From sequence record NC_048170.1: a stretch of 64,000 nt of DNA; one strand, written 5' to 3'. Source of the DNA: Escherichia phage vB_EcoM_Goslar. The position numbers and the translations under genes were made by a program. Numbering within the stretch: the stretch's first letter is position 1; the number at the start of each line of letters is the position of its first letter. Below, one piece after another: positions 1 through 64,000 of this stretch. The notes beneath the pieces were generated by a model. That model saw only the letters and a list, made by a program, of their open reading frames with translations. It was not told the origin of the DNA and made no database searches.

Positions 1-1877
1 GCCCAGTCTTCCCACAGTTCTTCACTACCACTTACTAAACTCGAACCAAGACGGACGGCAATTTTGTTTAGTGGTTTGATTGGATCACTGTTGATTGTCT
101 GGATAAAATGGATGGTGTAACTGCTCAATGTCTTAAGCAGCTGCAGCATTCCGTATTGAATATCCTTAAGACTGGTGACATCTTCCAAATCTTGACCGGT
201 GGCCTTTGTGAAGATATCGAGAGCCAGAATTCCCGCCTCTTCTTGACTGATTGCGTCAAGCTCCCAATCCATCGCTAAGAACCATTCCTTGTAAAGCTGC
301 CCAATACCGAAGTCGACACCAACATCCATGTAAAAGTTTTCAACGATGGCTTCAGCCATACCTCGAGCTTGATAATGCTCTTGGAGCTGGTACATGAACT
401 GATGACGACGCCAGCCCTGGTAGATCTCGGTAACGGCGGTCAGAAACTCTTCAGTACTGACGACAGCACGCAGCGTCACTTGTTTATCCAAACACCACCA
501 GATCAGTTTATCGGGAATGATAGCAGGATCGGTAATGCTACGGAGATGGTCGAATGTCGGTAGCGTTAACACCCTGACATGGTTAGCATGGATCTTAGGT
601 ACTTCAATCAGCGTCATGCCCATCGAATAGTTCAGCAAATACAAGAACAGCTTGTATGCATCTTTCATCGACATCGTCATGGTATCACCCGTCACCGGGT
701 TGGTTGTCGTTAACCGTGACTGATACATGCCTATTGCGCTAAGATGAATCCATTCATTCAGCAGGAAATCATACTTAGGATACAATTCACTGTCTGTAAG
801 GTCTTCGGCTTCACTTTCCAACACCTTGGTCGTTAAGGTATTGTTGTCGTGCATCGACATCTTCTCTATCGTGCGGTTAAGCTCGGTATAATACTCCGCT
901 TCGTTATCCCGCGCTAAAGGGAACTGTTGCTGCATCACGGTGGTGACCTTACGTCTTACCGTGCCATTACCGACGATCTCTTGAAGGTTAAGCGGTTTAC
1001 GCTCCATGTAAACTGCGGGTTTTAACGTTTGGGGTATCTCGGAAGCGTCTTGTTTGATCGAGAACGCACCGATTGGAATCCCACGATCGGTTAATACCTT
1101 TTGAATGAGCTTATCGTAGTTTTCCGTCCTACCCATGTTTCGTTCAACGTAAGCGATGTTACGATAGAACCAGAGCATTTGGGATTCGGTCATGTATCGC
1201 TTGAATCGATCGAGACCTTGATGGCTTGCCAGATAACTCCAGATATGGAAGCTATGGGCATAATGGGTATGACAGTTTTCCCAACGAATACCTTTTATCA
1301 TCTCAGGTATTTGTGTGAATAGAATGGCGTATAGCGCAGGCCAATGAAGCATATCGACGCTCTCATATGCCGGATGTTCCCAGCGTCTGAAGTAATCGTC
1401 GATTTCTTGCTGTAAACGTGGAATAAGATTGGCCTCGCGTGACTCAACCTCTTGTGTATCGTACCAGAGAATCTCGTGATTGCGGGCTGCAATTGCTTTC
1501 TCGATATCGATGGGGTTAAGGATACCCAAGATCAACATACGTTGTTCCGGGTACCGCGCAATTAAACGATTGAAATAATCTCCACCATACGCGTATTCCC
1601 TTGCCGTCATGCGATGCCGTAACATGTTTTCCTTGGTGAACTCGATCTCTTCGAGCGTATCCAGGGAATTTACGGTCATCATTGTCTGACAAGGATGATA
1701 CTCGCCAGCGAGATTCATGTAGTATAACCACGTGCGTGGGTCGTCCCCGACGGCCATCTGGTAGACTTCGGAAACCTTGAGGTTTAACCGTTCTGCCGTG
1801 ATGTCGCTTTTAATAATCAGGGTGTCCGTTAGACGCTGCACGCTTTCCGAATAAAGCTGATAGTCAGTGTTGGACAC
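1..1877 (-). CDS. hypothetical protein, 3' end beyond window start (>=625 codons in window)
   Basis: Hand translation of minus strand gives an uninterrupted protein-like frame from GTG at 1877..1875 (GGAGG 7 nt upstream) to position 1; missing from ORF track because there is no stop codon inside the window. Confidence 0.6.
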   Translation of the reverse strand, partial: MSNTDYQLYSESVQRLTDTLIIKSDITAERLNLKVSEVYQMAVGDDPRTWLYYMNLAGEYHPCQTMMTVNSLDTLEEIEFTKENMLRHRMTAREYAYGGDYFNRLIARYPEQRMLILGILNPIDIEKAIAARNHEILWYDTQEVESREANLIPRLQQEIDDYFRRWEHPAYESVDMLHWPALYAILFTQIPEMIKGIRWENCHTHYAHSFHIWSYLASHQGLDRFKRYMTESQMLWFYRNIAYVERNMGRTENYDKLIQKVLTDRGIPIGAFSIKQDASEIPQTLKPAVYMERKPLNLQEIVGNGTVRRKVTTVMQQQFPLARDNEAEYYTELNRTIEKMSMHDNNTLTTKVLESEAEDLTDSELYPKYDFLLNEWIHLSAIGMYQSRLTTTNPVTGDTMTMSMKDAYKLFLYLLNYSMGMTLIEVPKIHANHVRVLTLPTFDHLRSITDPAIIPDKLIWWCLDKQVTLRAVVSTEEFLTAVTEIYQGWRRHQFMYQLQEHYQARGMAEAIVENFYMDVGVDFGIGQLYKEWFLAMDWELDAISQEEAGILALDIFTKATGQDLEDVTSLKDIQYGMLQLLKTLSSYTIHFIQTINSDPIKPLNKIAVRLGSSLVSGSEELWEDW

Positions 1878-1904
1878 GATCGGTCCTCCAAGGAGCCAGT
1901 GTAA

Positions 1905-4814
1905 ATGAACGATATAAATAAAGGGCGCGTCGCCCTCGAACGTCAAATGAGCAATAATGACGTTGCGAAGGCACTCATGAACAAATTTGTCGCTCCTGCT
2001 CCGCAGTCACGTCTTTATAACACACGTGATGCGGAAGGAGCGAACGGTCGTTTCGGGTTAGTTGTTCCCGACCAAATGACGATGAACACGGTTACGCGTG
2101 CGACCGCGACAAACATCGAGGATAATAAAAACATCCTCGAGTTGTTCCCTGAACTTAAACGCGTGATGCAGATCTATGTTGCCGCGTTGACGAACCCTAA
2201 CGATCTTAAGACGGTCGAGATGTTTATCGACAGCGAAGATTTCCCCGGCAGAGTCGCAGAAATCGTTCAGCCGATGATCGATACCATCGACACGCATTTT
2301 AAGAATATCTATAAAATAAAGACGCTTATCCCTCGTATCATCGAAGACGTCTTCTTTATCAAGGGCAGTTATAACTTCGTTGTTCTGCCAGAAAGCACGC
2401 TCGACCGCGCCATTAATGGTAACGGTCAACTGAAACTTGAAGAATACGGTTTTAAAGACAACCATTTTGCAAGCTGGGGACTTTTAGGTAACGACAGTCG
2501 CAAACGCCACGAAAATCAATTACCTGCGACGGTTTCGATGGAAGATTATTTCTCAGGCGTTAATGAAACCATACCGTACGATCCTGTTGTTCGCATAGAC
2601 AGCATTAAATTTACCAATACCCTGCTTCGTGATAAGGACGGTAAATTCATTGAAGCGAAGATCGATATTCCGGATATGGTTACGGTTGTCGATAACCCGG
2701 ATATCCTCCGCATGCCTATTCTGCATCAACGTCGAGCAGCGACAGCAGTGCAGCGTGCGTTACGTGCAAACACGTTAGGAGGTAGTGGTTTGGTAACGCT
2801 GTCAGGTGATCCGACCCTAACCGCTAACCGACGTGAGCTGACGCAAGAGCAGGTTAACGAGATCTGGAATAAACTCAACATCCAGCGTCACACCAAGGTA
2901 TCTCCCGTTTACGCGTTGGCAACCCCAGATACACTCGATCGTCAAAGCGTCGGTCATCCTGGTGTGATGCACGTACCACCTGAGGCATTAGAACCTGTAC
3001 ATGCGCCGGGTGATCCGGAGAACCATATCGGATATTTGGTTCAGTTGGATGAGTTTGGTTATCCGGTGCGTTTGGTTGAAGATGCTGCGTATTACAAGCA
3101 GTTGGAAGGTCGGTTGTCGAAGATCACTGCAGATATCGCGGGCACGTCAAGCAACGGCATGGCGAGCGAGATGATTGGTGCAGCCAAGAACATGATCCAA
3201 GGTACGTCATGTAATCAGGTAGACATGTCGGCCTTCGTATCGTCGTACGAATCGCTGATGCAACGTTACATTGTCGAACGTATCGTTAACGGTTATCTTG
3301 GCAGTGCGGTGGAGATCGGTGCGACATCATCGTTTTATCTGTCGATGCTTGCCCGTAGCCTCGCTCACAAGCAGACCCGTGTTTTGTTTATTCCTCGAGA
3401 GATGGTGACTTACATCGCCTATGAATACAACAAATACGGTATCGGTCGTTCGCTGCTTGAAAGTACGAAGATGATCTCGTCGCAACGAGCCATGCTCATG
3501 GTTCAAGAACTGATGGCAAAAATCAAAAGTTCGTTGAACTATACGACGCTAAGCGTAATGCTTGAAGACACCGACAGAAACCCGGTCGATACCGTCGAAC
3601 AAGCACTGCATAGTTTCGCTCGTGTCTACCAGTCTGGTTTCCCGTTGGGTGAAACTAACCCGATGGATATCATCAACGCGTATGAACGAAGCTCGATTCG
3701 ATTGAAGGTTGAGGGGAATAACCCACGCTTCCCGAAATTGAATACAGACGTCAGTGTTGAGCAGCGTAACTATCAGTCTCCTGATAATGAGCTGATGGAT
3801 CGTTACCGTCGTGACCATTTCATGGGCTTGGGTGTGTCTCCGGAGATTATCGATACTTCCTACCAATCTGAATTCGCAGCTTCTGTGATTACAGCTAACG
3901 CGATGCAAGAGAAACAGTTCACGGTTTGTCGTGAGGTGATCACGAATGGATTATCGGACCACATCAAGAAATATACGGCATACAGTCCCGTGTTGTTGAC
4001 GTCGTTACGAAACACGGTTCGTGCGAACATGTCTAAGCTTTCCCAGGCACAATTGAAGCAGCTTTTTGGTAGCGATTTCGAAAACGGTGTTATCCGTAAC
4101 GTTAACGCCTATCAGGAGATTGACGACCAATCAGCAACAATGGATCTGGATTACACTAAACCAGAAGTCCAGGAAGTTATTGCCGATGCTTATGTGTCCA
4201 TGTTCTTAAACAGCCTGCGTGTGCGTTTACCGGATAGCAATGCTCGTCGCCTTGAAGATCAGGTACGTGAATATAATCAGTACAAGGAAGCGATTACTGC
4301 GCAACTTGATGATTATTTAACGCCTGATTACGTCATGGGTCTGGGTGGGGTTGATGAAACAACGCTGCAGATGATCCGCGCATGCATTATTGGTACCGCG
4401 ATGCGTACGTGGGCAAAAGAGAACAACTTCAATCAGGAGCTGGCTGATCTCTTCAGTCTTGACGATAAGAAGAATGCCGTGCAAGATTGGAAACGTATGT
4501 CCATGGAACATATTGAAGTCATGGGTAAATGCATGGGTGATTTTGCATTGTATATTCAGAATCTGACGAAGAAGATTGAAGAGAAGATGGGAGCTCAAGC
4601 ACAGGACGGTAGCGTTTCATCTGATGGTTCGTGGTCATCCGATTCAAGTAGCGATACCGGTTCTTCTGATGACTTCGGTGGCGGTGACGATTTCGGAGAT
4701 ACCGATTTCGATACCGAAACGATGGAGGAAACCTCAACAGAAGAAACAACCACATCTGAGGAAACGACTACCGACACAACGTCAGAAGACGACACTTCAG
4801 GTGGCGTTGTCTAA
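1905..4814 (+). CDS. large hypothetical virion-associated protein (969 aa) with Ser/Asp/Thr/Glu-rich C-terminal tail
   Basis: ORF track; ATG with AAGGAG 9 nt upstream; followed by hairpin 4846..4880; portal-like size but no motif support. Confidence 0.8.
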   Translation: MNDINKGRVALERQMSNNDVAKALMNKFVAPAPQSRLYNTRDAEGANGRFGLVVPDQMTMNTVTRATATNIEDNKNILELFPELKRVMQIYVAALTNPNDLKTVEMFIDSEDFPGRVAEIVQPMIDTIDTHFKNIYKIKTLIPRIIEDVFFIKGSYNFVVLPESTLDRAINGNGQLKLEEYGFKDNHFASWGLLGNDSRKRHENQLPATVSMEDYFSGVNETIPYDPVVRIDSIKFTNTLLRDKDGKFIEAKIDIPDMVTVVDNPDILRMPILHQRRAATAVQRALRANTLGGSGLVTLSGDPTLTANRRELTQEQVNEIWNKLNIQRHTKVSPVYALATPDTLDRQSVGHPGVMHVPPEALEPVHAPGDPENHIGYLVQLDEFGYPVRLVEDAAYYKQLEGRLSKITADIAGTSSNGMASEMIGAAKNMIQGTSCNQVDMSAFVSSYESLMQRYIVERIVNGYLGSAVEIGATSSFYLSMLARSLAHKQTRVLFIPREMVTYIAYEYNKYGIGRSLLESTKMISSQRAMLMVQELMAKIKSSLNYTTLSVMLEDTDRNPVDTVEQALHSFARVYQSGFPLGETNPMDIINAYERSSIRLKVEGNNPRFPKLNTDVSVEQRNYQSPDNELMDRYRRDHFMGLGVSPEIIDTSYQSEFAASVITANAMQEKQFTVCREVITNGLSDHIKKYTAYSPVLLTSLRNTVRANMSKLSQAQLKQLFGSDFENGVIRNVNAYQEIDDQSATMDLDYTKPEVQEVIADAYVSMFLNSLRVRLPDSNARRLEDQVREYNQYKEAITAQLDDYLTPDYVMGLGGVDETTLQMIRACIIGTAMRTWAKENNFNQELADLFSLDDKKNAVQDWKRMSMEHIEVMGKCMGDFALYIQNLTKKIEEKMGAQAQDGSVSSDGSWSSDSSSDTGSSDDFGGGDDFGDTDFDTETMEETSTEETTTSEETTTDTTSEDDTSGGVV

Positions 4815-4845
4815 ACGGATATAAAAAAAAATAACACATAGTTAA

Positions 4846-4880
4846 CCTTCTCCCCAACCCGATGAGGGAAGGGGAGAAGG
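4846..4880. terminator. GC-rich hairpin, bidirectional terminator candidate (ccttctcccc/ggggagaagg)
   Basis: Perfect 10-bp stem between convergent genes; A9 run at 4822..4830 gives a T-run after the hairpin on the minus strand. Confidence 0.6.
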
Positions 4881-4897
4881 GCTATGCGCTATTTAAT

Positions 4898-5173
4898 TTA
4901 TTTCGAGGTTAACCACGATTCAATTGTGGTGAGTTTGCTTCTCAGTACGCGCCAACTAGGGTGTGGTGGGATCACAGCGCCATTGTCGATTACGGTTAGC
5001 TGAACCTGGTACTTCTGTTGCATACGTGCTACCGTGTCGCTTATCGAGAGGAAAAGCTGGTAACGTTCATATGCCGTCAGTTCACTGTCCTGTTGAACTG
5101 CGTTGGCTGCTAACGTAATTTCGCGTAAGTCCTTTGCATCCACAGAGACGGTAATGAGTTTATATTGACTCAT
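4898..5173 (-). CDS. hypothetical protein (91 aa)
   Basis: ORF track; ATG with AAGGAAAC upstream. Confidence 0.55.
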   Translation of the reverse strand: MSQYKLITVSVDAKDLREITLAANAVQQDSELTAYERYQLFLSISDTVARMQQKYQVQLTVIDNGAVIPPHPSWRVLRSKLTTIESWLTSK

Positions 5174-5234
5174 ACGGTTTCCTTATCAACTGGGGTATTG
5201 CAAATACAATACCCGTCGTCGGACGATAAGTTAA

Positions 5235-7793
5235 TTACTGCTCTTCACGTTCCAGCAGATACTCGGAAGCGGTAATACCGTTTACCGTACGTACTGCTTT
5301 CAGACGAGTATCATCACTCAGAATCACGGTAACAGATTGCAGACCTTTTACTTTGGTTTCGAAGGTCTTGAACACCTGATCCAGCATACGAGCAATGCTT
5401 GGGTTGGTTGCAGCCGATGCGTGGGTGTAACCGCTTTGGTTCAGCTTCAGAATCTTGGCGTTGGTCGGTACGCGAACAACAACATGCGGACGCATCGCGA
5501 ATACGCTGTGATTGAACCAGTAAGCGTCGTTACTATCTTCGTCGGTAACGATGTCTGGATTAACACGCATATCCTCGACAGCCGCATCCGCCAAACGACG
5601 TTCGATTTCATCGGCGTCCAGAGAGCCATCTTTCTCCAGTTCTGCACGATACTCACTCATGGCAACCAGATGACGTTCACGATTCGCTGCGGATTTTTCG
5701 TGAGCGGCTTTCAGGTAGTCATGCATGTTGTACAGTTCTGCCATGGAAAGACGAATGTTCCACTGACCTTCGCCATCGCGATTGCAGTAGAGACACTTCA
5801 GCATGTTGACCCAGGTATAGTAGCAATTGGCGAATTCATCTTCAATGAACTTCTGGTCCATTTTAAGATCGTGAATCAGCCAACCGGACAGTTCTCCGAT
5901 ATCATCAACGAAGCTAGAGATGGTGGTTTCAGAGAAGTTCTTCGGTACGATACGTTTGATCAGCTTATTGACGTCTTTGGTCATGCTATCGTTCAGGAAA
6001 TGCCAGATACGCAGAGGAATGACATCTCGATACTGTTGCATGATCTGACGATAAGCTTTGATATCGTCGCTACGACCTTTATCAATAGACAACGCATCCA
6101 GGAATTCATGGATTGCATCCAGCTCTTTGTCGGTATAGGTTCCCAGATAGGAATTGACGGTGGCCAGGAATGCTAATGCGTCGTTTTGGTTGACGTCGGT
6201 GTTGGTCTGCTGAATGATCGCCACTGCAGCTTTAGTTTCAGCATCCTCAACGCTTGACGCTGCGATCGCGTCGGTGACGGTAAACAGTTTCATTTCGCGC
6301 TGCTCACCGACAACGATTGGCTCACGCTGAACCGGCTTGTTAAGACTAACGCGAACAACTTCTGCTTGCGCGATACGATCCAGTTTTGCCATTTCCTGCT
6401 CTGCCATACGACGAGCGGTTGGATCTGATTCAAGTTCGATGTATTCCACTTCTTCCTCCGTGAGGGATGTAATGTCAACAATGGTTTCATGAAGAATTCC
6501 GTTTTCGTCGATACGTGCTCGACGAGCGAAGTGCCTGAAGTCATACAACGTCGGCCAACGACTATTAGGTGCAAAGTCTTTGGCTTTCAGACGCATCTGC
6601 ATAAATTCTTCATGTTGAACAACACGACCGTAACGCTTAGCATCTTCGGTCGCATCAATTGGATTAACGGTCTTTGTTGCCGTAGCGGAACGAGCCGTAC
6701 GAACCGGTTCCGGTTTCACCTGCGCCGGTTCAGGTTGAACGGGTTTCTGCTGTCCAGCCTTAACATGCCATTCTGGCTCTTCGTACTGTTCAGCAAATTG
6801 CTCAGCCGCTGCAAAGATATCGTTGATACCACCAATATCTCCTTCAGGATTTGTCGAGTAAATCCGTGGTTGCGGTGCCTCGTAACGCGGCGCTGTAGCA
6901 GCAGGTGCCTCATCAACGATAGGATCATCATCACCGACATCATACAAACGGTTGAACGCACAATCCTTCGAATCAATGTACGATGGTGTTTGTGGTTGGA
7001 CAACCGTAGGCCGAGGTTGTGTGCCGTATCCTGGTGTTGTTGGAGCCATACCACGCATAACTGCTGGGTTAGGTTGGTATTGTGGTTGTGGGTAGGTTCC
7101 ACCATACATGGCGTACGCAGGCTGTTGTGGTTGACCATACCCGTTGCTAACCATCGCACTTGCTTGCGGCCCACGATAAGTCATCCCCATCTGCATCACC
7201 TGCTGCTTCAAACCACGTGACTTCTGCGCGATTTGCGCTAGGCTTCCGCTTTTATTCAGCTGCGTGTACTTATTCGCGGCTTCCGGGTTAATGCGTGATA
7301 ATTCAATCGCGCGATAATATTCCGGGTACTGATTCGGTTCAAAGAGCCACGTTACAAGATGATACAGCGCAACTGTACTCACGGCAGCAGAGACGATCTG
7401 GTCGTCGGACGCGTTCTGTGGCATCGGGTTGATGTAAGAGAACACGTTCCAACAACAGTCTTCAACAAGCGATTCCATCATCATATCGTTATTGGTATAA
7501 CGTGCGACGAACTCGGTTTGTATTTTGTCTTGCTGAGCGAAGTCTTTCAGGACATTAAAGATGGCTTGACGGATTTTGACGATCGTCGCTTCTTGGGTGA
7601 TGAAGTTATAGTTCTGCTGATATGAGGGTTGTTGGTATTGTGGTGGTTGATAGGCGTTATTCGGGTATGCGCCGTACGGCGATTGCTGATACTGTTGCTG
7701 ACGAACCTGTTCAGCCGCATAATTAATCGTGCTCGTATAAGGGTTTTCGCTATAGCCCATTTGTTGATACATGTTGTTACTGCCATTATACAT
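5235..7793 (-). CDS. hypothetical protein (852 aa) with Q/Y/P-rich low-complexity N-terminus
   Basis: ORF track; ATG with AAAGGA upstream; N-terminal about 60 aa dominated by Q, Y, P, N; second QPQY-rich stretch mid-protein. Confidence 0.8.
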   Translation of the reverse strand: MYNGSNNMYQQMGYSENPYTSTINYAAEQVRQQQYQQSPYGAYPNNAYQPPQYQQPSYQQNYNFITQEATIVKIRQAIFNVLKDFAQQDKIQTEFVARYTNNDMMMESLVEDCCWNVFSYINPMPQNASDDQIVSAAVSTVALYHLVTWLFEPNQYPEYYRAIELSRINPEAANKYTQLNKSGSLAQIAQKSRGLKQQVMQMGMTYRGPQASAMVSNGYGQPQQPAYAMYGGTYPQPQYQPNPAVMRGMAPTTPGYGTQPRPTVVQPQTPSYIDSKDCAFNRLYDVGDDDPIVDEAPAATAPRYEAPQPRIYSTNPEGDIGGINDIFAAAEQFAEQYEEPEWHVKAGQQKPVQPEPAQVKPEPVRTARSATATKTVNPIDATEDAKRYGRVVQHEEFMQMRLKAKDFAPNSRWPTLYDFRHFARRARIDENGILHETIVDITSLTEEEVEYIELESDPTARRMAEQEMAKLDRIAQAEVVRVSLNKPVQREPIVVGEQREMKLFTVTDAIAASSVEDAETKAAVAIIQQTNTDVNQNDALAFLATVNSYLGTYTDKELDAIHEFLDALSIDKGRSDDIKAYRQIMQQYRDVIPLRIWHFLNDSMTKDVNKLIKRIVPKNFSETTISSFVDDIGELSGWLIHDLKMDQKFIEDEFANCYYTWVNMLKCLYCNRDGEGQWNIRLSMAELYNMHDYLKAAHEKSAANRERHLVAMSEYRAELEKDGSLDADEIERRLADAAVEDMRVNPDIVTDEDSNDAYWFNHSVFAMRPHVVVRVPTNAKILKLNQSGYTHASAATNPSIARMLDQVFKTFETKVKGLQSVTVILSDDTRLKAVRTVNGITASEYLLEREEQ

Positions 7794-7827
7794 TTCTTAC
7801 GATCCTTTTTATTTATTCGGTTATGTG

Positions 7828-9624
7828 TCAATCGATTATGTCGCGATCGTTAATTTCTACAATTTCTTCATCGAATCGACCGACGTCTTTCTTCAAGCCT
7901 GCATTGGTTGCTGCAACGTCATTTGCAATTTGTGGGGTAATGATTAACCGACCGCGCTCATCGATAGGTGCGTACATACTGAACTTCTGACGTCCGGTTG
8001 GTTCGGAGTGTGGAAGATTCAGATAGCTTGCACAGAACGGGATGGAACCACTAACCAAACGACTCTCGTCAGCCAATGCAGCACCGCCTGCGTTTTGGCT
8101 CTGGAGAACAACATGCGTGCTCACTTTGAACAGCATGCAATCACCAGGTGACTGAATCGATGTTGCCACTTTCTCACGTTTATCACGATTGCTCTGGATA
8201 TTGAGAATCGCTTCCGTTGCAACTTGATTTCGCAACGCCTTCTGTACATCGCGATTGGTCATCTCTTTACGGTTGTTCTGTCGTTTACCACGTTCTGTGG
8301 TTTTAAGATGGAACCCCAGTTTAAAGATGCTCTTACGCACATCCTCCATGACATATTCCAACACCATCAATTCCTTACCGAACATCGTCGTGGTATCAAC
8401 ACGACTCATTTCGATAGTGACATTGTCAATCAGATACGCCATAAATTCGTAGAAGTCGTCGCAAGGAATATTTTCCTGTTTGAACTTCTTCTGTTGAATC
8501 TCGTCAACGTAAAGATCGAGACTGTCGATGTGGTGGTTTACATCACGCAACAAACGCGCATCCGCATTGTTGTTATTAAAGATAATCAAACCGAGTAATG
8601 TACGCCAATGGTCTGGCGCATTCGCGAACTCCTCAACCGGATAGTCTTCCGGAAAACGATCGTAATAACGGTCGATGAGATACAAGAATGCACCGACAAG
8701 GCCAAGAACAATACGTTCCGTGCCTCCACGTCTTACAGCAATTTGAATATCAGGATGTTTGTAACGTACAGCGCTAGCGCTACGGCTTTTACCGCTTTTG
8801 CTGATACTAAAGCCTTTAGGAATAACCCCCATGGTGCGATAGATTACCCATTGGTCACGCGGAAAATCACGTTCAGCAAGGTTCCGTCCGGTTACGGCTT
8901 CGACACCTGCAAAACGTCGGAAACACTCACCCACCCCGTACTTCGCAAAGAGATAGTGACCCAGTGTGGTTACGCTGGTGTGGTTGATGTTGTCACCGTT
9001 CACTTTACTTTGTTTAGTAAGATGATAGATTTGCGACCAGGGTAATGACAGGTAATGACGATAATCGATACCGGTCGGTGTATCATTGCTCAGGAACTGA
9101 TACGGTGTACGTTTAACCGTGATTTTGTCACGCGGAAGCATGATGAACGCCATGTCTTTCGTGTAACTGATTACGGGGTCAGCGAGTACCGCACTGAGAA
9201 TGAAGTTCGCACCACGTAGACGCATTTTACCACCCTGACCTACCGCGGGCAATAGGAGAGGATGTCGGATAATGCAGTAGTCCTTTCCTGGTTCACGACG
9301 GTCACCTGATTCCATCGCGCCGTACCAGCGGAATTCCAGCATCACCATAAACACATCGGAAGGCGCAAGGTCGAAGGTCAGCTTACCGCTATCCTTCCCT
9401 TTGGTTTTCTTTCCTCCGCTTAAGTAGTGGAACTGTTCGCGGGCCATACAACGACGCAGGCCATGATACACCAGATCCTTAGGTAAACTATCTTTGCTGT
9501 TCCGCCAAAGACGATCAACATAGGACTCAACATCTTGCATCTTATCGACGACGATGTTGCGTGCTATCTTCTCGTTCATCTTCGGTGCAAGCTCAGCGAC
9601 AGCTTTGCAGAATCTAGGATCCAT
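7828..9624 (-). CDS. hypothetical protein (about 598 aa)
   Basis: ORF track frame; track start 9627 is GTG, adjacent ATG at 9624 has AAGGAG 6 nt upstream. Confidence 0.8.
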   Translation of the reverse strand: MDPRFCKAVAELAPKMNEKIARNIVVDKMQDVESYVDRLWRNSKDSLPKDLVYHGLRRCMAREQFHYLSGGKKTKGKDSGKLTFDLAPSDVFMVMLEFRWYGAMESGDRREPGKDYCIIRHPLLLPAVGQGGKMRLRGANFILSAVLADPVISYTKDMAFIMLPRDKITVKRTPYQFLSNDTPTGIDYRHYLSLPWSQIYHLTKQSKVNGDNINHTSVTTLGHYLFAKYGVGECFRRFAGVEAVTGRNLAERDFPRDQWVIYRTMGVIPKGFSISKSGKSRSASAVRYKHPDIQIAVRRGGTERIVLGLVGAFLYLIDRYYDRFPEDYPVEEFANAPDHWRTLLGLIIFNNNNADARLLRDVNHHIDSLDLYVDEIQQKKFKQENIPCDDFYEFMAYLIDNVTIEMSRVDTTTMFGKELMVLEYVMEDVRKSIFKLGFHLKTTERGKRQNNRKEMTNRDVQKALRNQVATEAILNIQSNRDKREKVATSIQSPGDCMLFKVSTHVVLQSQNAGGAALADESRLVSGSIPFCASYLNLPHSEPTGRQKFSMYAPIDERGRLIITPQIANDVAATNAGLKKDVGRFDEEIVEINDRDIID

Positions 9625-9663
9625 CACACACTCCTTTCAGAAAGTTGCTTAAGCAGATTAAAG

Positions 9664-11100
9664 TTACTTTTTCGATGACGCCTTCTCAAGAATCTTGAAA
9701 AAGGTCATACCTATACCGACAACAGCCGCGGTTATACTCGCAGCGGCTTTCCAAACATCGACGTTACGTTGACGTCGCGCTTCTTCCGCTTCACGTTGTC
9801 TTTTTGCCTCTTCATCACGTCGACGTATCTCAGCCGCAAACTCGTCATGCTTACGTTTGGCTTCTTCGTCTCGACGACGAAGTTCAGCGACGAATTCTTC
9901 ATGTTTGCGTTTAGCCTCGTCGTCACGACGTTTTAAATCAGCTTGATAATCTTCGTGTATTTGTCTACGTAGATCATCTTGACGTTTCATTTCGGCTTGG
10001 TGTTGTTCCATCCTACGTTTTTGTTCGTCTTTAAGCTGATCGAGTTCGGCTTTATGTTGTTCATCACGCAGCTTTGCGTCGGCGCGATGCGCCTCATGCA
10101 TCTGTGCGATAACTGCCTTGTGTTCATCCGCCATACGTCGCATTTCAGCCATCACCCCTTTAAGGGTTTCTTCTGATGCCTTACGTTCGTAGCTACGTTG
10201 GTCGAAATCATTTTTGTAGGCTTCTTTTTGGATGGGGTCGCGCCAATGCAATGCCGATTCACGCGTCGGAAAAACATTGTACTTCCACATCTCTTTTTCC
10301 AAATCTTCGACCGGTACGAAGACGGAGTCATTATTCCCGAAGGTAACCAACATACCTGGCGCGCCTGCTCCATTCGTTGGTTTTATTTCGAACGCTTTCC
10401 CCAACACGTTAACCCATAAGCTATACGGATTATGAAAGTCGGGCGGCGTCCAATGGATAGTGAGTTGCGTTCCGAGAATCCGGAAACCCTCTGTTTTTCC
10501 CGTCAAGCTCCGCGCGCACGTTGCGATGTAGGGGTGATCAATCCCTTTCGTAACGTGGTCTGCGCTTTTGTATTCTCCTTTAACTTTTACGATTGCCACG
10601 TTGATTTGCGCGACATAAGCGGGTTGATTAAAGTTCAACGTGTTGAGGTCAATTTGACATATTTCATCCAGCGTATCGTACCAGTCTTGCTGGTCTAATA
10701 GACGCGGCATTTTCTCTGTGTTAACAATACGACGGATATGCGGTTTCCTTATCGCGTAACCTGTGCCGTTTTTAACACGGAGTATATCCCGACGTCTACC
10801 CGCGTAGACGAAGTTTCTGAATGCACCATTCGCATTAGATACGTCATGGCTGTCAACTATTACAGGACTACGAAATTTTGAACGTCGTACGATCCTGAAT
10901 GTATTGCCGTCCTCAACCCTACCAGGAATGTACTGGAACATATTGTCGGAGGTGATAACCAACACGGTATGGCCAGATTCATTAATACATGCCCATCCTA
11001 ATTCCAGGTCATATAACGGTTCAGCATAACCGTCAATGCGATATGCGTGCGTACCATCCCACGGTTCGAACGCAGTATCACATATTGGCATGGAGGGCAT
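9664..11100 (-). CDS. hypothetical protein with charged tandem-repeat helix and C-terminal transmembrane anchor
   Basis: ORF track frame; track start is TTG, ATG at 11100 has GGAGG 6 nt upstream; three 18-aa repeats (RRRDEEAKRKH-EF-AE); hydrophobic segment AAASITAAVVGIGMTFF then KK at C-terminus. Confidence 0.8.
   Translation of the reverse strand: MPSMPICDTAFEPWDGTHAYRIDGYAEPLYDLELGWACINESGHTVLVITSDNMFQYIPGRVEDGNTFRIVRRSKFRSPVIVDSHDVSNANGAFRNFVYAGRRRDILRVKNGTGYAIRKPHIRRIVNTEKMPRLLDQQDWYDTLDEICQIDLNTLNFNQPAYVAQINVAIVKVKGEYKSADHVTKGIDHPYIATCARSLTGKTEGFRILGTQLTIHWTPPDFHNPYSLWVNVLGKAFEIKPTNGAGAPGMLVTFGNNDSVFVPVEDLEKEMWKYNVFPTRESALHWRDPIQKEAYKNDFDQRSYERKASEETLKGVMAEMRRMADEHKAVIAQMHEAHRADAKLRDEQHKAELDQLKDEQKRRMEQHQAEMKRQDDLRRQIHEDYQADLKRRDDEAKRKHEEFVAELRRRDEEAKRKHDEFAAEIRRRDEEAKRQREAEEARRQRNVDVWKAAASITAAVVGIGMTFFKILEKASSKK
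9775..9936 (-). repeat. 3 x 54-nt in-frame tandem repeat encoding the charged 18-aa repeats
   Basis: Direct codon-by-codon reading of 9664..9940; repeat units 9775..9828, 9829..9882, 9883..9936. Confidence 0.8.
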
Positions 11101-11253
11101 CGTCAACCTCCATCAGATTGAAAACTATCACGCATAATACATTTCCCTTTTTCTTGTTCTTATCAAGCCGACAGCCGACGGTTTCAGCATCGTTCCTAGC
11201 GCGAGAACGACCTTACGTGTTGTCTATGCCTTATTCATCGCAGGCGTCTGTCA

Positions 11254-11280
11254 CCTAGGTAATGTAAGCGTCAAATTTTT
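11254..11280. promoter_or_regulatory. copy of conserved intergenic motif cctaggtaatgta (candidate promoter element for gene starting at 11100)
   Basis: Shares ctaggtaatgta core with copies at 17721 and 54693; lies between a hairpin and the next minus-strand gene. Confidence 0.35.
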
Positions 11281-11309
11281 TCTATTCGCAACGATAAACG
11301 GCATAGAAA

Positions 11310-11339
11310 CCTCCCCCAACCCTTACGGGCTGAGGGAGG
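11310..11339. terminator. GC-rich hairpin (cctccc ... gggagg) downstream of major structural gene
   Basis: Inverted repeat with inner ccc-ttac-ggg; about 100 nt 3' of stop at 11439 on minus strand. Confidence 0.5.
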
Positions 11340-11438
11340 CTGACTTATGTATCACGGTGCCGGATGAATGTCCGGTGCAATGAAACCATCTGCAACGTTG
11401 TCATCAAGAATATCATCCAACGAAGCAGCTACGGTAGT

Positions 11439-13661
11439 TCAGTTAGTCTGAACCGGCAGCTTGATGTTTTCAGTGTAGACCTTACGCAGGTTCACAACGT
11501 TAATCAGACCCAGCAGCGGGCAGTTGTTAACGAAGCGGCAGCGCGGCTGAACCATGGTTTCTTTAGAAACCTGACCGTTACGGGTAACCTGAGCAACAGA
11601 TACCAGTTCCGGTACATACAGGAACATACCGAAGGTCAGCGGATCCGGAGAACCCTGGATACCACGAGACAGGGTCACGAAGATCTTATCGCGCAGCATG
11701 ACGTTCGGGTTATCTACAACCACGAAGTTGAAGCTTACACCAACGGTACGGAAATCGCCATCGGTCTGCAGGAACTGCGGGATGTAGTTGTCAGTTGCTA
11801 CTACGCAACGCGGTTTCTCATCAGCGTTGGAAGACAGCAGCTGCAGAGCTGGCTGATAACCAGACTCGGAGTACATGCGGTATGCCATCTCACGAATCAC
11901 GTTCATGATCGCAGCAGACACTTCAGCACGACGTTCTGCAGTGGTGGTACCCTGAACAGATTTCTCCAGGTCCAGATTGATTTCTTCGAACCACGGACGG
12001 ATCAGGTAACGACCGAAACCTTCGATCTGGATGTCACCGAACTGACGGAAGCGAGAGGTCGCAACCGCTTTCAGTGCGTCTTTGTAGCTGAACAGTTTCT
12101 CAACCATCAGGTTGTCGAAACGTGCGTTAGCAGCTTGGATCAGAACGTCCAGGTCAGCAGCGTTTTCTTCCCAATCCAGCGGACGAGGAATGGAGAACGG
12201 AGCCAGCAGGCCGATTGCGTAACGTTCTTGCTTCATGTTGAAGTCAAGGTGCTTACCGCGCTCACGACGGTTGCTGTTGTTACGACGGATACGCAGTTCG
12301 TAACCAACCAGTTTGAAGCTCAGGTCTTCAGCCAGTTGTTTGAACTCTTCGCTCTTACGCGGTTGTTCGATGTTGTCCTGATCAACCAGGCGATACAGTT
12401 CAGCGTTAGCGCCGTTAACACGCAGACCCGCTTTCTCTACGTTGGAAGAACCGTAAACTTCGATCGCCAGCTGAGCAGCGGATTTCGCATCGATGATGTC
12501 CTGCAGCGCTTCGGCTTTCGCACCTTTAACGTCTTTGGTGTTCTCATCAACGAAGATGGAGTGGGTGTCGAACGCCAGGGTCATTTTGCGGAAGTCGCCT
12601 TCCAGGGATTTCTGGAAACCGTTGGTGATCAGACCAGATACGTCGAACGGTACGTAAGAGGTTTTGCTGTGCTTGGTAGATTTGATTTCCACCAGGATTT
12701 TGGTCAGCGTGATCTGAGCATCCAGCGCGTCGGTGTTGTCGCTGTAACCGTTAGCCAGAATGCTGTCGTCTTCAGCGATACCGATCATGTCGATCAGTTT
12801 ATCAACAGCCAGGTAAGACGTTTTATAAGTTACGCCTTTAATTTCGATGTCGCGCGGAGCAACGATAGCTTTGTCAACGAAGTACTGCGCGTTAGCATCG
12901 TCAGCACGATAGATCGGATGCAGATCGGTCACGTCGTTGGACAGAACGTCGTTATACATGAACGCATCCAGCAGCGGACGACGTACCCAATCAGCCGGAG
13001 TACCGTCAGCGTTACGACGCAGGTGGTTGAACACCAGCGGACGACGGAAAGATACGTCGTAACCGATCTGGTTCGGAGCCAGAACGATGGTGTTGTACAG
13101 TTCGTTACCCATGCGGCTCAGACGAGAAGCCTTCACGTTGAACACGACGGAGTACGGCATCATGTCACGCAGTTCTTTCTGGTCGTAGGACAGCTGAACC
13201 AGTTCTTCAGATTCGCAACCGCAGGAATCAGCAGCCATCATGACGAAGTTAGAGCTGTCAACTTCACGACCTGACGGAGTGGTGCTGATGTTCATGGAAC
13301 GTGCTTGTTTAGCATATTCTACCGGGTTGCCATGAGCCAGCATGATCAGTGCTGCTGCACGAGCCTGCTGTGCGTTCATGGTGAACAGCTGTTCTTCAAT
13401 ACGCTGCTTCTCTTCCGGAGTGGTGGTTTCGAAGCCCAGCAAGGTCAGAACCGGTTCTTCGGCTTTACGGATGTCGCTGCTGAAGCTCTTAACATCCATT
13501 TCGTTAACCAGTTTGTCCATGGATTTGAAATCAACCTTAGAAGCAGATTCCATAGACAGGAAGGTGTTCTCCAGACCTTTGTCTGCTGGTTTGCTACCAT
13601 TAGCGGTCAGGAACTGGCGAGTGGCCGCGACCTGTTGGCTAAGAAGGGTTTTATCATTCAT
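11439..13661 (-). CDS. major virion structural protein, putative major capsid protein (740 aa); tail sheath is the alternative
   Basis: ORF track; ATG with AAGGA 8 nt upstream; strongly optimised codon usage (CTG, CGT, GGT, AAC, TTC, GAA) unlike neighbours; size matches phiKZ-type capsid proteins (recalled, not searched); 149-nt leader. Confidence 0.6.
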   Translation of the reverse strand: MNDKTLLSQQVAATRQFLTANGSKPADKGLENTFLSMESASKVDFKSMDKLVNEMDVKSFSSDIRKAEEPVLTLLGFETTTPEEKQRIEEQLFTMNAQQARAAALIMLAHGNPVEYAKQARSMNISTTPSGREVDSSNFVMMAADSCGCESEELVQLSYDQKELRDMMPYSVVFNVKASRLSRMGNELYNTIVLAPNQIGYDVSFRRPLVFNHLRRNADGTPADWVRRPLLDAFMYNDVLSNDVTDLHPIYRADDANAQYFVDKAIVAPRDIEIKGVTYKTSYLAVDKLIDMIGIAEDDSILANGYSDNTDALDAQITLTKILVEIKSTKHSKTSYVPFDVSGLITNGFQKSLEGDFRKMTLAFDTHSIFVDENTKDVKGAKAEALQDIIDAKSAAQLAIEVYGSSNVEKAGLRVNGANAELYRLVDQDNIEQPRKSEEFKQLAEDLSFKLVGYELRIRRNNSNRRERGKHLDFNMKQERYAIGLLAPFSIPRPLDWEENAADLDVLIQAANARFDNLMVEKLFSYKDALKAVATSRFRQFGDIQIEGFGRYLIRPWFEEINLDLEKSVQGTTTAERRAEVSAAIMNVIREMAYRMYSESGYQPALQLLSSNADEKPRCVVATDNYIPQFLQTDGDFRTVGVSFNFVVVDNPNVMLRDKIFVTLSRGIQGSPDPLTFGMFLYVPELVSVAQVTRNGQVSKETMVQPRCRFVNNCPLLGLINVVNLRKVYTENIKLPVQTN

Positions 13662-13810
13662 TGAAAGTATCCTTTACAGAATTAACTTATATAAGTCGGT
13701 CGATAGACCATAGCGTACACGCGTGCATGCGCCACTATAGTATCAGTAAACACTTACCGTTATTGAGGTCGTGATACAACACTAAAAATGCCGCATAACT
13801 TTTCCCTACG

Positions 13811-14431
13811 TCATAAACGACGCAGGCGATAATGGATGGAACGATTGGTGCAATATGAACGGAACAGCGGCAATTGCGCAACTTCCGCAAGACTCATATT
13901 AATTCGCAGGTGTTCAATAACGGCGCTGTAGTTATCAGCAATACGATCGCTCAATAACTCTTCTGCCAATAAAGGAAGACAATCGACAACAATCGCGATC
14001 ACATCCTCATTAACATAACGCACCCGAACACTCAACGGACGTTTGTCTGGGCTGTAAGTTGGATCCGCCAAACGACGTTCAATATCACGCGGATAGCTCG
14101 TCAGTAAATGGTAATAACCATTGTCATAACGATTGATGTACTCGCACAGCACATCAACATTCTTCTCTGGCGGCAAACCTGTTTCGTCATAGTGATACGC
14201 AAACATACCACCAAGCAGGTTGTTAAGATGAACTGCAGGGTTCGCTTGTTCGTGTTCTTTCGTGATGAAGAAAGGCACGTTTTGAGCCGCGAAATAAAAA
14301 CCTACATCATTGGGCGATAGTATGCCGAAAAGACTTTTAGGATCTAATAACACCTGTAAGTCATCACGCGCATTTCGAATGATCGCGTGTTCTACCCAAT
14401 TCGGAACGACGAGATATCGGAGTTCCTTCAT
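13811..14431 (-). CDS. hypothetical protein (206 aa)
   Basis: ORF track; ATG with AGAGGT 8 nt upstream. Confidence 0.7.
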   Translation of the reverse strand: MKELRYLVVPNWVEHAIIRNARDDLQVLLDPKSLFGILSPNDVGFYFAAQNVPFFITKEHEQANPAVHLNNLLGGMFAYHYDETGLPPEKNVDVLCEYINRYDNGYYHLLTSYPRDIERRLADPTYSPDKRPLSVRVRYVNEDVIAIVVDCLPLLAEELLSDRIADNYSAVIEHLRINMSLAEVAQLPLFRSYCTNRSIHYRLRRL

Positions 14432-14470
14432 TATGATTACCTCTTTGCAAGTATCGAAAGGATTGAGTCG

Positions 14471-16081
14471 ATGGACCCAAAACAGATAGCCATTAAGATT
14501 ATTACGTTACTGTTTCGTAATGCACAATTGAACCATCCCGATCCCAGTACGATCGAACATGTTAAATCCGTCTTAGATAAAGTCGAACCCCCGAAAAACC
14601 ATCTCGCTACAGACGTAGATAGAGAGGTTTTCAGCAACCTGATGAACACCATTCATTGGATGCTGGAACAACCGTTATCGGAACCTTTCGATAAACAACA
14701 GTTGTTACAAAGGATACGTTTAGATTGCCTTGAACAAAGCAATCTTTACGAGATTCTTGCCGACGGACTGTACGATATCGAAGACGACGCTCATATCAGT
14801 AAGGTCTGTTCGCTCTATTACAATGAATTACGTAATCTGATTACCCGTCGTCGTGTTTTCGAAACCTTTAAAAACACGTACATGGATATCAGTAACGGGC
14901 GACTTGGGGATAAAGAATTTTTCGATGCGATGGCGAATTTGAAATTATCGCTAGACAGTATCGAAATGGATACCGAAAATCCCGAAGAGATGTCGTGTAT
15001 GATTGACGGCTTTATCGCTGACAGCGAAGACGATATCGAGAAAGTTGAACGTATGTTCGTCAAAGCGATGGAACGTAACAGTCCTGAAGGTGGATTTGTA
15101 ACCGGCTGGCAAGGCTTTAATAAAATGTTGGGGTCGGTCGGTGTTTTACGTCGCGGTACCTTAGGACTGATTGGTGCAATGCAGCACCGAAACAAGTCAG
15201 GTGTGTTGTTAAAACTGTTCACGCATCTGGCACTGTACAATAAACCCCATTTCTTTTTTCCGGAGCGAGCAAAGAAAGCACTACTGATTCACTTGTCAAC
15301 AGAAAACGAAGTAGAAGAAAACACGCTTCAGATATACAAGAACATGCGAGAACAGGAAACAGGCGAATATGTCGATATTCGTAAGATTGACCCTCGCGAG
15401 GCATCACGTTATGTGTTGAAGGTGTTCAACGATGCGGGTTTCTCTGTTTGTATGCGTCGTGTTGATGGGATGAGTTATAAACAACTCGCTAATCTCATCG
15501 ACCATTTCGAACGCATGGGTTATGAAGTCATGGCGTTGTTCATTGACTATCTGAAAATGTTCTCATCGGAAGGGTTGGATAGAAATGGACCGACCGGCGC
15601 ATGGTTACAAGAACTCTTCAACAAAGTACGTAACCTCTGCAGCGTTAAACGTATTTTAGGTATGACCGTACACCAGCTGTCATCCGACGCGAAGATGCGC
15701 GCACGTGACGGTAACGATGAAGAGTTCGTTGACCAAGTCGCGGGTTTAAGTTACTGGGATGGTTGTAAAGGGATTGACCGTGAGATTGACCTCGAAGTGA
15801 TTGTTGATATCGTTAAGGAACCGGGTAAACGTCAAAGCTGGCAAGTCTTTGCGTTAGGGAAAGACCGTCAACCGGATAACGGTTCAACGAAACCTGAAGA
15901 CAAACATTTCGCGATGCCATTCCAAACCATCGGGATGCTTCCTGATGATTACGGTAAGAAAGCAGTATATTGCCGCAAGGTTGGCGGACAACCTGTCTCC
16001 GAGGGAGGTAAAGGTCCGTGGAACAAGTTCGATGAAAACGCAGCACCGAGTAATGAATTACAATTTGATTTAGAATTTTAA
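14471..16081 (+). CDS. hypothetical protein (about 536 aa)
   Basis: ORF track frame; track start 14387 is GTG and overlaps the divergent gene; in-frame ATG at 14471 has AAGGA 8 nt upstream. Confidence 0.7.
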   Translation: MDPKQIAIKIITLLFRNAQLNHPDPSTIEHVKSVLDKVEPPKNHLATDVDREVFSNLMNTIHWMLEQPLSEPFDKQQLLQRIRLDCLEQSNLYEILADGLYDIEDDAHISKVCSLYYNELRNLITRRRVFETFKNTYMDISNGRLGDKEFFDAMANLKLSLDSIEMDTENPEEMSCMIDGFIADSEDDIEKVERMFVKAMERNSPEGGFVTGWQGFNKMLGSVGVLRRGTLGLIGAMQHRNKSGVLLKLFTHLALYNKPHFFFPERAKKALLIHLSTENEVEENTLQIYKNMREQETGEYVDIRKIDPREASRYVLKVFNDAGFSVCMRRVDGMSYKQLANLIDHFERMGYEVMALFIDYLKMFSSEGLDRNGPTGAWLQELFNKVRNLCSVKRILGMTVHQLSSDAKMRARDGNDEEFVDQVAGLSYWDGCKGIDREIDLEVIVDIVKEPGKRQSWQVFALGKDRQPDNGSTKPEDKHFAMPFQTIGMLPDDYGKKAVYCRKVGGQPVSEGGKGPWNKFDENAAPSNELQFDLEF

Positions 16082-16106
16082 ACGCAAAAAAAAAGATTGT
16101 GCGGTT

Positions 16107-16138
16107 CCCTCCTCCAACCCGTAAGGGAAGGAGGAGGG
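16107..16138. terminator. GC-rich hairpin ccctcctcc-aa-ccc-GTAA-ggg-aa-ggaggaggg, bidirectional terminator candidate
   Basis: Perfect stems with GNRA-type loop between convergent genes; A9 run at 16087..16095 gives a T-run for the minus-strand transcript. Confidence 0.65.
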
Positions 16139-16154
16139 GTTATGACCGCTTTGA

Positions 16155-16481
16155 TTAACTTATTGTCATGAATTCATTAGGTGAAAATTTCCAGCCGTTC
16201 TCAGTGAGAAGCGTGTTGAGTTTCGCTGCAACGATAAGCCATGCATGCATGGCCGTTACATCGTATTGGCGATTCACTCGACGTTGGTTTTCGATATTGA
16301 TTTGCTCCTGTTCAGTGATGTTTGGATAAAGTGCGATAGCGCTAGGTTTACCCAGCGCGCTAGTCATCACCGCAGTACATTCACTGATAATGTTGTTTAA
16401 GTGGTAGTTATACACCGTTCCACGCATGACGCGATGACGGCATTCGATAATAGCGTCGTAAATGATTTCTCGAGTAATCAT
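16155..16481 (-). CDS. hypothetical protein (108 aa)
   Basis: ORF track; ATG start; no clear SD. Confidence 0.55.
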   Translation of the reverse strand: MITREIIYDAIIECRHRVMRGTVYNYHLNNIISECTAVMTSALGKPSAIALYPNITEQEQINIENQRRVNRQYDVTAMHAWLIVAAKLNTLLTENGWKFSPNEFMTIS

Positions 16482-16487
16482 GATAAT

Positions 16488-16889
16488 TTAAAACATACGG
16501 TCGTTTTTAGCACGGGCGTCCATTACCAGATCGTAGATGCCTGCGGTTCGTAAGCACTCTTCGTAGTAACGATGCGCGCCTTCATCAGCCATCCACGATA
16601 ACCCTCGGCTATCCGCAACGATAACCAGTTTGTTATTGTTGAACGCACACACCACACGGTAGGTCGCGTTGTTATTCGGATCGCGAGTGATAAGTTCGTA
16701 AACGCCGTTAACAGGTTTACTGAATTCACCGTTTAACGGGATGAGTTCGGTAGTACCTTCAGCAAACGTTACGTTGATCGGTGATGGGTCTTTAGCGATA
16801 ACAGTATATTCCACATTGTGTTCTTTACTGGTCATGATACCGAAGTAAGAACTCACAGGGGAACGCGGTACACTAAGAATATTAAACAT
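16488..16889 (-). CDS. hypothetical protein (133 aa)
   Basis: ORF track; ATG with AAGAGGA upstream. Confidence 0.65.
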   Translation of the reverse strand: MFNILSVPRSPVSSYFGIMTSKEHNVEYTVIAKDPSPINVTFAEGTTELIPLNGEFSKPVNGVYELITRDPNNNATYRVVCAFNNNKLVIVADSRGLSWMADEGAHRYYEECLRTAGIYDLVMDARAKNDRMF

Positions 16890-16943
16890 GGATGTTGTCC
16901 TCTTAATTGGATTTAGATTGTTGGGTATGGATTGGGAAATGAA

Positions 16944-17513
16944 TTAGACGATGAGTGACCAGGTGGTAAGCACCCCGCTTGCGAATTCGAGCTTAAGACG
17001 TTTACCGATAAGTTGTTGTTGGATCATCTTCTCGGTGATGCGTCGATCTTGCTGAACCGCTTTATCAAACGCTTCTTTTGCTTCAGCTTGGTAGAAGTTC
17101 GTTTCTTCGTTGTCGTCGATCTCTTCGAGAGTATCGTCGTCGATGTCGGCAAGTTTCACTCGACCGTTTTCATCAGGTTGTTCTGCAGGTTCATTGTCAT
17201 ACGGCGTGTCTTTTGTTGGTGCGACACGATGTTGCAACTCGACCTGTGTTAACATGATCTCCATCTCACCATCGATAGGAATGATTTCATCGGCGCTGCC
17301 GTTTTCGGTTAGCTCTCGACTTTCCAGTAATGTCGTGGTAACAGAGAACACCTCTTCAACAGGAACCTCGTCATCGTCGATGGTGTTAACCGTGTTGCTG
17401 GTAACTTCGGCAACGACCATCAAATCAAATGCGTGAGGGTCACCTGGCATTTTGATTCCTGGAAGTTTGTTGAGGTACCAAGGATCAAGAATCATGATTT
17501 CTGGATTAAACAT
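16944..17513 (-). CDS. hypothetical acidic protein (189 aa)
   Basis: ORF track; ATG with AGAAAGGT upstream; D/E-rich. Confidence 0.65.
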   Translation of the reverse strand: MFNPEIMILDPWYLNKLPGIKMPGDPHAFDLMVVAEVTSNTVNTIDDDEVPVEEVFSVTTTLLESRELTENGSADEIIPIDGEMEIMLTQVELQHRVAPTKDTPYDNEPAEQPDENGRVKLADIDDDTLEEIDDNEETNFYQAEAKEAFDKAVQQDRRITEKMIQQQLIGKRLKLEFASGVLTTWSLIV

Positions 17514-17720
17514 CGTATTTTTACCTTTCTATGTTAGGTGGATTGCGGATAGAAGAATCAATGCATAGATTGATCGTTCTATGTTAGAAATTATTGCCGA
17601 ACTGGTTATGGTTATAACGCGTGTTTTCGTATTCTGACGGGTCGCGTATTAATAAGGTCATGACTGTATCCTCGATTATTAAGAGAAATTTACAACGATA
17701 ACAGTAACCGCTGTTATCAT

Positions 17721-17748
17721 CTAGGTAATGTAGTCGCGAAATAAACTG
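17721..17748. promoter_or_regulatory. conserved 28-bp intergenic motif ctaggtaatgtagtcgcgaaataaactg (copy 1)
   Basis: 26/28 identical to 54694..54721; both lie about 25 nt from a hairpin, upstream of the next minus-strand gene. Confidence 0.4.
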
Positions 17749-17775
17749 GAGTAATGCGAAATAAGACAGCATAAG

Positions 17776-17807
17776 CCCTCTCCCAACCCGTAAGGGAAGG
17801 GAGAGGG
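17776..17807. terminator. GC-rich hairpin ccctctccc-aa-ccc-GTAA-ggg-aa-gggagaggg
   Basis: Perfect stems, GNRA loop; 5 nt 3' of stop of gene 17812..19179. Confidence 0.6.
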
Positions 17808-17811
17808 AATA

Positions 17812-19179
17812 TTAAACGGTTGGACGAACGGTGTTGTCTTTTTCTGGTGCAAGCCATAACGTGACCGTACCATGGCATGTCCACTGTGGTTCACGTACAG
17901 AAGAACCTGCCATCGTAACAGCACAATCGGTACGCATGATAACCCCGTATGCTTCGCAGAGATTGTTATCCTGCATCCACACAACTTTAGCAGGCATGCC
18001 GGGATACAACAAATCCATGTTTGCGTATTCCCACACCAACTGCATTGTTCTACCGCGTAATCCAGCAGTATTGCTTAATTCACGCCATCGGTTATCGGTT
18101 ACGCGTCCCATCCCTTTCGCCACCTTCACGTTATCGCCACGTTCTTCAGTTACGTACTCGCTAACGTTTACAGTACGACTGATTATTGTATCGCCCCCTT
18201 TTGATAACGTCATTCCCTGGCTCATCTGACTTGCCGAAACAAAACGCCCACCCGCATTACCTAACAACGAAGCCGCGTTATTGATGTCGCTTACCGACGC
18301 CCCTCTCGTACATGCAATTTCCACGTATTTGTCACGATTGATCCAGGTCTTGTCCATGCCCGGAAACATATCGGCAGGATAGTTGTAAAAGATAGCCGTG
18401 CGCCGACCATCAGAAAAACGGGTTTCGTCATAGAGAGGATAAATATACAGATACGGAGATTGATAATAACAACCGACGTCCGCTGAATAAATACCGACCT
18501 GGTTCTGGATTTTGTCTACGAGATCCATTGCGTTGGTACCGTGCGGAAGAATAAGCAACTTGAACAGGTTGTCGTTATTCGGTGCAACAATATCCACACC
18601 CTGCATTTTGAATCCGGTGTCAGCTTCAACCGCAGAAAGTATCTTGCTGAATTCGAGCCGTAACACATCCAGCACTTTCGACCCGGTATAGTTCTCACCG
18701 GTTTCTGATTGCATGAAGCTTTCAAGAACAGGATCGAACAGTTGAAATTGAAGGTCGACCATTTGTTCGTAGTCTTTCTTCGAAGAATCGGTTGCGGTAC
18801 GTTCGTCGGTAGCAGACATACGACTGTCTACGGTTGTTAAACAAACCGCCCGGTAGACATAAGCCTGTGTGGCATCGTCTACGGTTTGGCGTTGTCCACG
18901 CATCAGGCTGTACGCCTGCACGATGATGCGCATTTTAAGTTGTTGTTGGTACGGTAGAATGTATTTTCCGTAACTGCCGGGCGGGAACTTTACAGAGATA
19001 TAAAGTTCATCTCCTGCGTTACGTTCATAGTCTCGATACGTGTGGACTTGAGTCACTAAAGGAACAGACACCGTCATTGACGGCGTGATTAATTCCGCGG
19101 TGACTTTATACGCAACAGCAACTGCTTCCTGCGCAAATGTACCGATATACCGTCCTAACGGCGTCTGTTTGTAATCCAT
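17812..19179 (-). CDS. hypothetical virion protein (455 aa)
   Basis: ORF track; ATG start. Confidence 0.8.
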   Translation of the reverse strand: MDYKQTPLGRYIGTFAQEAVAVAYKVTAELITPSMTVSVPLVTQVHTYRDYERNAGDELYISVKFPPGSYGKYILPYQQQLKMRIIVQAYSLMRGQRQTVDDATQAYVYRAVCLTTVDSRMSATDERTATDSSKKDYEQMVDLQFQLFDPVLESFMQSETGENYTGSKVLDVLRLEFSKILSAVEADTGFKMQGVDIVAPNNDNLFKLLILPHGTNAMDLVDKIQNQVGIYSADVGCYYQSPYLYIYPLYDETRFSDGRRTAIFYNYPADMFPGMDKTWINRDKYVEIACTRGASVSDINNAASLLGNAGGRFVSASQMSQGMTLSKGGDTIISRTVNVSEYVTEERGDNVKVAKGMGRVTDNRWRELSNTAGLRGRTMQLVWEYANMDLLYPGMPAKVVWMQDNNLCEAYGVIMRTDCAVTMAGSSVREPQWTCHGTVTLWLAPEKDNTVRPTV

Positions 19180-19181
19180 GT

Positions 19182-19787
19182 TTAACGACCCCGTTGCTGT
19201 TGTTGAATGATGAATTCTTCGATCTTCGTACCACGGAATTCGCTGTGACGAACTGCTTGCAGTTGCTCTTCAACGGTTGGGCCTGCATTGAGACCACCAC
19301 GACGTGCGCGGTTGATGCCGATTTTACGGCGCTGGCCGATTTCACGCAAACGTGAAGATAATCCGCTCATTTCGGTTGGGTCTTTAATACGACCGCGTGC
19401 AACGTTCCACAGACCGCCCATGAACTCTTCGAGAATACGGCTGGCTTCGAGAGACGGTACGCGCGCGTTGGGATCGTTTTCAAGATTGTATTTAACGTAT
19501 TCCGTGTGTTCCAGAAGAAGCATGAACATCTTCATGGCGTTCACGTCGGGATTTGCAATACGCATAGGAACACCACGAGAATGTTTTTCAGCGGCCTGCG
19601 GTACGGTAAGCTGTGCGGGCACCTCTTCGTTCATGGCCATATCGTCGATTTCTGCAACCCCTGAAGAGTAGACGCCGCTGACCTCATTGGTGTAGTTATC
19701 CACCATGAATTTACGGGGAATCCAGAATTCGAATTTACGTTCAAATAGACGTTTGGTTGGGGTATCTTTAACGTGTTGTAGACTCAT
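19182..19787 (-). CDS. hypothetical protein (201 aa)
   Basis: ORF track; ATG; start overlaps upstream stop by 4 nt. Confidence 0.75.
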   Translation of the reverse strand: MSLQHVKDTPTKRLFERKFEFWIPRKFMVDNYTNEVSGVYSSGVAEIDDMAMNEEVPAQLTVPQAAEKHSRGVPMRIANPDVNAMKMFMLLLEHTEYVKYNLENDPNARVPSLEASRILEEFMGGLWNVARGRIKDPTEMSGLSSRLREIGQRRKIGINRARRGGLNAGPTVEEQLQAVRHSEFRGTKIEEFIIQQQQRGR

Positions 19788-21100
19788 GGTTCAATAGCTC
19801 CTGCTCGTAACAGCATAATAACGAACGGTGTGAAATAATAACGATCTAGCGGAGAAAGCAACGGTATTGCGTCGACCATCTGTTTCAGTGCTGGATGACT
19901 GATTGCTTTCTCGTCGACCATATCACGTACCATACTCTCAATGATCGTCATTGGGGCTTGGTTGCGATAGAAAGCCTCTGTGAAAACATAGTACGGATCG
20001 TCCGCTACCGATGGAAACAACGGAACGCCGTCATACTCCATCGATGTAAGGTTGGTCACCAACGGATTTGTCGGTGGTGTGTTTTCAGGTACAGCCAACT
20101 CTTTACCGACGTCTTCACCGAGCGACGTGGTCGCAGGCCACATACAGAACCGCGCACCACTAAAACGAATCCCGCCTGCAGCCGGGTATTGATAGAAACG
20201 CTTTGTTGACAACAGTGTGAATTTCACCGTCAACCGCGCCTCGTCTTCCCGACGTCCATCCATGACCCATTCAAAGACAGAAATCGCATTCGCTTCCTGG
20301 TTATCGTCTACGTTAAGGCGTCCAAAGTTCCATGATGGCTTTCCTTCAAGCGACGACCATAATTTCGTAAACGCGTTAACGCACCAGGGATCGTAGGTTG
20401 CAGCATCTTGACCAGGAACAAGCAGTGTGTTGAGTTCACGGCTGTAGAATTCATGGTAATACGCGTGACAAAGCCCCAGCGCACGACGGAGATAATCATA
20501 CTTACGATTGTATTTCTCCGTTGCCATTACGGGATGTTTTCCGTGCTTTAACTGGTCTTGGTCGTACAGTGTATCCTCAACGATTTTCGCTTCCAGTTCG
20601 ATAAGCTGTTTTTCGTCAAGAATACGTTGGAAGGAAATATCACATTCGTAAGCCGGTGCTAAGCTGATGTTCTTCGGCGTGATTCGGGTGATTGTGTACA
20701 CCGCGATACGATGATCGAGACCGGAGATTAACAGCATGTTACCTAAAAGAGGAACCGATACCGCCGGAAGTATACACGTACCCTCTGATTGAAAACGCGC
20801 AGTACCGTTGTCGTACGATGGCGTCAATGACGACATTAACTTGATAGGGTAATGTCTGATGCGACGGTACTGCTGTTCAGCGATGTCACGGTTAGCTTGA
20901 AAACTGCTTTGTTCATCATCGCGACCGAGAATCTGTTCGTAATAATCGCATTCTACGGAATAACCGGATGCGTAATTCACTAACCCGATTTGACTATTGT
21001 ATTGCTCATCCACCACCGCAGAACGATAAACATCGTCGCGAGCCTTCGCGGGTTGTTGGGGGTTGATGTTGGGTTTCGCGGGCTTCTTAGCGAGCGCCAT
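19784..21100 (-). CDS. hypothetical virion protein (438 aa)
   Basis: ORF track; ATG with AGGAG 9 nt upstream. Confidence 0.8.
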   Translation of the reverse strand: MALAKKPAKPNINPQQPAKARDDVYRSAVVDEQYNSQIGLVNYASGYSVECDYYEQILGRDDEQSSFQANRDIAEQQYRRIRHYPIKLMSSLTPSYDNGTARFQSEGTCILPAVSVPLLGNMLLISGLDHRIAVYTITRITPKNISLAPAYECDISFQRILDEKQLIELEAKIVEDTLYDQDQLKHGKHPVMATEKYNRKYDYLRRALGLCHAYYHEFYSRELNTLLVPGQDAATYDPWCVNAFTKLWSSLEGKPSWNFGRLNVDDNQEANAISVFEWVMDGRREDEARLTVKFTLLSTKRFYQYPAAGGIRFSGARFCMWPATTSLGEDVGKELAVPENTPPTNPLVTNLTSMEYDGVPLFPSVADDPYYVFTEAFYRNQAPMTIIESMVRDMVDEKAISHPALKQMVDAIPLLSPLDRYYFTPFVIMLLRAGAIEP

Positions 21101-22652
21101 AGCGTTTTACTCCTACGATGGTACCGACAAGAATTCTCGGTACGAATAAACTACGATGTTTGAACCATGAAGCTGTTGTTGGGATACGTTTGATGGCTTC
21201 GATAAGCCCGATTAGCGTATAGCACCCCCGACTGTTCTTCTTAGGCCAGTACTTTTTATCTAGACCTAATACTGCAAACAGTTCATCCACCAGATTGGGA
21301 TAACAACACAACGCTTCAAGTGTTTCAACCTGTAACTGACTTAAATCTAACAGTATCGCTAGACGAACGTGGTAATCACTCCGTAAGTCTAACGGATCTT
21401 TCGCTTCAAGATCGCCAACGTCGGTTAATGTCCACGCGTCTCTTGCGTAGCGGTATTTGCCCTTCCAAACCTCAAGGAAAAAAGGAGACTGGTAATGACA
21501 TTTTGACCATTCCGGGTACTCGCGGAACCATCGAACAAGATCGGGATGGAATTCACCTTCTTCGGCTAACGAGTCCAACGTCACCAATAGGTTAGGTTGT
21601 TCGGGATCGATAGCAAGCAGCGCGGTGAAAAGCGTGCTTGATGGAAGCTCGGTTTCCACGCTCGATGGAGGCAACCATTCATCCAAATCGGGATACCGAT
21701 ACGCTTGAATCGACGCACCCTGCTCGGGCAAGAACGAATCACGAAGAATGTCCTGATACTGCACCACCATACCACCACGACGCGCACGGGATTTATCGCG
21801 CACCGAGAGGCTCGGTTTGTATAGGTACTCTTCGGGGAGTATCTGTTGGTGTACTTGAACCGGATACCGTGCTACGATGTGTGTTGGTGTGTCGTACGTG
21901 TAACGGTAAGAGAAGGTTGCGTTGTATGAAGAACTGTTCTCATTCTTCTCGGGTTTCGGAGCGTCGGTGAAATCAAATTGACCAGAGATCTCTTCTTGCA
22001 TTTCCCTGATAACCAATTTAACGCTCTTACCGTCACCTGCAACCGTCGTCATGGTGGTTGCACGGTTGTCGAACCCGTCTCTAAGATACTCACTGAATTT
22101 ATCCCCATAACCCGCGACAGCCTCTCGGTGGGTGTGGATAACTTTTAACAACATGAGAAACTGTGTAGGGATCGCATAGCTGTATTCGGCACTGAGAAAC
22201 GCGGCAACATGCTGACTTGTGAGCAAGCGTTTCATGTCGTACCACCAACGTTCGGCGGTGACCTGATCCTCGAACCGTTTGGTGATCTGCATGGTCGCAA
22301 CCATCGTACTGTAAACAGGTACTAGCGATACGCCAAGGTTACGGTCTTCAAATACTGGAAGACTGTTTCGTTTGTAAACGGTATCGTACATGGACGCCTG
22401 TTCTTCAGGGACAATGTTAAGCTCAATTTGGATGAACCCGTCAGCAGGCCCTTTTACATCCTGATCAACAACTTGCGGCGGTTGCTCGTTCGCAGCGCTC
22501 ATTTTAGCGTGAAGCGCTTCCCCTCGAAAAAGAATGTTCTCCCGATTATAATCCCACCCGCAAAGCTCGCTGATCTGCCGTAACACCGCGATTGCAACCG
22601 GACGTGTTACCGTCGCGTATACGTCATTGATTTTTCGATCAAGTTTAGGCAT
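21087..22652 (-). CDS. hypothetical virion protein (about 521 aa)
   Basis: ORF track frame; track start 22679 is GTG; ATG at 22652 has GAGGA upstream and overlaps upstream stop by 8 nt. Confidence 0.75.
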   Translation of the reverse strand: MPKLDRKINDVYATVTRPVAIAVLRQISELCGWDYNRENILFRGEALHAKMSAANEQPPQVVDQDVKGPADGFIQIELNIVPEEQASMYDTVYKRNSLPVFEDRNLGVSLVPVYSTMVATMQITKRFEDQVTAERWWYDMKRLLTSQHVAAFLSAEYSYAIPTQFLMLLKVIHTHREAVAGYGDKFSEYLRDGFDNRATTMTTVAGDGKSVKLVIREMQEEISGQFDFTDAPKPEKNENSSSYNATFSYRYTYDTPTHIVARYPVQVHQQILPEEYLYKPSLSVRDKSRARRGGMVVQYQDILRDSFLPEQGASIQAYRYPDLDEWLPPSSVETELPSSTLFTALLAIDPEQPNLLVTLDSLAEEGEFHPDLVRWFREYPEWSKCHYQSPFFLEVWKGKYRYARDAWTLTDVGDLEAKDPLDLRSDYHVRLAILLDLSQLQVETLEALCCYPNLVDELFAVLGLDKKYWPKKNSRGCYTLIGLIEAIKRIPTTASWFKHRSLFVPRILVGTIVGVKRYGAR

Positions 22653-23028
22653 CGATGTCGTCCTCGCTAATTTCCTCACCTCCTTGTTGTCGATATCCGG
22701 TATAATGAATCAGACTGCTCTGTAGAAGCTCTTTAACGAGCCCTAGACGCGTTTTATCTGTTTCATTGGACGTTTCCATTAATGTTTCTATTTCGTTGTT
22801 TAAAACAGCGTATAGCGCTTCTAACGGCAATCCTTGGATGATTGGTTTGTTGGTACCTTCCGGTAGTGCCGCAACAGGAATCTGCACGACGGTTTCATGT
22901 GAGGTATGTGGGTTGATACGGCAAATATACATACCGGGTACTGAATGTCGCGGGCACGCCGCTACCAAGCATGTCTGTTGCTGCGCACCGTTAAGTGCGA
23001 GTGAAAGAAATTTTGCTTCACGTGTCAT
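22645..23028 (-). CDS. hypothetical protein (127 aa)
   Basis: ORF track; ATG start. Confidence 0.6.
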   Translation of the reverse strand: MTREAKFLSLALNGAQQQTCLVAACPRHSVPGMYICRINPHTSHETVVQIPVAALPEGTNKPIIQGLPLEALYAVLNNEIETLMETSNETDKTRLGLVKELLQSSLIHYTGYRQQGGEEISEDDIDA

Positions 23029-23080
23029 CGCAGATTCCTGTTTGAAAGATAAGATATCACATGATGGTCGACAGCATAAA

Positions 23081-23100
23081 GCCCACCCCGAAGGGCGGGC
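23081..23100. terminator. GC-rich hairpin gcccaccc-cgaa-gggcgggc flanked by gcataaa / tttatgc arms
   Basis: Inverted repeat 3' of stop of gene 23117..26494; outer arms are also reverse complements. Confidence 0.5.
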
Positions 23101-23116
23101 TGTTTATGCGTACGGA

Positions 23117-26100
23117 TTACTTGTAGGCACCGCAATGTGCTTTGATGAGGAAAAGCACCGCTTGCATCGGTTTATTGAACTGTTGCCATAACGTCAATGC
23201 AGGATGGAACAACCAATCTTCCAGGCCAAGAACAATACCGTAGTTAACGACATTATTAACATCGTTCTCAACGTTGAGTTCGCTGTCCAGGAATTTATCG
23301 ATTGAACGCAGGGTCTGCATGGCGTTGTCAGCAATAAGCCAAGCTTCATGTGCTTCACGAGCCGCACGCAGCACTGCCTCCAGTTCGCTGATAGTAGCTA
23401 CCGGTAATTCCTCACTGGTGAGGTCGTCAGAAACCGTAAACTGGCGATTGATACCGGTGTAGATCCACTGCATCAGTTTCGCTGCTTCCTCGTTCGGGTT
23501 GTTGCGCGTTGTCGCATAAGTCGCGCTCACCTTCACGATGTGCGTTTCACCAAGATACGCTTTGGACCCAACACCTTTACGATCGCTGTCTTTCCACGGT
23601 TGTACGGTAGCGACCATGAGCTTATCCCATTTCTGAATAGGAATACGCTTCAGACCAACAACCGATCCGGCGGATGTTTCGGACTGGTTGCTCTTCCGCA
23701 CTTCGCTGAGCTCACGATCGATAGCAACGATTAATTCACGCGTCATGTTACCGAGCATTTTGATTTCACCCAACGCAGCGATGAGCTTCTTCACATCGGT
23801 AACAGGTTCACCACCGATGGTAAGATGACGGATGAAACGTTTCAGAATAATCCGTTCCGCTGCTGGATTACCGCGACGCGCTTTGGCCAGCGCTTGCTGT
23901 GTTTCGGCGAACAGCTTATCCCATGGAGCCGTAGCGGCGGTATAGTAACGGTGGTTGGTTTCAATCCAGTTACCGATACGGTTGACCGCGCTCTTAACGG
24001 TATCCATGAATCCTTCCATCGCAATTTCGGTAGCTTCCACGTTACCCTGGAAGTTATCAGGACCGATCTCGCGTGCCGCTACCAGAATACCTTCCACCGC
24101 ACTCACCGCATGACGACCGATAGCCAGATTTCGCTGCGCTTCTTCAGCACGCTCAACGAATTCCACTACCGCAGGATCGTCGACGATTTCCGCCTCGGCA
24201 ACAGCACGCGTACCCGCATCACCTTCCAGCGTTTCGATGGTGACAACCGGATCGTTTTCACCGGCAACATCCTGGTACTCTTCCTGTTTGAGATCGCCGT
24301 TATCAGCCGCTGCGACAGCGGTGAGTATACGGACGGTAACATCACCGAGTTCTTTTGCAGTGAATCCGTAGACGGTGCATGCTGTTGTCGCAAAGTTCAT
24401 CAGTGTGCGTGTGCGTTTAACGATGTAGCCAACATCATAATCGCTACCGCTCTTATCGATGTCACGGATTAACCGTTCAGCTGTCTCCTGAAGTTGTGTA
24501 GCTGCTTTCAGAAGGTCTTCGTCAAACAGTTTCGTTGACGCATCGATCAGCATATCAACGCTAACGTTAGACGGTACAGCATCATCCTGCTGTTTCATGG
24601 CGCTAAGTTCGTCACGGAACTTACGAATACCGTCTAAAGCGGCGTCAGCGGTATGTCCGAACGCAGCCACGCCTGACATTGTTGTTGCCGTCAGCATGTC
24701 TGAATCTGCGTTTGGACTTTCGCCTTCTTTAAGATTCTTCAACTGGTCGAAGAACTTACGAGATGCTTCAGCGATACGTTTACTGTCTTTGACCGCGTTT
24801 ACGATCTTATCGACAGATTTAGCGTCGTTCGCGAGCAGAGTATCCAGTTTATTCCACTCAACGTCAACCTTCTTGGTATCGCTTGGTGGTGGAAGCAGTT
24901 TCATCACTGGCGTTGTACGTTGTTCTTTGGTGAGCTTATCGGCCTTCTCATCGATTTTCTTTTTACTAACACCGAAGAGTTTTCTTAGGCGTGCCACGAT
25001 TGCTTTTAAGAACTTCGCGACCGCTTCGTAAACCGATTTCAGAATCTGTTTAAAGCGACCTGGCTGCTTTTCCCCGTCTTCCAGATTGAGATCGCTATTC
25101 AGTGCGACATCAAGCTGTTTGTACGATTCCATGATGTATTCGTCTTTGATTTCAGGACGAATCTCGAAGCTTTCCATCGGACCTTCAGCCGGACGGAATT
25201 CCATTTTCAGTTCGCCTTGCAGGGTAGGGTCGATAATAGCGATAGCTTCACCCTGACCATCAGCGTTAAAGCGTTCAGCGTAACGAGTACGGCGAACAAT
25301 AACACTCTTATCCCCATCAAGACGACGTACCACCATGGTGCCAGGAATGTACGGTTGTTCTGTTTCAATGACGGTTACATCTGCTTCACCTTCGCCGAGA
25401 ATAACCGATGCGCGCTGTTCAACAACAGGAACATCTAATACGCCACGGGCTTCCAGCTCTTGACGAATTTCGAACGACTCTTGTTTCAGATCTTCATCTT
25501 CTTCGTTTTCGTCGTCTTCATCATCGTCACCTTTGGTGTTTTCATTACCCTCGGTGGTTGTGGTGTTTGTAGCAGCAGCGTCGGCGTCTGTGTTGGTAGG
25601 TTCTTCGGACGCAGGTTCGGTGGTGCCGTCCTCGGCAGGCGTTTCGTCAGCGTTATCGACGTCAACATCACCTTGCAGCTCCGTTTCTTGAGCAACTGCT
25701 TCGGCTTTCTGCTCGCCGGTATTACCATCATTAGCGTCGACAACAGGTTGTTCGTCAGCGACGGTATCTTCAACCTTTTCTACTTTCTCCACGACACGTT
25801 TAATCACGGTGACTTTGATGGGTTCTTCCGTTGTTTTGGTTTCTGGCGTCACCTCGGCTGCCGCAGCCGCTGTTTCAGCAACAGGTTCTGCTTTTTCCGG
25901 TTCGACGACATTACCTTTAACACCTTCGGTGGTTTCTGCAGGTTGCGCTGCCTGTTCGATTTGCGCCGGATTGGTTGGATCGATGGCGTTAGCCGCATCC
26001 TGAATCTTGTTCTTCAGGTTGTCGCGGTCAGCGTTAACGGTCGGGTCGTTGGTCACTTTCGGTGCCGGTGTTTCGGTCGGCGCGTTTGCCGGATACGGGT

Positions 26101-26494
26101 TCTTCGGCTCCTCGCCAGGTGCGGTCGGTACCGCGATCAGAACGAACGGCTGAACGTCGTTACCGTCTTCCATGGTTACGCCGCCGTTGCTTGGCGTGAA
26201 ACGGATTCGCAAACTACCATCGATAGGACGGGTCACAATAACAGCACGTACGACATCCTCGCCGTTTTCATCTGTGCTACGAATCACGCGAACAGCGTCA
26301 TCAACGGTAGCCCCTTCCTCGAGCGTATCTGATTCGATCGTCGCTTCGATGCTGTCTGGCCGTGCCGCTGTAGGTAATGCGATCACTTGCTCTTCTTTAT
26401 CAGTAGAAAGCGTTGCTTTGACTTCGATAGGTGTATCGCCGCTTTCCAGGTTAAGATGCGACTTACGCATCAGATCAGCTAACGATTTTTTCAT
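23117..26494 (-). CDS. large virion protein (1125 aa) with acidic low-complexity region and internal ESF-helix motif
   Basis: ORF track; ATG with AAGAGGAA upstream; E/D/T-rich segment; MESFEIRP...ESYKQLD...KFLKAIV resembles the paralog-family motif. Confidence 0.85.
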   Translation of the reverse strand: MKKSLADLMRKSHLNLESGDTPIEVKATLSTDKEEQVIALPTAARPDSIEATIESDTLEEGATVDDAVRVIRSTDENGEDVVRAVIVTRPIDGSLRIRFTPSNGGVTMEDGNDVQPFVLIAVPTAPGEEPKNPYPANAPTETPAPKVTNDPTVNADRDNLKNKIQDAANAIDPTNPAQIEQAAQPAETTEGVKGNVVEPEKAEPVAETAAAAAEVTPETKTTEEPIKVTVIKRVVEKVEKVEDTVADEQPVVDANDGNTGEQKAEAVAQETELQGDVDVDNADETPAEDGTTEPASEEPTNTDADAAATNTTTTEGNENTKGDDDEDDENEEDEDLKQESFEIRQELEARGVLDVPVVEQRASVILGEGEADVTVIETEQPYIPGTMVVRRLDGDKSVIVRRTRYAERFNADGQGEAIAIIDPTLQGELKMEFRPAEGPMESFEIRPEIKDEYIMESYKQLDVALNSDLNLEDGEKQPGRFKQILKSVYEAVAKFLKAIVARLRKLFGVSKKKIDEKADKLTKEQRTTPVMKLLPPPSDTKKVDVEWNKLDTLLANDAKSVDKIVNAVKDSKRIAEASRKFFDQLKNLKEGESPNADSDMLTATTMSGVAAFGHTADAALDGIRKFRDELSAMKQQDDAVPSNVSVDMLIDASTKLFDEDLLKAATQLQETAERLIRDIDKSGSDYDVGYIVKRTRTLMNFATTACTVYGFTAKELGDVTVRILTAVAAADNGDLKQEEYQDVAGENDPVVTIETLEGDAGTRAVAEAEIVDDPAVVEFVERAEEAQRNLAIGRHAVSAVEGILVAAREIGPDNFQGNVEATEIAMEGFMDTVKSAVNRIGNWIETNHRYYTAATAPWDKLFAETQQALAKARRGNPAAERIILKRFIRHLTIGGEPVTDVKKLIAALGEIKMLGNMTRELIVAIDRELSEVRKSNQSETSAGSVVGLKRIPIQKWDKLMVATVQPWKDSDRKGVGSKAYLGETHIVKVSATYATTRNNPNEEAAKLMQWIYTGINRQFTVSDDLTSEELPVATISELEAVLRAAREAHEAWLIADNAMQTLRSIDKFLDSELNVENDVNNVVNYGIVLGLEDWLFHPALTLWQQFNKPMQAVLFLIKAHCGAYK

Positions 26495-26509
26495 AAAGCG
26501 TTATTCCTC

Positions 26510-27616
26510 TTAAAAGTAATATTTCAGCGCCTCGCGAGAGACATCAAGCATAGCCGCTGTTGAATTCGTAAAGAACTCGGCATAGCCCACAAGCGGCACC
26601 TTGATCCACGCGGTATACGCTGTAAGGTATCGAGAAAGGGCTACCATAGCATCATCAGAAGCAGTAGTAACTGACAACTGACCTTGTTGACGATAAACGT
26701 CGTTAAGTTTTGCTTGTAGATTCCCTGCGATTTCGAGTAACTCGTTGGCGTACTTTTTACGATGGTAACTAACCAGCAAATCAACACCCGTATTTACAGA
26801 CTCGAGTAGAAGACCAACTTGTTCTAATGTTGGCATTGTAACCACCATATCCCGTTCAACGGATGGGACATCCTGGACTTCAAACCGTGCGGATTGAATG
26901 GCGAGGGACTGTTGAATTGATCCAGAACCTGAAGCGGTAACTTGATCGAGTCGTAGCATACGGTTGCCCAGTAACGTCACGTTGACGAGTTTCGATTCGT
27001 TCAGCGTACTGTAGACTTTATGCAATAACGTATACGCATCACGGTTAATCACATCGATTAATGCGGTATCCGTCTGTTTTAAGATAATGTCGAGTGCTCT
27101 ATCTAACGTATTAGCGAACTGCTTAAAATCATCACGGAACGACGAAGACAAGAGATATTCAGCGATCGCTAAATTCTGTTTGTATAACGTATTCCCGGTT
27201 GTGAAATCGAACCCAAAACTGTTCCCATACCGTAGGTGCGGAGCCAACGTCGACGAAGCTTCGAAGCTTTGCGCGATAGGTTTACGACCAACGGCTTTTG
27301 TGTAGTGACGGCGGATGTTGCTGAGTTCGAGCTGTAGTGCGCGACTACGATCGATAAACCGTGCGATAAACGCGGTAATGTTCCGCAACGTTGTCCAGAT
27401 TGCATCGATGATAGCTTTGATGATCTTCATCGCAAGTTGATCGTACGATTCCATTGTGAGGAGATCAGCACTTTCCGTGGTATAACTGGTTGATAGCATA
27501 CCACCCGCTTGCTGATAAATAAGCTGGTGAATTTGTCGTTGCGTTGCTGTCTCTGGCACAGGTAATGTTTTTAACAAGCTTAACGCTTGAATCTGTCCAT
27601 CATTGGTCTGCAGCAT
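26510..27616 (-). CDS. head/internal protein paralog (family member E)
   Basis: ORF track frame; in-frame ATG at 27616 with GAGGAA upstream, overlapping upstream stop by 17 nt; motif ESYDQLAMKIIKAIIDAIW. Confidence 0.75.
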   Translation of the reverse strand: MLQTNDGQIQALSLLKTLPVPETATQRQIHQLIYQQAGGMLSTSYTTESADLLTMESYDQLAMKIIKAIIDAIWTTLRNITAFIARFIDRSRALQLELSNIRRHYTKAVGRKPIAQSFEASSTLAPHLRYGNSFGFDFTTGNTLYKQNLAIAEYLLSSSFRDDFKQFANTLDRALDIILKQTDTALIDVINRDAYTLLHKVYSTLNESKLVNVTLLGNRMLRLDQVTASGSGSIQQSLAIQSARFEVQDVPSVERDMVVTMPTLEQVGLLLESVNTGVDLLVSYHRKKYANELLEIAGNLQAKLNDVYRQQGQLSVTTASDDAMVALSRYLTAYTAWIKVPLVGYAEFFTNSTAAMLDVSREALKYYF

Positions 27617-28901
27617 TGCTGGTTTCCTCAAGTTCGAGATGCGCGTCAAGATAATCATTAAGACCATCGATGACGTCGCAGACAGTTAACAGGAATCGGG
27701 CAAAAGCAACCGCCTGGAAGCCGACGACGTTACGCGCGATACCCACGCGTTGAACGATAGCGGATGCTGCGGTATCGTTATTGCCCATCTGTTGTAGCAA
27801 ACGTTCATACGGTTGAATCCATTCGTCCTGGTCGGCAAGGCTTGCTTCAAGACAACGTTTAAATTCCAACTGTCGTAGCGTAGACCATAACGTACTTAAT
27901 GCGTTGATGATCGCGTTGGTTCCGTCGATAACATCGTTTAACGGTAAGAAACGGAATCCGTCTTTTGCTGATTGGAAAGGTGCGGCTTCCCACACAACGC
28001 TGAACTGCGTTCCTGTTGCGTCTTCGATGTTGTGTAATTTAAGATAGGAAGCACCAACAGGAACGTCAACGACCAGATCGTCTGTTCCGGTAGGTGTTAA
28101 CGGCTTCTCGCATAACGCCTCGTTGATGGCCTCGAGAATATTCTCCCAACAGGCTTCGTTTTCCGCAGCGATACCTTCTTTGTTATCCGCTGATGGTGCT
28201 TTTAGTAGCTGCATTAATAACGGATCAAGTTGACGGTGCCATGCTGCGAGGATTCCTGTGTTCGTTACGATGTTTTCTGCGGTTTGTCGTAAATCAGCAA
28301 TACTGCTTACCGCACCGCCTTTCGGATGGAGATATCGCCAGTTGTAGGGAAAGTTCTCCCAGAATGCGTTATCTTCATCGACGTCGTATTCGGAAATAGT
28401 TTTCAACGCAGCCGCTTTCTTTAATAACGGCTTCACCTGACGAACGAATCGACGATAACAGCGATTGCAGATATCGATCGCATAGCGGTATAATTCGTTC
28501 ATGTAAAGCCATAATGCACGGGTTGCTTCTTTTGCTGTCTTGTCAAAACTTTCCATGTTCAGACTCATCCCGCTGGAAGTTTCCTCTTCCAGACCCTCGA
28601 TGATGTGGTTTGGATCCATCCCCATCCCGGCTGCTGCGGTCGATGCGATATGTTTGATGGTGTTGATATCGCGTTCCTCGACTTCAGCCATGTTTGGGAC
28701 AATATCCAGCCTGAGTTTATTTAATGTTTGAAGGTGTTGTTCACCTTCTTTCATCGCCGTGTTTGTTTCGTCGATTGAGTGAAACTGATTCTCAATATTA
28801 CTGGCATCGAGAATGTTGCCAGCGATACCGAACGATTCTACAGGTTCATCATCAATCCCTTGAAACAACGATGTCATGGGTTGTTGTAACACGTTTTCCA
28901 T
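27600..28901 (-). CDS. head/internal protein paralog (family member C, 433 aa)
   Basis: ORF track; ATG with AGGAG 7 nt upstream; acidic N-terminal region; HIASTAAAGMGM and ESF...ALWLYM motifs shared with neighbours. Confidence 0.8.
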   Translation of the reverse strand: MENVLQQPMTSLFQGIDDEPVESFGIAGNILDASNIENQFHSIDETNTAMKEGEQHLQTLNKLRLDIVPNMAEVEERDINTIKHIASTAAAGMGMDPNHIIEGLEEETSSGMSLNMESFDKTAKEATRALWLYMNELYRYAIDICNRCYRRFVRQVKPLLKKAAALKTISEYDVDEDNAFWENFPYNWRYLHPKGGAVSSIADLRQTAENIVTNTGILAAWHRQLDPLLMQLLKAPSADNKEGIAAENEACWENILEAINEALCEKPLTPTGTDDLVVDVPVGASYLKLHNIEDATGTQFSVVWEAAPFQSAKDGFRFLPLNDVIDGTNAIINALSTLWSTLRQLEFKRCLEASLADQDEWIQPYERLLQQMGNNDTAASAIVQRVGIARNVVGFQAVAFARFLLTVCDVIDGLNDYLDAHLELEETSNAADQ

Positions 28902-29008
28902 TTGGGACTCCTACGTAGGAAAATCTTGGCGGGTGATCATGTCCGCCATTTACCTTCTGAACCGTTGATTCAGAAGTCAAAAGATAACCGGATACCAACG
29001 CCATAAAA

Positions 29009-29040
29009 CCTTCCTCCAACCCGTAAGGGAAGGAGGAAGG
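29009..29040. terminator. GC-rich hairpin ccttcctcc-aa-ccc-GTAA-ggg-aa-ggaggaagg
   Basis: Perfect stems; 3' of stop of gene 29051..30340. Confidence 0.6.
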
Positions 29041-29050
29041 GATATAGTGG

Positions 29051-30340
29051 TTATGCTTTTTCGGTTACAGCATCGAAGTATTTCGCTGCAGCAAATACGG
29101 CATCCGCATATTGACGGTTAGCAACACGGAGGATCTTAGCTGCTAATACCGCACTCAAGAGCGCCATTTCAGAAATGGCGCTTATATAAGGGCGAACGGT
29201 TTCACGATCTGCTTCCGGTAGATTGTCGAGCATACCGTCCCATTTGGTTTTAATTTTCATACCGTTCAGTTTAGCGGTACGTTCGACAGTACTCGTTAAA
29301 CTTTCCGTCTGGTTAAAATACGCAGGGTCAACAATACGAAACGCGTTAAGATACGAAGTCAGTGCGGCTTTCAATTCGTCGTCGTTATTGAAAATGTTCG
29401 CGTTTTCGATACTACCAGTCGCGGTTTCTTCCACTTCGATCTGAATATTCTTCACGAGCGCGCAGGCCTTAATGGTATCTTTCTCAGCCATAAGAGCGTC
29501 AAGACCTTTAACAACATATCGTTTCCCACCGCTTTCTGGTATTTTGAGTCCTTTTAACGCGGGCTTGATGGCGTAAATATAGTCGTCCAGAATATCGGCA
29601 AGTGTCGTCAAATCGGTTAGTTTATTAACTTTCTTGTTAATGTCGTCGGTTTGGAGTAGTAAAAAAGAGGATGCTTGTGTGGATGCCGCTAACTGCTCAA
29701 TATGTTTACGGACCTCCAACGCGTTAACTGTTTTTGCGTTAGGGAACATGCTAATCATATTCCCGGTCGGTTTATTTAGTTGTTTGATGTGACGCTCGCC
29801 TTTATTTACAGCGGTTGCAACATCGGTAATTTTTTTATACGCTACCGCAAGGTTTTTGAAAAGCAGCTGAATCAGTTTACATAACTGTTCAGCCATGTTC
29901 GCAATGATTACCCAAACTGCGTATAGCGCTTGTGCTGCGCGTTCTTTAAAGCCTTCCAGTACGATAGCCTGCCCTTCCACCAAACGATCGTCAGCTTGGA
30001 ACATGTCTTCATCAGACATCCCCAGGTTAGCTGCTGACGTCGAAGCAATCTGGCGGATAAGGGCGATGTCGCTCGCACGTGCTTCAGGGATCGTAGGTGC
30101 GATCATGTACGCGGTATCTTCCAGCGTTGCTGAGGTACGCACCGCAATTTCAGCCAGTTCGCTGGATTCGTCGATCGTCTCGTCGGTGCGTCGAATCACC
30201 AACTCAACTTCGTCCTCTTCAATTTCTGCGTTAGGATCGTTCTGCTCCGCTGGAATTGCCGCAAGAAGATCTTCGGCGCTGAGCAGTGCGAGTTCGAATG
30301 CGTTTTTATTGACGTTATCAAAAAGAGAAATGCGGGCCAT
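29051..30340 (-). CDS. head/internal protein paralog (family member B, 429 aa)
   Basis: ORF track; ATG with AAGGAA upstream; TIPEARASDIALIRQIASTSAANLGM and VLEGFKE motifs aligned with gene 30350..31666. Confidence 0.8.
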   Translation of the reverse strand: MARISLFDNVNKNAFELALLSAEDLLAAIPAEQNDPNAEIEEDEVELVIRRTDETIDESSELAEIAVRTSATLEDTAYMIAPTIPEARASDIALIRQIASTSAANLGMSDEDMFQADDRLVEGQAIVLEGFKERAAQALYAVWVIIANMAEQLCKLIQLLFKNLAVAYKKITDVATAVNKGERHIKQLNKPTGNMISMFPNAKTVNALEVRKHIEQLAASTQASSFLLLQTDDINKKVNKLTDLTTLADILDDYIYAIKPALKGLKIPESGGKRYVVKGLDALMAEKDTIKACALVKNIQIEVEETATGSIENANIFNNDDELKAALTSYLNAFRIVDPAYFNQTESLTSTVERTAKLNGMKIKTKWDGMLDNLPEADRETVRPYISAISEMALLSAVLAAKILRVANRQYADAVFAAAKYFDAVTEKA

Positions 30341-30349
30341 GTTAGTTCC

Positions 30350-31666
30350 TTAACCTTTGGTATAAGCGTTAACGAGAGTGTTGATAAATGAAGTCAGTGC
30401 GCGAAGATACTGGTAAGCGAATTGGTTTTCAATACGGTTCTCTTTACCGCAAAGCAGAATCGCACGCTTAACGAGTTTAGGATAGATCTCGACATACGGT
30501 TGGTAGCTTGCATCAAAATTCTGCTCGTTGAAGCGTTTCATGGTGATTTCCTGGATACGCTCCATGGTGCGAATTTTATTGCGAGAGAATATCTCAGAGA
30601 AAGCACGTCCGCGTTTTGTTACCATCAACAAATCTTTCGCGAACGTCAGTTGTCGAACGCTACGTAATTCGTCAGGTGTTGGCAGGACATACGTTTCTGG
30701 ATCGTTATCCCATTCAACATCTTCAACGATAATATCCAAGTCGAGGTAACGTTTAACAGCATCGATGATGTTGTCTTTTGACGCATCGAATTCTTTCAAG
30801 AAGACTGCGCCGTTGATGTAGCGGATGCGTTTCCCAGAAACTGTTGGGGTGATAACATCAGCACCTTCCACGGAACCGCGATTTTCCAGTGTCGATTTGA
30901 CAGCGTGCAAGAAAGACAGATAATCAACAGGAAGTTTTTCAACCTTATCTAAATGGAAGTCGATGATGTTTAATCCTAACCCATCAATAACTGAATAGCC
31001 GTCCGATTTAAGGAACATCTGATTGAAGGTATCGATGTTGCTTTTCAGCGTGTCTACGCCACCAACGCTGTTACGGTTAGGGAAAAGTGTCCGCCACTCC
31101 GCTTTAAACGCAACCTCTTTATTTTCCTCGTATTTGCCTTTAGGCATTTGTTCGAGGTCTGCAACGGCTTTCTGAAAATTGCGCGTCTCGTCGTAAACAA
31201 GACGGGTAAGCTTCTCGAAGGCTGCTGCCAAGGTCAGGGCAATATCAACAATGATATCCCAGATCTTTTTCATGGCTTTTACAACGGTGTCCTTAAACCC
31301 CTCAACAACCAAAGCTTCTCCAACCTCAACACGATCGGTTGGCGTCAGCAATGCTTCGGAGGGTAGACCCAGAGCAATCGACGCGGATTCTTGAACGTTA
31401 CGAACCAACGCAACATCACTGTAGTTAGCCGATTCGATAGTCGGAGCAACATCAAAACTGATTTCCCGTAATGCAGCAACAGCAGGGAAAGCACGATCAA
31501 GCGCATCTTCATGTTCGTCGATTGCCGCCAAACGTAATTCGACGCCATCGGCATCGATGACTTCAGCGGCAGGCTCCACAGCAAGCGCCTCAGCAACAAT
31601 AGGATCTTTTTCAAACGCCTCAAGGCTGATATCGCCTTGGGTCGCAAATAGCGGTATGTGTACCAT
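30350..31666 (-). CDS. head/internal protein paralog (family member A, about 438 aa)
   Basis: ORF track frame; track start is TTG, ATG at 31666 has GGAG 8 nt upstream; TIESANYSDVALVRNVQESASIALGL and VVEGFKD motifs. Confidence 0.8.
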   Translation of the reverse strand: MVHIPLFATQGDISLEAFEKDPIVAEALAVEPAAEVIDADGVELRLAAIDEHEDALDRAFPAVAALREISFDVAPTIESANYSDVALVRNVQESASIALGLPSEALLTPTDRVEVGEALVVEGFKDTVVKAMKKIWDIIVDIALTLAAAFEKLTRLVYDETRNFQKAVADLEQMPKGKYEENKEVAFKAEWRTLFPNRNSVGGVDTLKSNIDTFNQMFLKSDGYSVIDGLGLNIIDFHLDKVEKLPVDYLSFLHAVKSTLENRGSVEGADVITPTVSGKRIRYINGAVFLKEFDASKDNIIDAVKRYLDLDIIVEDVEWDNDPETYVLPTPDELRSVRQLTFAKDLLMVTKRGRAFSEIFSRNKIRTMERIQEITMKRFNEQNFDASYQPYVEIYPKLVKRAILLCGKENRIENQFAYQYLRALTSFINTLVNAYTKG

Positions 31667-31714
31667 GTGTTGTCTCCAGTAATGATTCAAAAGATAAACC
31701 TGAGCGGCATAGAA

Positions 31715-31746
31715 CCCTCTCCCAACCCGTGAGGGAAGGGAGAGGG
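31715..31746. terminator. GC-rich hairpin ccctctccc-aa-ccc-GTGA-ggg-aa-gggagaggg
   Basis: Perfect stems with GNRA loop; 3' of stop of gene 31769..33091; followed on minus strand by ggttctatgccg. Confidence 0.6.
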
Positions 31747-31768
31747 AATATGTCAGTTTATTAACTGA

Positions 31769-33091
31769 TTACTGCTGTGCTGCGTCAGCCGGTTTCTCAG
31801 CCGCCTGGCCGCCGTACTCTTTCAGCATTTTAGCAACGCCATCCAGGACAGCGTTACCTGCCTGAACACCGTATTTCATCAGACCGGTCTGCGGGTTCAC
31901 GTAGCAGGAACGTGCGTCTTTCAGTGCAGACAGTACAGCTTGAACACGCTGTTTTTCCTGAGCGGAAACTTCGCCTTTCTTAGACAGATCGGCTTCCATA
32001 TCGTCACCGAATTTAACAGCGTCTTTGAAGCCCTGGGATTTCTTACCGATGTTGCCTTTCAGCGCCAGCAGTTTGTCAGCCAGTGCTTCAACACCGCTAA
32101 CCGCAGCAGCCAGCTGATTCAGGGACAGGACGGTAGCTTCAACTTCTTTTGCTTCGCCAGAGCGTTCCCAGGTTACTTTACCATCGTTGGCTTTGAAACC
32201 CCAACCTGCCGGACCAGCAACGTCAGCGATCGCCGGAGCGTTCAGTTTATCAGCGTACTCGGTGTGAGACTTAGCAACAACGGTACCAACGAATTTATCA
32301 GCACGATCGTCAGCAGCCTTCATTGCTTTCTCGAAGGTGTCGGCGATTTTAGTTGCGCCGGTAACCAGATCGTCGCCACCGATGTAGCCTGAAACGCCGC
32401 CACCCAGTTTAACTTTGGTATTTTTAGCAGCGCCTTTACGCTTGCCGATCATTTCTTTCAGTTTAGCGGCACGTGCTTTCAGTTTGGTTGCGCCGTCGAA
32501 GATACGATCCATGAACTTCACGAAGGTTTCCCAGGAAGTTTTCAGGAAGTTCTTGATGGTTGCCCACAGTTTCTGCCACCATTTTTGTTCTTCCAGGAAG
32601 ATCATGTTGGTCGCATCGTAACGGGAAGCGGAACCACCGAAGCTTTCGAAGGACGGCATGGTTTCCGGCAGTTTGAAACCGATAGTACCACACAGACGTT
32701 TCAGATTACGCATGTGTTCCTGAGCGGTTTGTGCAGACATACCACCGTCTTTCAGGTAGCTTTCGGTTGCAACAACGGTTTCCGTCAGTTCATCCATGGC
32801 TTCATCCATGGCTTCTGCGGTTTCGTCGTCTTTTGCAATTTCGATAACAACAGCATCAACCTGCTCGATATCACCACGAACTTCGATAGCCAGTTCGGTT
32901 TCAGCTGCGGTATCTTCAGCGATTTCAGCACGTTCGGTCAGTTCAGCCACAACGGTTTCATCCGCTGGTGCAGCATCAGCTGCCGGTTCTGCTTCAACGG
33001 TTGCCGCTGCATCCGGATCGATCTCAGCAGCCAGTTGAACCAGCTGTGCGTTAGATGGATTTGCGACAAGACGATCAAAAATAGAAGGCAT
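31769..33091 (-). CDS. abundant head/internal protein paralog (family member D, 440 aa), codon-optimised
   Basis: ORF track; ATG with AAGGAAAC 8 nt upstream; highly acidic Ala/Glu/Asp-rich N-terminal 110 aa; codon usage like the 740-aa gene; ESFGG...KLWATIKNF motif. Confidence 0.85.
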   Translation of the reverse strand: MPSIFDRLVANPSNAQLVQLAAEIDPDAAATVEAEPAADAAPADETVVAELTERAEIAEDTAAETELAIEVRGDIEQVDAVVIEIAKDDETAEAMDEAMDELTETVVATESYLKDGGMSAQTAQEHMRNLKRLCGTIGFKLPETMPSFESFGGSASRYDATNMIFLEEQKWWQKLWATIKNFLKTSWETFVKFMDRIFDGATKLKARAAKLKEMIGKRKGAAKNTKVKLGGGVSGYIGGDDLVTGATKIADTFEKAMKAADDRADKFVGTVVAKSHTEYADKLNAPAIADVAGPAGWGFKANDGKVTWERSGEAKEVEATVLSLNQLAAAVSGVEALADKLLALKGNIGKKSQGFKDAVKFGDDMEADLSKKGEVSAQEKQRVQAVLSALKDARSCYVNPQTGLMKYGVQAGNAVLDGVAKMLKEYGGQAAEKPADAAQQ

Positions 33092-33116
33092 AATTTGTTT
33101 CCTTTACAATAAATTG

Positions 33117-33132
33117 CACATTAGCTAATGTG
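33117..33132. promoter_or_regulatory. perfect 16-bp palindrome CACATTAGCTAATGTG upstream of codon-optimised gene
   Basis: Exact inverted repeat 26-41 nt upstream of ATG at 33091; adjacent to hairpin 33135..33159. Confidence 0.4.
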
Positions 33133-33134
33133 GC

Positions 33135-33159
33135 TTAAGTGAACCGTCAGCTCACTTAA
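33135..33159. other. hairpin ttaagtga-N9-tcacttaa overlapping stop codon of gene 33156..33686
   Basis: 8-bp inverted repeat with 9-nt loop; no T-run follows. Confidence 0.4.
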
Positions 33160-33686
33160 AAGCCCTTAAAACCCGGTGCCATAGGTTGCCCAAACACCGC
33201 ATTCAAAGTACATATGATGTCCTGGATGCCATTGTCCCAATGGAGCCAAGTACGCACCATCTCTTCGTCTGACAACGTGATATAACTCATAAGTTTACCG
33301 CTGCTTTCCAGACGTTGGTGTGAACTTAACGACTGACGATCTGACCAGTTATCAATCAATTGACCAGCAATCTGAACGTTCGTGTCTCGTCTACCCGTGT
33401 GAATGAACCGTAGTGTATCGCGGATAAACTCCAGACTGGTGAAATTCAGATTTGGGTTATGGCTGTTCATTTCCACCCAATCGGTGATGGGGTACATCAA
33501 ACGATAAAGGGTAGAAAGAACCTGACGTTCATATTTCCAGTCATCGAGAGGAGTACCGTCGACCAGACGCTGATACAAACTAACAACGTCGCGATCGTAG
33601 TTCTCCTGGCGTTTTACGCCGTTAACCGGAAATCCGAAGAACCCGGTACCGTATAACGTTAAAGGGACGTCACGAAGTGCACTCAT
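33156..33686 (-). CDS. hypothetical protein (176 aa)
   Basis: ORF track; ATG; start overlaps upstream stop by 4 nt. Confidence 0.7.
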   Translation of the reverse strand: MSALRDVPLTLYGTGFFGFPVNGVKRQENYDRDVVSLYQRLVDGTPLDDWKYERQVLSTLYRLMYPITDWVEMNSHNPNLNFTSLEFIRDTLRFIHTGRRDTNVQIAGQLIDNWSDRQSLSSHQRLESSGKLMSYITLSDEEMVRTWLHWDNGIQDIICTLNAVFGQPMAPGFKGF

Positions 33687-34585
33687 ACAGCCGCCTCTTC
33701 TTTTCGTTTGATGTCGTAACGAAGTTTCTTCAGTCGCTCTTCGTGATATTCGATCTGTTGCTGGATTTTTGGATCGTTGCCCGCATTCTGTTGCTTTTGC
33801 TTCAGTGACAAAATCCAGTACTCCAACGCTTGGGCTTCTTCTTTGGCTGCTTGTAACGACGCTTCTTCACGTTCGCTGCGCCAGATGCGATAACGGTAAA
33901 TAAGCGTGTTGGTCATTTGAGTGTCGGACCATGAGCCCATACGCATCGGGTCAGTATTACCCGCGTTGTATAAGCCATTACCAACACCGTCTTCATCAGA
34001 AACCACAACATCCGGGATTTTATCCAACCCAGCAAGGATCTGTTGTTTCTGTCCACACAGCACCTCGGTGGCAATGGCGAAACCGTACATGTTGGCGGTT
34101 AGGTAAGCAATCTCGTTTTTGGTGAAGAACTCACCAAGTGCTTTATCACCACCCGGCATGCTTTCGCAGATGACCGTCGCACGAAGCAGCGTACGAGCGT
34201 AGCTAACGTAGAAGCCCAGGGACTCAACAAGACGTACCAGAGCGGCTTCTTTGAAACTCAGACCGTCGGCAGCAACATCGATTTCCAGGTTTTTGTTAAC
34301 ACGTTTAACAATTTCTGGAATCAGATCAACAGCATTACGTAGCGCTAAGTGAACGTTTTCTACCCAGCTTCCAGAGCGAACGCGGGTTAAACGCTGGTGC
34401 AGATCCTTATCAGCAAGTTTCCATAAGGCGCTTTCCCCTTTTTGGAGAAGCGAAGCGGATGTCTCGTAGTAAGGAATCGCGGTGTTGTTGATTTCGTCAC
34501 GGATTGATTCAAGTGCGTCAGCAACACCGGTGCGTTTAAAAAGCGGTTTCAAACCGCGAATGAATTCTTTAAAATCAATTGCCAT
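33683..34585 (-). CDS. hypothetical protein (300 aa)
   Basis: ORF track; ATG start. Confidence 0.75.
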   Translation of the reverse strand: MAIDFKEFIRGLKPLFKRTGVADALESIRDEINNTAIPYYETSASLLQKGESALWKLADKDLHQRLTRVRSGSWVENVHLALRNAVDLIPEIVKRVNKNLEIDVAADGLSFKEAALVRLVESLGFYVSYARTLLRATVICESMPGGDKALGEFFTKNEIAYLTANMYGFAIATEVLCGQKQQILAGLDKIPDVVVSDEDGVGNGLYNAGNTDPMRMGSWSDTQMTNTLIYRYRIWRSEREEASLQAAKEEAQALEYWILSLKQKQQNAGNDPKIQQQIEYHEERLKKLRYDIKRKEEAAV

Positions 34586-34624
34586 GAGTGAGCACCTATG
34601 CTATTTCGAAACAGGTTACGTGTA

Positions 34625-35731
34625 TTAACGAATCTGTGGGACGTTTCCGGTACGGAGCGCCTGGAGGATCGTCAGAAGATCGGAACCCGAAGTTGACGAA
34701 CTGTTGGATTTTTCCAGTTGCTTGAAGCTTACGGTGGTCCCTTGATCCAAGCTGTGGAAATAGAAGGTCACCATCTCTTCAGCTTCGTCGATGATGATCA
34801 ACTGCATTGCGAGGGCTTCAGCCATGACTTTCTGACGTGTGGTATAGTCAGATAAACGACGTCCGATCTTACGCTCGATGGCTTCCTGGTTAGCCTTAGA
34901 GATGATATAGGTGGAGGCGATTGCTCCAGAAGAAGGGATCTTTGTGCTCGCTGCAGCTTTTGCGGCATTGATGCGCGCAGCATTAACAGCCTTGCGGATA
35001 CCCTCTTTATCCATGCGTGAGATTCGTTTATGTTCACGAACCAGATCGCTAAGCAGGATCATATCGCTCCAGAAAGACAGCTCACCAGCCATCATGCGAT
35101 GCCAACGTGCTCGCCAGGTGTTCTGTGGGCCACCGATCGCTAAAATCGATGCAAGCACTTCCGCTGGAGAGCTTGCAATACGCATGCTGATGTTCAACGG
35201 CATTTTCATCGTTGCCTGACCATCGGTCAGCGTCACGGTTAAGAACTTGCCGGTGACCGCGTTCGCATCTTTGTTCAGCAATTCGATCGCCGCGTCGCTA
35301 GCTCCAACATCGAGGCTATTTTTTTGTTTCCCCTGCAGGTTGAATCCTTTGTCATCAAGGAAAACAAGGCTTTTGCTATCCGCACTTTCCAGCGCTAATT
35401 TGATAGCCTTATCCGTCAGATTAGCATTACGATTTGGGTTCACACGACCCAGCGTTTTATCTACACTGATGTTACCCACCTGCATGATGGTATTCAACGC
35501 CAGTAAATAGAACCCGGTATACATGTTTTCAGCGGTGCGCATGCAGTTGCCTAACGCATTGCGTGCGTCGCTATAATACAACTCACGTTCAAAGATCAAC
35601 GGCGCGATAACGCGTGAAGGTTGTGAGAGTTCAACCAGCGAACCTGGCTGGATAAGTTTATTAACTTCGTAGACTTTAGCGATACCGGACGCAACAACGT
35701 TAACAGCGTCGGCAATTTCTGATGCTACCAT
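34625..35731 (-). CDS. hypothetical protein (368 aa)
   Basis: ORF track; ATG with AAGGA upstream. Confidence 0.75.
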   Translation of the reverse strand: MVASEIADAVNVVASGIAKVYEVNKLIQPGSLVELSQPSRVIAPLIFERELYYSDARNALGNCMRTAENMYTGFYLLALNTIMQVGNISVDKTLGRVNPNRNANLTDKAIKLALESADSKSLVFLDDKGFNLQGKQKNSLDVGASDAAIELLNKDANAVTGKFLTVTLTDGQATMKMPLNISMRIASSPAEVLASILAIGGPQNTWRARWHRMMAGELSFWSDMILLSDLVREHKRISRMDKEGIRKAVNAARINAAKAAASTKIPSSGAIASTYIISKANQEAIERKIGRRLSDYTTRQKVMAEALAMQLIIIDEAEEMVTFYFHSLDQGTTVSFKQLEKSNSSSTSGSDLLTILQALRTGNVPQIR

Positions 35732-35765
35732 ATTGAAATCCTTATTTACAAATAAAGGAAAGAAA

Positions 35766-36971
35766 ATGTCTAATTACTACGACCAAGCTATTCAAACCAT
35801 TCAGGAGAATAATGCGTCGTTAACACCCGAAGCTGTGGAGGCAGCGGGCAATGCGGTGTTATTCACTGATTCGGATTGGGCAATAGCGCGGAAGAATATT
35901 CGTACCAGTGTCGGTCAAGGGACATACGAGGACAGTATCGCCAGACGGTATCGGAACGTGTCACCTATTCCAGGTAACAGCCCGATCCCGATTAACCGCG
36001 ATCATTCCGGTATTACCTTCTTTACACGACCTAATTTACATCTTACCGACGCGAACTTAAAACGAGATCGACGTTTGTGGTCGTTACGCACGGATAACCC
36101 TAACAGTATTCAGGCTGTTGTCCGCGACTACTTGGACCCTGTGGGTGCCAGAAAGCGGAACCATCGAGGACGTGCCATCGTCGATGAGCGCAATCCATTC
36201 ATAAGTATACTGACGGACAACCTGACGGATATCAGCGGTTTCAATGACATGGAAATGCAGGTCTATCAGGGTAAACCGGGATTACGCCAAGAAACCGTTG
36301 TGATGGCTGACGGTTCAGTGGATATGTTTCAACCCTATAACCTGAACGCGACGTTCAAGAACATCATGGGTAACCCCATCATGTTCCTTCATTATATTTG
36401 GTTGATTTACATCGCTGGTGTGCATAATGGCGAACTGACGCCAAGCCCTCAGGCCATCATTGATAATGAAATGGATTACTGGACAAGATGTTATCGTATC
36501 ATCTTGGATCCGACTGGGATGTATGTTCGTTATATCTTCGCGCCGACCGCGATGTTTCCGGTTGGGCTACCGATTGGTAATATGGCCAACTACAGCATCG
36601 ATAAACCCTTCACGCAAGATAACGAACGTATCACTATTCCATACCAAGCGGTTGGTAACAACGCATTTGATGAGATTCTGAAGGATGAATTCAATCGACT
36701 TGTCCTGATGTTCTATTACGGTGAGAACGATACCCGTACGTTCCTTGAAGATGAGGAGTTGGTACCTATCTCACCCTACGAGCGTCGAATCATGTCGTAT
36801 CGTGTCGATATGTATCCATTTATTCATCCGTTGACCTCAGAGCTTCTTTGGTTCGTACCCGCTGATGATTACAACGAATTCTATCTGGACCTTGAGCCGT
36901 CGGCGTTACCACCGGATACGTTCAGTCGCGATCTTGTCCGTACCACCATTCCGCAAAATTACGAGGGATAA
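35766..36971 (+). CDS. hypothetical protein (about 401 aa)
   Basis: ORF track frame; track start 35733 is TTG; ATG at 35766 has AAGGAAAG 7 nt upstream. Confidence 0.75.
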   Translation: MSNYYDQAIQTIQENNASLTPEAVEAAGNAVLFTDSDWAIARKNIRTSVGQGTYEDSIARRYRNVSPIPGNSPIPINRDHSGITFFTRPNLHLTDANLKRDRRLWSLRTDNPNSIQAVVRDYLDPVGARKRNHRGRAIVDERNPFISILTDNLTDISGFNDMEMQVYQGKPGLRQETVVMADGSVDMFQPYNLNATFKNIMGNPIMFLHYIWLIYIAGVHNGELTPSPQAIIDNEMDYWTRCYRIILDPTGMYVRYIFAPTAMFPVGLPIGNMANYSIDKPFTQDNERITIPYQAVGNNAFDEILKDEFNRLVLMFYYGENDTRTFLEDEELVPISPYERRIMSYRVDMYPFIHPLTSELLWFVPADDYNEFYLDLEPSALPPDTFSRDLVRTTIPQNYEG

Positions 36972-36974
36972 TAA

Positions 36975-39968
36975 ATGAGCGTAACCAACAAAGATCTTGC
37001 TGAACAGCTCAATCGCTATATGCTTTCACCTATTGAAATGCAGGCTGTTGCAAGCGATATGATCCGTTTGGCTTCTGATGGTGAATTAACCCTGGTTGAC
37101 CCCAGCTGTCCGTTTGTTTATCTGCTGGAGGTTGCAACGGCGACGGCGGCGAACCAGAACGCACGGGATGAATCCCGTGTTCGCGAACTGTATCCGAAGC
37201 TCGCAACGAACTGGAACCAGCTCTATCGTTGGATGTATGATGAGTCGTACGTTGGACGTTTCGCAATGCCGGGTAAAACGGAAATCATCTATTCGTTAGG
37301 GTATCAGGAAATCCTCGATCGCGCTGTAGAGATTCCCAACACCATCGCCTCCGATGATTTAAGCCGTTCTTACAGCCGTAAGTTAGTGATACCACGTACG
37401 ACGGCGTTTACGGTGGCTGGAATGGATTTCGGGTTGCATTATCCCATCGAAATCCAAGTACAAGCGCACGACCAGATCCGCGTCGTTTATAACACCGATA
37501 ACATCAGCCCATTGCAAACCTTGGAGAGTAACCAGGTTGAGTACGGGGTTGTTCGTGTAAAAGCGGGTAAAGTGTTGGTGATGCGTATTCCGCTGTTCCA
37601 GTTTAAAACACTGGTAAAAGATGTGCCGTTTAACAGCGTTCACGGGATGAACAGCAGCATTACCTTCGAAGATCAGTTTTACCATTGTCGTGCGTACATG
37701 TCGTCGGATAACGATACCTGGACGGAGATAGCGACAACACACAGTCAGCAGATCTACGATCCGTTAACACCAACCATCGCGTTACAAGTAGAAGGGAACA
37801 AACTTAACTGGCGTGTTCCTGAAATTTATTTGTCTCAAGGTACGATGGATAAAAGCACCATTCGACTTGAGGTGTTGACGACGAAAGGGAAAATCAGCGT
37901 CGACCCGTCTGATTACGACGTGACCGATTGGAAAGATAACTACATCGATTTGTCACCAAAAGCTGAACAGAAATACAGCGCGCCGCTAAGCGCATTCAAC
38001 ATTAAAGGGATTTATAGCGAAGGGGCATTGTCGGGTGGACGATCTGCATTAACGTTCGAGGAACAACGTGAACGTGTTATGGCGGGTGTGAACAAAACCA
38101 AGGTACCGATCACGGGAACGCAGGTAGAGCTGGTGCTTCAAGATGCGGGTTATGGGATGGTGACCACCATCGACAACGTAACCAATCGTTCGTTCCTGGC
38201 AACCCGAGATTTACCGCAATTGAGCGACAGCGTGCCGCAAGCCGGTTCGTTGATGGGGTCTTTCTATACGTCAGCTGCAGCATTGGTGAAAAGTAAGTTT
38301 GTCGCCGATAACGGCGATCGTATTACAATTAAACCTGACTGCCTGTATCGCGACAGTAACGGAAGTATCACGCTGTTGTCGGACGATGAAATTGACCGTA
38401 TTAATGCAGGCAACTCCGATGCGAAGTTGAACGCGGTAAACAACGCCATGTTGTTCTACAGTCCGTTTCATTACGTATTAGATGCAACAAGCGATTTCGA
38501 CATCCATGCTTATTACCTGGATGCCCCTAAGATCGGCACACAAGCATTCCTCGACGCGAACGAGACGATCCCGTTAACCGCTATGGTGACCGGATACCGT
38601 CTGGATCGTATCGCTGAAGGATATCGTCTAAGCCTCATTGTAGAAGGTAACGACGCATGGAAGGCGCTCGACGATAAAAACGTGCACATCCAGCTGGGAT
38701 TCAATCCGCGGGGTGAGGGTGATTATGCGACGATGCTGGCGTCACCGACAACCGATGAACAAGGTCGTCGTTTGTTCACCTTCGATATCACCACGAATTA
38801 CGATTTTACACGAATCCTGGCCGATGATTCCACGGCGTATGAACCGTATATCGCATTGACTTCGTTCTCGATGTATGAATCAACACCGCGGGATTATTGG
38901 GCATCACTGCAGCAGTATTTGGAAATCTTCCATGTGGTGACGGATTACGCGCCTGAAGATGTCGACGGTATCTTACACAGCGCTTCCGATAATTACCTGG
39001 TTAAGAAACTCACGCTTCAAAATGGGTATTGTTTCTACCGTGAACGTCTCACCGCAACCTTTGGTTATGATCTGGATGGTCTTTGGATGCGTTCTCGTAC
39101 GGTGGCCTCGGAGATCACGTATAAACGTTACACCGAGAACATTCCGTGGGTGTATGATGAAGATATCCCAGCGACGGATGAGACCGGTTCTGTTATCATT
39201 GAGCCGGGTGACGATGGTACGTTGTCGGTTAAATATCTGCATCGTAAAGGAGATCCGAAATTAAACAGTGATGGGAGCCAAGCCTATCGTTATCTGAAAG
39301 GCGACATCATGAAAGATAATTACGGTAATCCGATCCCCGTCGATGAACGTGAGGTTCTGCGTAACCTGGATATGTTCTTTATTGATGCATCGTATCTGTT
39401 AGCGAACGATACAGACGTGATTGAGTATCGTAATGCGATTCCTACGCAGCTTATCGAATGGATCCAGAACGATATCGACACGTTCAGGAATTTCTGTTAT
39501 GAAGAAACAGAGATTTCATTGTATCCTAAGCAATCGCTGGGGTATGTGGATGTTATTGTGGAAAACGGATTGGAAACGACGCTTCCTGCTGCCCTATCGT
39601 TCAACGTGACGCTGTACTTACCAGCTAAGCAATACGCTGACCTGGATTTACGTCAGGTCCTTCAAGCGATGGTATCGAAAGTCATCAATGAATGCTTAAC
39701 ATCCCGTACAGTGGCGAAAGCAGAAATGATCGCGATGATTCGTGAGGAGGGCGGTGACGACATCCTTAACGTTGAAATCGATGATTTTGGACCAGGTAAG
39801 AACCTCAGTGTTTATACCGCGAAGAACGATGGTGTTCGTTGTGCGGTGAAGAAAGAGCTTTATGTTAAAGCGGATGGTATCTTGTCCGTACGTGAAGCGA
39901 TCGATGTAAGTTTTGTGAAACATGCACAAAGCAACAGCACAGCGTTAGCGCAAGGCCTCCGTGTCTAA
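36975..39968 (+). CDS. large hypothetical virion protein (997 aa)
   Basis: ORF track; ATG with GAGGGA upstream; 3 nt after previous stop. Confidence 0.85.
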   Translation: MSVTNKDLAEQLNRYMLSPIEMQAVASDMIRLASDGELTLVDPSCPFVYLLEVATATAANQNARDESRVRELYPKLATNWNQLYRWMYDESYVGRFAMPGKTEIIYSLGYQEILDRAVEIPNTIASDDLSRSYSRKLVIPRTTAFTVAGMDFGLHYPIEIQVQAHDQIRVVYNTDNISPLQTLESNQVEYGVVRVKAGKVLVMRIPLFQFKTLVKDVPFNSVHGMNSSITFEDQFYHCRAYMSSDNDTWTEIATTHSQQIYDPLTPTIALQVEGNKLNWRVPEIYLSQGTMDKSTIRLEVLTTKGKISVDPSDYDVTDWKDNYIDLSPKAEQKYSAPLSAFNIKGIYSEGALSGGRSALTFEEQRERVMAGVNKTKVPITGTQVELVLQDAGYGMVTTIDNVTNRSFLATRDLPQLSDSVPQAGSLMGSFYTSAAALVKSKFVADNGDRITIKPDCLYRDSNGSITLLSDDEIDRINAGNSDAKLNAVNNAMLFYSPFHYVLDATSDFDIHAYYLDAPKIGTQAFLDANETIPLTAMVTGYRLDRIAEGYRLSLIVEGNDAWKALDDKNVHIQLGFNPRGEGDYATMLASPTTDEQGRRLFTFDITTNYDFTRILADDSTAYEPYIALTSFSMYESTPRDYWASLQQYLEIFHVVTDYAPEDVDGILHSASDNYLVKKLTLQNGYCFYRERLTATFGYDLDGLWMRSRTVASEITYKRYTENIPWVYDEDIPATDETGSVIIEPGDDGTLSVKYLHRKGDPKLNSDGSQAYRYLKGDIMKDNYGNPIPVDEREVLRNLDMFFIDASYLLANDTDVIEYRNAIPTQLIEWIQNDIDTFRNFCYEETEISLYPKQSLGYVDVIVENGLETTLPAALSFNVTLYLPAKQYADLDLRQVLQAMVSKVINECLTSRTVAKAEMIAMIREEGGDDILNVEIDDFGPGKNLSVYTAKNDGVRCAVKKELYVKADGILSVREAIDVSFVKHAQSNSTALAQGLRV

Positions 39969-39989
39969 AACAAAATAGCGTGAGCATAA

Positions 39990-40021
39990 CCCTCCTCCAA
40001 CCCGTAAGGGAAGGAGGAGGG
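39990..40021. terminator. GC-rich hairpin ccctcctcc-aa-ccc-GTAA-ggg-aa-ggaggaggg, bidirectional terminator candidate
   Basis: Perfect stems between convergent genes 36975..39968 (+) and 40031..42823 (-). Confidence 0.6.
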
Positions 40022-40030
40022 AATATGCTG

Positions 40031-42823
40031 TTATCTTACGTTATTGCTATTCTGCTGTTCGCTGAACCAGCCATACACCTTGAGATCGGTACCGTATTTC
40101 AATGCGATATACGCATTCAGCGCAGCGCAGAACAAAGACGCGAATGCCCATATCAGCGAAGGATCGACGTCTTCCGTTACCACTGGGAGAGTATTATCCG
40201 GTTCCCATGATGGTGAACTGTCCATGAACGTCGCGTACCATCCCCGCCGTTGTTCTTCGGTGGTAAAGTCGCTATGGGGTTCCAATGCTTCTTTTGCCAG
40301 ACGTCGATATTCGAACATATGCGTTGCTAAAGCCGATGAGTTACCAGATTCGCCCTCATAGTTCGGATCCACCGCATAACAGAGTTCTGTTGAATCTAAC
40401 AAAGCAACCGCCTGTGTGATGCTGTCGGCAGTGCCTGCACCATAGAGCTCGATAGACCGCGAAAGCTTTTCACAGAACGCATTTAACGCGGAAGGATTGG
40501 ACACCTGAAGGTCAAGGCCTAATGTCCACGGATAGTTACTGAATACACCCGTAAACCGTGGCATAACACCCAACAGATGCTGTCCGATTACGGCACGGTT
40601 ATAAACAGCCCTGTTATAGACTTGAAGCGCGGCCTCCAGGGCTTGGTTATAATGACGACGAAGCTCGTCACGAGAGTTGCGGAACCTGTTTGCCGCAAGA
40701 CTTGTGGCTGCGACGCTACAAACATCGTAATTGGTGGACGAGAGCACAACCTCGTTAAGATCGAACGCTTCCTGTTTCAATGTTCCGCTAACAGCCGCTG
40801 CTTCGCTGTTCGCTTTATCGACAACTGTACTCAAAGCGTTAATATAACGTTTAGCTCGGACCTCCAACCATTGTGCGATACCGAGAATATCCACCGCAGC
40901 TTTAGCAAGATCACGTGCATTCACGATTTCGTTCTTCAATGCCCCTAAACCTTTATTTTCAGGCGATGAGGCTTGTTGACGAATCATGCTGTTCAACATG
41001 GTAAGCAGATTATCCAACTCATGTCCGCTGACCTTGTTACGTGCATCGGTAATCGGCCCTTGCAGGAATTTACGGCAACCGTCGTTGTATCGAATCAGTT
41101 TATCCACATCGATAGATTCGTTCGTGGATTCCTTGAACTGATCCTTCAATTCTTCACGGTAATCATGGATTTCACTTGCGAGATTATCGATAGTGATACC
41201 ATCATGTCCAAGAAGAACTTTATTGAAGTTACCTTTCTCGAATGCAAGAGTAAGACCTTCACGAATCTTAGCGAGTTTGTCCTGATCAAGTTCACGACCG
41301 TTCGATAGCTCTTTCACTTCCGAGCTGATTAATGCCGAAACGTTACCCAGATTGTCGGTAACCCCTTTGAACGCTCCCGACCAGATCGTTCCTGCTTCAG
41401 CATATTTCGCAATGGTCTGAATACCGACGGTATGTAACGATGCTAAGCGTTTCTTCGTGCCTTCGGTAAGCAGTGCGTCTTTAGCTCGCGTAAGCTGACT
41501 GTTATTAGCTTCCGCCTGCTGAATCGCTGCTTTCGCACTTCCATTACGCCAGCTCTTAACCAGCCAATCAACCAAACGTTTTAGGATATTGACGGTGTAT
41601 TCCATTGTCCGCCGTAACGTTTCCCACGCGCTTTCTGCGGTATAGATGCCGTACCCTTCCATCTTCGTTGGGTCAAAGAAACCTTCCTGCACGAGATCGG
41701 TACGTGTGTAGCCATCAGCAGCTTCTACTTCCGCCTGGGTTTTATCCCAGAAGTCGTCGCTCTTTGCAGCAATCGCTGTATCTTTAACGTCCAGGATGAT
41801 CTGACCAACCGTTTGTGCAAACAGCAAGGCTGCACGTACCGATTGTGCGAACATCCGCTGATATTTGATTCGAACGCATTGCATCTGGGTTAGCAGATTC
41901 AGTTGTGCGATCCCATCCAAGGTGCTATCCTGAGCAAGTCCTTCGGCTTTAGCGATAACCTGTTTTACACGTTCAGCGACATCACCGTACTGCTGGCAAA
42001 CATCCCGCAGAATACGTGCCGCGAAGACCCCGGTACCGATATAGTTCAATAGGTCTTTTAACGACCATTCGGTCGGACAATCGGTCGGCGCAATAGGGAG
42101 TAAGCAACCATCACCGTCCATGAATCTCTCTAATGCGCTAATATCCTGATTTTCTACGCTCATGGGGATATCGACATCAGCCGCTTGCAGATCCAGCATC
42201 TGTTGTAGGATGTTGGTATCGGCTTGTACAAGCGTCGCAAGCGCTTGGCTGTGTGCGATTATTGGTAACGCAGGTGACCATACTGCAGCAAGCTTGTCGG
42301 CGTGACGTTGAATGGCATACCCCATATCCTCGATCACATCGGGATGCTCGATAACCCCCTGAAGCGTTTGATGTAGCTCACCGAGTTGCTGAGACAGATC
42401 GACCATCATGGTGTTGAAGGTTTCGTCATCCTCTTTGTGGTTGTCCAGACGCTCGAGTTCATGTCGAAGCAATGTAACGAGCTGTCCGTTGCCTTCTTGC
42501 TTCAGCTTGCTTTCCATTAACGTAATGGCTTTATCGACGATCTGACACGCTTCACGAAAACCGGTTGTGGAAGGAAGCTCTGTCCATAACGCCAGCGGTT
42601 TACCGTCAAGGGCTTCCGGCATCGATAACGAAAGCATAGACAGTTGTTGACGTGATACTTGCTGTTCACGGTGTAATGTTTCTTTTAACGCCAGGAGATC
42701 GTCAAGAAACGCGCCGTTAAGGGTGGTCGTACGTGGTGTTGAATTAATACCGTCAGTTAACGATTCAAGCACCAGGAGACCGTTATCAGCTGAAGAGAGT
42801 CCCGCGGCAAGATATTTGTTCAT
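40031..42823 (-). CDS. large hypothetical virion protein (930 aa)
   Basis: ORF track; ATG with GGAG 7 nt upstream; internal LVQEGFF motif; hydrophobic C-terminal segment. Confidence 0.85.
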   Translation of the reverse strand: MNKYLAAGLSSADNGLLVLESLTDGINSTPRTTTLNGAFLDDLLALKETLHREQQVSRQQLSMLSLSMPEALDGKPLALWTELPSTTGFREACQIVDKAITLMESKLKQEGNGQLVTLLRHELERLDNHKEDDETFNTMMVDLSQQLGELHQTLQGVIEHPDVIEDMGYAIQRHADKLAAVWSPALPIIAHSQALATLVQADTNILQQMLDLQAADVDIPMSVENQDISALERFMDGDGCLLPIAPTDCPTEWSLKDLLNYIGTGVFAARILRDVCQQYGDVAERVKQVIAKAEGLAQDSTLDGIAQLNLLTQMQCVRIKYQRMFAQSVRAALLFAQTVGQIILDVKDTAIAAKSDDFWDKTQAEVEAADGYTRTDLVQEGFFDPTKMEGYGIYTAESAWETLRRTMEYTVNILKRLVDWLVKSWRNGSAKAAIQQAEANNSQLTRAKDALLTEGTKKRLASLHTVGIQTIAKYAEAGTIWSGAFKGVTDNLGNVSALISSEVKELSNGRELDQDKLAKIREGLTLAFEKGNFNKVLLGHDGITIDNLASEIHDYREELKDQFKESTNESIDVDKLIRYNDGCRKFLQGPITDARNKVSGHELDNLLTMLNSMIRQQASSPENKGLGALKNEIVNARDLAKAAVDILGIAQWLEVRAKRYINALSTVVDKANSEAAAVSGTLKQEAFDLNEVVLSSTNYDVCSVAATSLAANRFRNSRDELRRHYNQALEAALQVYNRAVYNRAVIGQHLLGVMPRFTGVFSNYPWTLGLDLQVSNPSALNAFCEKLSRSIELYGAGTADSITQAVALLDSTELCYAVDPNYEGESGNSSALATHMFEYRRLAKEALEPHSDFTTEEQRRGWYATFMDSSPSWEPDNTLPVVTEDVDPSLIWAFASLFCAALNAYIALKYGTDLKVYGWFSEQQNSNNVR

Positions 42824-42838
42824 AAAACACTCCGTTGG

Positions 42839-42869
42839 CCTAGGGGAAGGTTTTCAGCCTTCCCCTAGG
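42839..42869. terminator. hairpin cctaggggaagg-ttttcag-ccttcccctagg
   Basis: Perfect 12-bp stem, 7-nt loop; between stop 42883 and start 42823. Confidence 0.6.
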
Positions 42870-42882
42870 GTTATAAACACAA

Positions 42883-45687
42883 TTAAGCTAATTTACCGAA
42901 ACCGGCTTTCTGCAGTTTCTCGTTGATGATTTTCGCTTCAGCGAAGACGTAATCGCGGTAGGCGGTCACTAACGCATCCACACGTGAACGCAAGGCTTCT
43001 TCGAAGCTATACCACGCAGCGATTTCACGAATCTGTGCGTTGATATAATCAACGGTTGAGCGAAGCTCGGTTGCGTTTTCCTGCGGGATGGCTTTCACCT
43101 GGCGAGCAACGTCATTTAAACGACGGAACTGTGTTTCGATTTCTTTAAACTTATTGTCGGCAAGTTTGCTGAATTCGTCACCAGAACGGGTAAATAACAG
43201 ATAGCTGTTGCCATCAAGTGCGGTCGCTAACTGCTGAAGTACGTTGGTGTCCGGATACACAGGAGTACCGCTTTGCAGTACCTTCTCACCGAATTCCGCG
43301 AAGTCCTTCGGTGGTAAGTGCGCAGACGTTGTCAACTCGTTGAAACGGAAAGTCAGCGAACTATCATACAACATCCGGTACGCTTCCATACCCTGCTTCA
43401 TGGTGCCAGCCAGGTTGGCCAGACGCGGAGCAATCTCACCCTCTTTAGCGCGTTTCTGGTCTTCTAACGCCCCTTCGAGTTCTTTACACTGGTCGTTCAG
43501 ATACACGATACGATCGGGACGCAGACGACGCATCTCACGAAGAATGGTATCCAGCTTACCTTCCTGGAAATAACCTAGCGTTAAAGACGTACACGCTTGC
43601 TGAAGACGATCGAACACCGGTAAGGTTACCATCTCCTTACGGATACCATCAACAATCGCAGAAACAGCCGAAAGTTTCTGTTCTGTCGTTAATGGAACAT
43701 CAGAGACCGACTTGCTGGGCGCACCAACAACGTTACGCATTGCGTCGGTATCCTCGGTTTTATCAACCTCTTTACGAACATGCTCATCAGGAACATAAAC
43801 GTTCGCATTACGTTTCGCCTGCTTGATGGCATCGTTGGCCGCTTTTTCGGTGGCTGCTACGCTATCGGCACGTTTCTTCAAGAGTTCAATAATCCAGAGC
43901 ACCAGACGACGAATCGCAGTATAGGCCGTCGTGATGATGACACCGATAACAGCCATCTTCATGATACCGAACGATTCCATGGTCGGCTCTAATGCCTGGT
44001 CTGGCATATAGCGTTCACGCAGCTCCAGATAGATCTGCTCATCCGGTTTGCTGATCTCGCCACGATGCGAAGTCCGATAGATGGCTTCGTCAATCTCAAC
44101 AAGATCTTTGCGTGCCTGACGGTCTGTTTCGGTCAAATAAGCGCAGCCGGATACGTCGTCTTCAAAACTTTCGAACTTAAAGAAATCGACAACCATCTTG
44201 GCAAGCGCCTCTTTCTTAGCAGGATCGAGTGTCTTCGCATCTTCTTTTTGCTTATCCATTTTTTCCTTGAATTTCTCTTTGTAGTCATTCAAGGGTTTTA
44301 CCGCTCTTGCTTTCAACGCGTTATAGATAGCTTTCCACTCATCGTTACGTTCGAGGACAATGAAATGGTTTTTGAGTTCGAAAGCGCGATAGCGTGCAAC
44401 GAGCTGTTCTACCTGAATATGAGCGAGTTGGATATCCATTAACCAACGCGACATCGCCGAGATCAAACGGCTATAAGCGAACAACGTTTGGTAGGTTAAC
44501 TTCATGTATGTTTCATACAGCTCAATATCGCCGCTCTGAATATTGGCTGTTGGATTCATTTCCTTTGTTGCCTTGAAGACCTGTTCTGCTTCTCTCAGCG
44601 TCTTTTCGAACTTAACGTCATTAAACGCAGTGAATGGTTCAGCCAACTCATGCATTTTATCGTGGAGTTCGCGGATCCAAGCTTCCTTGCTGTCGCGGAT
44701 GGTGTTTTCATCATGGAGCACGGTTTGATGTTTTCGTACCCATTCTTCCACGATATCAGCAGCGGAAACAATCGGAACGCGATCTGAAATGAGCGGGACG
44801 ATCGTGTGAAGCGCCCCGACACATTCTGGCGTGTCCCAGTGTTTCTGGAGTTCATCACGGAAACGGTTAATGTTTTCTAAGGTGGTACCTAAATCAAGGA
44901 AAGTGCCGCCATTATGACTCATCTGTGCAACCAGATCGGCAAATACCTTTTGTTTTTCGATGACAAAAGGAACCATCCGCATAAGCCATTCAGCAGTTGC
45001 TTTAGCCTTTTCTTTCAGGTTCTTATCGGCGATTTCTTTAAGGTTAATCGCGCTACCGTATCCTGCAAGTTCGTTGTAGACGTCGTTAACCGTCATCTCT
45101 TTATCCAACATTTCTTTGAAACGTGGATAATCTGCACCTAACGCGTCGATGACTTCTTGGATGATGTCGTCTGTGGTAGCGATAAATTTATTTGTGCCGC
45201 CGTAATGGTTCCAGATTTTCTGTAGCGTCTTCTTAAAGAATTCGAAGACGAATGTCCAGATACGCTTAATGAGTTCCCAGACTTTCTTCGCACCATCGAC
45301 AAACAGTTTAGAGACTTTGGCAACGAATCCTTCCTGCACCAACTCAACGCCGTTACGTGATGGAATTTCGGTGAAGAAAGCATCTGGCAGTTGTTTCGGG
45401 AACGCGTCACCAAGACGCATACGCAATTCGGGTACATCGGCACGAGAAATACCGCGCGTCGTTAACTGCTCGTGAAGACGAACGTTTTCTTCACCAGAGG
45501 CTACGAATTCGTTAACGTCAAATGACACCAGTTCTTGATCTTCGGTGGTGACGACGCTTGAACCATCACTGGTTTGGATGTCTTCGTCAGGGAATGCCAT
45601 GAGCATACCGTGACGCATTTCAACCACTCCGTAATCGGTTGCTAAACCGAATTCGTTGTGATCGGGGGTAATAACTGGGATACTCAT
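42883..45687 (-). CDS. large virion protein (934 aa) carrying the paralog-family N-terminal motif
   Basis: ORF track; ATG; VELVQEGFVAKVSKLFVDGAKKVWELIKRIW aligns with VVEGFKDTVVKAMKKIWDII of gene 30350..31666. Confidence 0.85.
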   Translation of the reverse strand: MSIPVITPDHNEFGLATDYGVVEMRHGMLMAFPDEDIQTSDGSSVVTTEDQELVSFDVNEFVASGEENVRLHEQLTTRGISRADVPELRMRLGDAFPKQLPDAFFTEIPSRNGVELVQEGFVAKVSKLFVDGAKKVWELIKRIWTFVFEFFKKTLQKIWNHYGGTNKFIATTDDIIQEVIDALGADYPRFKEMLDKEMTVNDVYNELAGYGSAINLKEIADKNLKEKAKATAEWLMRMVPFVIEKQKVFADLVAQMSHNGGTFLDLGTTLENINRFRDELQKHWDTPECVGALHTIVPLISDRVPIVSAADIVEEWVRKHQTVLHDENTIRDSKEAWIRELHDKMHELAEPFTAFNDVKFEKTLREAEQVFKATKEMNPTANIQSGDIELYETYMKLTYQTLFAYSRLISAMSRWLMDIQLAHIQVEQLVARYRAFELKNHFIVLERNDEWKAIYNALKARAVKPLNDYKEKFKEKMDKQKEDAKTLDPAKKEALAKMVVDFFKFESFEDDVSGCAYLTETDRQARKDLVEIDEAIYRTSHRGEISKPDEQIYLELRERYMPDQALEPTMESFGIMKMAVIGVIITTAYTAIRRLVLWIIELLKKRADSVAATEKAANDAIKQAKRNANVYVPDEHVRKEVDKTEDTDAMRNVVGAPSKSVSDVPLTTEQKLSAVSAIVDGIRKEMVTLPVFDRLQQACTSLTLGYFQEGKLDTILREMRRLRPDRIVYLNDQCKELEGALEDQKRAKEGEIAPRLANLAGTMKQGMEAYRMLYDSSLTFRFNELTTSAHLPPKDFAEFGEKVLQSGTPVYPDTNVLQQLATALDGNSYLLFTRSGDEFSKLADNKFKEIETQFRRLNDVARQVKAIPQENATELRSTVDYINAQIREIAAWYSFEEALRSRVDALVTAYRDYVFAEAKIINEKLQKAGFGKLA

Positions 45688-46124
45688 GCATTCTCTCCTT
45701 GCAGTGCGTTAGCGAAAGCTGTTGCGAGCTGCGCAACCAGTTTCGGATCAACGCCTTCGATAACGTCAGGCAGCCCTGCGGTTTCTTGGTCACGAACAGC
45801 GGAGGCTAATAACAGCATGGTTTCAGGCGCGGTTGGCTCATGCACCATGCGGTAACGCAGGCACCAGAAGTAGCGGGCAACGTCTAACGCATCAGCCAGC
45901 CCAATAACCAGCACCTTGTTCAGTTTATCCAACCCGTCACGGATTTTAGGGAGATGTTCACGAACGAAGATGCTATCCGCAGTCAGATCTTCTTTTTCAG
46001 CGAATACCGGCATGCTGTAACCGGCGATGTAACCTGCGGCAATACTTAACGCGCGGGTCTGTTGTTCGGCTGGGAAGTCACGTACCAGGTCTTTCAGCTG
46101 AACGGCGAAATCAGAAATATTCAT
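45684..46124 (-). CDS. hypothetical protein (146 aa)
   Basis: ORF track; ATG with AAAGGAA upstream; stop overlaps downstream start (ATGA). Confidence 0.65.
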   Translation of the reverse strand: MNISDFAVQLKDLVRDFPAEQQTRALSIAAGYIAGYSMPVFAEKEDLTADSIFVREHLPKIRDGLDKLNKVLVIGLADALDVARYFWCLRYRMVHEPTAPETMLLLASAVRDQETAGLPDVIEGVDPKLVAQLATAFANALQGENA

Positions 46125-46157
46125 GTTAAATTCCTTTATAGTAAAAAATAGAAGAGA

Positions 46158-47468
46158 TTAGGCGATAATGGAATCAAGAGTCGCTGCTGTTTTGAACAGA
46201 TCGCTGTTCATTGTAGAAGAAAGGACTTGCTGAATTTCTTCCTGTTTAACGGCTTTACGAACTCCAGGACGAAGGATAAGCGTAACCATCTGCATAAATG
46301 TACGGTTGTTGTTCATCGCGCTTAACGTTTCATCAATTGTTTTGATGGTATCTAACGTAGTGGAGCGTATGTCGCTAGGGAGGTCACGATCTTTCAGACG
46401 TATAATCAAATCTTGTTTGATTTTTCTGAATCGTTCCATATCGTTGTCATAGATGCTGTATGTCGGATCTAACCAAACTGCAAGCGCCATAGCAGCAACA
46501 AATATTGCCATACCAAGAATATTAACCGAGGTGAAGCTGATCGCTATCAAAATTGTCACGGCTGCATCTTTAATGAAGGAGAGCCAGAACATCGTTTTGG
46601 ACTTCATGGAGTTGGTGCCATAAAGCCGAAACATTTTAGCAAGCCCGCTAACGAGATACTCCCCACTGCCGTGACGTGTAGCGAACTGATCGGCCATGAA
46701 TTCGGAAGCAACGTCGGTATATCGTCCAGCGTTGTTTACATTTCTTAACTGCATCGCTTTGTTAGACACGTAAACCGTGTACCAGACACTACCATCGTCT
46801 GAATCACTGATTTTATTTACGTCGACGTTAGTATCTAGCGTTTTGTTTAACGCTTTCGCCAGTTCGATACGTTTTACCTTATCGGTTGTTCCCAACAGTT
46901 CGCGCTGCACGGTCATGATTGAGGCTTCGACACGAACCGTTTCCGACAATGTTTCAAGGAAAGTAAACGCATGACCGATTTCATGCAGCATTATGGCTGC
47001 TTTTTCTTCCGGAAGAAAGGGTTCTGTCGCTGTTAGCAATTCATACGTGATGGCAGAACGAATCTTCAACTCCTCAAAAATACCGTAAACGCGACCTTTT
47101 TCTAAATCGACGTAACCGACAGGTGCATCTTTAATCTTCTTAAGAAGTGCGACACCATCGACACCACGCATCCATAATCGATGATAGTCTGCCAATATCG
47201 CGTTGTTTGTTGAAATATCCGGCGGGTACACGTAGGCATTCATCTGGCCCATTTTCACGTCAACCGAAAATTCGATGTTCAACCCCGTATAGCGTTTAAC
47301 CATCTCGGTTAAACGACCGTCCTTGAAAACGTTTAAAACCTCTTTTTTATCCAGTCCCTGTTTGCTTCTGAAGAACTCGGTCATTTCCTTGAACAAGGAA
47401 CCATCCTGAAACTTGATGGCCTCCATCGTTAATTCGTCATGACCATACACGCGTTGTAGTAATGACAT
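46158..47468 (-). CDS. putative membrane-associated zinc metallopeptidase (HExxH motif, 436 aa)
   Basis: ORF track; ATG with GAGAG upstream; AAIMLHEIGHAF encoded at 46985..46971 (verified by direct reading); two hydrophobic segments near residues 290-335. Confidence 0.7.
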   Translation of the reverse strand: MSLLQRVYGHDELTMEAIKFQDGSLFKEMTEFFRSKQGLDKKEVLNVFKDGRLTEMVKRYTGLNIEFSVDVKMGQMNAYVYPPDISTNNAILADYHRLWMRGVDGVALLKKIKDAPVGYVDLEKGRVYGIFEELKIRSAITYELLTATEPFLPEEKAAIMLHEIGHAFTFLETLSETVRVEASIMTVQRELLGTTDKVKRIELAKALNKTLDTNVDVNKISDSDDGSVWYTVYVSNKAMQLRNVNNAGRYTDVASEFMADQFATRHGSGEYLVSGLAKMFRLYGTNSMKSKTMFWLSFIKDAAVTILIAISFTSVNILGMAIFVAAMALAVWLDPTYSIYDNDMERFRKIKQDLIIRLKDRDLPSDIRSTTLDTIKTIDETLSAMNNNRTFMQMVTLILRPGVRKAVKQEEIQQVLSSTMNSDLFKTAATLDSIIA

Positions 47469-47689
47469 TGTACACTCTCTAAATTTACGTAAATTTAAGG
47501 GCTAATGGATCGGCTGGCCGCACCAATCACAATGTGTCCGCTGCTATGCAACGGCATTCATAGAAATACCTTTTGACGGTAACATCACCCATCACACCCC
47601 AAGCAATAAGAGTGGTCGGTTAAAAACAACAGAACGTGAGGATGATATAGAAATTCACCTTTTAACACCTATTACGAGTTTATCAAGCC

Positions 47690-49189
47690 ATGAGCGAACA
47701 AGAACGAAAACCTAAGAAGAAACTGCTCGGTATTCAATGTCGACACATCAGCTATAACGAAGCGAACGATGGCAGCAAGAACGACCTCATGATCGCAAAA
47801 GAGATCATGTTCTTTGATGATAATACGCAAGCGACGAACCTTCGCTTCTTTGAGAATTACAAACGTCCGTTTTGGGTGACAGTAGAGAGTAAACGTAAGA
47901 ACAAATATAAAAAGGAAAGCGAGAAGCTGTCACATGTGCGACGCTACGATGTCCGTCAAAGTGAACTGGTTGAAAAGATCAGTTCGGTGCTTTATAAAAG
48001 ACGTGCCGATGATAACACCCGTTTACAGCAGCTTGCACGGAGTCCATACCTCTATGGAACGGACGTTAGCGCCAGCTGTTATTTAAAAACCCAATACAAT
48101 ACAAAATGGCCGGAATACGTCGATAAATTACCCGCTTCTATCGCCTGTTTCGATATCGAAACTGACGTTGTCCATGGACACGGTAAGATCGTCTGTATGT
48201 CTATTACAATGGGATACAATGCGATACTTTGCTATACCAAGGACTTCGTTGGTCATATTCCGAATGCGATTGAGAAAACTCATGAGAAGATTCGATATTA
48301 TCTGGCCGAACGTCTGAATACCAAAGAAGATCCTCACGCGTTCGAAAAATATCATTACGATGTGCGAATCGTAGAAAGTCCGGCACAAGCGGTCATCCAA
48401 TGCATGCAAAAGGTTCACGAATGGCAGCCGGATTATCTCCTCGGCTGGAATATCGCGTTCGATATTCCGCGCATGCTCCAGGCACTGAACGAGGAAGGGT
48501 ATCGTCCCGAGGATGTTTTCTCCGATCCTCGTGTACCACCTAAATATCGTATTGCTCGCTGGGTACCACCGAAGACCGACAAGGTATCTGCTTCAGGTCG
48601 TAAAACCAACCTTACCCTCGAGCAGACCTGGCCGATGTTTTATACGATGGCTACGTATCAGGTTATGGATGCGATGTGTGGCTATAAGTTCGTTCGTTTA
48701 GGAAGACCGGATGAAGGACGCTATTCACTCGATGCGGTATTAGAGCGAAATAAATGCCATACGAAATTAAAAGCGATTCCTGGTACAGAAGGGTTCACGG
48801 AGCTTGCGTGGCACGAAGAAATGCAAACGAACCATCAAATCGACTACGGCGTATATAACCTTTGGGATAACCAAGGCATCGAGGCGTTGGACCAGAAAAC
48901 AAAAGACTATTCGATGACCATCCCTATCCGTTTAGCGGCGTCGGATTTGAAAGATTTCAGTTCTAACCCTAAACGTATCTGCGATAAACTTTTCTTCGTT
49001 TATCTTAACCGTGGGGAAGTCATGGGATGCACCGCCGACGACATGACCCAGGAAGAAGATAAGTGGGTTATCTCACGAACCGGACATATCGTCACATTAC
49101 CATGCGATCTCATGGCGGACAACGGCATTCATCTCTTCTGGGATATGCCTAATTTAAGGAGCTATATTCGATTATTTGTTGCGGATTAA
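47690..49189 (+). CDS. DEDD-type 3'-5' exonuclease-like protein (499 aa); possible exonuclease part of a split family-B DNA polymerase; probable exon 1
   Basis: ORF track; motifs ACFDIETD, GWNIAFDIPRM, YGVYNLWD in canonical Exo I/II/III order; no polymerase motifs; followed by HNH ORF and intron-like core. Confidence 0.65.
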   Translation: MSEQERKPKKKLLGIQCRHISYNEANDGSKNDLMIAKEIMFFDDNTQATNLRFFENYKRPFWVTVESKRKNKYKKESEKLSHVRRYDVRQSELVEKISSVLYKRRADDNTRLQQLARSPYLYGTDVSASCYLKTQYNTKWPEYVDKLPASIACFDIETDVVHGHGKIVCMSITMGYNAILCYTKDFVGHIPNAIEKTHEKIRYYLAERLNTKEDPHAFEKYHYDVRIVESPAQAVIQCMQKVHEWQPDYLLGWNIAFDIPRMLQALNEEGYRPEDVFSDPRVPPKYRIARWVPPKTDKVSASGRKTNLTLEQTWPMFYTMATYQVMDAMCGYKFVRLGRPDEGRYSLDAVLERNKCHTKLKAIPGTEGFTELAWHEEMQTNHQIDYGVYNLWDNQGIEALDQKTKDYSMTIPIRLAASDLKDFSSNPKRICDKLFFVYLNRGEVMGCTADDMTQEEDKWVISRTGHIVTLPCDLMADNGIHLFWDMPNLRSYIRLFVAD

Positions 49190-49257
49190 CCTTCGTTCTG
49201 TAAAAGTTTACTTCATGTAAGAATCGTGTGCGGCATAAGAGAGGCCGATACATCTAG

Positions 49258-50469
49258 ATGTTACATGAGGTTTACGAGATGGAAAAATCTATACATACTC
49301 AAACTGGAACTATTGACTATCGCGATTCAGCATATTTGCCGTACACAAATCATCGTTATCGTATATTTGAAGATGGCGAGTTGTACGACTATAAAGAAGA
49401 TAGGGTCGTCCCTTACGAAGTTGTAGACGGTGTCCCTTATGTTGAAATCGATTGGTATAGAGGCATTGGAAAATACGATCTCGGTATGATCATTCTCACC
49501 GTTCTTGAACGGGTTGCTTTACCAGATCACCTTTACGATGAAATTGAATCGTTGTTTGTGGACGGAGATCCGACTAACTTTTCGTATAGCAATCACATCT
49601 ACCGTTTCCGTAATGGGCCGTTAGAAGTTGAGGGATTCGAAGGTTATTGTTATATTCCGTTTGCATCTCGTTACGCGATAAATAAAGAAGGACATTGTAT
49701 TAGTCTTCTTTCGTTGGATCCTATCACGTGGACGAAAACGGTTCAGCAAGGCACACGTCTTGGCGGATACGCTTATCGTAAAGTGGTTCCCGACAGCGGG
49801 TTTACACCGCAGTTATATCGTCACCGAGCTATCATGTTAGCGTTTACGAGATATGATGCTAACGTTGTGAACTTAACTGTAAATCATAAAAACGGAATTA
49901 AAGGTGACGATTGGTTTGACAACCTCGAATGGGCGACATATGCCGAGAACAATCAACATGCTCGTATGGCAGGGTTGTGTATAGGTACGTCAAAACCTGT
50001 TTTGGTTTATGATTACCGTGCACGAATCGAACGTCGTTTTAATAGTATCGCAGAAGCGGAACGTGCTTATCCGTACGTGCCGAAAGGACGTTTCAAATGG
50101 TGGGTAAACAATCCTCCGAAACGTATCCCAGAATGCGATTTATACATCAAGTTTGCCACGGACAATACGCCTTGGCCGGAGTGGAAACTTGGAGAAGATC
50201 GTCGTGTCGAGGACACCGACGGTCGCGGTATTCTCGCTATTAATAAAGAGACGAACGAACGACATGTGTTTCCATCAGTAACTGCTGCCGCAAATGCGTT
50301 AGGAATCTCCTGGATTACCGTAAGACGTCATTGCGATCGTCGTGCAGTACCTACGAAACAGCCTTGGTGTTTTCGTTACGCTGATGATATCGCTGCCATG
50401 CCTGATTTCGATGTTAATAAATTAGTTCCTAAGAAGAAGCGTGTATTTAATGTCCCATTAGAACGATAA
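49258..50469 (+). CDS. HNH homing endonuclease (403 aa)
   Basis: ORF track; motif TVNHKNGIKGDDWFDNLEWATYAENNQH (His-Asn-His) plus NALGISWITVRRH helix-turn-helix-like segment; alternative ATG at 49279 has GAGG upstream. Confidence 0.8.
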   Translation: MLHEVYEMEKSIHTQTGTIDYRDSAYLPYTNHRYRIFEDGELYDYKEDRVVPYEVVDGVPYVEIDWYRGIGKYDLGMIILTVLERVALPDHLYDEIESLFVDGDPTNFSYSNHIYRFRNGPLEVEGFEGYCYIPFASRYAINKEGHCISLLSLDPITWTKTVQQGTRLGGYAYRKVVPDSGFTPQLYRHRAIMLAFTRYDANVVNLTVNHKNGIKGDDWFDNLEWATYAENNQHARMAGLCIGTSKPVLVYDYRARIERRFNSIAEAERAYPYVPKGRFKWWVNNPPKRIPECDLYIKFATDNTPWPEWKLGEDRRVEDTDGRGILAINKETNERHVFPSVTAAANALGISWITVRRHCDRRAVPTKQPWCFRYADDIAAMPDFDVNKLVPKKKRVFNVPLER

Positions 50470-50945
50470 CAGGTCCCCCTACTTGTAATGAGTGGGTGAA
50501 CTCTCTTTAATTGCTGGAAACCTTTAATGCCCCTCCACACCACAACGCAATCCGAAAGGGTAAACGTGATGGTTGTCGAAAGACAGAAAAAAGTTGGAGG
50601 GGATTACCTATGTTGCAATAAAAGCCACCGCTTTCTTGGATAACGAAAGATGACGGTGGTACTAAGGGTAGAAGATAGAAATAAGGTAACCGTAGCAGCG
50701 AAGACCCTACGGACTGTCGTGACCGACTCGATGAGTTGGCGTGGTTAACACGGACAGGCTACGGGTAACGTTCAACGACCATCCGGTTGCGCGGAGTAGG
50801 AGAATTAGGATGTTCTCTGAAAAGGGAGAAGTCGGTCGAGGTGTTGTAGAAACACCATTCGGTTTGCTAACGCAAACCTAAGGCAGGCTAAGATATGGTC
50901 TATTTTTCGTTGTGTTCATGTATAGAAATTACTGAACCATCGTAA
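50470..50945 (+). ncRNA. group I intron catalytic core (candidate), 3' part of an intron carrying the HNH ORF
   Basis: P-like aattgctggaaacc 50509..50522, R-like gttcaacgacca 50770..50781, S-like aagatatggtct 50890..50901 in canonical order; R/S pairing GACCA/UGGUC is compensatory relative to canonical GACUA/UAGUC; region is ORF-free. Confidence 0.5.
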
Positions 50946-51203
50946 GAGCTCGATATATCTTCAAGCTATCCAAATGGGCAGATACTGCTCAATCTATCCA
51001 GAGCATGTGTTTTTCGTGAGCTCTCACGCATTGAGGGCGTCTCTGACTATCAATTCAGGAAGCTAGGTATCAACTTTATCACTGGAGGTAAAACGAACGC
51101 TGTAGACTTCTGTAGAATCGTTTATAAAGCGCCATCGATGTTTGAACTTTTAGAACATTTCGATGCGACGCGTCCAAAAGAGGAAGCGCGGACCATCGAA
51201 TGA
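50946..51203 (+). other. candidate 3' exon: start-less open frame ending at TGA 51201..51203
   Basis: Frame open 50946..51200, protein-like translation (..ACVFRELSRIEGVSDYQFRKLGINFITGGKTNAVDFCRIVYKAPSMFELLEHFDATRPKEEARTIE), followed by hairpin terminator 51251..51282; splice site not determined. Confidence 0.3.
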
Positions 51204-51250
51204 ATCAAGTATGTTGATCCTCGTTTAACAAAAAGAAAACGCATGCGAAG

Positions 51251-51282
51251 CCCCTCCCCCTGGCGGAAGCCGGAGGGAGGGG
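51251..51282. terminator. GC-rich hairpin cccctccc ... gggagggg, bidirectional terminator candidate
   Basis: 8-bp outer stem between convergent candidate exon (+) and gene 51289..51774 (-). Confidence 0.55.
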
Positions 51283-51288
51283 TGAGGT

Positions 51289-51774
51289 TTATGCGCGTTC
51301 GTTGCCAACCGTTACTTTGTAGTCAGCGTCGGTTAAGAAAATAGACAGGAATCCATGTTCTTTGCAAATCTTACTAAGGATGTCAGCAATGATTTCGTTG
51401 ATCATCGGCTTGTTTGCAAGGGCATAGATGTACCCGGGTGTAAAAGAAAGTGCGTGATTGATCATAGGCTCATGAGAAGCCAAGATAAGGATCACGTGAT
51501 GCTTCCCATCGTCGGTAACGACCGCTTGCGTAGACACGAAGAAATCAGTGAAGCAGCAGCGATCACAGGCTTTAGGTATATACAAGTCACCCAGAGCTTC
51601 GTCACGTGCTTTTACGTGTGTTTCAGGGGTAATGCTGCTAAGTTGATCTTCAGCGAGATCCAAGACATCCTCAATCGTTTTAAGAATAGCGTTGCGGAAA
51701 TCCTCACGGTAGAATGGGATGATATCACGATCGTTCATGTAATCGCCGGATTCGATAGTAAAGTTGATGTTCAT
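51289..51774 (-). CDS. small hypothetical protein (161 aa)
   Basis: ORF track; ATG with AGGAG 6 nt upstream. Confidence 0.65.
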   Translation of the reverse strand: MNINFTIESGDYMNDRDIIPFYREDFRNAILKTIEDVLDLAEDQLSSITPETHVKARDEALGDLYIPKACDRCCFTDFFVSTQAVVTDDGKHHVILILASHEPMINHALSFTPGYIYALANKPMINEIIADILSKICKEHGFLSIFLTDADYKVTVGNERA

Positions 51775-51884
51775 TGAATGCTCCTAGTGGTTATGTCGAT
51801 TGATTGATGTGTTAATTTATGTTTGATGGGGTATACTTGAAACTACAAATAAGGCTCTTGGCGTTGCTGTTATGGTTCAGTTCT

Positions 51885-52361
51885 TTATCCCTTGTTGGAT
51901 TCGTCAATATACTTGGTGTCGTAAGACAAATGCTGAATTAATTTTCTAGGTCTGATGAAAATACGACATGTGATAAACACATCGGGATCGTATTGTTCCA
52001 CGCAACGTCCGAAGGCTCGTTTTGCGGACTGACGCATCAAGGCTAATTCCTGATCGTTCATCTCATCATCAAATTCGATGAGTATTGTTATTTTATCGGG
52101 AAATAAATAGATAGAGTAATCGCTACCGATATCACCGTCGTCAAAACGATAATCGTTGTGGTAATGGCGGAGCTTACCTTCGTGCTCCGCCTGGTACCAC
52201 CCGACGATACTATCAAGGCCCATACCCAGGCGTCCGAATGCCTGATTAATAATATCATCAACGACGGATGCAGGTGTGGGGCCATTGAATAATCTATCCA
52301 GACATTTTTTCATCGATTTGGTTTTCACGTTCATTGTTTCTTTTCCTGTTATAGTCAACAT
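51885..52361 (-). CDS. small hypothetical protein (158 aa; alternative start 52334)
   Basis: ORF track; ATG at 52361 abuts hairpin; in-frame ATG at 52334 has AGGAAAAG upstream. Confidence 0.6.
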   Translation of the reverse strand: MLTITGKETMNVKTKSMKKCLDRLFNGPTPASVVDDIINQAFGRLGMGLDSIVGWYQAEHEGKLRHYHNDYRFDDGDIGSDYSIYLFPDKITILIEFDDEMNDQELALMRQSAKRAFGRCVEQYDPDVFITCRIFIRPRKLIQHLSYDTKYIDESNKG

Positions 52362-52364
52362 ATA

Positions 52365-52398
52365 GCCCTTCCCCGGCCTTGACGGCTAGGGAAGGGGC
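52365..52398. terminator. imperfect GC-rich hairpin gcccttcccc ... gggaaggggc
   Basis: Inverted repeat with one shifted base; 3' of stop of gene 52424..52909. Confidence 0.45.
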
Positions 52399-52423
52399 TA
52401 GGTACGTTATTTATGCTTCATTA

Positions 52424-52909
52424 TCAACCAGAGATGTTGCACGTTTCTTCTTCGTCGAGTGCGTACTCCATTGTGTAGAATTCATAACCATCGGAAAACT
52501 TGAGTGTTACTGTAATAGGGAAATCGCACGGCATAGCTGATTTCTTAAATGCGTTATTAGCAACATCAGCCAACCGACGTATAGCATCAGTCCCGCTGAC
52601 ACTGAATGGTAGTTGTATGTTGATAAGGATGCGGTGCTTGTAAACATAGAAAACAACGGTGCTGTCAAGATAAACGCTATGGAACGGTATTGTTGGGATG
52701 CGTTCCACGATGGTAAAATACGTCCCATCAATATCACTATTTCCCACTGACCACTTATCGGATTTGCGTAGATTTTCTTTGAGGAATTCGACGCTTCGAG
52801 TGACAGCCTCAGTAGTAGGTGCGACGTATGCGTCTTTATGCGTGTCGAAAAGTTCGTTGACGTTAGATTTGAATGAATACGCTGTTGCCATTTTGATAAC
52901 ACCGGTCAT
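52424..52909 (-). CDS. small hypothetical protein (161 aa), tandem paralog
   Basis: ORF track; C-terminal FPITVTLKFSDGYEFYTMEYALDEEE resembles C-terminus of gene 52952..53443. Confidence 0.65.
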   Translation of the reverse strand: MTGVIKMATAYSFKSNVNELFDTHKDAYVAPTTEAVTRSVEFLKENLRKSDKWSVGNSDIDGTYFTIVERIPTIPFHSVYLDSTVVFYVYKHRILINIQLPFSVSGTDAIRRLADVANNAFKKSAMPCDFPITVTLKFSDGYEFYTMEYALDEEETCNISG

Positions 52910-52951
52910 GTTTAATTGATGAGTATTCCATCTAGTAAGGGAATACGTTAT

Positions 52952-53443
52952 TTAGCTATCGATCTCGCCATCTTCAGGATGGTAGTGGAATTCGAATAGC
53001 CCTGAACCATCGTGCCCGCTGATTGTTAATGTAACAGGCATATCGAATCCTCGTACGCGTTTATGAAAACACTCCGCTAACTTACGTTCAGCGTAATCTA
53101 CTATTTCATCGGTTGCTTCGACGCCACCTGTTACGCTGAGCGTGATATCGATACTAATGATGTTATCATGCAACGCAAACCGCCAACGATCGATACGATT
53201 ATTATCTTCAGCAGGCGTCTCGTTTACAAGATAGATTTTATCGTCAGCTGACAAAGCGGGACTCCAGCAACGTTCGTTTATTAATTTCGCCTGGAGTTTT
53301 AGTATCGTCTGATCAATAATATCCCAACACGTAACCAGCGTGACGTCAGGCACTGAATTGAGAAGGGCGAGCACTTTATCCTTTATTTTAAGTGCTTCCG
53401 CAGGACGCCCGCAAATACCATGCATTTCAACTTTCTTATCCAT
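52952..53443 (-). CDS. small hypothetical protein (about 163 aa), tandem paralog
   Basis: ORF track frame; track start is GTG, ATG at 53443; C-terminal MPVTLTISGHDGSGLFEFHYHPEDGE. Confidence 0.65.
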   Translation of the reverse strand: MDKKVEMHGICGRPAEALKIKDKVLALLNSVPDVTLVTCWDIIDQTILKLQAKLINERCWSPALSADDKIYLVNETPAEDNNRIDRWRFALHDNIISIDITLSVTGGVEATDEIVDYAERKLAECFHKRVRGFDMPVTLTISGHDGSGLFEFHYHPEDGEIDS

Positions 53444-53495
53444 ATTCACTTCTTCACTTCTTTCTTAATCTAAATGTTAGTTGGGGATGGGATGC

Positions 53496-54098
53496 TTACA
53501 TGCTTTCTAACATATCGATGATCATGGAACCCATACCGAAACTCGGTCTCTCGCCGATGTACTCAGCAAGCTGACGATGAACGTCTTTTGGATTTCCTTC
53601 TTCACCGTCGGCATCGATGTAGACCGAAAAAGAAAATGAATCGGAATCCACGCTGATAACCAGACGGCGTTCATTGCGTTCCTTGAGTGTATCGACAATA
53701 GCCGCTTTCAGTACCGCGATCGCATTCATCGCGTGCAAGATGTCTCCATCGGGTTTCGGTAGATCGATCTTTTCTTTCAGGTCGATATTGATGTTGGTTA
53801 CAATTGGATTGAGGTCGACCTTGACATAATCGTTAGGGAAAACGCGAATAATTGCACGATCGATATCTGAACCGTAAAAGTCAACACGTGGCTTTAACAC
53901 TTCTTTGTTTGGATCCATGTTTTCATCCATCCCGGCCTGCAAGAAACGTTCTACGTTATCCAGTTCACGATAAACTGACGCTTCGATTTCTTTCAGATAG
54001 TTGGCTGCGGTTTCATGTTCTTTACGCAGCTCGTCTTTAAGGAGCTGTACGGTGACTTCACTAGAACGAATGCTGTTCGCGAATTGGGTAATTGACAT
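53496..54098 (-). CDS. small hypothetical protein (about 200 aa), possible paralog
   Basis: ORF track frame; track start is TTG, ATG at 54098 has AAGGAA 6 nt upstream; C-terminal RRLVISVDSDSFSFSVYIDADGEEG. Confidence 0.65.
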   Translation of the reverse strand: MSITQFANSIRSSEVTVQLLKDELRKEHETAANYLKEIEASVYRELDNVERFLQAGMDENMDPNKEVLKPRVDFYGSDIDRAIIRVFPNDYVKVDLNPIVTNINIDLKEKIDLPKPDGDILHAMNAIAVLKAAIVDTLKERNERRLVISVDSDSFSFSVYIDADGEEGNPKDVHRQLAEYIGERPSFGMGSMIIDMLESM

Positions 54099-54154
54099 AT
54101 CGAATTCCTTAAATTCTCTTGAGTTCAATTAATGATGAAAAGCTGTAAAAAAAA

Positions 54155-54172
54155 GGTGGGGCGAACCCCACC
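54155..54172. terminator. intrinsic terminator for minus-strand gene 54197..54622 (ggtggggcgaaccccacc plus T8 run)
   Basis: 7-bp GC stem with 4-nt loop, followed on the minus strand by 8 T (plus-strand A8 at 54147..54154). Confidence 0.75.
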
Positions 54173-54196
54173 AAAACGTCAGACACACGCAGAAAA

Positions 54197-54622
54197 TCAA
54201 TTCAGTGATGCATATAACGCATAACGACTGTAGATCTCAACCGCCGGTCCGTTATGCGTTAACAGACCATCCCGGTTGTAATACTGGAAAAATGAATAAC
54301 GTTTGTCGAAGTGATAAACAAAAGCAATGTCTTTGCCGTCAAAACCTGTGATGCGTGGTCTGTTTTTATCTAACAATGCTTTGACTTTTAACAGTGTTGC
54401 CGCACGTGCTTTAACGTTAGGGATTAATCCATCACAGTCGATATAAACGGTGTAACCTGTTTCAGATGTTGCGACGGTTGTATTACGATTGACGCGGAAG
54501 ATTTTTGTTTCGTATGTACTATCTTCAAGAATTGGGTTTTGTTTTTCGTATTTTCGTTTACGTAGAAATTCTACAACGGTGATATAGTTAGCGGTAATAT
54601 GCCCGGTTATAGCTTGTAACAT
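54197..54622 (-). CDS. small hypothetical protein (141 aa)
   Basis: ORF track; ATG start; classic terminator downstream. Confidence 0.65.
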   Translation of the reverse strand: MLQAITGHITANYITVVEFLRKRKYEKQNPILEDSTYETKIFRVNRNTTVATSETGYTVYIDCDGLIPNVKARAATLLKVKALLDKNRPRITGFDGKDIAFVYHFDKRYSFFQYYNRDGLLTHNGPAVEIYSRYALYASLN

Positions 54623-54692
54623 CTCGACATCCTTTTATATTGGATTGATTGCAATTGTCTTAAATAGATGATAAGATATTTTGCTCTTATCA

Positions 54693-54721
54693 CTAAGGTA
54701 ATGTAGTCGTGAAATAAACTG
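54693..54721. promoter_or_regulatory. conserved 28-bp intergenic motif ctaaggtaatgtagtcgtgaaataaactg (copy 2)
   Basis: 26/28 identical to 17721..17748; about 70 nt upstream of ATG 54622 on minus strand. Confidence 0.4.
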
Positions 54722-54750
54722 CGTTAACAAGAAATAAAAACAGCATAGAA

Positions 54751-54790
54751 CCCTCCTCCCCCATCCTTCAAGAGGACGGTGGGAAGAGGG
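54751..54790. terminator. imperfect GC-rich hairpin ccctcctccc ... gggaagaggg
   Basis: Inverted repeat 3' of stop of gene 54798..55199. Confidence 0.45.
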
Positions 54791-54797
54791 AGAGAGA

Positions 54798-55199
54798 TTA
54801 AATGTCGTGGACGGCATTGCCGTTTAACCAGCAATACAGTTTAACGCGACAGGAATACCGCTTCGTTGCAGCAACCATTTCATCGCGTAAACGCTGGTAG
54901 ATTTCATCCTGGTGTTCACGTTCAATGGGGTAATCAGCCCAACATTCGATCATGACGTCACCATTAGTCAGAATCGTCGTACGCATCCTGTCCTGGACAC
55001 GACGATCTTTCCCAGCATTAGGGAAATACATCCCTTCAGTACGAATAAGGTCGCCGCAGGGCATGACTAACCATTCGTTCGTTTTGCCGGTATTCTTATA
55101 ATCCATTACAGCTTGCATTGCGGTGTCAACGCTAAAAGAAACATAATTCCAAACGGATGTCCAACGATAGATTGCGGGTTGTTCGAGTGTTTCGTTCAT
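54798..55199 (-). CDS. small hypothetical protein (133 aa)
   Basis: ORF track; ATG with AGGAAAAG upstream. Confidence 0.65.
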   Translation of the reverse strand: MNETLEQPAIYRWTSVWNYVSFSVDTAMQAVMDYKNTGKTNEWLVMPCGDLIRTEGMYFPNAGKDRRVQDRMRTTILTNGDVMIECWADYPIEREHQDEIYQRLRDEMVAATKRYSCRVKLYCWLNGNAVHDI

Positions 55200-55253
55200 G
55201 GAGTGCTTTTCCTATTTTTATTTTCTGCACAGGATAAATTCAACGGCATAAAG

Positions 55254-55285
55254 CCCTTCCCTGCCCTTATATGGGGCGGGAAGAG
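55254..55285. terminator. imperfect GC-rich hairpin cccttccctgccc ... ggggcgggaag
   Basis: Inverted repeat flanked by gcataaa / tttatga arms. Confidence 0.4.
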
Positions 55286-55412
55286 TTTATGACCGCAATG
55301 AGAATCTCTCACGACAAGCTCACGACGATTATCGCATCACCCCGCGAGTGAGGGAGATCAGGATCACCTCCTACGTCGTAACGACAGCAATCCCGTTACG
55401 TCGCATTAGACG

Positions 55413-56051
55413 TTATGCAAAGCGACGCATGTAACCTGCCAGGTAGTTACGTGTATCGAAGTAGGCAATTTCAGGAATTGCGATATTAAGGTCGATAGCA
55501 CGGATTTCAACTTGGCGACGGCTTTCATCATAGATCGCATCCATCAGACGCAGTACTGTCAGGAAAGCCATGCGGGTATGGTAGTCCAGCGGCATGTTAT
55601 CGATACCGCGATACAGATAACGGTTTGCGTTAAATGCCCCTTCGCTGTTATCTTTCCAGATCTTCAGAATATCAGCAAAGGCGGTGCGGAAAACCTCAGG
55701 ATTATCCACATCCAGTAACGCACGGAAAGCAGACATTAAAGACCGCTGATGACGGATCAACGACTGCGGTGTTTGCGGCATGGTTGGACCCATTTCTTCC
55801 GCATATTTCTGGAACGGGGCAACCAGGGTTGCGGCACGAGAAGCCACGATAGAAACAGCAGGCGATTCTTTCACCGCCGGTTTCGCAGGCTTTTCTTCAA
55901 CAACGGTTTCCTTCTTCTCAACAGCGACCGTTTCCGGCTGTGCTACAACGTTGTTGGTCGGAGCAGCAGCCGCACCATTTTCCACGGCGGTCTCTACTGC
56001 TGTAATCTTTTCGTCCATTTGTGCGGAACGTTGGTCTTTATTCTTGCTCAT
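55413..56051 (-). CDS. hypothetical protein (212 aa) with Ala/Val/Glu/Lys-rich N-terminus
   Basis: ORF track; ATG with AAAGGAAA upstream. Confidence 0.7.
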   Translation of the reverse strand: MSKNKDQRSAQMDEKITAVETAVENGAAAAPTNNVVAQPETVAVEKKETVVEEKPAKPAVKESPAVSIVASRAATLVAPFQKYAEEMGPTMPQTPQSLIRHQRSLMSAFRALLDVDNPEVFRTAFADILKIWKDNSEGAFNANRYLYRGIDNMPLDYHTRMAFLTVLRLMDAIYDESRRQVEIRAIDLNIAIPEIAYFDTRNYLAGYMRRFA

Positions 56052-56076
56052 GTTTATTTCCTTTCATTTAACAAGG

Positions 56077-57378
56077 TTAACTAATATAAAGTTCAGGATC
56101 GTAAGGCGCTAACGATACACTGGCGTTATGCATTGCTTTCATCATAGTGTTCATGAAAACGTTGTTTACACCGGTGATCTCCGCCCCGATCGCGTCTGGG
56201 GTTGGAGCCATCGCGTTACCGCAACAGGTAGCACAGTATTCCAACGGACCCGCTTTACAGCGCTGAGGATCGCGTAACTTGATGGTTTGTCCTTCCAAGG
56301 AAGCAAGTAATTCAGCATCAATAAGTTTAAGCGCCGCACCGTCGATCATGTAACGGCCGACAAGCAGCTTATCTTTGATATGATCGCGGTTTACCGTGAA
56401 CAGAATATGTTCTTGGGTACCACAGTCGTCCATCGTGATTTTAAGGTTCTGTGTCGCACGTTGTGATTCTTTCGCCGTCTGTCCCGCTAAAGCGGTCAAC
56501 GCACCACGTGAGAACGAACCCGCACGTGCACTGTTGTTGTACTCCGCCCAATGGTCGACACGCATCCCTTCAGCCAGGCTGTGCGTGATAACGTTACGTT
56601 TACCAGGGTCAACGAAGTCGGCTTCAACCCCCATCATGATGTGCGTTTTCTTTCGAGTATTACCGAAACTCTTGCCAGGGTTAATATAGAACCCTTCCGA
56701 TTCGTCGCCCTTAAAGGATTCCTTATCCATTTTGGTTAGCGTGGCTTCGAGTTTAATAAGTTCTTCAGGCGTGAACTTACCTTCCTCTTGCAGACGCGCT
56801 AACTCTTTATCACGATAGGCAATAATATCGTCATCGACCGTTAACGCTTTATCGCTCATCGATGGGACAATTAAACGGTTGATGGCGGTTAATGCGCTGA
56901 TATTGTTGGTGAATTTCTTCACTTCGCTTGCGTACAGCGGGCCAATAGGACGTTCGTTAGGATCGGGTATCCCCTCTTCGGGATCGTCCGCTACGCGCGG
57001 CGCAATCAGTGATTCCAGTGTACCGCTGGTCAACCGTCCTGCCTGATATTCAATCTGAATACCGAAAGCATCATAAAGGACGTACATATTGAACAACGCT
57101 TCACCGAAGGTTGTGGTGGTCGTATTCTTAACCGACGGTAGATCACCAGGTGCGAGCTCCAATGGCTCCCAGAAACTCAACAAGGGTTTTGTTGGCTCGG
57201 TTTCCCATTGATGTTCCTCACCGTCGATGGTAACCGTAACGACGTTACCTTGACGACGTAATTTGGGCTGATACTTCTCAGCACCACCTTCCGTAAAAGC
57301 AAATGCGTCGTTAATCCATTCAAGATAACGGTAGTGCCCTTCACGCATCGCGTAAAGGAAATATTCACGAGGTGTCAT
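56077..57378 (-). CDS. hypothetical protein (433 aa) with C-terminal Cys cluster
   Basis: ORF track; ATG with AAGGAG 7 nt upstream; CKAGPLEYCATCCGN near C-terminus. Confidence 0.8.
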   Translation of the reverse strand: MTPREYFLYAMREGHYRYLEWINDAFAFTEGGAEKYQPKLRRQGNVVTVTIDGEEHQWETEPTKPLLSFWEPLELAPGDLPSVKNTTTTTFGEALFNMYVLYDAFGIQIEYQAGRLTSGTLESLIAPRVADDPEEGIPDPNERPIGPLYASEVKKFTNNISALTAINRLIVPSMSDKALTVDDDIIAYRDKELARLQEEGKFTPEELIKLEATLTKMDKESFKGDESEGFYINPGKSFGNTRKKTHIMMGVEADFVDPGKRNVITHSLAEGMRVDHWAEYNNSARAGSFSRGALTALAGQTAKESQRATQNLKITMDDCGTQEHILFTVNRDHIKDKLLVGRYMIDGAALKLIDAELLASLEGQTIKLRDPQRCKAGPLEYCATCCGNAMAPTPDAIGAEITGVNNVFMNTMMKAMHNASVSLAPYDPELYIS

Positions 57379-57391
57379 GTAACAACTCCTT

Positions 57392-58264
57392 TTAAACCTG
57401 GGTCAGGTCGCCGCGACGTGAAACGAACTCTGATAACGCTCGGGTTGCTTCTTTGGATTCTTCAGCCATCGGGAAGTTTGCGGTAATAAGTTCTCGTAAG
57501 ACGGGAATAATTTCATTATCTTCGAGATCAGAAGCTAAAGCGAATGCAATCAGTTCTTGGGTGTATGCATACGGTTGCTGGCGTAATGTAGCCAACTGAT
57601 TCCGACACTGCGCCATCAGCAAGTCTAGTGGAACCGCTATCGTACCCCCTTCATCAATATACTGGCTGAACACCGGTGGGAACGCATCGCTGATGACACG
57701 AATTCGTCGACGAATATGATCCGGAATCAGGACGTTTTCTTCGTCGGTGATATTTTCGCTGTCTTTCTCCAGCTTCTTGGTCAGTACCTGTTGAATGCGT
57801 GGAAGTAAGCTTGAATGTACGAAATTGATTAACGGTGTTACGTTAACAGCATCAACGCCGTAAATATGATGCGCGCATTCCGCCAGCACTTCAGCTGTGG
57901 TGTAGTCTTCATCTTCAACGATAGCGAGTAGAAAAGCGGTATCGTCGTGTGTTTCCAGGTCTAATAACGTAGACGCCAGTGCATGAAGATATTTCAGGCT
58001 ATCCAGAGTTAGCTGTCCTTCGTTAATTCGGATCCCGAAGGCAAGCAATTGTTGTTTATAAAGTTCGATACATCCGTTTGTTAAAATGATATCTAATTCG
58101 TTTAAATCGTATTGTTCCCCAGCACCTGATAACATCGTACTGCAGAACGTTTCCAGTTGTTCGCATTTAAAATCTTGGTATAAACGATGCATGCAGTGCT
58201 GTAACAGCGTACGCCTTGTTTCAGGGATCTTACCTTCTAACAAAGCCAAGACGGAATCAATCAT
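57392..58264 (-). CDS. hypothetical protein (about 290 aa)
   Basis: ORF track frame; track start is GTG, ATG at 58264 has GGAGTGG upstream. Confidence 0.75.
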   Translation of the reverse strand: MIDSVLALLEGKIPETRRTLLQHCMHRLYQDFKCEQLETFCSTMLSGAGEQYDLNELDIILTNGCIELYKQQLLAFGIRINEGQLTLDSLKYLHALASTLLDLETHDDTAFLLAIVEDEDYTTAEVLAECAHHIYGVDAVNVTPLINFVHSSLLPRIQQVLTKKLEKDSENITDEENVLIPDHIRRRIRVISDAFPPVFSQYIDEGGTIAVPLDLLMAQCRNQLATLRQQPYAYTQELIAFALASDLEDNEIIPVLRELITANFPMAEESKEATRALSEFVSRRGDLTQV

Positions 58265-58360
58265 ATCCACTCCGATGCGGTAAATGTCTACTAGCTCTCA
58301 TAATCTATTGAAGAAACTACCAGCTTACGCCAACTTAGATTAATCAGGAGTAACCATCCC

Positions 58361-58834
58361 ATGCCAGTTTCATCCAAACCAAGAAAAAAATCCGTAGGAA
58401 ACCCTAAAGCTCAGGAAACAACAGCAATTCGTTGGGACGAGTTACGTGAACCTATCGAAAACTGCGAATTGTTATTGGGCACCCTGGGTGCGGCTATTTA
58501 CCAAGCGACGCAACCCTGTCGTTTACGATTAACCCAAAACAAACGTGATGAGTTCGTTGCGTTATCAACGAGCACGAATAAAGATCTGACCGAACTTCAA
58601 ACCGAGTTGACGACGATCAAGAACTCCATTACGCCGATGTATGGTAAAGAAGTCGATGAACAAAGTATTCTGTTACAGTACAACTACGGGATGTCGTTAA
58701 TGAACATCCTGGAACGCGCATCCGATATTCTGCGTCCTGACGTTGCACGCCTGAGCCAACTGCGTGTTGAAGGGATGGAGAACCAGATCCGATTCGCTAA
58801 CAGTGTTAAATCTCAAGGAGCCACCGAAGCATGA
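58361..58834 (+). CDS. hypothetical protein (157 aa)
   Basis: ORF track; ATG start. Confidence 0.65.
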   Translation: MPVSSKPRKKSVGNPKAQETTAIRWDELREPIENCELLLGTLGAAIYQATQPCRLRLTQNKRDEFVALSTSTNKDLTELQTELTTIKNSITPMYGKEVDEQSILLQYNYGMSLMNILERASDILRPDVARLSQLRVEGMENQIRFANSVKSQGATEA

Positions 58835-60495
58835 GCGAACAAGAAAAAGAAGTCGTGACGAATCAGGAAGCCACCGAACGTTCAGAGTCGTCCGTTGAAA
58901 CTACGATTCCGGCAAGTTCCGAGCCGGTTGGTTCCGCACAGCAGGAAAGTAAAGAAGATGTAGTGGCTCCAGAAGCAACCCGTGAAGAAGAACCATCACA
59001 TCCACCGCTAATCGATTTCTCGAAGGCGACGATACGTTTCCAATGCGAAGACATTCGTCCTAAGAGTCCGAAGAAAACAAAACGTCAGCCGTTGGTGTTA
59101 CCGCTGTATTCTCCGCGTGTACAGACAGCGTATTACCGGGAATACATCAACGAAGCAATGGATACCGTACAAGCCATTGTCGCTCAACGCGGTAAACCGA
59201 CAGACGAACAGTTTGATAAATTCAGTAAAGCGGTGGTGCAATCGGTTGCTGATGGACAATATCATCCGCGTGGTCCAGCTCACGATCGTGCGTTGGAACG
59301 TAAGGGCAGTCAGTGGACTAACGTGCCCGTAGACTCATCGGGTGTTGGTCGCGTTATTCCTGGCATCCCGCAACCGAACCATATTCCTGATGATGTCGAA
59401 GCGCCGCTGACAGGAACCGATGCGATCTATTTTGCCATCCGTAATACGAAATCAGGTGCGCCTGCGGTAATGCCGTTATGGCATAGCGGTATTAAGCTGC
59501 AGTTTAATCCGCCGTCAAATGAACGTGTCGCAATTATGCACGAACGTATTGCCCGCGATAAAATCCTGGGTGGACGTGATAGTACCGGTTTCCTGTTTTC
59601 GGCAACCTCGATTATCACCATGAAGCACGCAATCGAATTAGCATTAGAATGCTGCTACATGGCCAACGTACCTAACCTGGATATCCAGCGTTTGAAAGAC
59701 ATTATTCCGGTTACCGATGTTCCAGCGTTATTGTTGAACGTGCTGGTAACCATGTATCCGTACGGATATCCTTACGTACAGACCTGCTATCAGAATCCAG
59801 AAACCTGCGACTATCGTGTTGAAGATACCGTAAGCTTTGCGAAACTCTATCAAGTTGACAACAGCGCAATAACCAAACGTATGCGACAGATCATGACCGA
59901 AGGTCCGGTCATGACAGATGAACTTTTGCGTGAGTATGCAAACGAACTGGGTGAAACAAACTCCCGTACGTTGGATCTGTCCGACAACGGTTCTGTTATC
60001 ATTGAACTTGAAGTACCGAAGATTTCACGTCAGATCGCCATGGGCGAACGCTGGTTAAGCGATACCCTGGAAGATCTGCGTGATATTCTATCGCGTCCGT
60101 CAATGACCGAAGAAGAGCGTGATCGTGTTATTCGTGAACGTCAGTTCTATAGCTGGATGCGTCAGTATGATGCATGGATCAAATCCATGCACGTGTCAGT
60201 AAACGGCACCATGCGTCGTGTAAGCGATGCGGATACAGCAACGGTATTAGCGCAGCTGTCTCGTGATAGCGATCTTCGTGAACGCTATATCGATGGGTTG
60301 ATGCAATTCATCGGTGATTCGACGATTGCGCTCGCAGCGATGCCTGCCTGGAAATGTCCGAAATGTAATACCGATATTGCCGACAATCTGCGTGACCAGA
60401 AATACTACGATCTGATTGCTTTGGATGTACCCCAGCTTTTTTTTACCCTAAACTCCGTCCAATCTCTTCAGGAGGGGATGGACGCGGTATTCTAA
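58831..60495 (+). CDS. hypothetical protein (554 aa)
   Basis: ORF track; ATG with AAGGAG 12 nt upstream; start overlaps upstream stop (ATGA). Confidence 0.8.
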   Translation: MSEQEKEVVTNQEATERSESSVETTIPASSEPVGSAQQESKEDVVAPEATREEEPSHPPLIDFSKATIRFQCEDIRPKSPKKTKRQPLVLPLYSPRVQTAYYREYINEAMDTVQAIVAQRGKPTDEQFDKFSKAVVQSVADGQYHPRGPAHDRALERKGSQWTNVPVDSSGVGRVIPGIPQPNHIPDDVEAPLTGTDAIYFAIRNTKSGAPAVMPLWHSGIKLQFNPPSNERVAIMHERIARDKILGGRDSTGFLFSATSIITMKHAIELALECCYMANVPNLDIQRLKDIIPVTDVPALLLNVLVTMYPYGYPYVQTCYQNPETCDYRVEDTVSFAKLYQVDNSAITKRMRQIMTEGPVMTDELLREYANELGETNSRTLDLSDNGSVIIELEVPKISRQIAMGERWLSDTLEDLRDILSRPSMTEEERDRVIRERQFYSWMRQYDAWIKSMHVSVNGTMRRVSDADTATVLAQLSRDSDLRERYIDGLMQFIGDSTIALAAMPAWKCPKCNTDIADNLRDQKYYDLIALDVPQLFFTLNSVQSLQEGMDAVF

Positions 60496-60587
60496 TCGAT
60501 CCGCGATACGGGTTACACGACGGGCAACTTGTTCGTAATGATGAAAAAATCTGGGAATTGCTGTTAGCGCGTAAAGGCGATGGTGGC

Positions 60588-60917
60588 ATGAAGCTGAACA
60601 TCGAAATGGGTATTGCGTACGATACCATGTTTGGCTTGTACGATCGTGTTAACGACTGGACGCCGTTGAAATGGGTGGCTCAGCATCCCGCTGAAGATCC
60701 CTGGGACAGATTAGGGATTAAACCCTTAATCGAGGATTATGTCCGATTCGGTATTAAAGAGTTCATGACGCTGGATGCGTTTTTAAAAGCACCGTATCCT
60801 TACGCGCAAACGGTACTCAAAATCGCACAAGACGAACTGCGGAAACGTAGTGCGGTACTGGACGACGATGAGGACAAGTTACGACGAGAAGAAGAACGTT
60901 TACGAAACGGAAAATAA
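60588..60917 (+). CDS. small hypothetical protein (start uncertain)
   Basis: ORF track frame 60558..60917 begins with TTG; first ATG at 60588. Confidence 0.45.
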   Translation: MKLNIEMGIAYDTMFGLYDRVNDWTPLKWVAQHPAEDPWDRLGIKPLIEDYVRFGIKEFMTLDAFLKAPYPYAQTVLKIAQDELRKRSAVLDDDEDKLRREEERLRNGK

Positions 60918-60918
60918 A

Positions 60919-61428
60919 ATGGCGAGATTTACCAGTTTGATTGGATTGGACATTTGGGAAACACCGGCTGACGTTCGGGTTATTCCTGTCAACACCGTCG
61001 GTGTGATGGGACGTGGTCTTGCCAAGCAGGCTGCCGAGCGCGTGCCCGGTCTTCTTGAAGCGTACCGCAAGCAATGTCGAGATGGGTTTACGGTGGGTGA
61101 AGTCGTGTCATATCAGCATGGCGAGAACGATCAGCTCACCTACGTGTTGTTTCCATCAAAATCGGATTGGCGTGAAAGAACACGACGCGAGTATATCGTT
61201 AACGGTTTACTGGCGTTAAAAGCATGGTTATTGGAGCTTCAGTTCGAAAGAGACGGCTTCTCATACCACCGTCCGGCTGAACCGTTGATTGTCGCAATTC
61301 CTCCGGTTGGTTCTGGTTGCGGTAATATCGGTTACGGACAATCCGAAACAATCCAGCCTCAGTGGGTACGCGCACAAATCAAACAGTATCTTGCCACCGT
61401 ACCGAACGTTCATTTCTACTTGTTCTAA
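60919..61428 (+). CDS. macro-domain protein (Poa1p-like, putative ADP-ribose processing enzyme, 169 aa)
   Basis: ATG at 60919 directly after upstream TAA; motifs VIPVNTVGVMGRGLAKQAA and VAIPPVGSGCGNIGYG resemble macro-domain Gly-rich loops; ORF-track start 60850 would overlap upstream gene. Confidence 0.6.
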   Translation: MARFTSLIGLDIWETPADVRVIPVNTVGVMGRGLAKQAAERVPGLLEAYRKQCRDGFTVGEVVSYQHGENDQLTYVLFPSKSDWRERTRREYIVNGLLALKAWLLELQFERDGFSYHRPAEPLIVAIPPVGSGCGNIGYGQSETIQPQWVRAQIKQYLATVPNVHFYLF

Positions 61429-61444
61429 TGCAACGGTAACATAA

Positions 61445-61476
61445 CCCTCTCCCAACCCAGCAGGGAAGGGAGAGGG
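61445..61476. terminator. GC-rich hairpin ccctctccc-aa-ccc-AGCA-ggg-aa-gggagaggg, bidirectional terminator candidate
   Basis: Perfect stems between convergent genes; flanked by cataac / gcttatg arms. Confidence 0.6.
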
Positions 61477-61493
61477 CTTATGCTGTTATGCTA

Positions 61494-61868
61494 TTAATGT
61501 TCGTTCCAGATGGCATCTTCCGGTGGAACAATAGGATCTTTCCTTGGCATTGACGGCACTTCATGACGATGCTTACGGAACTGCCTATCAATAACCTCAC
61601 GAAGCCGGTACGCGTCAACCCATGTTGATTTATTGAACAGCTCCAATGTCACAGTTAATCGTGTTCTTGACATTGAATAGCTTTTCTTTGCAATCAAATT
61701 GGGATAATTCAGTTGAGCGAACCATGCACGTATTTGTGCTTCGGTAAAAGCGATGCTGTAATAACTAAGTTTACCGTCATTAAAATCGTGCGCGTGGGTG
61801 TAGCGTCCAGCGTAACGCCAGACAAGATGCACATTCAGATCGATCCATGGTGGGGTGGTATCAGCCAT
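61494..61868 (-). CDS. hypothetical protein (124 aa)
   Basis: ORF track; ATG with GAGGG 5 nt upstream. Confidence 0.6.
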   Translation of the reverse strand: MADTTPPWIDLNVHLVWRYAGRYTHAHDFNDGKLSYYSIAFTEAQIRAWFAQLNYPNLIAKKSYSMSRTRLTVTLELFNKSTWVDAYRLREVIDRQFRKHRHEVPSMPRKDPIVPPEDAIWNEH

Positions 61869-61877
61869 GTGTTACCC

Positions 61878-62447
61878 TCAACGATTCTTCATCACTTTAC
61901 CCAGGCTTTCGATATTATCCCAAAAGCGATTTTTACTTGGTGCATCGCCAACGATGACCGACATCAAATCGCGACGTTCACGACTGATGATGCCTTGTGA
62001 TTTCCAGATCACCATCGTCCAGCAAGCTGCCAGAACGAACAGATGGTTAATGCTCGGTTTGGTTTGTGCGATGAACGCAAGCCATGCCCAGATACCGGTA
62101 TATACTATCGTCACTAAAAAGAGGGAGATTGTTGCAACGACAACAACGAAGTTTTGGACAGCGGGTTGATTCGCGTTATCATGAATAGCGGTAAGATCAG
62201 GAAGGTTACCTTCAACTGAACTCGTTTCATCGATTTCCAATTCTTCGATTTCTTTTCGTGTGTCGGGAGCTAATCCGGCATCATCAAGATGCTTTTTTAA
62301 CCGCTGTATACTTAATCGTTGACCGACAGGAATGTTGATGTTGTCGTAACTATTAAGCGCATCAACCAGGGAGCGTCCATCAACGAGAACCAAGCTCGCA
62401 GTACCCATTGTCTGCGGTTTTATTTTGTAAAGGTCTTTTACTTTCAT
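61878..62447 (-). CDS. hypothetical membrane protein (189 aa, two predicted TM helices)
   Basis: ORF track; ATG with GGAGGTGG upstream; hydrophobic segments FVVVVATISLFLVTIVYTGIWAWLAFIA and LFVLAACWTMVIW. Confidence 0.65.
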   Translation of the reverse strand: MKVKDLYKIKPQTMGTASLVLVDGRSLVDALNSYDNINIPVGQRLSIQRLKKHLDDAGLAPDTRKEIEELEIDETSSVEGNLPDLTAIHDNANQPAVQNFVVVVATISLFLVTIVYTGIWAWLAFIAQTKPSINHLFVLAACWTMVIWKSQGIISRERRDLMSVIVGDAPSKNRFWDNIESLGKVMKNR

Positions 62448-62468
62448 GTAGACACCACCTCCAACGTG

Positions 62469-64000
62469 TTAAGCGTCTGGTGTAAAATCAAAAGGAATGT
62501 CCGTACGAATGATATCATAACGTTTTCCTAATAAATAGAACTCTTCGGGAACCTGGCCGGGAATAATGCTATCGCCGATGAACTGCGGATACGCCCAGAT
62601 GTACTGAGTGAGTCCTTCGAACATATCCAGGTTATTTGCGTGGTTACCCATGATACGTTTCCAGAGTTCGCGTTTATACGGTGTTTTAACATCGAATCCA
62701 TAAAGCGGTGCAAGATCTTCACCAGGAACAAATCCCAGGTAATAATGGATCTGACTAACCGGGAAACCAAGCGTATCTCGCGGAATGGTGATCGCTTGCT
62801 CAGCCTTGGTGACATGCGTTTCAATAATCCAGTCGTAGCACTCCGAATAGAACCGATCGAATTTCTCTGGGTTATACCACGCTTTGGGAAGATTCAGTTT
62901 CTCCGTGAACGCGTTCGACATGATCGTCGGCAAGAACGGAAGAACGCCGGTTTTGATCTGCGTGTATTTCGATTTTACCCGGTTAACCAAATTCCAGCAA
63001 CTGTATCCTAATTGGTCGTTACAAAACTCAACGTAGAGATCGTAGTCACCACCGGATAACGGGTTGTTAATATCACCGATGTCTGCGGCGTATTTGTTGG
63101 GATATCGGTTATTGAAAGCCAGTTTGGTTTGGTAATCGTAGATACACGGTTTGTTGTTCGCTGTATTGATCCACCACCAGGGTTCACCTACTTGTACACA
63201 AATGTCCTGGACATGGGGGTAGATGATATCAGCAAACGCGGTTAACACATCCCCTAACCACGCCATCGCCTGTTGGTTACATGGAGACAGCAACCAGGAC
63301 GGTGGTGTATATCCGGTTGCTGCGATGTTTCCTTCCCAATCCTGCTGCGCCCACTCGAATGGACACGCCGTACTCATCAATTCGTAACTTAAACTGATGG
63401 TGACAGAGAAATGGTGTTTTGCAGCATATGCGGCGAAAGCTTCATGCCACGCGATACAGGGTGGATTTAATACATCCGTGGTGTTCACCAGTAACTTACC
63501 CGCACTTGGCGTCCAGACAGTATCGTAGAAATGCGACATTCCAACATAATGCACTAATTCATCCTGATATCCCGCATAAACCAGGTTTTCAAATACACGC
63601 TCTGGCGTGATGTTGTAATGGTCATCGTAAGCGGTTATCGCACGAAGTTCGTGTGGCGTACAATGATGGCGATTAACCGTCATTTCCTGATACACCCCAT
63701 CGATAGGAAGAATCTCGAGGGTTAAACCGAGGTCGATTGGCGTTTCCAGATAGGTCGTTTCAGTCGCATCTTCCTTATAATGTCGAGAACTCATGCTGAA
63801 CATCAACGACGTTACCGATTCAAGTTCGATAGGTTCGTCAGCATAGAACCCCGCCATTGCGTCATTGAAATCGATCGTCACGATTGCGCTTGTACCGTCT
63901 TCAGAGACGTCGGTCGCATATCGGGTTAATGAGATATACTGACGGCTATCGTCTTTGTGTACGATGGTTAGAACCGGCGGGTTTTCGGTATCTGCAAAGT
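62469..64000 (-). CDS. hypothetical protein, 5' end probably beyond window end (>=510 codons in window)
   Basis: ORF track gives 62469..63881 from GTG, but the same frame has no stop from 63882 to 64000 (checked codon by codon) and stays protein-like. Confidence 0.65.
   Translation of the reverse strand, partial: FADTENPPVLTIVHKDDSRQYISLTRYATDVSEDGTSAIVTIDFNDAMAGFYADEPIELESVTSLMFSMSSRHYKEDATETTYLETPIDLGLTLEILPIDGVYQEMTVNRHHCTPHELRAITAYDDHYNITPERVFENLVYAGYQDELVHYVGMSHFYDTVWTPSAGKLLVNTTDVLNPPCIAWHEAFAAYAAKHHFSVTISLSYELMSTACPFEWAQQDWEGNIAATGYTPPSWLLSPCNQQAMAWLGDVLTAFADIIYPHVQDICVQVGEPWWWINTANNKPCIYDYQTKLAFNNRYPNKYAADIGDINNPLSGGDYDLYVEFCNDQLGYSCWNLVNRVKSKYTQIKTGVLPFLPTIMSNAFTEKLNLPKAWYNPEKFDRFYSECYDWIIETHVTKAEQAITIPRDTLGFPVSQIHYYLGFVPGEDLAPLYGFDVKTPYKRELWKRIMGNHANNLDMFEGLTQYIWAYPQFIGDSIIPGQVPEEFYLLGKRYDIIRTDIPFDFTPDA

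Follow-up and report, generated by a model that had tools for sequence, protein, structure and literature searches.

Evidence for a mobile group I intron with an HNH endonuclease gene in the phiKZ-type DNA polymerase gene of Escherichia phage Goslar

Introduction

The td, nrdB, and sunY introns of phage T4 belong to subgroup IA2, which is defined by two additional hairpins, P7.1 and P7.2, located after P7 and before the 3′ strand of P3. The ORFs of the T4 introns encode GIY-YIG or HNH-like proteins and are situated in P6 or P9 loops, and the host genes function in nucleotide metabolism. The intron described here presumably shares with these introns the J6/7-P7 consensus GUUCAACGAC(U/C)A and the J8/7-P7′ consensus AAGAUAU(A/G)GUCU, and we take the location of P7.1 and P7.2 between P7 and P3′, the in-frame stop just 3′ of the 5′ splice site, and the intron ORF start hidden in a hairpin to be common features as well. 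In the introns of SPO1, SP82, and Bastille, the ORF sits in a 3′ peripheral loop. The SPO1/SP82 (I-HmuI, I-HmuII) and Bastille (I-BasI) systems resemble the present locus in the combination of an IA-type intron, an HNH endonuclease of HNH plus NUMOD/helix-turn-helix architecture, and a highly conserved site in a phage replicative polymerase gene, and in the occurrence of different introns at nearby positions in related phages. They differ in that the host gene studied here is of family B and not family A, belongs to a Gram-negative jumbo phage, and has an intron ORF that is looped out of P1. The HNH family of the Bastillevirinae polymerase introns is PHROG 59 (PMC11878797).

The same kind of element is found within the same virus family, in the PhiPA3 gp210 and phiKZ gp72/gp179 systems of chimalliviruses, in which a group I intron with an HNH gene lies by the codons for the catalytic Asp residues of a polymerase that is essential (PMC11620839). 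The HNH proteins of these systems are homologous to that of Goslar (26–29% identity), and segments of the intron cores are 76–94% identical over 32–90 nt. The gp210 intron resides in the virion RNA polymerase gene, and its competitive interference has been demonstrated (PMC11620839), whereas the target in Goslar is a DNA polymerase gene and interference by its intron is conjecture.

Pseudomonas phage HPP-Temi (PP968062) has the same gene with the same order of exon 1, HNH ORF, core, and exon 2. Its group I core scored 59.2 bits, it has a GGAU/GUCC P1 and a P1 extension as in Goslar, and its HNH protein is 31% identical. The HPP-Temi intron lies 6 nt downstream of the Goslar position (ADLD|IVSTYP as opposed to AD|LDISSSYP), and its record lists an HNH gene and two CDSs named 'DNA polymerase' but no intron.

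Results

The window (the whole 64-kb stretch of DNA that was analysed) had been predicted to contain an exonuclease gene interrupted by a group I intron. The ORF at 47690–49189 (499 aa) contains the proposed DEDD exonuclease motifs FDIETD, WNIAFD, and YNLWD, and their residues D155/E157, N254/D258, and Y389/D393 were invariant in a family alignment of 66 sequences. Exon 1 was identified by tblastn against 289 records of phiKZ-group phages with a 'DNA polymerase' annotation, and exon 2 corresponded to the adjoining 72 C-terminal residues of that homologous gene in 280 phage records. The start-less frame noticed originally is real, but exon 2 begins at 50949 and not at 50946, where the frame that runs to the TGA at 51201–51203 opens.

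The statement that polymerase motifs were absent did not hold. The coding sequence of motif A (DxSSxYP) spans the intron and the stretch directly past it, with LDISSSYPNG in exon 2, and D499, D501, Y506, and P507 were invariant in the 66-sequence alignment. Because the intron cuts motif A, the host gene is not a pure exonuclease gene. The spliced product matched PHROG 3011 'DNA polymerase' from end to end (E = 4e-178) and aligned without gaps and colinearly with phiKZ-group homologues; the Pfam DNA_pol_B_exo1 match was weak (E = 0.008). An AlphaFold model of the naturally uninterrupted 583-aa allele (pLDDT 86) gave RB69/T4 gp43, Pol epsilon, and Pol II as the top Foldseek matches (E = 1e-12, about 460 columns). 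Motifs B and C are not in the spliced 583-aa polypeptide, which has motif A only and ends 82 aa past it. [quoted passage not shown] The gp43 fold match and the position of the chain end support the suggestion that the gene is one half of a split family B polymerase. A partner gene was not found within the 64-kb window, and a candidate at 7828–9627 on the minus strand was rejected, as it is an RNA polymerase subunit.

The hairpin expected after the gene was located (Table 1) between the convergent polymerase gene and minus-strand gene 51289–51774, and it is probably a bidirectional terminator that was not called in a simple terminator scan because its plus-strand U-tract is poor.

Joining U49186 to C50949 in silico gave ...FVAD|LDISSSYPNG, which is the same junction as in P0001, an uninterrupted 583-aa polymerase allele of a 95%-identical phage, and the spliced product was 99% identical to P0001 overall. 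The alignments show that the two flanking frames read as halves of one gene, and the identical junction, together with the location of the ORF in the P1 loop, agrees with the proposed order of exon 1, an intron carrying the endonuclease ORF in a 5′ peripheral loop, and a short exon 2. Insertion is between codons Asp499 and Leu500. Exon 1 ends ...GCG GAU (Ala-Asp499), the final U being the 5′ splice site, and the intron opens with an in-frame UAA stop (49187–49189) and closes with omega-G 50948. The splice-site U forms a U·G pair with the internal guide (GGAU 49183–86/GUCC 50473–76); the U that this pair requires is present in intron-plus alleles, whereas the intronless allele has C at this −1 position. 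The ligated-exon RNA would read ...TTGTTGCGGAT|CTCGATATATC, and the junction peptide of the spliced polymerase would be LFVADLDISSSYPNGQILLNLSR.

Table 1. Features of the interrupted polymerase gene (positions in the 64-kb window).
Feature	Position	Strand	Remarks
Exon 1	47690..49186	+	phiKZ-type family B DNA polymerase: N-terminal domain, ExoI-III, palm start
P1 5′ strand and P1 extension 5′ strand	49183..49199	+	Pairs with GUCC 50473-50476 and AGAACGA 50460-50466
Group I intron (predicted)	49187..50948	+	1762 nt; absent from L006; Rfam RF00028; limits from P0001
HNH/NUMOD1 homing endonuclease ORF (putative)	49279..50469	+	396 aa; Pfam, PHROG 59
P1 extension 3′ strand, stop, guide	50460..50476	+	AGAACGA; UAA; AGGUCC 50471-50476
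P2 hairpin	50478..50496	+	CCUACUU/GAGUGGG; RNAfold
Catalytic core	50501..50937	+	Rfam alignment; helix table; covarying sister introns
P3	50501-08/50821-28	+	Core helix
P4	50512-17/50690-97	+	Core helix
P5 with 160-nt extension	50521-50687	+	Core helix
P6	50704-07/50763-66	+	Core helix
P7	50777-81/50896-900	+	Core helix
P7.1	50782-85/50792-95	+	UCCG/CGGA
P7.2	50800-04/50813-17	+	GAGAA/UUCUC
P8	50830-37/50882-89	+	Core helix
P9	50914-18/50933-37	+	Core helix
Exon 2	50949..51203	+	84 codons + TGA; starts CUC GAU AUA = Leu-Asp501-Ile
GC-rich hairpin	51250..51283	.	dG -42.3 kcal/mol, z -5.1; 46 nt past exon 2 stop

The ORF predicted to encode an HNH endonuclease matched PHROG 59 'HNH endonuclease' (E = 3.5e-18) and Pfam NUMOD1 (29.6 bits, cut-off 22.8) at residues 329–358, C-terminal to the nuclease; the best, though weak, PDB sequence match was I-HmuI (1U3E). 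The start originally given, an in-frame AUG at 49258, would yield 403 aa, and the alternative AUG at 49279 has GAGG 8 nt upstream; folding placed the ORF start in a sequestering hairpin. Pfam HNH_3 on the window copy reached 23.3 bits, 1.5 bits short of the cut-off of 24.8. The HNH homologues L004 and L007 aligned at E = 3e-98 and scored 32.7 and 35.8 bits for HNH_3, above the cut-off. Codon changes relative to L005 were 24 synonymous and 5 non-synonymous in the HNH ORF and 12 and 1 in exon 2, and purifying selection on the ORF and both exons is seen in this comparison.

Three allelic states were found in related phages: a type A intron (the window and L005), a type B intron (L004), and no intron (L006, a 95%-identical locus in which the RF00028 search gave no match). 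A third near-identical phage has a different intron and HNH gene (41% aa identity) at the same codon, and its spliced polymerase CDS differs from that of the window by 3.4% and encodes an identical C-terminal region. Beside the insertion site, 6 of 30 and 14 of 30 nt differ, all synonymously, in comparison to about 1 of 30 elsewhere, and such a pile-up of synonymous differences would be the pattern expected for homing. The 499-aa and 583-aa forms of the polymerase are both present on many contigs, and motif A of this polymerase family is an insertion hot spot, as three or more different positions within a 9-nt stretch are used across uncultured relatives.

It is unlikely that the intron is real but has lost its mobility, with an HNH protein that is inactive or has been turned to another use, such as that of a maturase or DNA-binding protein, and with a polymorphism left by old events. 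Such a loss would agree with the slightly sub-threshold HNH_3 score, with the naming of the protein in the source record merely as 'NUMOD1 domain protein', and with the ORF-less versions of the intron in L008 and L010. However, the H..N..N catalytic residues are retained in the window protein (NHKNG...DNLEW...ENNQH), synonymous codon changes predominate relative to L005, and the three allelic states occur with recoded flanks among phages that are about 95% identical.

A search with the Rfam group I model, suggested in the original prediction, gave a match to RF00028 at 50405–50923 that was the sole one in the window (44.7 bits; E = 1.5e-9 for 2.4 kb and 3.9e-8 for the 64 kb) but remained under the curated gathering score of 50 bits, so that a search at the default cut-off returned nothing for this intron. 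The low score is due mainly to long insertions in P5, P6, and P8, and sister introns located at this site or next to it scored 70.4, 79.7, and 59.2 bits, all above the cut-off. The P-, R-, and S-like elements noticed originally fell on the matching segments of the model: aattgctggaaacc at 50509 on J3/4-P4-P5, gttcaacgacca at 50770 on J6/7-P7, and aagatatggtct at 50890 on J8/7-P7′. Helices P1 to P9 were all located, including the anticipated P3/P7 pseudoknot; sub-domains folded separately in RNAfold gave the expected helices, and sister introns have different but complementary strands. The proposed compensatory change in P7 (GACCA/UGGUC in the window) was corroborated by GACUA/UAGUC in five related introns, one other having GGCCA/UGGUC, and a further compensatory pair (C50629U/G50655A) distinguishes the window from L005. 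P7.1 and P7.2 have covarying counterparts in L004, L008, and L007, and because both hairpins are present, the intron looks like a member of subgroup IA2.

The P1 5′ strand consists of exon GGAU (49183–49186) and intron U49187, followed by the extension strand UCGUUCU (49193–49199), whose partner AGAACGA coincides with the final sense codons of this HNH ORF; the guide comes right after the UAA stop. P1 has only four exon pairs and one wobble between strands 1.28 kb apart, and P10 has 2 bp at most. The guide (AGGUCC/AAGUCC/UAGUCC) is kept immediately 5′ of P2 in seven of seven related introns while its flanks vary, and P2 hairpins of unrelated sequence are at the equivalent place in L004, L008, L003, L010, and L007. 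The window's 7-bp P1 extension was matched by 9% of shuffles, and it is therefore persuasive only jointly with the relatives, as all five that bear an ORF have an extension, with counterparts of other sequence in L004 (12 bp), L007 (8 bp), L009 (6 bp), and HPP-Temi (7+7 bp).

These data make it very improbable that a free-standing homing endonuclease gene lies beside a dead ribozyme relic, with the polymerase split for good into 499-aa and approximately 84-aa subunits that assemble. The core helices are all intact and upheld through compensatory changes, the U at −1 and omega-G are placed exactly as in-frame ligation requires, and exon 2 has neither a start codon nor a ribosome-binding site of its own, its frame opening just 3 nt before the splice site; moreover, a permanent split would interrupt the polypeptide two residues ahead of the catalytic Asp of motif A, which is invariant. 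The sub-threshold RF00028 score, the multi-piece nature of phiKZ-group polymerases (PMC7824862), and locus L011, in which an apparently free-standing HNH gene on the reverse strand lies beside a duplicated exon 2 copy, would suit such a split. An intein or other protein-level element, as might be considered because inteins are found in motifs of family B polymerases and the polymerase of another jumbo phage has been proposed to contain a split intein with an HNH (PMC6892783), is refuted by the sequence, since the UAA at the start of the insert leaves no continuous frame through it, the two exons do not share a frame, the insert is recognised by an RNA covariance model, Pfam showed nothing in its ORF beyond HNH_3, NUMOD1, and a weak HTH, and the sole intein match of the spliced product (E = 0.52) covers residues 386–465 in exon 1, outside the insert.

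Taken together, the sequence evidence indicates with high confidence that 49187–50948 is a functional mobile group I intron in the essential phiKZ-type family B polymerase gene of a Goslar-type chimallivirus.

Discussion

An intron of about 1.76 kb with its own HNH gene is a well-known, classic kind of selfish element. We propose that on folding of the pre-mRNA, the exon GGAU would pair with the guide GUCC located 1.28 kb downstream, aided by the P1 extension helix that would loop out the endonuclease ORF. Exogenous guanosine would attack 3′ of U49186, and the freed exon 1 would then attack after G50948, restoring the reading frame. The HNH/NUMOD1 protein, of I-HmuI-like architecture, would be made from unspliced or excised RNA and would nick or cut the polymerase gene of co-infecting relatives close to the ADLD codons where their allele has no intron, with repair off the intron-plus genome copying the intron and a short recoded exon flank. 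With the 3′ strand of the P1 extension placed inside the final codons of the ORF, any one molecule should be able either to splice or to serve for translation of the ORF, but not both.

No paper on this Goslar polymerase intron was found in the literature, and the intron is unannotated in Goslar, a laboratory model for nucleus-forming phages. The exon 1 and HNH products were 100% identical to the Goslar proteins 'DNA polymerase' (499 aa) and 'NUMOD1 domain protein' (396 aa), and so the deposited polymerase is without the invariant motif A Asp and the C-terminal 84 residues. The spliced 583-aa product is the one to use in structural, proteomic, and knock-down studies of the gene. The practical value of the finding is this correction of the annotation and a testable system for homing and competition: natural alleles with two types of intron and without an intron, in phages that are about 95% identical and grow on E. 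coli, make homing, co-conversion, and endonuclease-mediated competition tractable on DNA inside a nucleus-like shell.

A more speculative possibility, which we regard as rather doubtful, is that Goslar-type phages of E. coli and Salmonella are engaged in an ongoing contest at one polymerase codon between two divergent intron/HNH lineages and an empty allele, with the P1-looped ORF making splicing and endonuclease translation exclusive. If this were true, a co-infecting relative without the recoded flank that belongs to a given endonuclease would have its polymerase gene disabled by that endonuclease. This would be interference competition as for PhiPA3 gp210, with escape through replacement of the intron or recoding of the flank, and the separation of transcription from translation in a nucleus-forming phage would set the ratio of polymerase to endonuclease.

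The interrupted polymerase gene

Three DEDD exonuclease motifs were found in the upstream 499-aa ORF, which is followed by a second ORF, 480 nt free of ORFs, and a start-less open frame (coordinates in the table below). By tblastn, the 499-aa ORF matched genes annotated 'DNA polymerase' in 289 phiKZ-group phages, with at most 38.7% identity. In 280 records the start-less frame matched the last 72 residues of that gene, immediately next to the first match; the two lie at 274277-275950 and 275948-276160 in phage 124.01, for example. Joining U49186 to C50949 gives ...RLFVAD/LDISSSYPNG..., which aligns without gaps to the SL2 (...HIADLDIVSTYPNV) and RSF1 (...HNADLDVKSSYPYG) proteins; no other junction both restores the frame and has a U ahead of the 5' site with a G (50948) ahead of the 3' site. 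The predicted spliced RNA reads TTTGTTGCGGAT/CTCGATATATCTTC across the junction, and the predicted tryptic peptide spanning it is LFVADLDISSSYPNGQILLNLSR. Comparison of the conceptually spliced product with databases gave an end-to-end match to PHROG 3011 'DNA polymerase' (residues 8-576 of 583 against 5-570 of 576, E 4e-178). These alignments show that both flanking frames belong to one gene.

An uninterrupted allele of 583 aa (P0001) was reached by a protein search, a degenerate DNA pattern for the intronless junction having found no match in viral contigs. P0001 is 99% identical to the conceptual spliced product, with an identical junction. It is encoded at L006, an ENA contig of 237 kb whose identity to the window is 94.7% across the 5' flank and about 90% across the first 3' block, and in which 49187-50948 is missing; the junction there reads ...GTTGCAGACCTTGACATTAGCAGTTCATAC..., and the locus had no Rfam match. 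At the level of sequence, we regard this natural intronless allele as the decisive control. Together with the gapless junction and the contiguous C terminus of the 280 homologues, it upholds the predicted arrangement of exon 1, intron and short exon 2.

Predicted features of the interrupted gene in the window, and introns of related polymerase loci at or near the same site
Feature	Coordinates or site	Strand	Description	Score (bits)
Upstream ORF	47690-49189	+	499 aa	
Middle ORF	49258-50469			
Start-less frame	open from 50946 to TGA 51201-51203			
RF00028 match	50405-50923	+	group I intron	44.7
P1-closing helix	49193-99/50460-66		UCGUUCU/AGAACGA	
Guide	50471-50476		AGGUCC	
P3	50501-08/50821-28	+	located individually	
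P5 extension	50526-50682		about 160 nt	
P7	50777-81/50896-900	+	located individually	
L008	same AD/LD site		ORF-less 372-nt intron	79.7
L007	5465-7898, same AD/LD site		2.4 kb intron, two ORFs	
L009	same AD/LD site		HNH intron; contig stops within core	
L010	6 nt downstream		ORF-less intron	
HPP-Temi	6 nt downstream		HNH-bearing intron	59.2
L011	after ADLDV		intron	37.9

Predicted structure of the intron RNA

The Rfam covariance search of the window was empty at default settings, and a match to RF00028 appeared in E-value mode only (E 1.5e-9 on 2.4 kb and 3.9e-8 on 64 kb); it was the sole one in the 64-kb window. The score falls below the cut-off because about 160 nt are inserted in P5 and because P6 and P8 carry long inserts, as seen in the Rfam alignment. 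Neither L004 nor L008, both sister introns, has the P5 extension, which is the main cause and folds as a multi-branched structure with a GAAA-capped hairpin. The three strings that had been named as group I core elements in the right order map to J3/4-P4-P5, J6/7-P7 and J8/7-P7' of RF00028.

MAFFT alignments of the intron cores were good as far as P7 and misaligned in the 3' half; helices were checked one at a time. Besides P3 and P7, helices P2, P4, P6, P7.1, P7.2, P8 and P9 were all located, the pairing of each is kept in sister introns with different sequences, and every sub-domain, folded alone, gave the expected helices. P7 is GACCA/UGGUC in the window and probably in L009, GACUA/UAGUC in five relatives, and GGCCA/UGGUC in L007, in agreement with the compensatory change originally proposed. 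Relative to L005, an IMG/VR locus 95% identical to the window and with the same intron, C50629U and G50655A turn a C-G pair of the P5 extension into U-A, and the remaining differences are in loops or give wobble pairs. P7.1 and P7.2, which are a criterion for subgroup IA2, the usual phage type, point to that subgroup. P10 was weak, with two pairs.

The guide lies one nt past the UAA stop of the middle ORF (50467-50469), and its GUCC pairs with exon GGAU, including U49186.G50473. AGGUCC, AAGUCC or UAGUCC was found immediately 5' of P2 in seven related introns with unrelated flanks. The ORF occupies a loop of P1 closed by a 7-bp helix, which taken alone was equalled in 9% of shuffles; helices of different sequence occupy the equivalent position in L004 (12 bp, 0/2000 shuffles), L007 (8 bp), L009 (6 bp) and HPP-Temi (7+7 bp). 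GUUCUGU (49196), near the 5' splice site, was rejected as an alternative guide, being unconserved and having no P2 after it.

The predicted endonuclease ORF

The middle ORF, predicted to encode an HNH endonuclease, matched PHROG 59 'HNH endonuclease' (E 3.5e-18) and Pfam NUMOD1 (29.6 bits, cut-off 22.8), with Pfam HNH_3 at 23.3 bits, below its cut-off of 24.8. An exact database look-up of the 403-aa version found no match because gene callers begin at AUG 49279; from that start, the product is 396/396 identical to the Goslar 'NUMOD1 domain protein'. The exon 1 product exactly matches 'DNA polymerase [Escherichia phage vB_EcoM_Goslar]'. Codons changed relative to L005 were 58 synonymously and 1 non-synonymously in exon 1, 24 and 5 in the HNH ORF, and 12 and 1 in exon 2, which indicates purifying selection on all three.

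In the 5' part of the intron, 49205-49275 is predicted to form a hairpin in which 49210-49220 pairs both with AUG 49258 and with GAGG, the Shine-Dalgarno sequence for AUG 49279. Such folding is known to keep T4 intron ORFs from being translated, and by analogy this hairpin might block translation of the endonuclease from the folded precursor.

Probable intron mobility and the motif A site

Comparison with related loci indicates that the element is mobile. At L004, with flanks 90-96% identical, a different insert of 1.54 kb occupies the same codon and replaces window 49189-50967; its HNH ORF has 41.5% protein identity to that of the window, and its core scored 70.4 bits with a canonical P7. Between the window and L006, 6/30 of the last exon 1 nt and 14/30 of the first exon 2 nt differ, all synonymously, compared to about 1/30 elsewhere. 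Between the window-type and L004-type intron alleles, the corresponding values were 0/30 and 10/30. Such recoded flanks would be the expected trace of homing co-conversion or of selection for resistance to the element's own endonuclease. Position -1 is C in the intronless allele and U in every intron-bearing allele, as the U.G pair requires. Just past the polymerase, in the comparison of 51294-51861 with L006 5862-6817, a 161-aa minus-strand gene is replaced in L006 by two unrelated small genes of 149 and 169 aa; because of this swap in a 95%-identical intronless phage, a variable cassette is taken to adjoin the homing site.

Residues D499, D501, Y506 and P507 do not vary across the family alignment, which places the intron inside motif A. 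Insertions recur in motif A, a hot spot for them: many metagenomic homologues are truncated at ...HVAD-stop, ...HVADLD-stop or ...ADLDV.., and introns were found there in several further loci (see the table). The bulk Rfam search (E <= 0.001) missed the introns of L007, L009 and L010, whose core elements are visible by eye. The HNH proteins from motif A introns are all homologous (26-41% identity). Among deposited phage genomes, only that of Pseudomonas phage HPP-Temi (PP968062) shows an intron in the polymerase gene; its annotation lists two polymerase CDSs and one HNH.

The two ORFs of the L007 intron lie in the P1 loop (an HNH of 435 aa) and in the P5 loop (215 aa); the P5-loop ORF has N-terminal CxxC pairs and no Pfam match. 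Downstream of the L011 intron, two copies of polymerase exon 2 (5838-6032 and 7114-7296) surround a reverse-strand HNH gene (6081-7043), which looks like target duplication or nested invasion.

The host polymerase and other window features

An AlphaFold model of P0001, made from 66 homologues, had a mean pLDDT of 86 and was confident to about residue 460 and poor at about 465-515. PDB sequence searches were uninformative; the relationship was seen by Foldseek against the PDB, which placed only family B polymerases on top (RB69 and T4 gp43, Pol epsilon, E. coli Pol II; E 1e-12 across about 460 columns). The protein ends 82 residues past the motif A region and lacks motifs B and C. Polymerases of group 1 jumbo phages have been described by Iyer et al. 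(PMC7824862) as divergent members of family B with the exonuclease on a separate protein. A partner polymerase gene was not evident within the 64-kb window; 7828-9627(-), with a PHROG 'polymerase' match, was rejected as the second half because it is a non-virion RNA polymerase beta subunit.

Elsewhere, 52424-52909(-) and 52952-53449(-) are adjacent weak paralogues (24% identity, E 2.5e-5) among about eight small minus-strand ORFs in a row. Four minus-strand ORFs of 852-1125 aa (5235-7793, 23117-26494, 40031-42823 and 42883-45687) were unmatched in PHROG at 1e-5, and a weak Pfam Cas9_C_2 match (E 0.0017) to the first of them is probably spurious.

Distribution and significance

The locus had no megablast match in the phage genome collection, and the phage is identified as Goslar by the exact protein matches given above. 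The 499-aa and 583-aa polymerase forms are each encoded by many contigs 236-248 kb long, and sequences of the two HNH types fall into clusters of 51 and 133. Many of these Goslar-type contigs come from assemblies of isolates labelled Salmonella enterica or E. coli, which suggests that this lytic jumbo phage is carried in cultures, as a carrier state or as contamination.

The interrupted exonuclease/polymerase gene is thus confirmed, and its original interpretation is supported. Chimalliviruses are well known to carry introns with HNH genes. Homology to the HNH and core sequences of the window was found at phiKZ gp72/gp179, which are presumably HNH introns of this kind. Introns with HNH genes are also well known across phage polymerase genes (PMC11878797). 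By its sequence, the element appears to be a standard mobile group I intron with a predicted HNH homing endonuclease; its splicing, the activity of its endonuclease and a competitive role, if there is one, are inferred. The paper that first described Goslar makes no mention of an intron, and a literature search of incomplete coverage found none described in the DNA polymerase of Goslar or the phiKZ group. Host gene and site are apparently new for chimalliviruses, and the intron is apparently unannotated in a model phage.

What the first reader, a model, noticed from the sequence alone, without database searches (positions are those of the whole stretch)
60919..61428. Macro-domain (Poa1p-like) protein: candidate counter-defence enzyme
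The 169-aa protein has Gly-rich loops VNTVGVMGRGLAKQAA and IPPVGSGCGNIGYG that resemble macro-domain ADP-ribose-binding motifs. Macro domains hydrolyse ADP-ribose adducts or derivatives, and bacterial defence systems use ADP-ribosylation or ADP-ribose-derived signals (for example DarT or Thoeris, from general knowledge). A phage macro domain is therefore a plausible anti-defence factor, or a tRNA-splicing-related phosphatase linked to the nearby intron biology.
Basis: partly seen in the sequence, partly recalled or inferred. Interest (0 to 1): 0.65.

Follow-up and report, generated by a model that had tools for sequence, protein, structure and literature searches.

The report
Phage Goslar AdfM anti-DarT macrodomain
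This gene is gp83 of the nucleus-forming E. coli jumbo phage Goslar, a small DarG-type macrodomain enzyme already filed in a published family (AdfM) that strips the ADP-ribose that the bacterial DarT2 toxin puts on phage DNA, so it is real but already known.

Summary
ORF 60919..61428 (+) encodes a 169-aa protein carrying both quoted Gly-rich loops, and it is a genuine macrodomain. Pfam Macro is only just above threshold, but DarG-specific profiles give E about 1e-22. An AlphaFold model built with an alignment (pLDDT 91.8) superposes best on the DarG macrodomains of Thermus aquaticus and M. tuberculosis.

It is not Poa1p-like. It belongs to the DarG/TARG1 branch and keeps N25 (DarG N22), catalytic K81 (K80), W84 (W83) and the Gly loop, with Gly where TARG1 has Asp125. 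It lacks DarG's C-terminal DarT-binding domain.

The window is Escherichia phage vB_EcoM_Goslar: the protein equals residues 18-186 of Goslar gp83, and four other window proteins are exact Goslar proteins. Morgan et al. (Cell Rep 2026, PMC13309987) name Goslar gp83 as a homologue of AdfM (PhiKZ gp104). They show that PhiKZ AdfM is imported into the phage nucleus, removes DarT2 ADP-ribose from ssDNA and protects against DarTG2.

The anti-DarT idea is therefore supported by homology. The tRNA-splicing alternative is not. Goslar gp83 itself remains untested.

Side results:
- The GenBank start is probably 17 codons too long.
- The Goslar clade has two lineage-specific insertions.
- A group I intron with an HNH gene splits the nearby DNA polymerase gene.

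The parts
60919..61428 (+). adfM-type gene (Goslar gp83), 169 codons plus TAA. A stand-alone DarG2-type macrodomain.
   Evidence: ORF and translation. It is 100% identical to residues 18-186 of Goslar gp83, YP_009820768.1. It is 32% identical over its full length to PhiKZ gp104/AdfM, E 1e-25. DarG profile hits, PDB hits and fold match.
60988..61035 (+). Loop 1, VNTVGVMGRGLAKQAA (residues 24-39). It includes N25 (codon 60991-60993), the equivalent of T. aquaticus DarG N22 and PhiKZ AdfM N23.
   Evidence: Alignment. N25, G28, G31 and G33 are invariant in 112 homologues. N22A in DarG and N23A in PhiKZ AdfM reduce activity.
61150..61170 (+). FPSKSDW (residues 78-84). K81 (codon 61159-61161) is the equivalent of the catalytic DarG K80 / TARG1 K84. 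W84 is the equivalent of DarG W83, proposed to stack on the modified thymine.
   Evidence: Alignments. K81 is invariant and W84 conserved in at least 90% of 112 homologues. DarG K80A is inactive.
61297..61338 (+). Loop 2, IPPVGSGCGNIGYG (residues 127-140), the diphosphate-binding Gly loop. G131, G133 and G135 correspond to DarG G117, G119 and G121. G135 sits where TARG1 has Asp125.
61240..61284 (+). Insertion 1 relative to DarG (about residues 108-122, LQFERDGFSYHRPAE), the least confident part of the model. An insertion occurs at the same position in PhiKZ, Phabio and PS119XW AdfM. It is absent from Erwinia/Salmonella chimallivirus AdfMs, Kuravirus macrodomains and DarG.
   Evidence: (pLDDT 67 for block 111-120). 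The PhiKZ gp104 nuclear-import recognition region (aa 66-115) spans the equivalent site.
61333..61356 (+). Insertion 2 (about residues 139-146, YGQSETIQ), directly after loop 2. It is found only in the Goslar clade (window, P0003, P0004, P0006).
   Evidence: pLDDT 78 for block 131-140.
61430..61491 (.). Strong hairpin in the 65-nt gap between the convergent genes gp83 (+) and gp84 (61494..61868, -). It is a likely transcript end or stabiliser, but has no T-run.
   Evidence: MFE -32.6 kcal/mol, z -4.6, 0 of 200 shuffles fold as well. The consensus terminator scan did not call it.
60588..60917 (+). Upstream co-directional gene (Goslar gp82, phrog_12109, function unknown). Its stop codon lies one base before the adfM ATG, and the adjacency is conserved in relatives L001, L002 and L003.

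Best explanation
The gene is gp83 of Escherichia phage vB_EcoM_Goslar, a member of the AdfM (anti-DarT factor macro) family of chimalliviruses. It is a stand-alone DarG2-type macrodomain.

Proposed mechanism: when a host DarTG2 system is triggered, DarT2 ADP-ribosylates thymidines in single-stranded phage DNA. gp83 binds the ADP-ribose through its two Gly-rich loops and positions the modified base with N25 and W84. It then cleaves the thymidine-ribose bond using K81, restoring replicable and packageable DNA. It acts purely as an enzyme, because it lacks the second DarG domain that binds DarT.

By analogy with PhiKZ, PhiPA3 and Asesino AdfM, it is probably imported into the Goslar phage nucleus through PicA, where the phage DNA lies.

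Shown here: the identity of the protein, its fold, its subfamily, conservation of the catalytic residues, and absence of the DarT-binding domain. Shown by others for homologues only: the enzyme activity, nuclear import and protection. Inferred for gp83: all three of those.
For: Identity:
- The protein is 100% identical to residues 18-186 of Goslar gp83.
- Window proteins are exact matches to Goslar_00041, 00081, 00084 and 00085.

Family:
- Goslar gp83 is listed with PhiKZ gp104, PhiPA3 gp108 and Asesino gp217 in the AdfM alignment of PMC13309987.
- It is 32% identical to PhiKZ gp104 over the full length, E 1e-25.
- PhiKZ AdfM removes DarT2 ADP-ribose from DNA, rescues DarT2 toxicity, localises to the phage nucleus, and its loss sensitises PhiKZ and PhiPA3 to DarTG2.

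Subfamily:
- PADLOC DarG 3.4e-22 and NCBIfam antitoxin_DarG 7.5e-23.
- Family profile against PDB: DarG macrodomains 4e-51 and 5e-50, TARG1 5e-18, Poa1p 2e-8.
- Foldseek top four hits are all DarG or DarTG structures, TM 0.80/0.88 and rmsd 2.0 A to 5m3e, using a pLDDT 91.8 model.

Active site:
- N25, K81, W84, G131, G133 and G135 align with DarG N22, K80, W83, G117, G119 and G121.
- K80A inactivates DarG and N22A is the next most damaging mutation. The DarG macrodomain alone is sufficient as antitoxin.

Host relevance:
- E. coli (EPEC) has a DarTG that ADP-ribosylates ssDNA (abstract of PMC7003065).
- Goslar forms a nucleus and has an essential PicA.
Against: - No biochemical, localisation or genetic data exist for Goslar gp83 itself. 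The paper uses it only in an alignment.
- It is only about 30% identical to the tested proteins.
- DarG N120, an ADP-ribose contact, is Cys134 here. T79 is Ser80 and H82 is Asp83.
- Two clade-specific insertions lie next to the substrate-binding loop and could alter specificity.
- PicA-dependent import is phage-specific, and its signal cannot be read from sequence.
- No synteny with the PhiKZ adfM locus.
Confidence: 0.8

Rival explanations
1. A de-ADP-ribosylase with a different or broader substrate than DarT2-modified thymidine. Candidates are ADP-ribosylated RNA or protein (host ART toxins or the phage's own modifications), guanine-ADP-ribose made by DarT1, or O-acetyl-ADP-ribose. The protein would use the same Lys-based chemistry but counter another system.
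For: - TARG1, the next closest solved relative, acts on protein-linked ADP-ribose.
- Many source annotations call homologues 'O-acetyl-ADP-ribose deacetylase'.
- The Goslar clade has insertions beside loop 2 and N120 replaced by Cys.
- Thousands of stand-alone bacterial and metagenomic homologues exist whose roles are unknown.
Against: - Sequence and fold are clearly closer to DarG than to TARG1.
- W84, the proposed thymine stacker, is kept, and Gly replaces TARG1's Asp125, both as in DarG.
- The tested family member acts on DarT2-modified DNA.
- DarT1 adducts are reversed by NADAR enzymes rather than macrodomains.
Confidence: 0.12
2. A Poa1p-like ADP-ribose-1''-phosphate phosphatase that clears a by-product of tRNA or RNA splicing and is linked to the introns in this genome.
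For: - PHROG 335 and several phage records label homologues 'phosphatase' or 'Appr-1-p processing'.
- Poa1p appears among weaker fold hits.
- A group I intron lies 10 kb away.
Against: - Poa1p scores 2e-8 against 4e-51 for DarG with the family profile, at 16-17% identity and rmsd above 5 A.
- 'Appr-1-p processing' is a legacy name that was also given to the DarG macrodomain entry 5m31.
- Group I introns self-splice by transesterification and do not generate Appr>p or Appr-1''-p (established knowledge).
- No tRNA genes and no RNA-repair genes were seen near the ORF.
Confidence: 0.03
3. A catalytically dead ADP-ribose binder, either a sponge for ADP-ribose-derived immune signals such as Thoeris gcADPR or a reader module.
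For: Macrodomains can act as binders only.
Against: - All residues whose mutation inactivates DarG are retained: N22 (as N25), K29 (conservatively, as R32), K80 (as K81) and G119 (as G133). N25, K81 and G133 are invariant across 112 homologues; R32 is not.
- The homologue is an active enzyme.
Confidence: 0.03

Closest known systems
AdfM (anti-DarT factor macro), PhiKZ gp104; Morgan et al., Cell Rep 2026 (PMC13309987)
   Same: Both are stand-alone macrodomains of about 160 aa encoded by a chimallivirus. They are 32% identical over the full length. The catalytic Asn and Lys are conserved, and there is an insertion at the same position after the long helix. Goslar gp83 is named as a family member in the paper.
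   Different: Goslar gp83 has not been tested. It carries a second, clade-specific insertion after loop 2 and lacks the PPW... C-terminal tail of the Pseudomonas proteins. Its genomic neighbourhood is unrelated.
DarG2 antitoxin macrodomain (T. aquaticus 5M31/5M3E, M. tuberculosis 5M3I)
   Same: These are the best solved-structure matches by sequence and fold. They share N22/K80/W83 and Gly-loop equivalents and the same predicted Lys-based removal of ADP-ribose from thymidine.
   Different: gp83 has no C-terminal DarT-binding domain: 169 aa against about 340, and 81 bits against the NCBIfam cutoff of 250. There is no adjacent darT. It is encoded by a phage, has two insertions, and has Cys in place of N120.
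TARG1 / C6orf130 (human terminal ADP-ribose glycohydrolase)
   Same: Same macrodomain branch and an equivalent catalytic Lys.
   Different: TARG1 has Asp125 and Ala90 where gp83 has Gly135 and Trp84. Identity is only 16-18%. TARG1 acts on protein-linked ADP-ribose.
AdfN (NADAR orphan antitoxin of T4-like phages; PMC11825919)
   Same: The same strategy: a phage carries an orphan copy of the antitoxin's enzymatic domain to erase DarT marks.
   Different: The fold is unrelated (NADAR), and AdfN is specific for guanine adducts made by DarT1.
Poa1p (yeast ADP-ribose-1''-phosphate phosphatase)
   Same: Macrodomain fold.
   Different: Much more distant (profile E 2e-8, 16-17% identity, rmsd about 5 A), with different chemistry and biology.

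Membership tests
Macrodomain superfamily (Pfam PF01661) | Score above the Pfam gathering threshold | tested here: met
   24.5 bits against a cutoff of 22, E 2.7e-5, residues 23-141. This is marginal on its own.
Macrodomain superfamily (Pfam PF01661) | Three-layer alpha/beta/alpha macro fold | tested here: met
   AF2 model with pLDDT 91.8. 180 PDB macrodomain-type matches at E <= 1e-3, with TM up to 0.88.
DarG2-type macrodomain clade | Closest to DarG macrodomains rather than TARG1, MacroD or Poa1p | tested here: met
   PADLOC DarG 3.4e-22. NCBIfam DarG 7.5e-23. Profile against PDB: DarG 4e-51, TARG1 5e-18, Poa1p 2e-8. Foldseek ranks 1-4 are DarG structures.
DarG2-type macrodomain clade | Catalytic Lys (K80), Asn (N22), Trp (W83) and the G117/G119/G121 loop, with no TARG1-type Asp125 | tested here: met
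   K81, N25, W84, G131, G133 and G135 align to these positions. The roles of the residues are taken from PMC5179494. N120 is Cys134 here.
Full-length DarG antitoxin of a DarTG2 toxin-antitoxin module (NCBIfam NF048014) | C-terminal DarT-binding domain, with a whole-protein score above cutoff | tested here: not met
   The protein is 169 aa. The match covers only profile positions 7-146 of 338, at 81 bits against a cutoff of 250.
Full-length DarG antitoxin of a DarTG2 toxin-antitoxin module (NCBIfam NF048014) | Adjacent darT toxin gene | tested here: not met
   The neighbours are phage genes gp79-gp86. They have no Pfam family at all except a tail-sheath TIM barrel, and only phage PHROGs.
AdfM (PMC13309987) | Homologue of PhiKZ gp104 | tested here: met
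   32% identity, E 1e-25, full length. The protein is identical to Goslar gp83, which the authors list as an AdfM homologue.
AdfM (PMC13309987) | Encoded by a chimallivirus (nucleus-forming jumbo phage) | tested here: met
   Window proteins are exact Goslar proteins. The window holds a phiKZ-type major head protein and multisubunit RNAP beta subunits. The Goslar nucleus and PicA are documented in PMC11087766. Chimallin itself is not in this window.
AdfM (PMC13309987) | Conserved catalytic Asn (PhiKZ N23) | tested here: met
   N25 aligns with it.
AdfM (PMC13309987) | Removes DarT2-installed ADP-ribose from ssDNA and neutralises DarT2 toxicity | not testable with these tools
   Shown only for PhiKZ gp104.
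AdfM (PMC13309987) | Imported into the phage nucleus (PicA-dependent) | not testable with these tools
   Shown for the PhiKZ, PhiPA3 and Asesino proteins. There are no Goslar data and no recognisable sequence signal.
Poa1p-type ADP-ribose-1''-phosphatase | Closest similarity to Poa1p | tested here: not met
   Foldseek rank 15, 16-17% identity, rmsd 5.2 A. Profile E 2e-8, against 4e-51 for DarG.
MacroD-type hydrolases | Nx6GG[V/L/I]D and G[V/I/A][Y/F]G catalytic motifs (from general knowledge) | tested here: not met
   Loop 1 reads NTVGVMGRGLA, with no GGxD. No MacroD structure appears among the top hits.

The most novel reading that the evidence does not exclude
The Goslar-clade AdfM may be a functionally shifted variant. 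Its two lineage-specific insertions (residues about 108-122 and about 139-146) flank the diphosphate loop, and it has Asn replaced by Cys at the DarG N120 position. These changes could retune substrate range, for example toward the EPEC-type DarT motif or toward non-DNA ADP-ribose adducts. Alternatively, they could constitute the Goslar-specific surface read by PicA for nuclear import. In that case the insertions would be a readable 'nuclear address' on a defence-erasing enzyme. DarG-type stand-alone macrodomains in non-nucleus phages (Kuravirus) lack the insertions.
Probability: 0.15. Interest if true: 0.45.

Novelty: already known. Interest (0 to 1): 0.2.

Why it matters
AdfM shows that the phage nucleus is not a complete shield, and that jumbo phages also carry an orphan antitoxin enzyme to erase DarT2 marks on their DNA. 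Recognising gp83 as the Goslar member places this counter-defence in an E. coli model chimallivirus that can be knocked down with CRISPRi-ART. That makes it testable in E. coli against E. coli DarTG2 systems.

For genome annotation, the practical points are three. Such proteins should be labelled DarG-type or AdfM rather than 'phosphatase' or 'Appr-1-p processing'. The Goslar gp83 start codon is probably mis-set. The same enzyme type also occurs in phages without a nucleus.

Tried and rejected
- Single-sequence AlphaFold gave an unusable model (pLDDT 35.8). It was repeated with a 112-sequence alignment.
- Megablast of 58300-62500 against the phage collection found nothing, and accession MK327938 is not in that collection. 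The best tblastn phage hits were below 40% identity. The phage was instead identified through exact-sequence cluster look-ups.
- An exact look-up of the 186-aa product among encoding contigs found no record.
- Sigma-70 promoter and intrinsic-terminator scans of 58000-62000 gave fewer sites than shuffles did. This is expected for a phage that uses its own RNA polymerases.
- Synteny with the PhiKZ-type adfM locus was tested: only the macrodomain gene matches within +/-4 kb.
- I tested whether insertion 1 is a general chimallivirus hallmark. It is not: it is absent from the Derbicus, SPLA3 and Kwan proteins.
- The E. coli 77-kb phages with homologues first looked N4-like to me. Their records show they are Kuravirus, Gordonclarkvirinae.
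- Rfam at gathering threshold found nothing in the window. The intron appeared only with the E-value threshold.
- The Poa1p, MacroD, sponge and tRNA-splicing readings were considered and rejected, as set out under the rival explanations.

Full report
**1. Observation**

The + strand carries an ORF with ATG at 60919 and a TAA ending at 61428. It encodes 169 residues. The ATG follows the stop codon of a co-directional upstream gene by one base. A strong hairpin (61430-61491, -32.6 kcal/mol, z -4.6) fills the gap to the convergent downstream gene.

**2. The protein is a macrodomain**

- Pfam Macro (PF01661) passes only narrowly, at 24.5 bits against a gathering score of 22.
- Profiles specific for the DarG antitoxin are unambiguous. 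PADLOC DarG gives E 3.4e-22. NCBIfam antitoxin_DarG gives E 7.5e-23 over profile positions 7-146 of 338.
- phmmer against PDB sequences returns only DarG-type macrodomains at meaningful E-values. These are T. aquaticus 5m31/5m3e at 7e-15, M. tuberculosis 5m3i at 1e-12, and the Thermosipho DarTG fusion 7omu at 7e-5.
- A single-sequence AlphaFold run failed (pLDDT 35.8).
- With a 112-sequence alignment the model reached pLDDT 91.8 and pTM 0.89.
- Foldseek against the PDB ranks the DarG macrodomains first to fourth, with 5m3e at TM 0.80/0.88, rmsd 2.0 A and 29% identity. TARG1 follows, and Poa1p is only 15th at 16-17% identity and rmsd about 5 A.
- The family profile gives the same order: DarG 4e-51 and 5e-50, TARG1 5e-18, Poa1p 2e-8.

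**3. Active site**

I aligned the protein with the T. aquaticus and M. tuberculosis DarG macrodomains and with TARG1, using sequences taken, and with PhiKZ gp104. The equivalences are:

| Goslar gp83 | T. aquaticus DarG |
|---|---|
| N25 | N22 |
| R32 | K29 |
| Q37 | Q34 |
| S80 | T79 |
| K81 | K80 |
| W84 | W83 |
| G131, G133, G135 | G117, G119, G121 |

- G135 occupies the position of TARG1 Asp125, as it does in DarG.
- In DarG, K80A abolishes activity and N22A is the next most damaging mutation. W83 is proposed to stack on the modified thymine. The macrodomain alone suffices as antitoxin (PMC5179494).
- N25, G28, G31, G33, K81, G131, G133 and G135 are invariant in 112 homologues.
- The differences from DarG are Cys134 for N120, Asp83 for H82, and two insertions (about 108-122 and about 139-146).
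- The protein stops after the macrodomain, so the DarT-binding C-terminal domain of DarG is absent. No darT-like gene is nearby.

**4. Whose gene it is**

- Megablast against the phage collection found nothing. All tblastn hits were below 40% identity.
- Exact-sequence cluster look-ups identified the phage. The protein is 100% identical to residues 18-186 of Goslar gp83 (QBO63876.1 / YP_009820768.1).
- Four other window proteins are exact matches to Goslar_00041 (major head protein), Goslar_00081, Goslar_00084 and Goslar_00085.
- The window is therefore Escherichia phage vB_EcoM_Goslar. It holds a phiKZ-type major head protein, virion proteins, a helicase, a DNA polymerase and multisubunit RNA polymerase beta-subunit genes.
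- Goslar forms a phage nucleus and depends on the importer PicA (PMC11087766).

**5. What is already known**

Morgan et al. (Cell Rep 2026, PMC13309987) describe AdfM, 'anti-DarT factor macro', whose prototype is PhiKZ gp104.

- It is a DarG2-like macrodomain found in about half of chimalliviruses.
- It localises to the phage nucleus. This was tested for the PhiKZ, PhiPA3 and Asesino proteins.
- PhiKZ AdfM removes ADP-ribose placed by DarT2 on the TNTC motif of ssDNA, and N23A reduces that activity.
- It fully rescues DarT2 toxicity in E. coli.
- It is needed for PhiKZ and PhiPA3 to resist DarTG2 systems.
- The legend to their alignment figure lists Goslar gp83 (YP_009820768.1) among the AdfM proteins.
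- Goslar gp83 is 32% identical to PhiKZ gp104 over the full length (E 1e-25). That is closer than to any DarG.
- No experiment on gp83 itself was found.

**6. Mechanism**

The best-supported reading follows. After a host DarTG2 system is triggered, DarT2 ADP-ribosylates thymidines in single-stranded phage DNA. gp83 binds the ADP-ribose with its two Gly loops and cleaves the base-ribose bond through K81, assisted by N25 and W84. It acts without binding DarT.

The fold, subfamily and residues are shown here. Activity, protection and nuclear import are inferred from homologues. E. coli DarTG systems exist (EPEC; abstract of PMC7003065), so the target is plausible in Goslar's host range.

**7. Rival readings**

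- A broader or different ADP-ribose substrate remains possible, at about 0.12. The reasons are the clade-specific insertions and the Cys134 substitution.
- The Poa1p or tRNA-splicing idea is rejected. Similarity to Poa1p is remote. The 'Appr-1-p processing' label is a legacy name that was even attached to the DarG structure entry. There are no tRNA genes in the window. The nearby intron is a self-splicing group I intron.
- A non-catalytic binder or sponge is unlikely, because every residue critical in DarG is retained.

**8. Additional points worked out**

(a) Start codon. GenBank gives 186 aa and some assemblies 217 aa. Several lines favour ATG 60919:
- The 217-aa frame contains a stop codon in Goslar.
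- The 47%-identical relative L001 has a stop 6 codons upstream of the aligned ATG.
- The 17-codon extension overlaps the gp82 C-terminus. It changes at 4 of 17 positions between Goslar and L002, while gp82 changes at one.
- PhiKZ gp104 starts at the equivalent Met.

(b) Insertions. Insertion 1 is shared in position with PhiKZ, Phabio and PS119XW AdfM. It is absent from Erwinia and Salmonella chimallivirus AdfMs, from Kuravirus macrodomains and from DarG. Insertion 2 is confined to the Goslar clade. The PhiKZ gp104 region needed for nuclear import (aa 66-115) spans the insertion-1 site. This is a lead, not evidence.

(c) Synteny. The adfM neighbourhood is not conserved between Goslar and a PhiKZ-like phage. 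The gp82-gp83 adjacency is conserved within the Goslar clade.

(d) Distribution. DarG-type stand-alone macrodomains also occur in phages not annotated as chimalliviruses. Examples are Kuravirus podophages of E. coli (next to spanin genes), Klebsiella phage FBKp24 and a Pseudoalteromonas phage. Thousands more occur in bacterial and metagenomic sequences. Macrodomains are reported in 56% of jumbo phages (PMC9503650).

**9. Verdict**

The feature is real and correctly delimited. Its general interpretation as a macrodomain counter-defence enzyme against DarT is right. The subfamily label and the splicing alternative are wrong. The protein is a named member of a family published in 2026, so the novelty class is 'already known' and the interest is low, about 0.2. 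What remains open is direct testing of the Goslar protein and the meaning of its clade-specific insertions.

Noticed in passing
window 47690-51203 (+): The family-B DNA polymerase gene is split by a group I intron carrying an HNH homing-endonuclease ORF. Exon 1 is 47690..49189 and ends '...RLFVAD'. The HNH ORF is 49258..50469. An Rfam Intron_gpI match lies at 50405..50923 (44.7 bits, just under the gathering score of 50, E 1.4e-9, full model). An exon-2 reading frame from about 50949 to 51203 begins 'LDISSSYPNG' (PolB motif A). Joining the two exons raises the phrog_3011 match from 503 bits (profile 5-494) to 595 bits (profile 5-570 of 576).
   Followed up: yes
window 60868-60918 (+): The GenBank annotation of Goslar gp83 (186 aa) and some assembly annotations (217 aa) probably start too early. 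The extension overlaps the gp82 C-terminus, is interrupted or absent in relatives, and evolves like non-coding sequence in that frame.
   Followed up: yes
whole window; clusters of gp41, gp78, gp81, gp83-85: Identical or near-identical Goslar proteins sit on contigs of 234-259 kb in many isolate assemblies labelled E. coli (including O157), Salmonella enterica serovars, Shigella and Enterobacter, and in many Logan/ENA runs. This suggests that Goslar-like jumbo phages are commonly carried with, or contaminate, enterobacterial cultures, possibly as a carrier state or pseudolysogeny.
   Followed up: no
window 61430-61491: A long, nearly perfect hairpin lies between the convergent genes gp83 and gp84 (-32.6 kcal/mol, z -4.6). 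It has no T-run and so was missed by the terminator scan. It may be a bidirectional transcript end for the phage RNA polymerases.
   Followed up: partly
L010 374-814 and L011 359-799 (Kuravirus phages EK5, EC.W14-3); L013; L012: DarG-type stand-alone macrodomains of 146-148 aa, with the catalytic Asn and Lys conserved, occur in small E. coli podophages (Kuravirus), directly after the spanin genes. They also occur in Klebsiella phage FBKp24 and a Pseudoalteromonas phage, none of which is annotated as nucleus-forming. AdfM-like counter-defence is probably not restricted to chimalliviruses.
   Followed up: partly
window 23117-31690, 40031-45687 (- strand): Several large ORFs (1125, 385, 433, 429, 446, 930 and 934 aa) have no PHROG family at E <= 1e-5, although they sit among conserved phiKZ-type virion and replication genes.
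   Followed up: no
window 56077-57378 (-): The RNA polymerase beta-subunit fragment (phrog_2962) is at most 34% identical to any phage in the INPHARED-based collection. This shows how isolated the Goslar lineage is once Goslar itself is missing from that collection.
   Followed up: no
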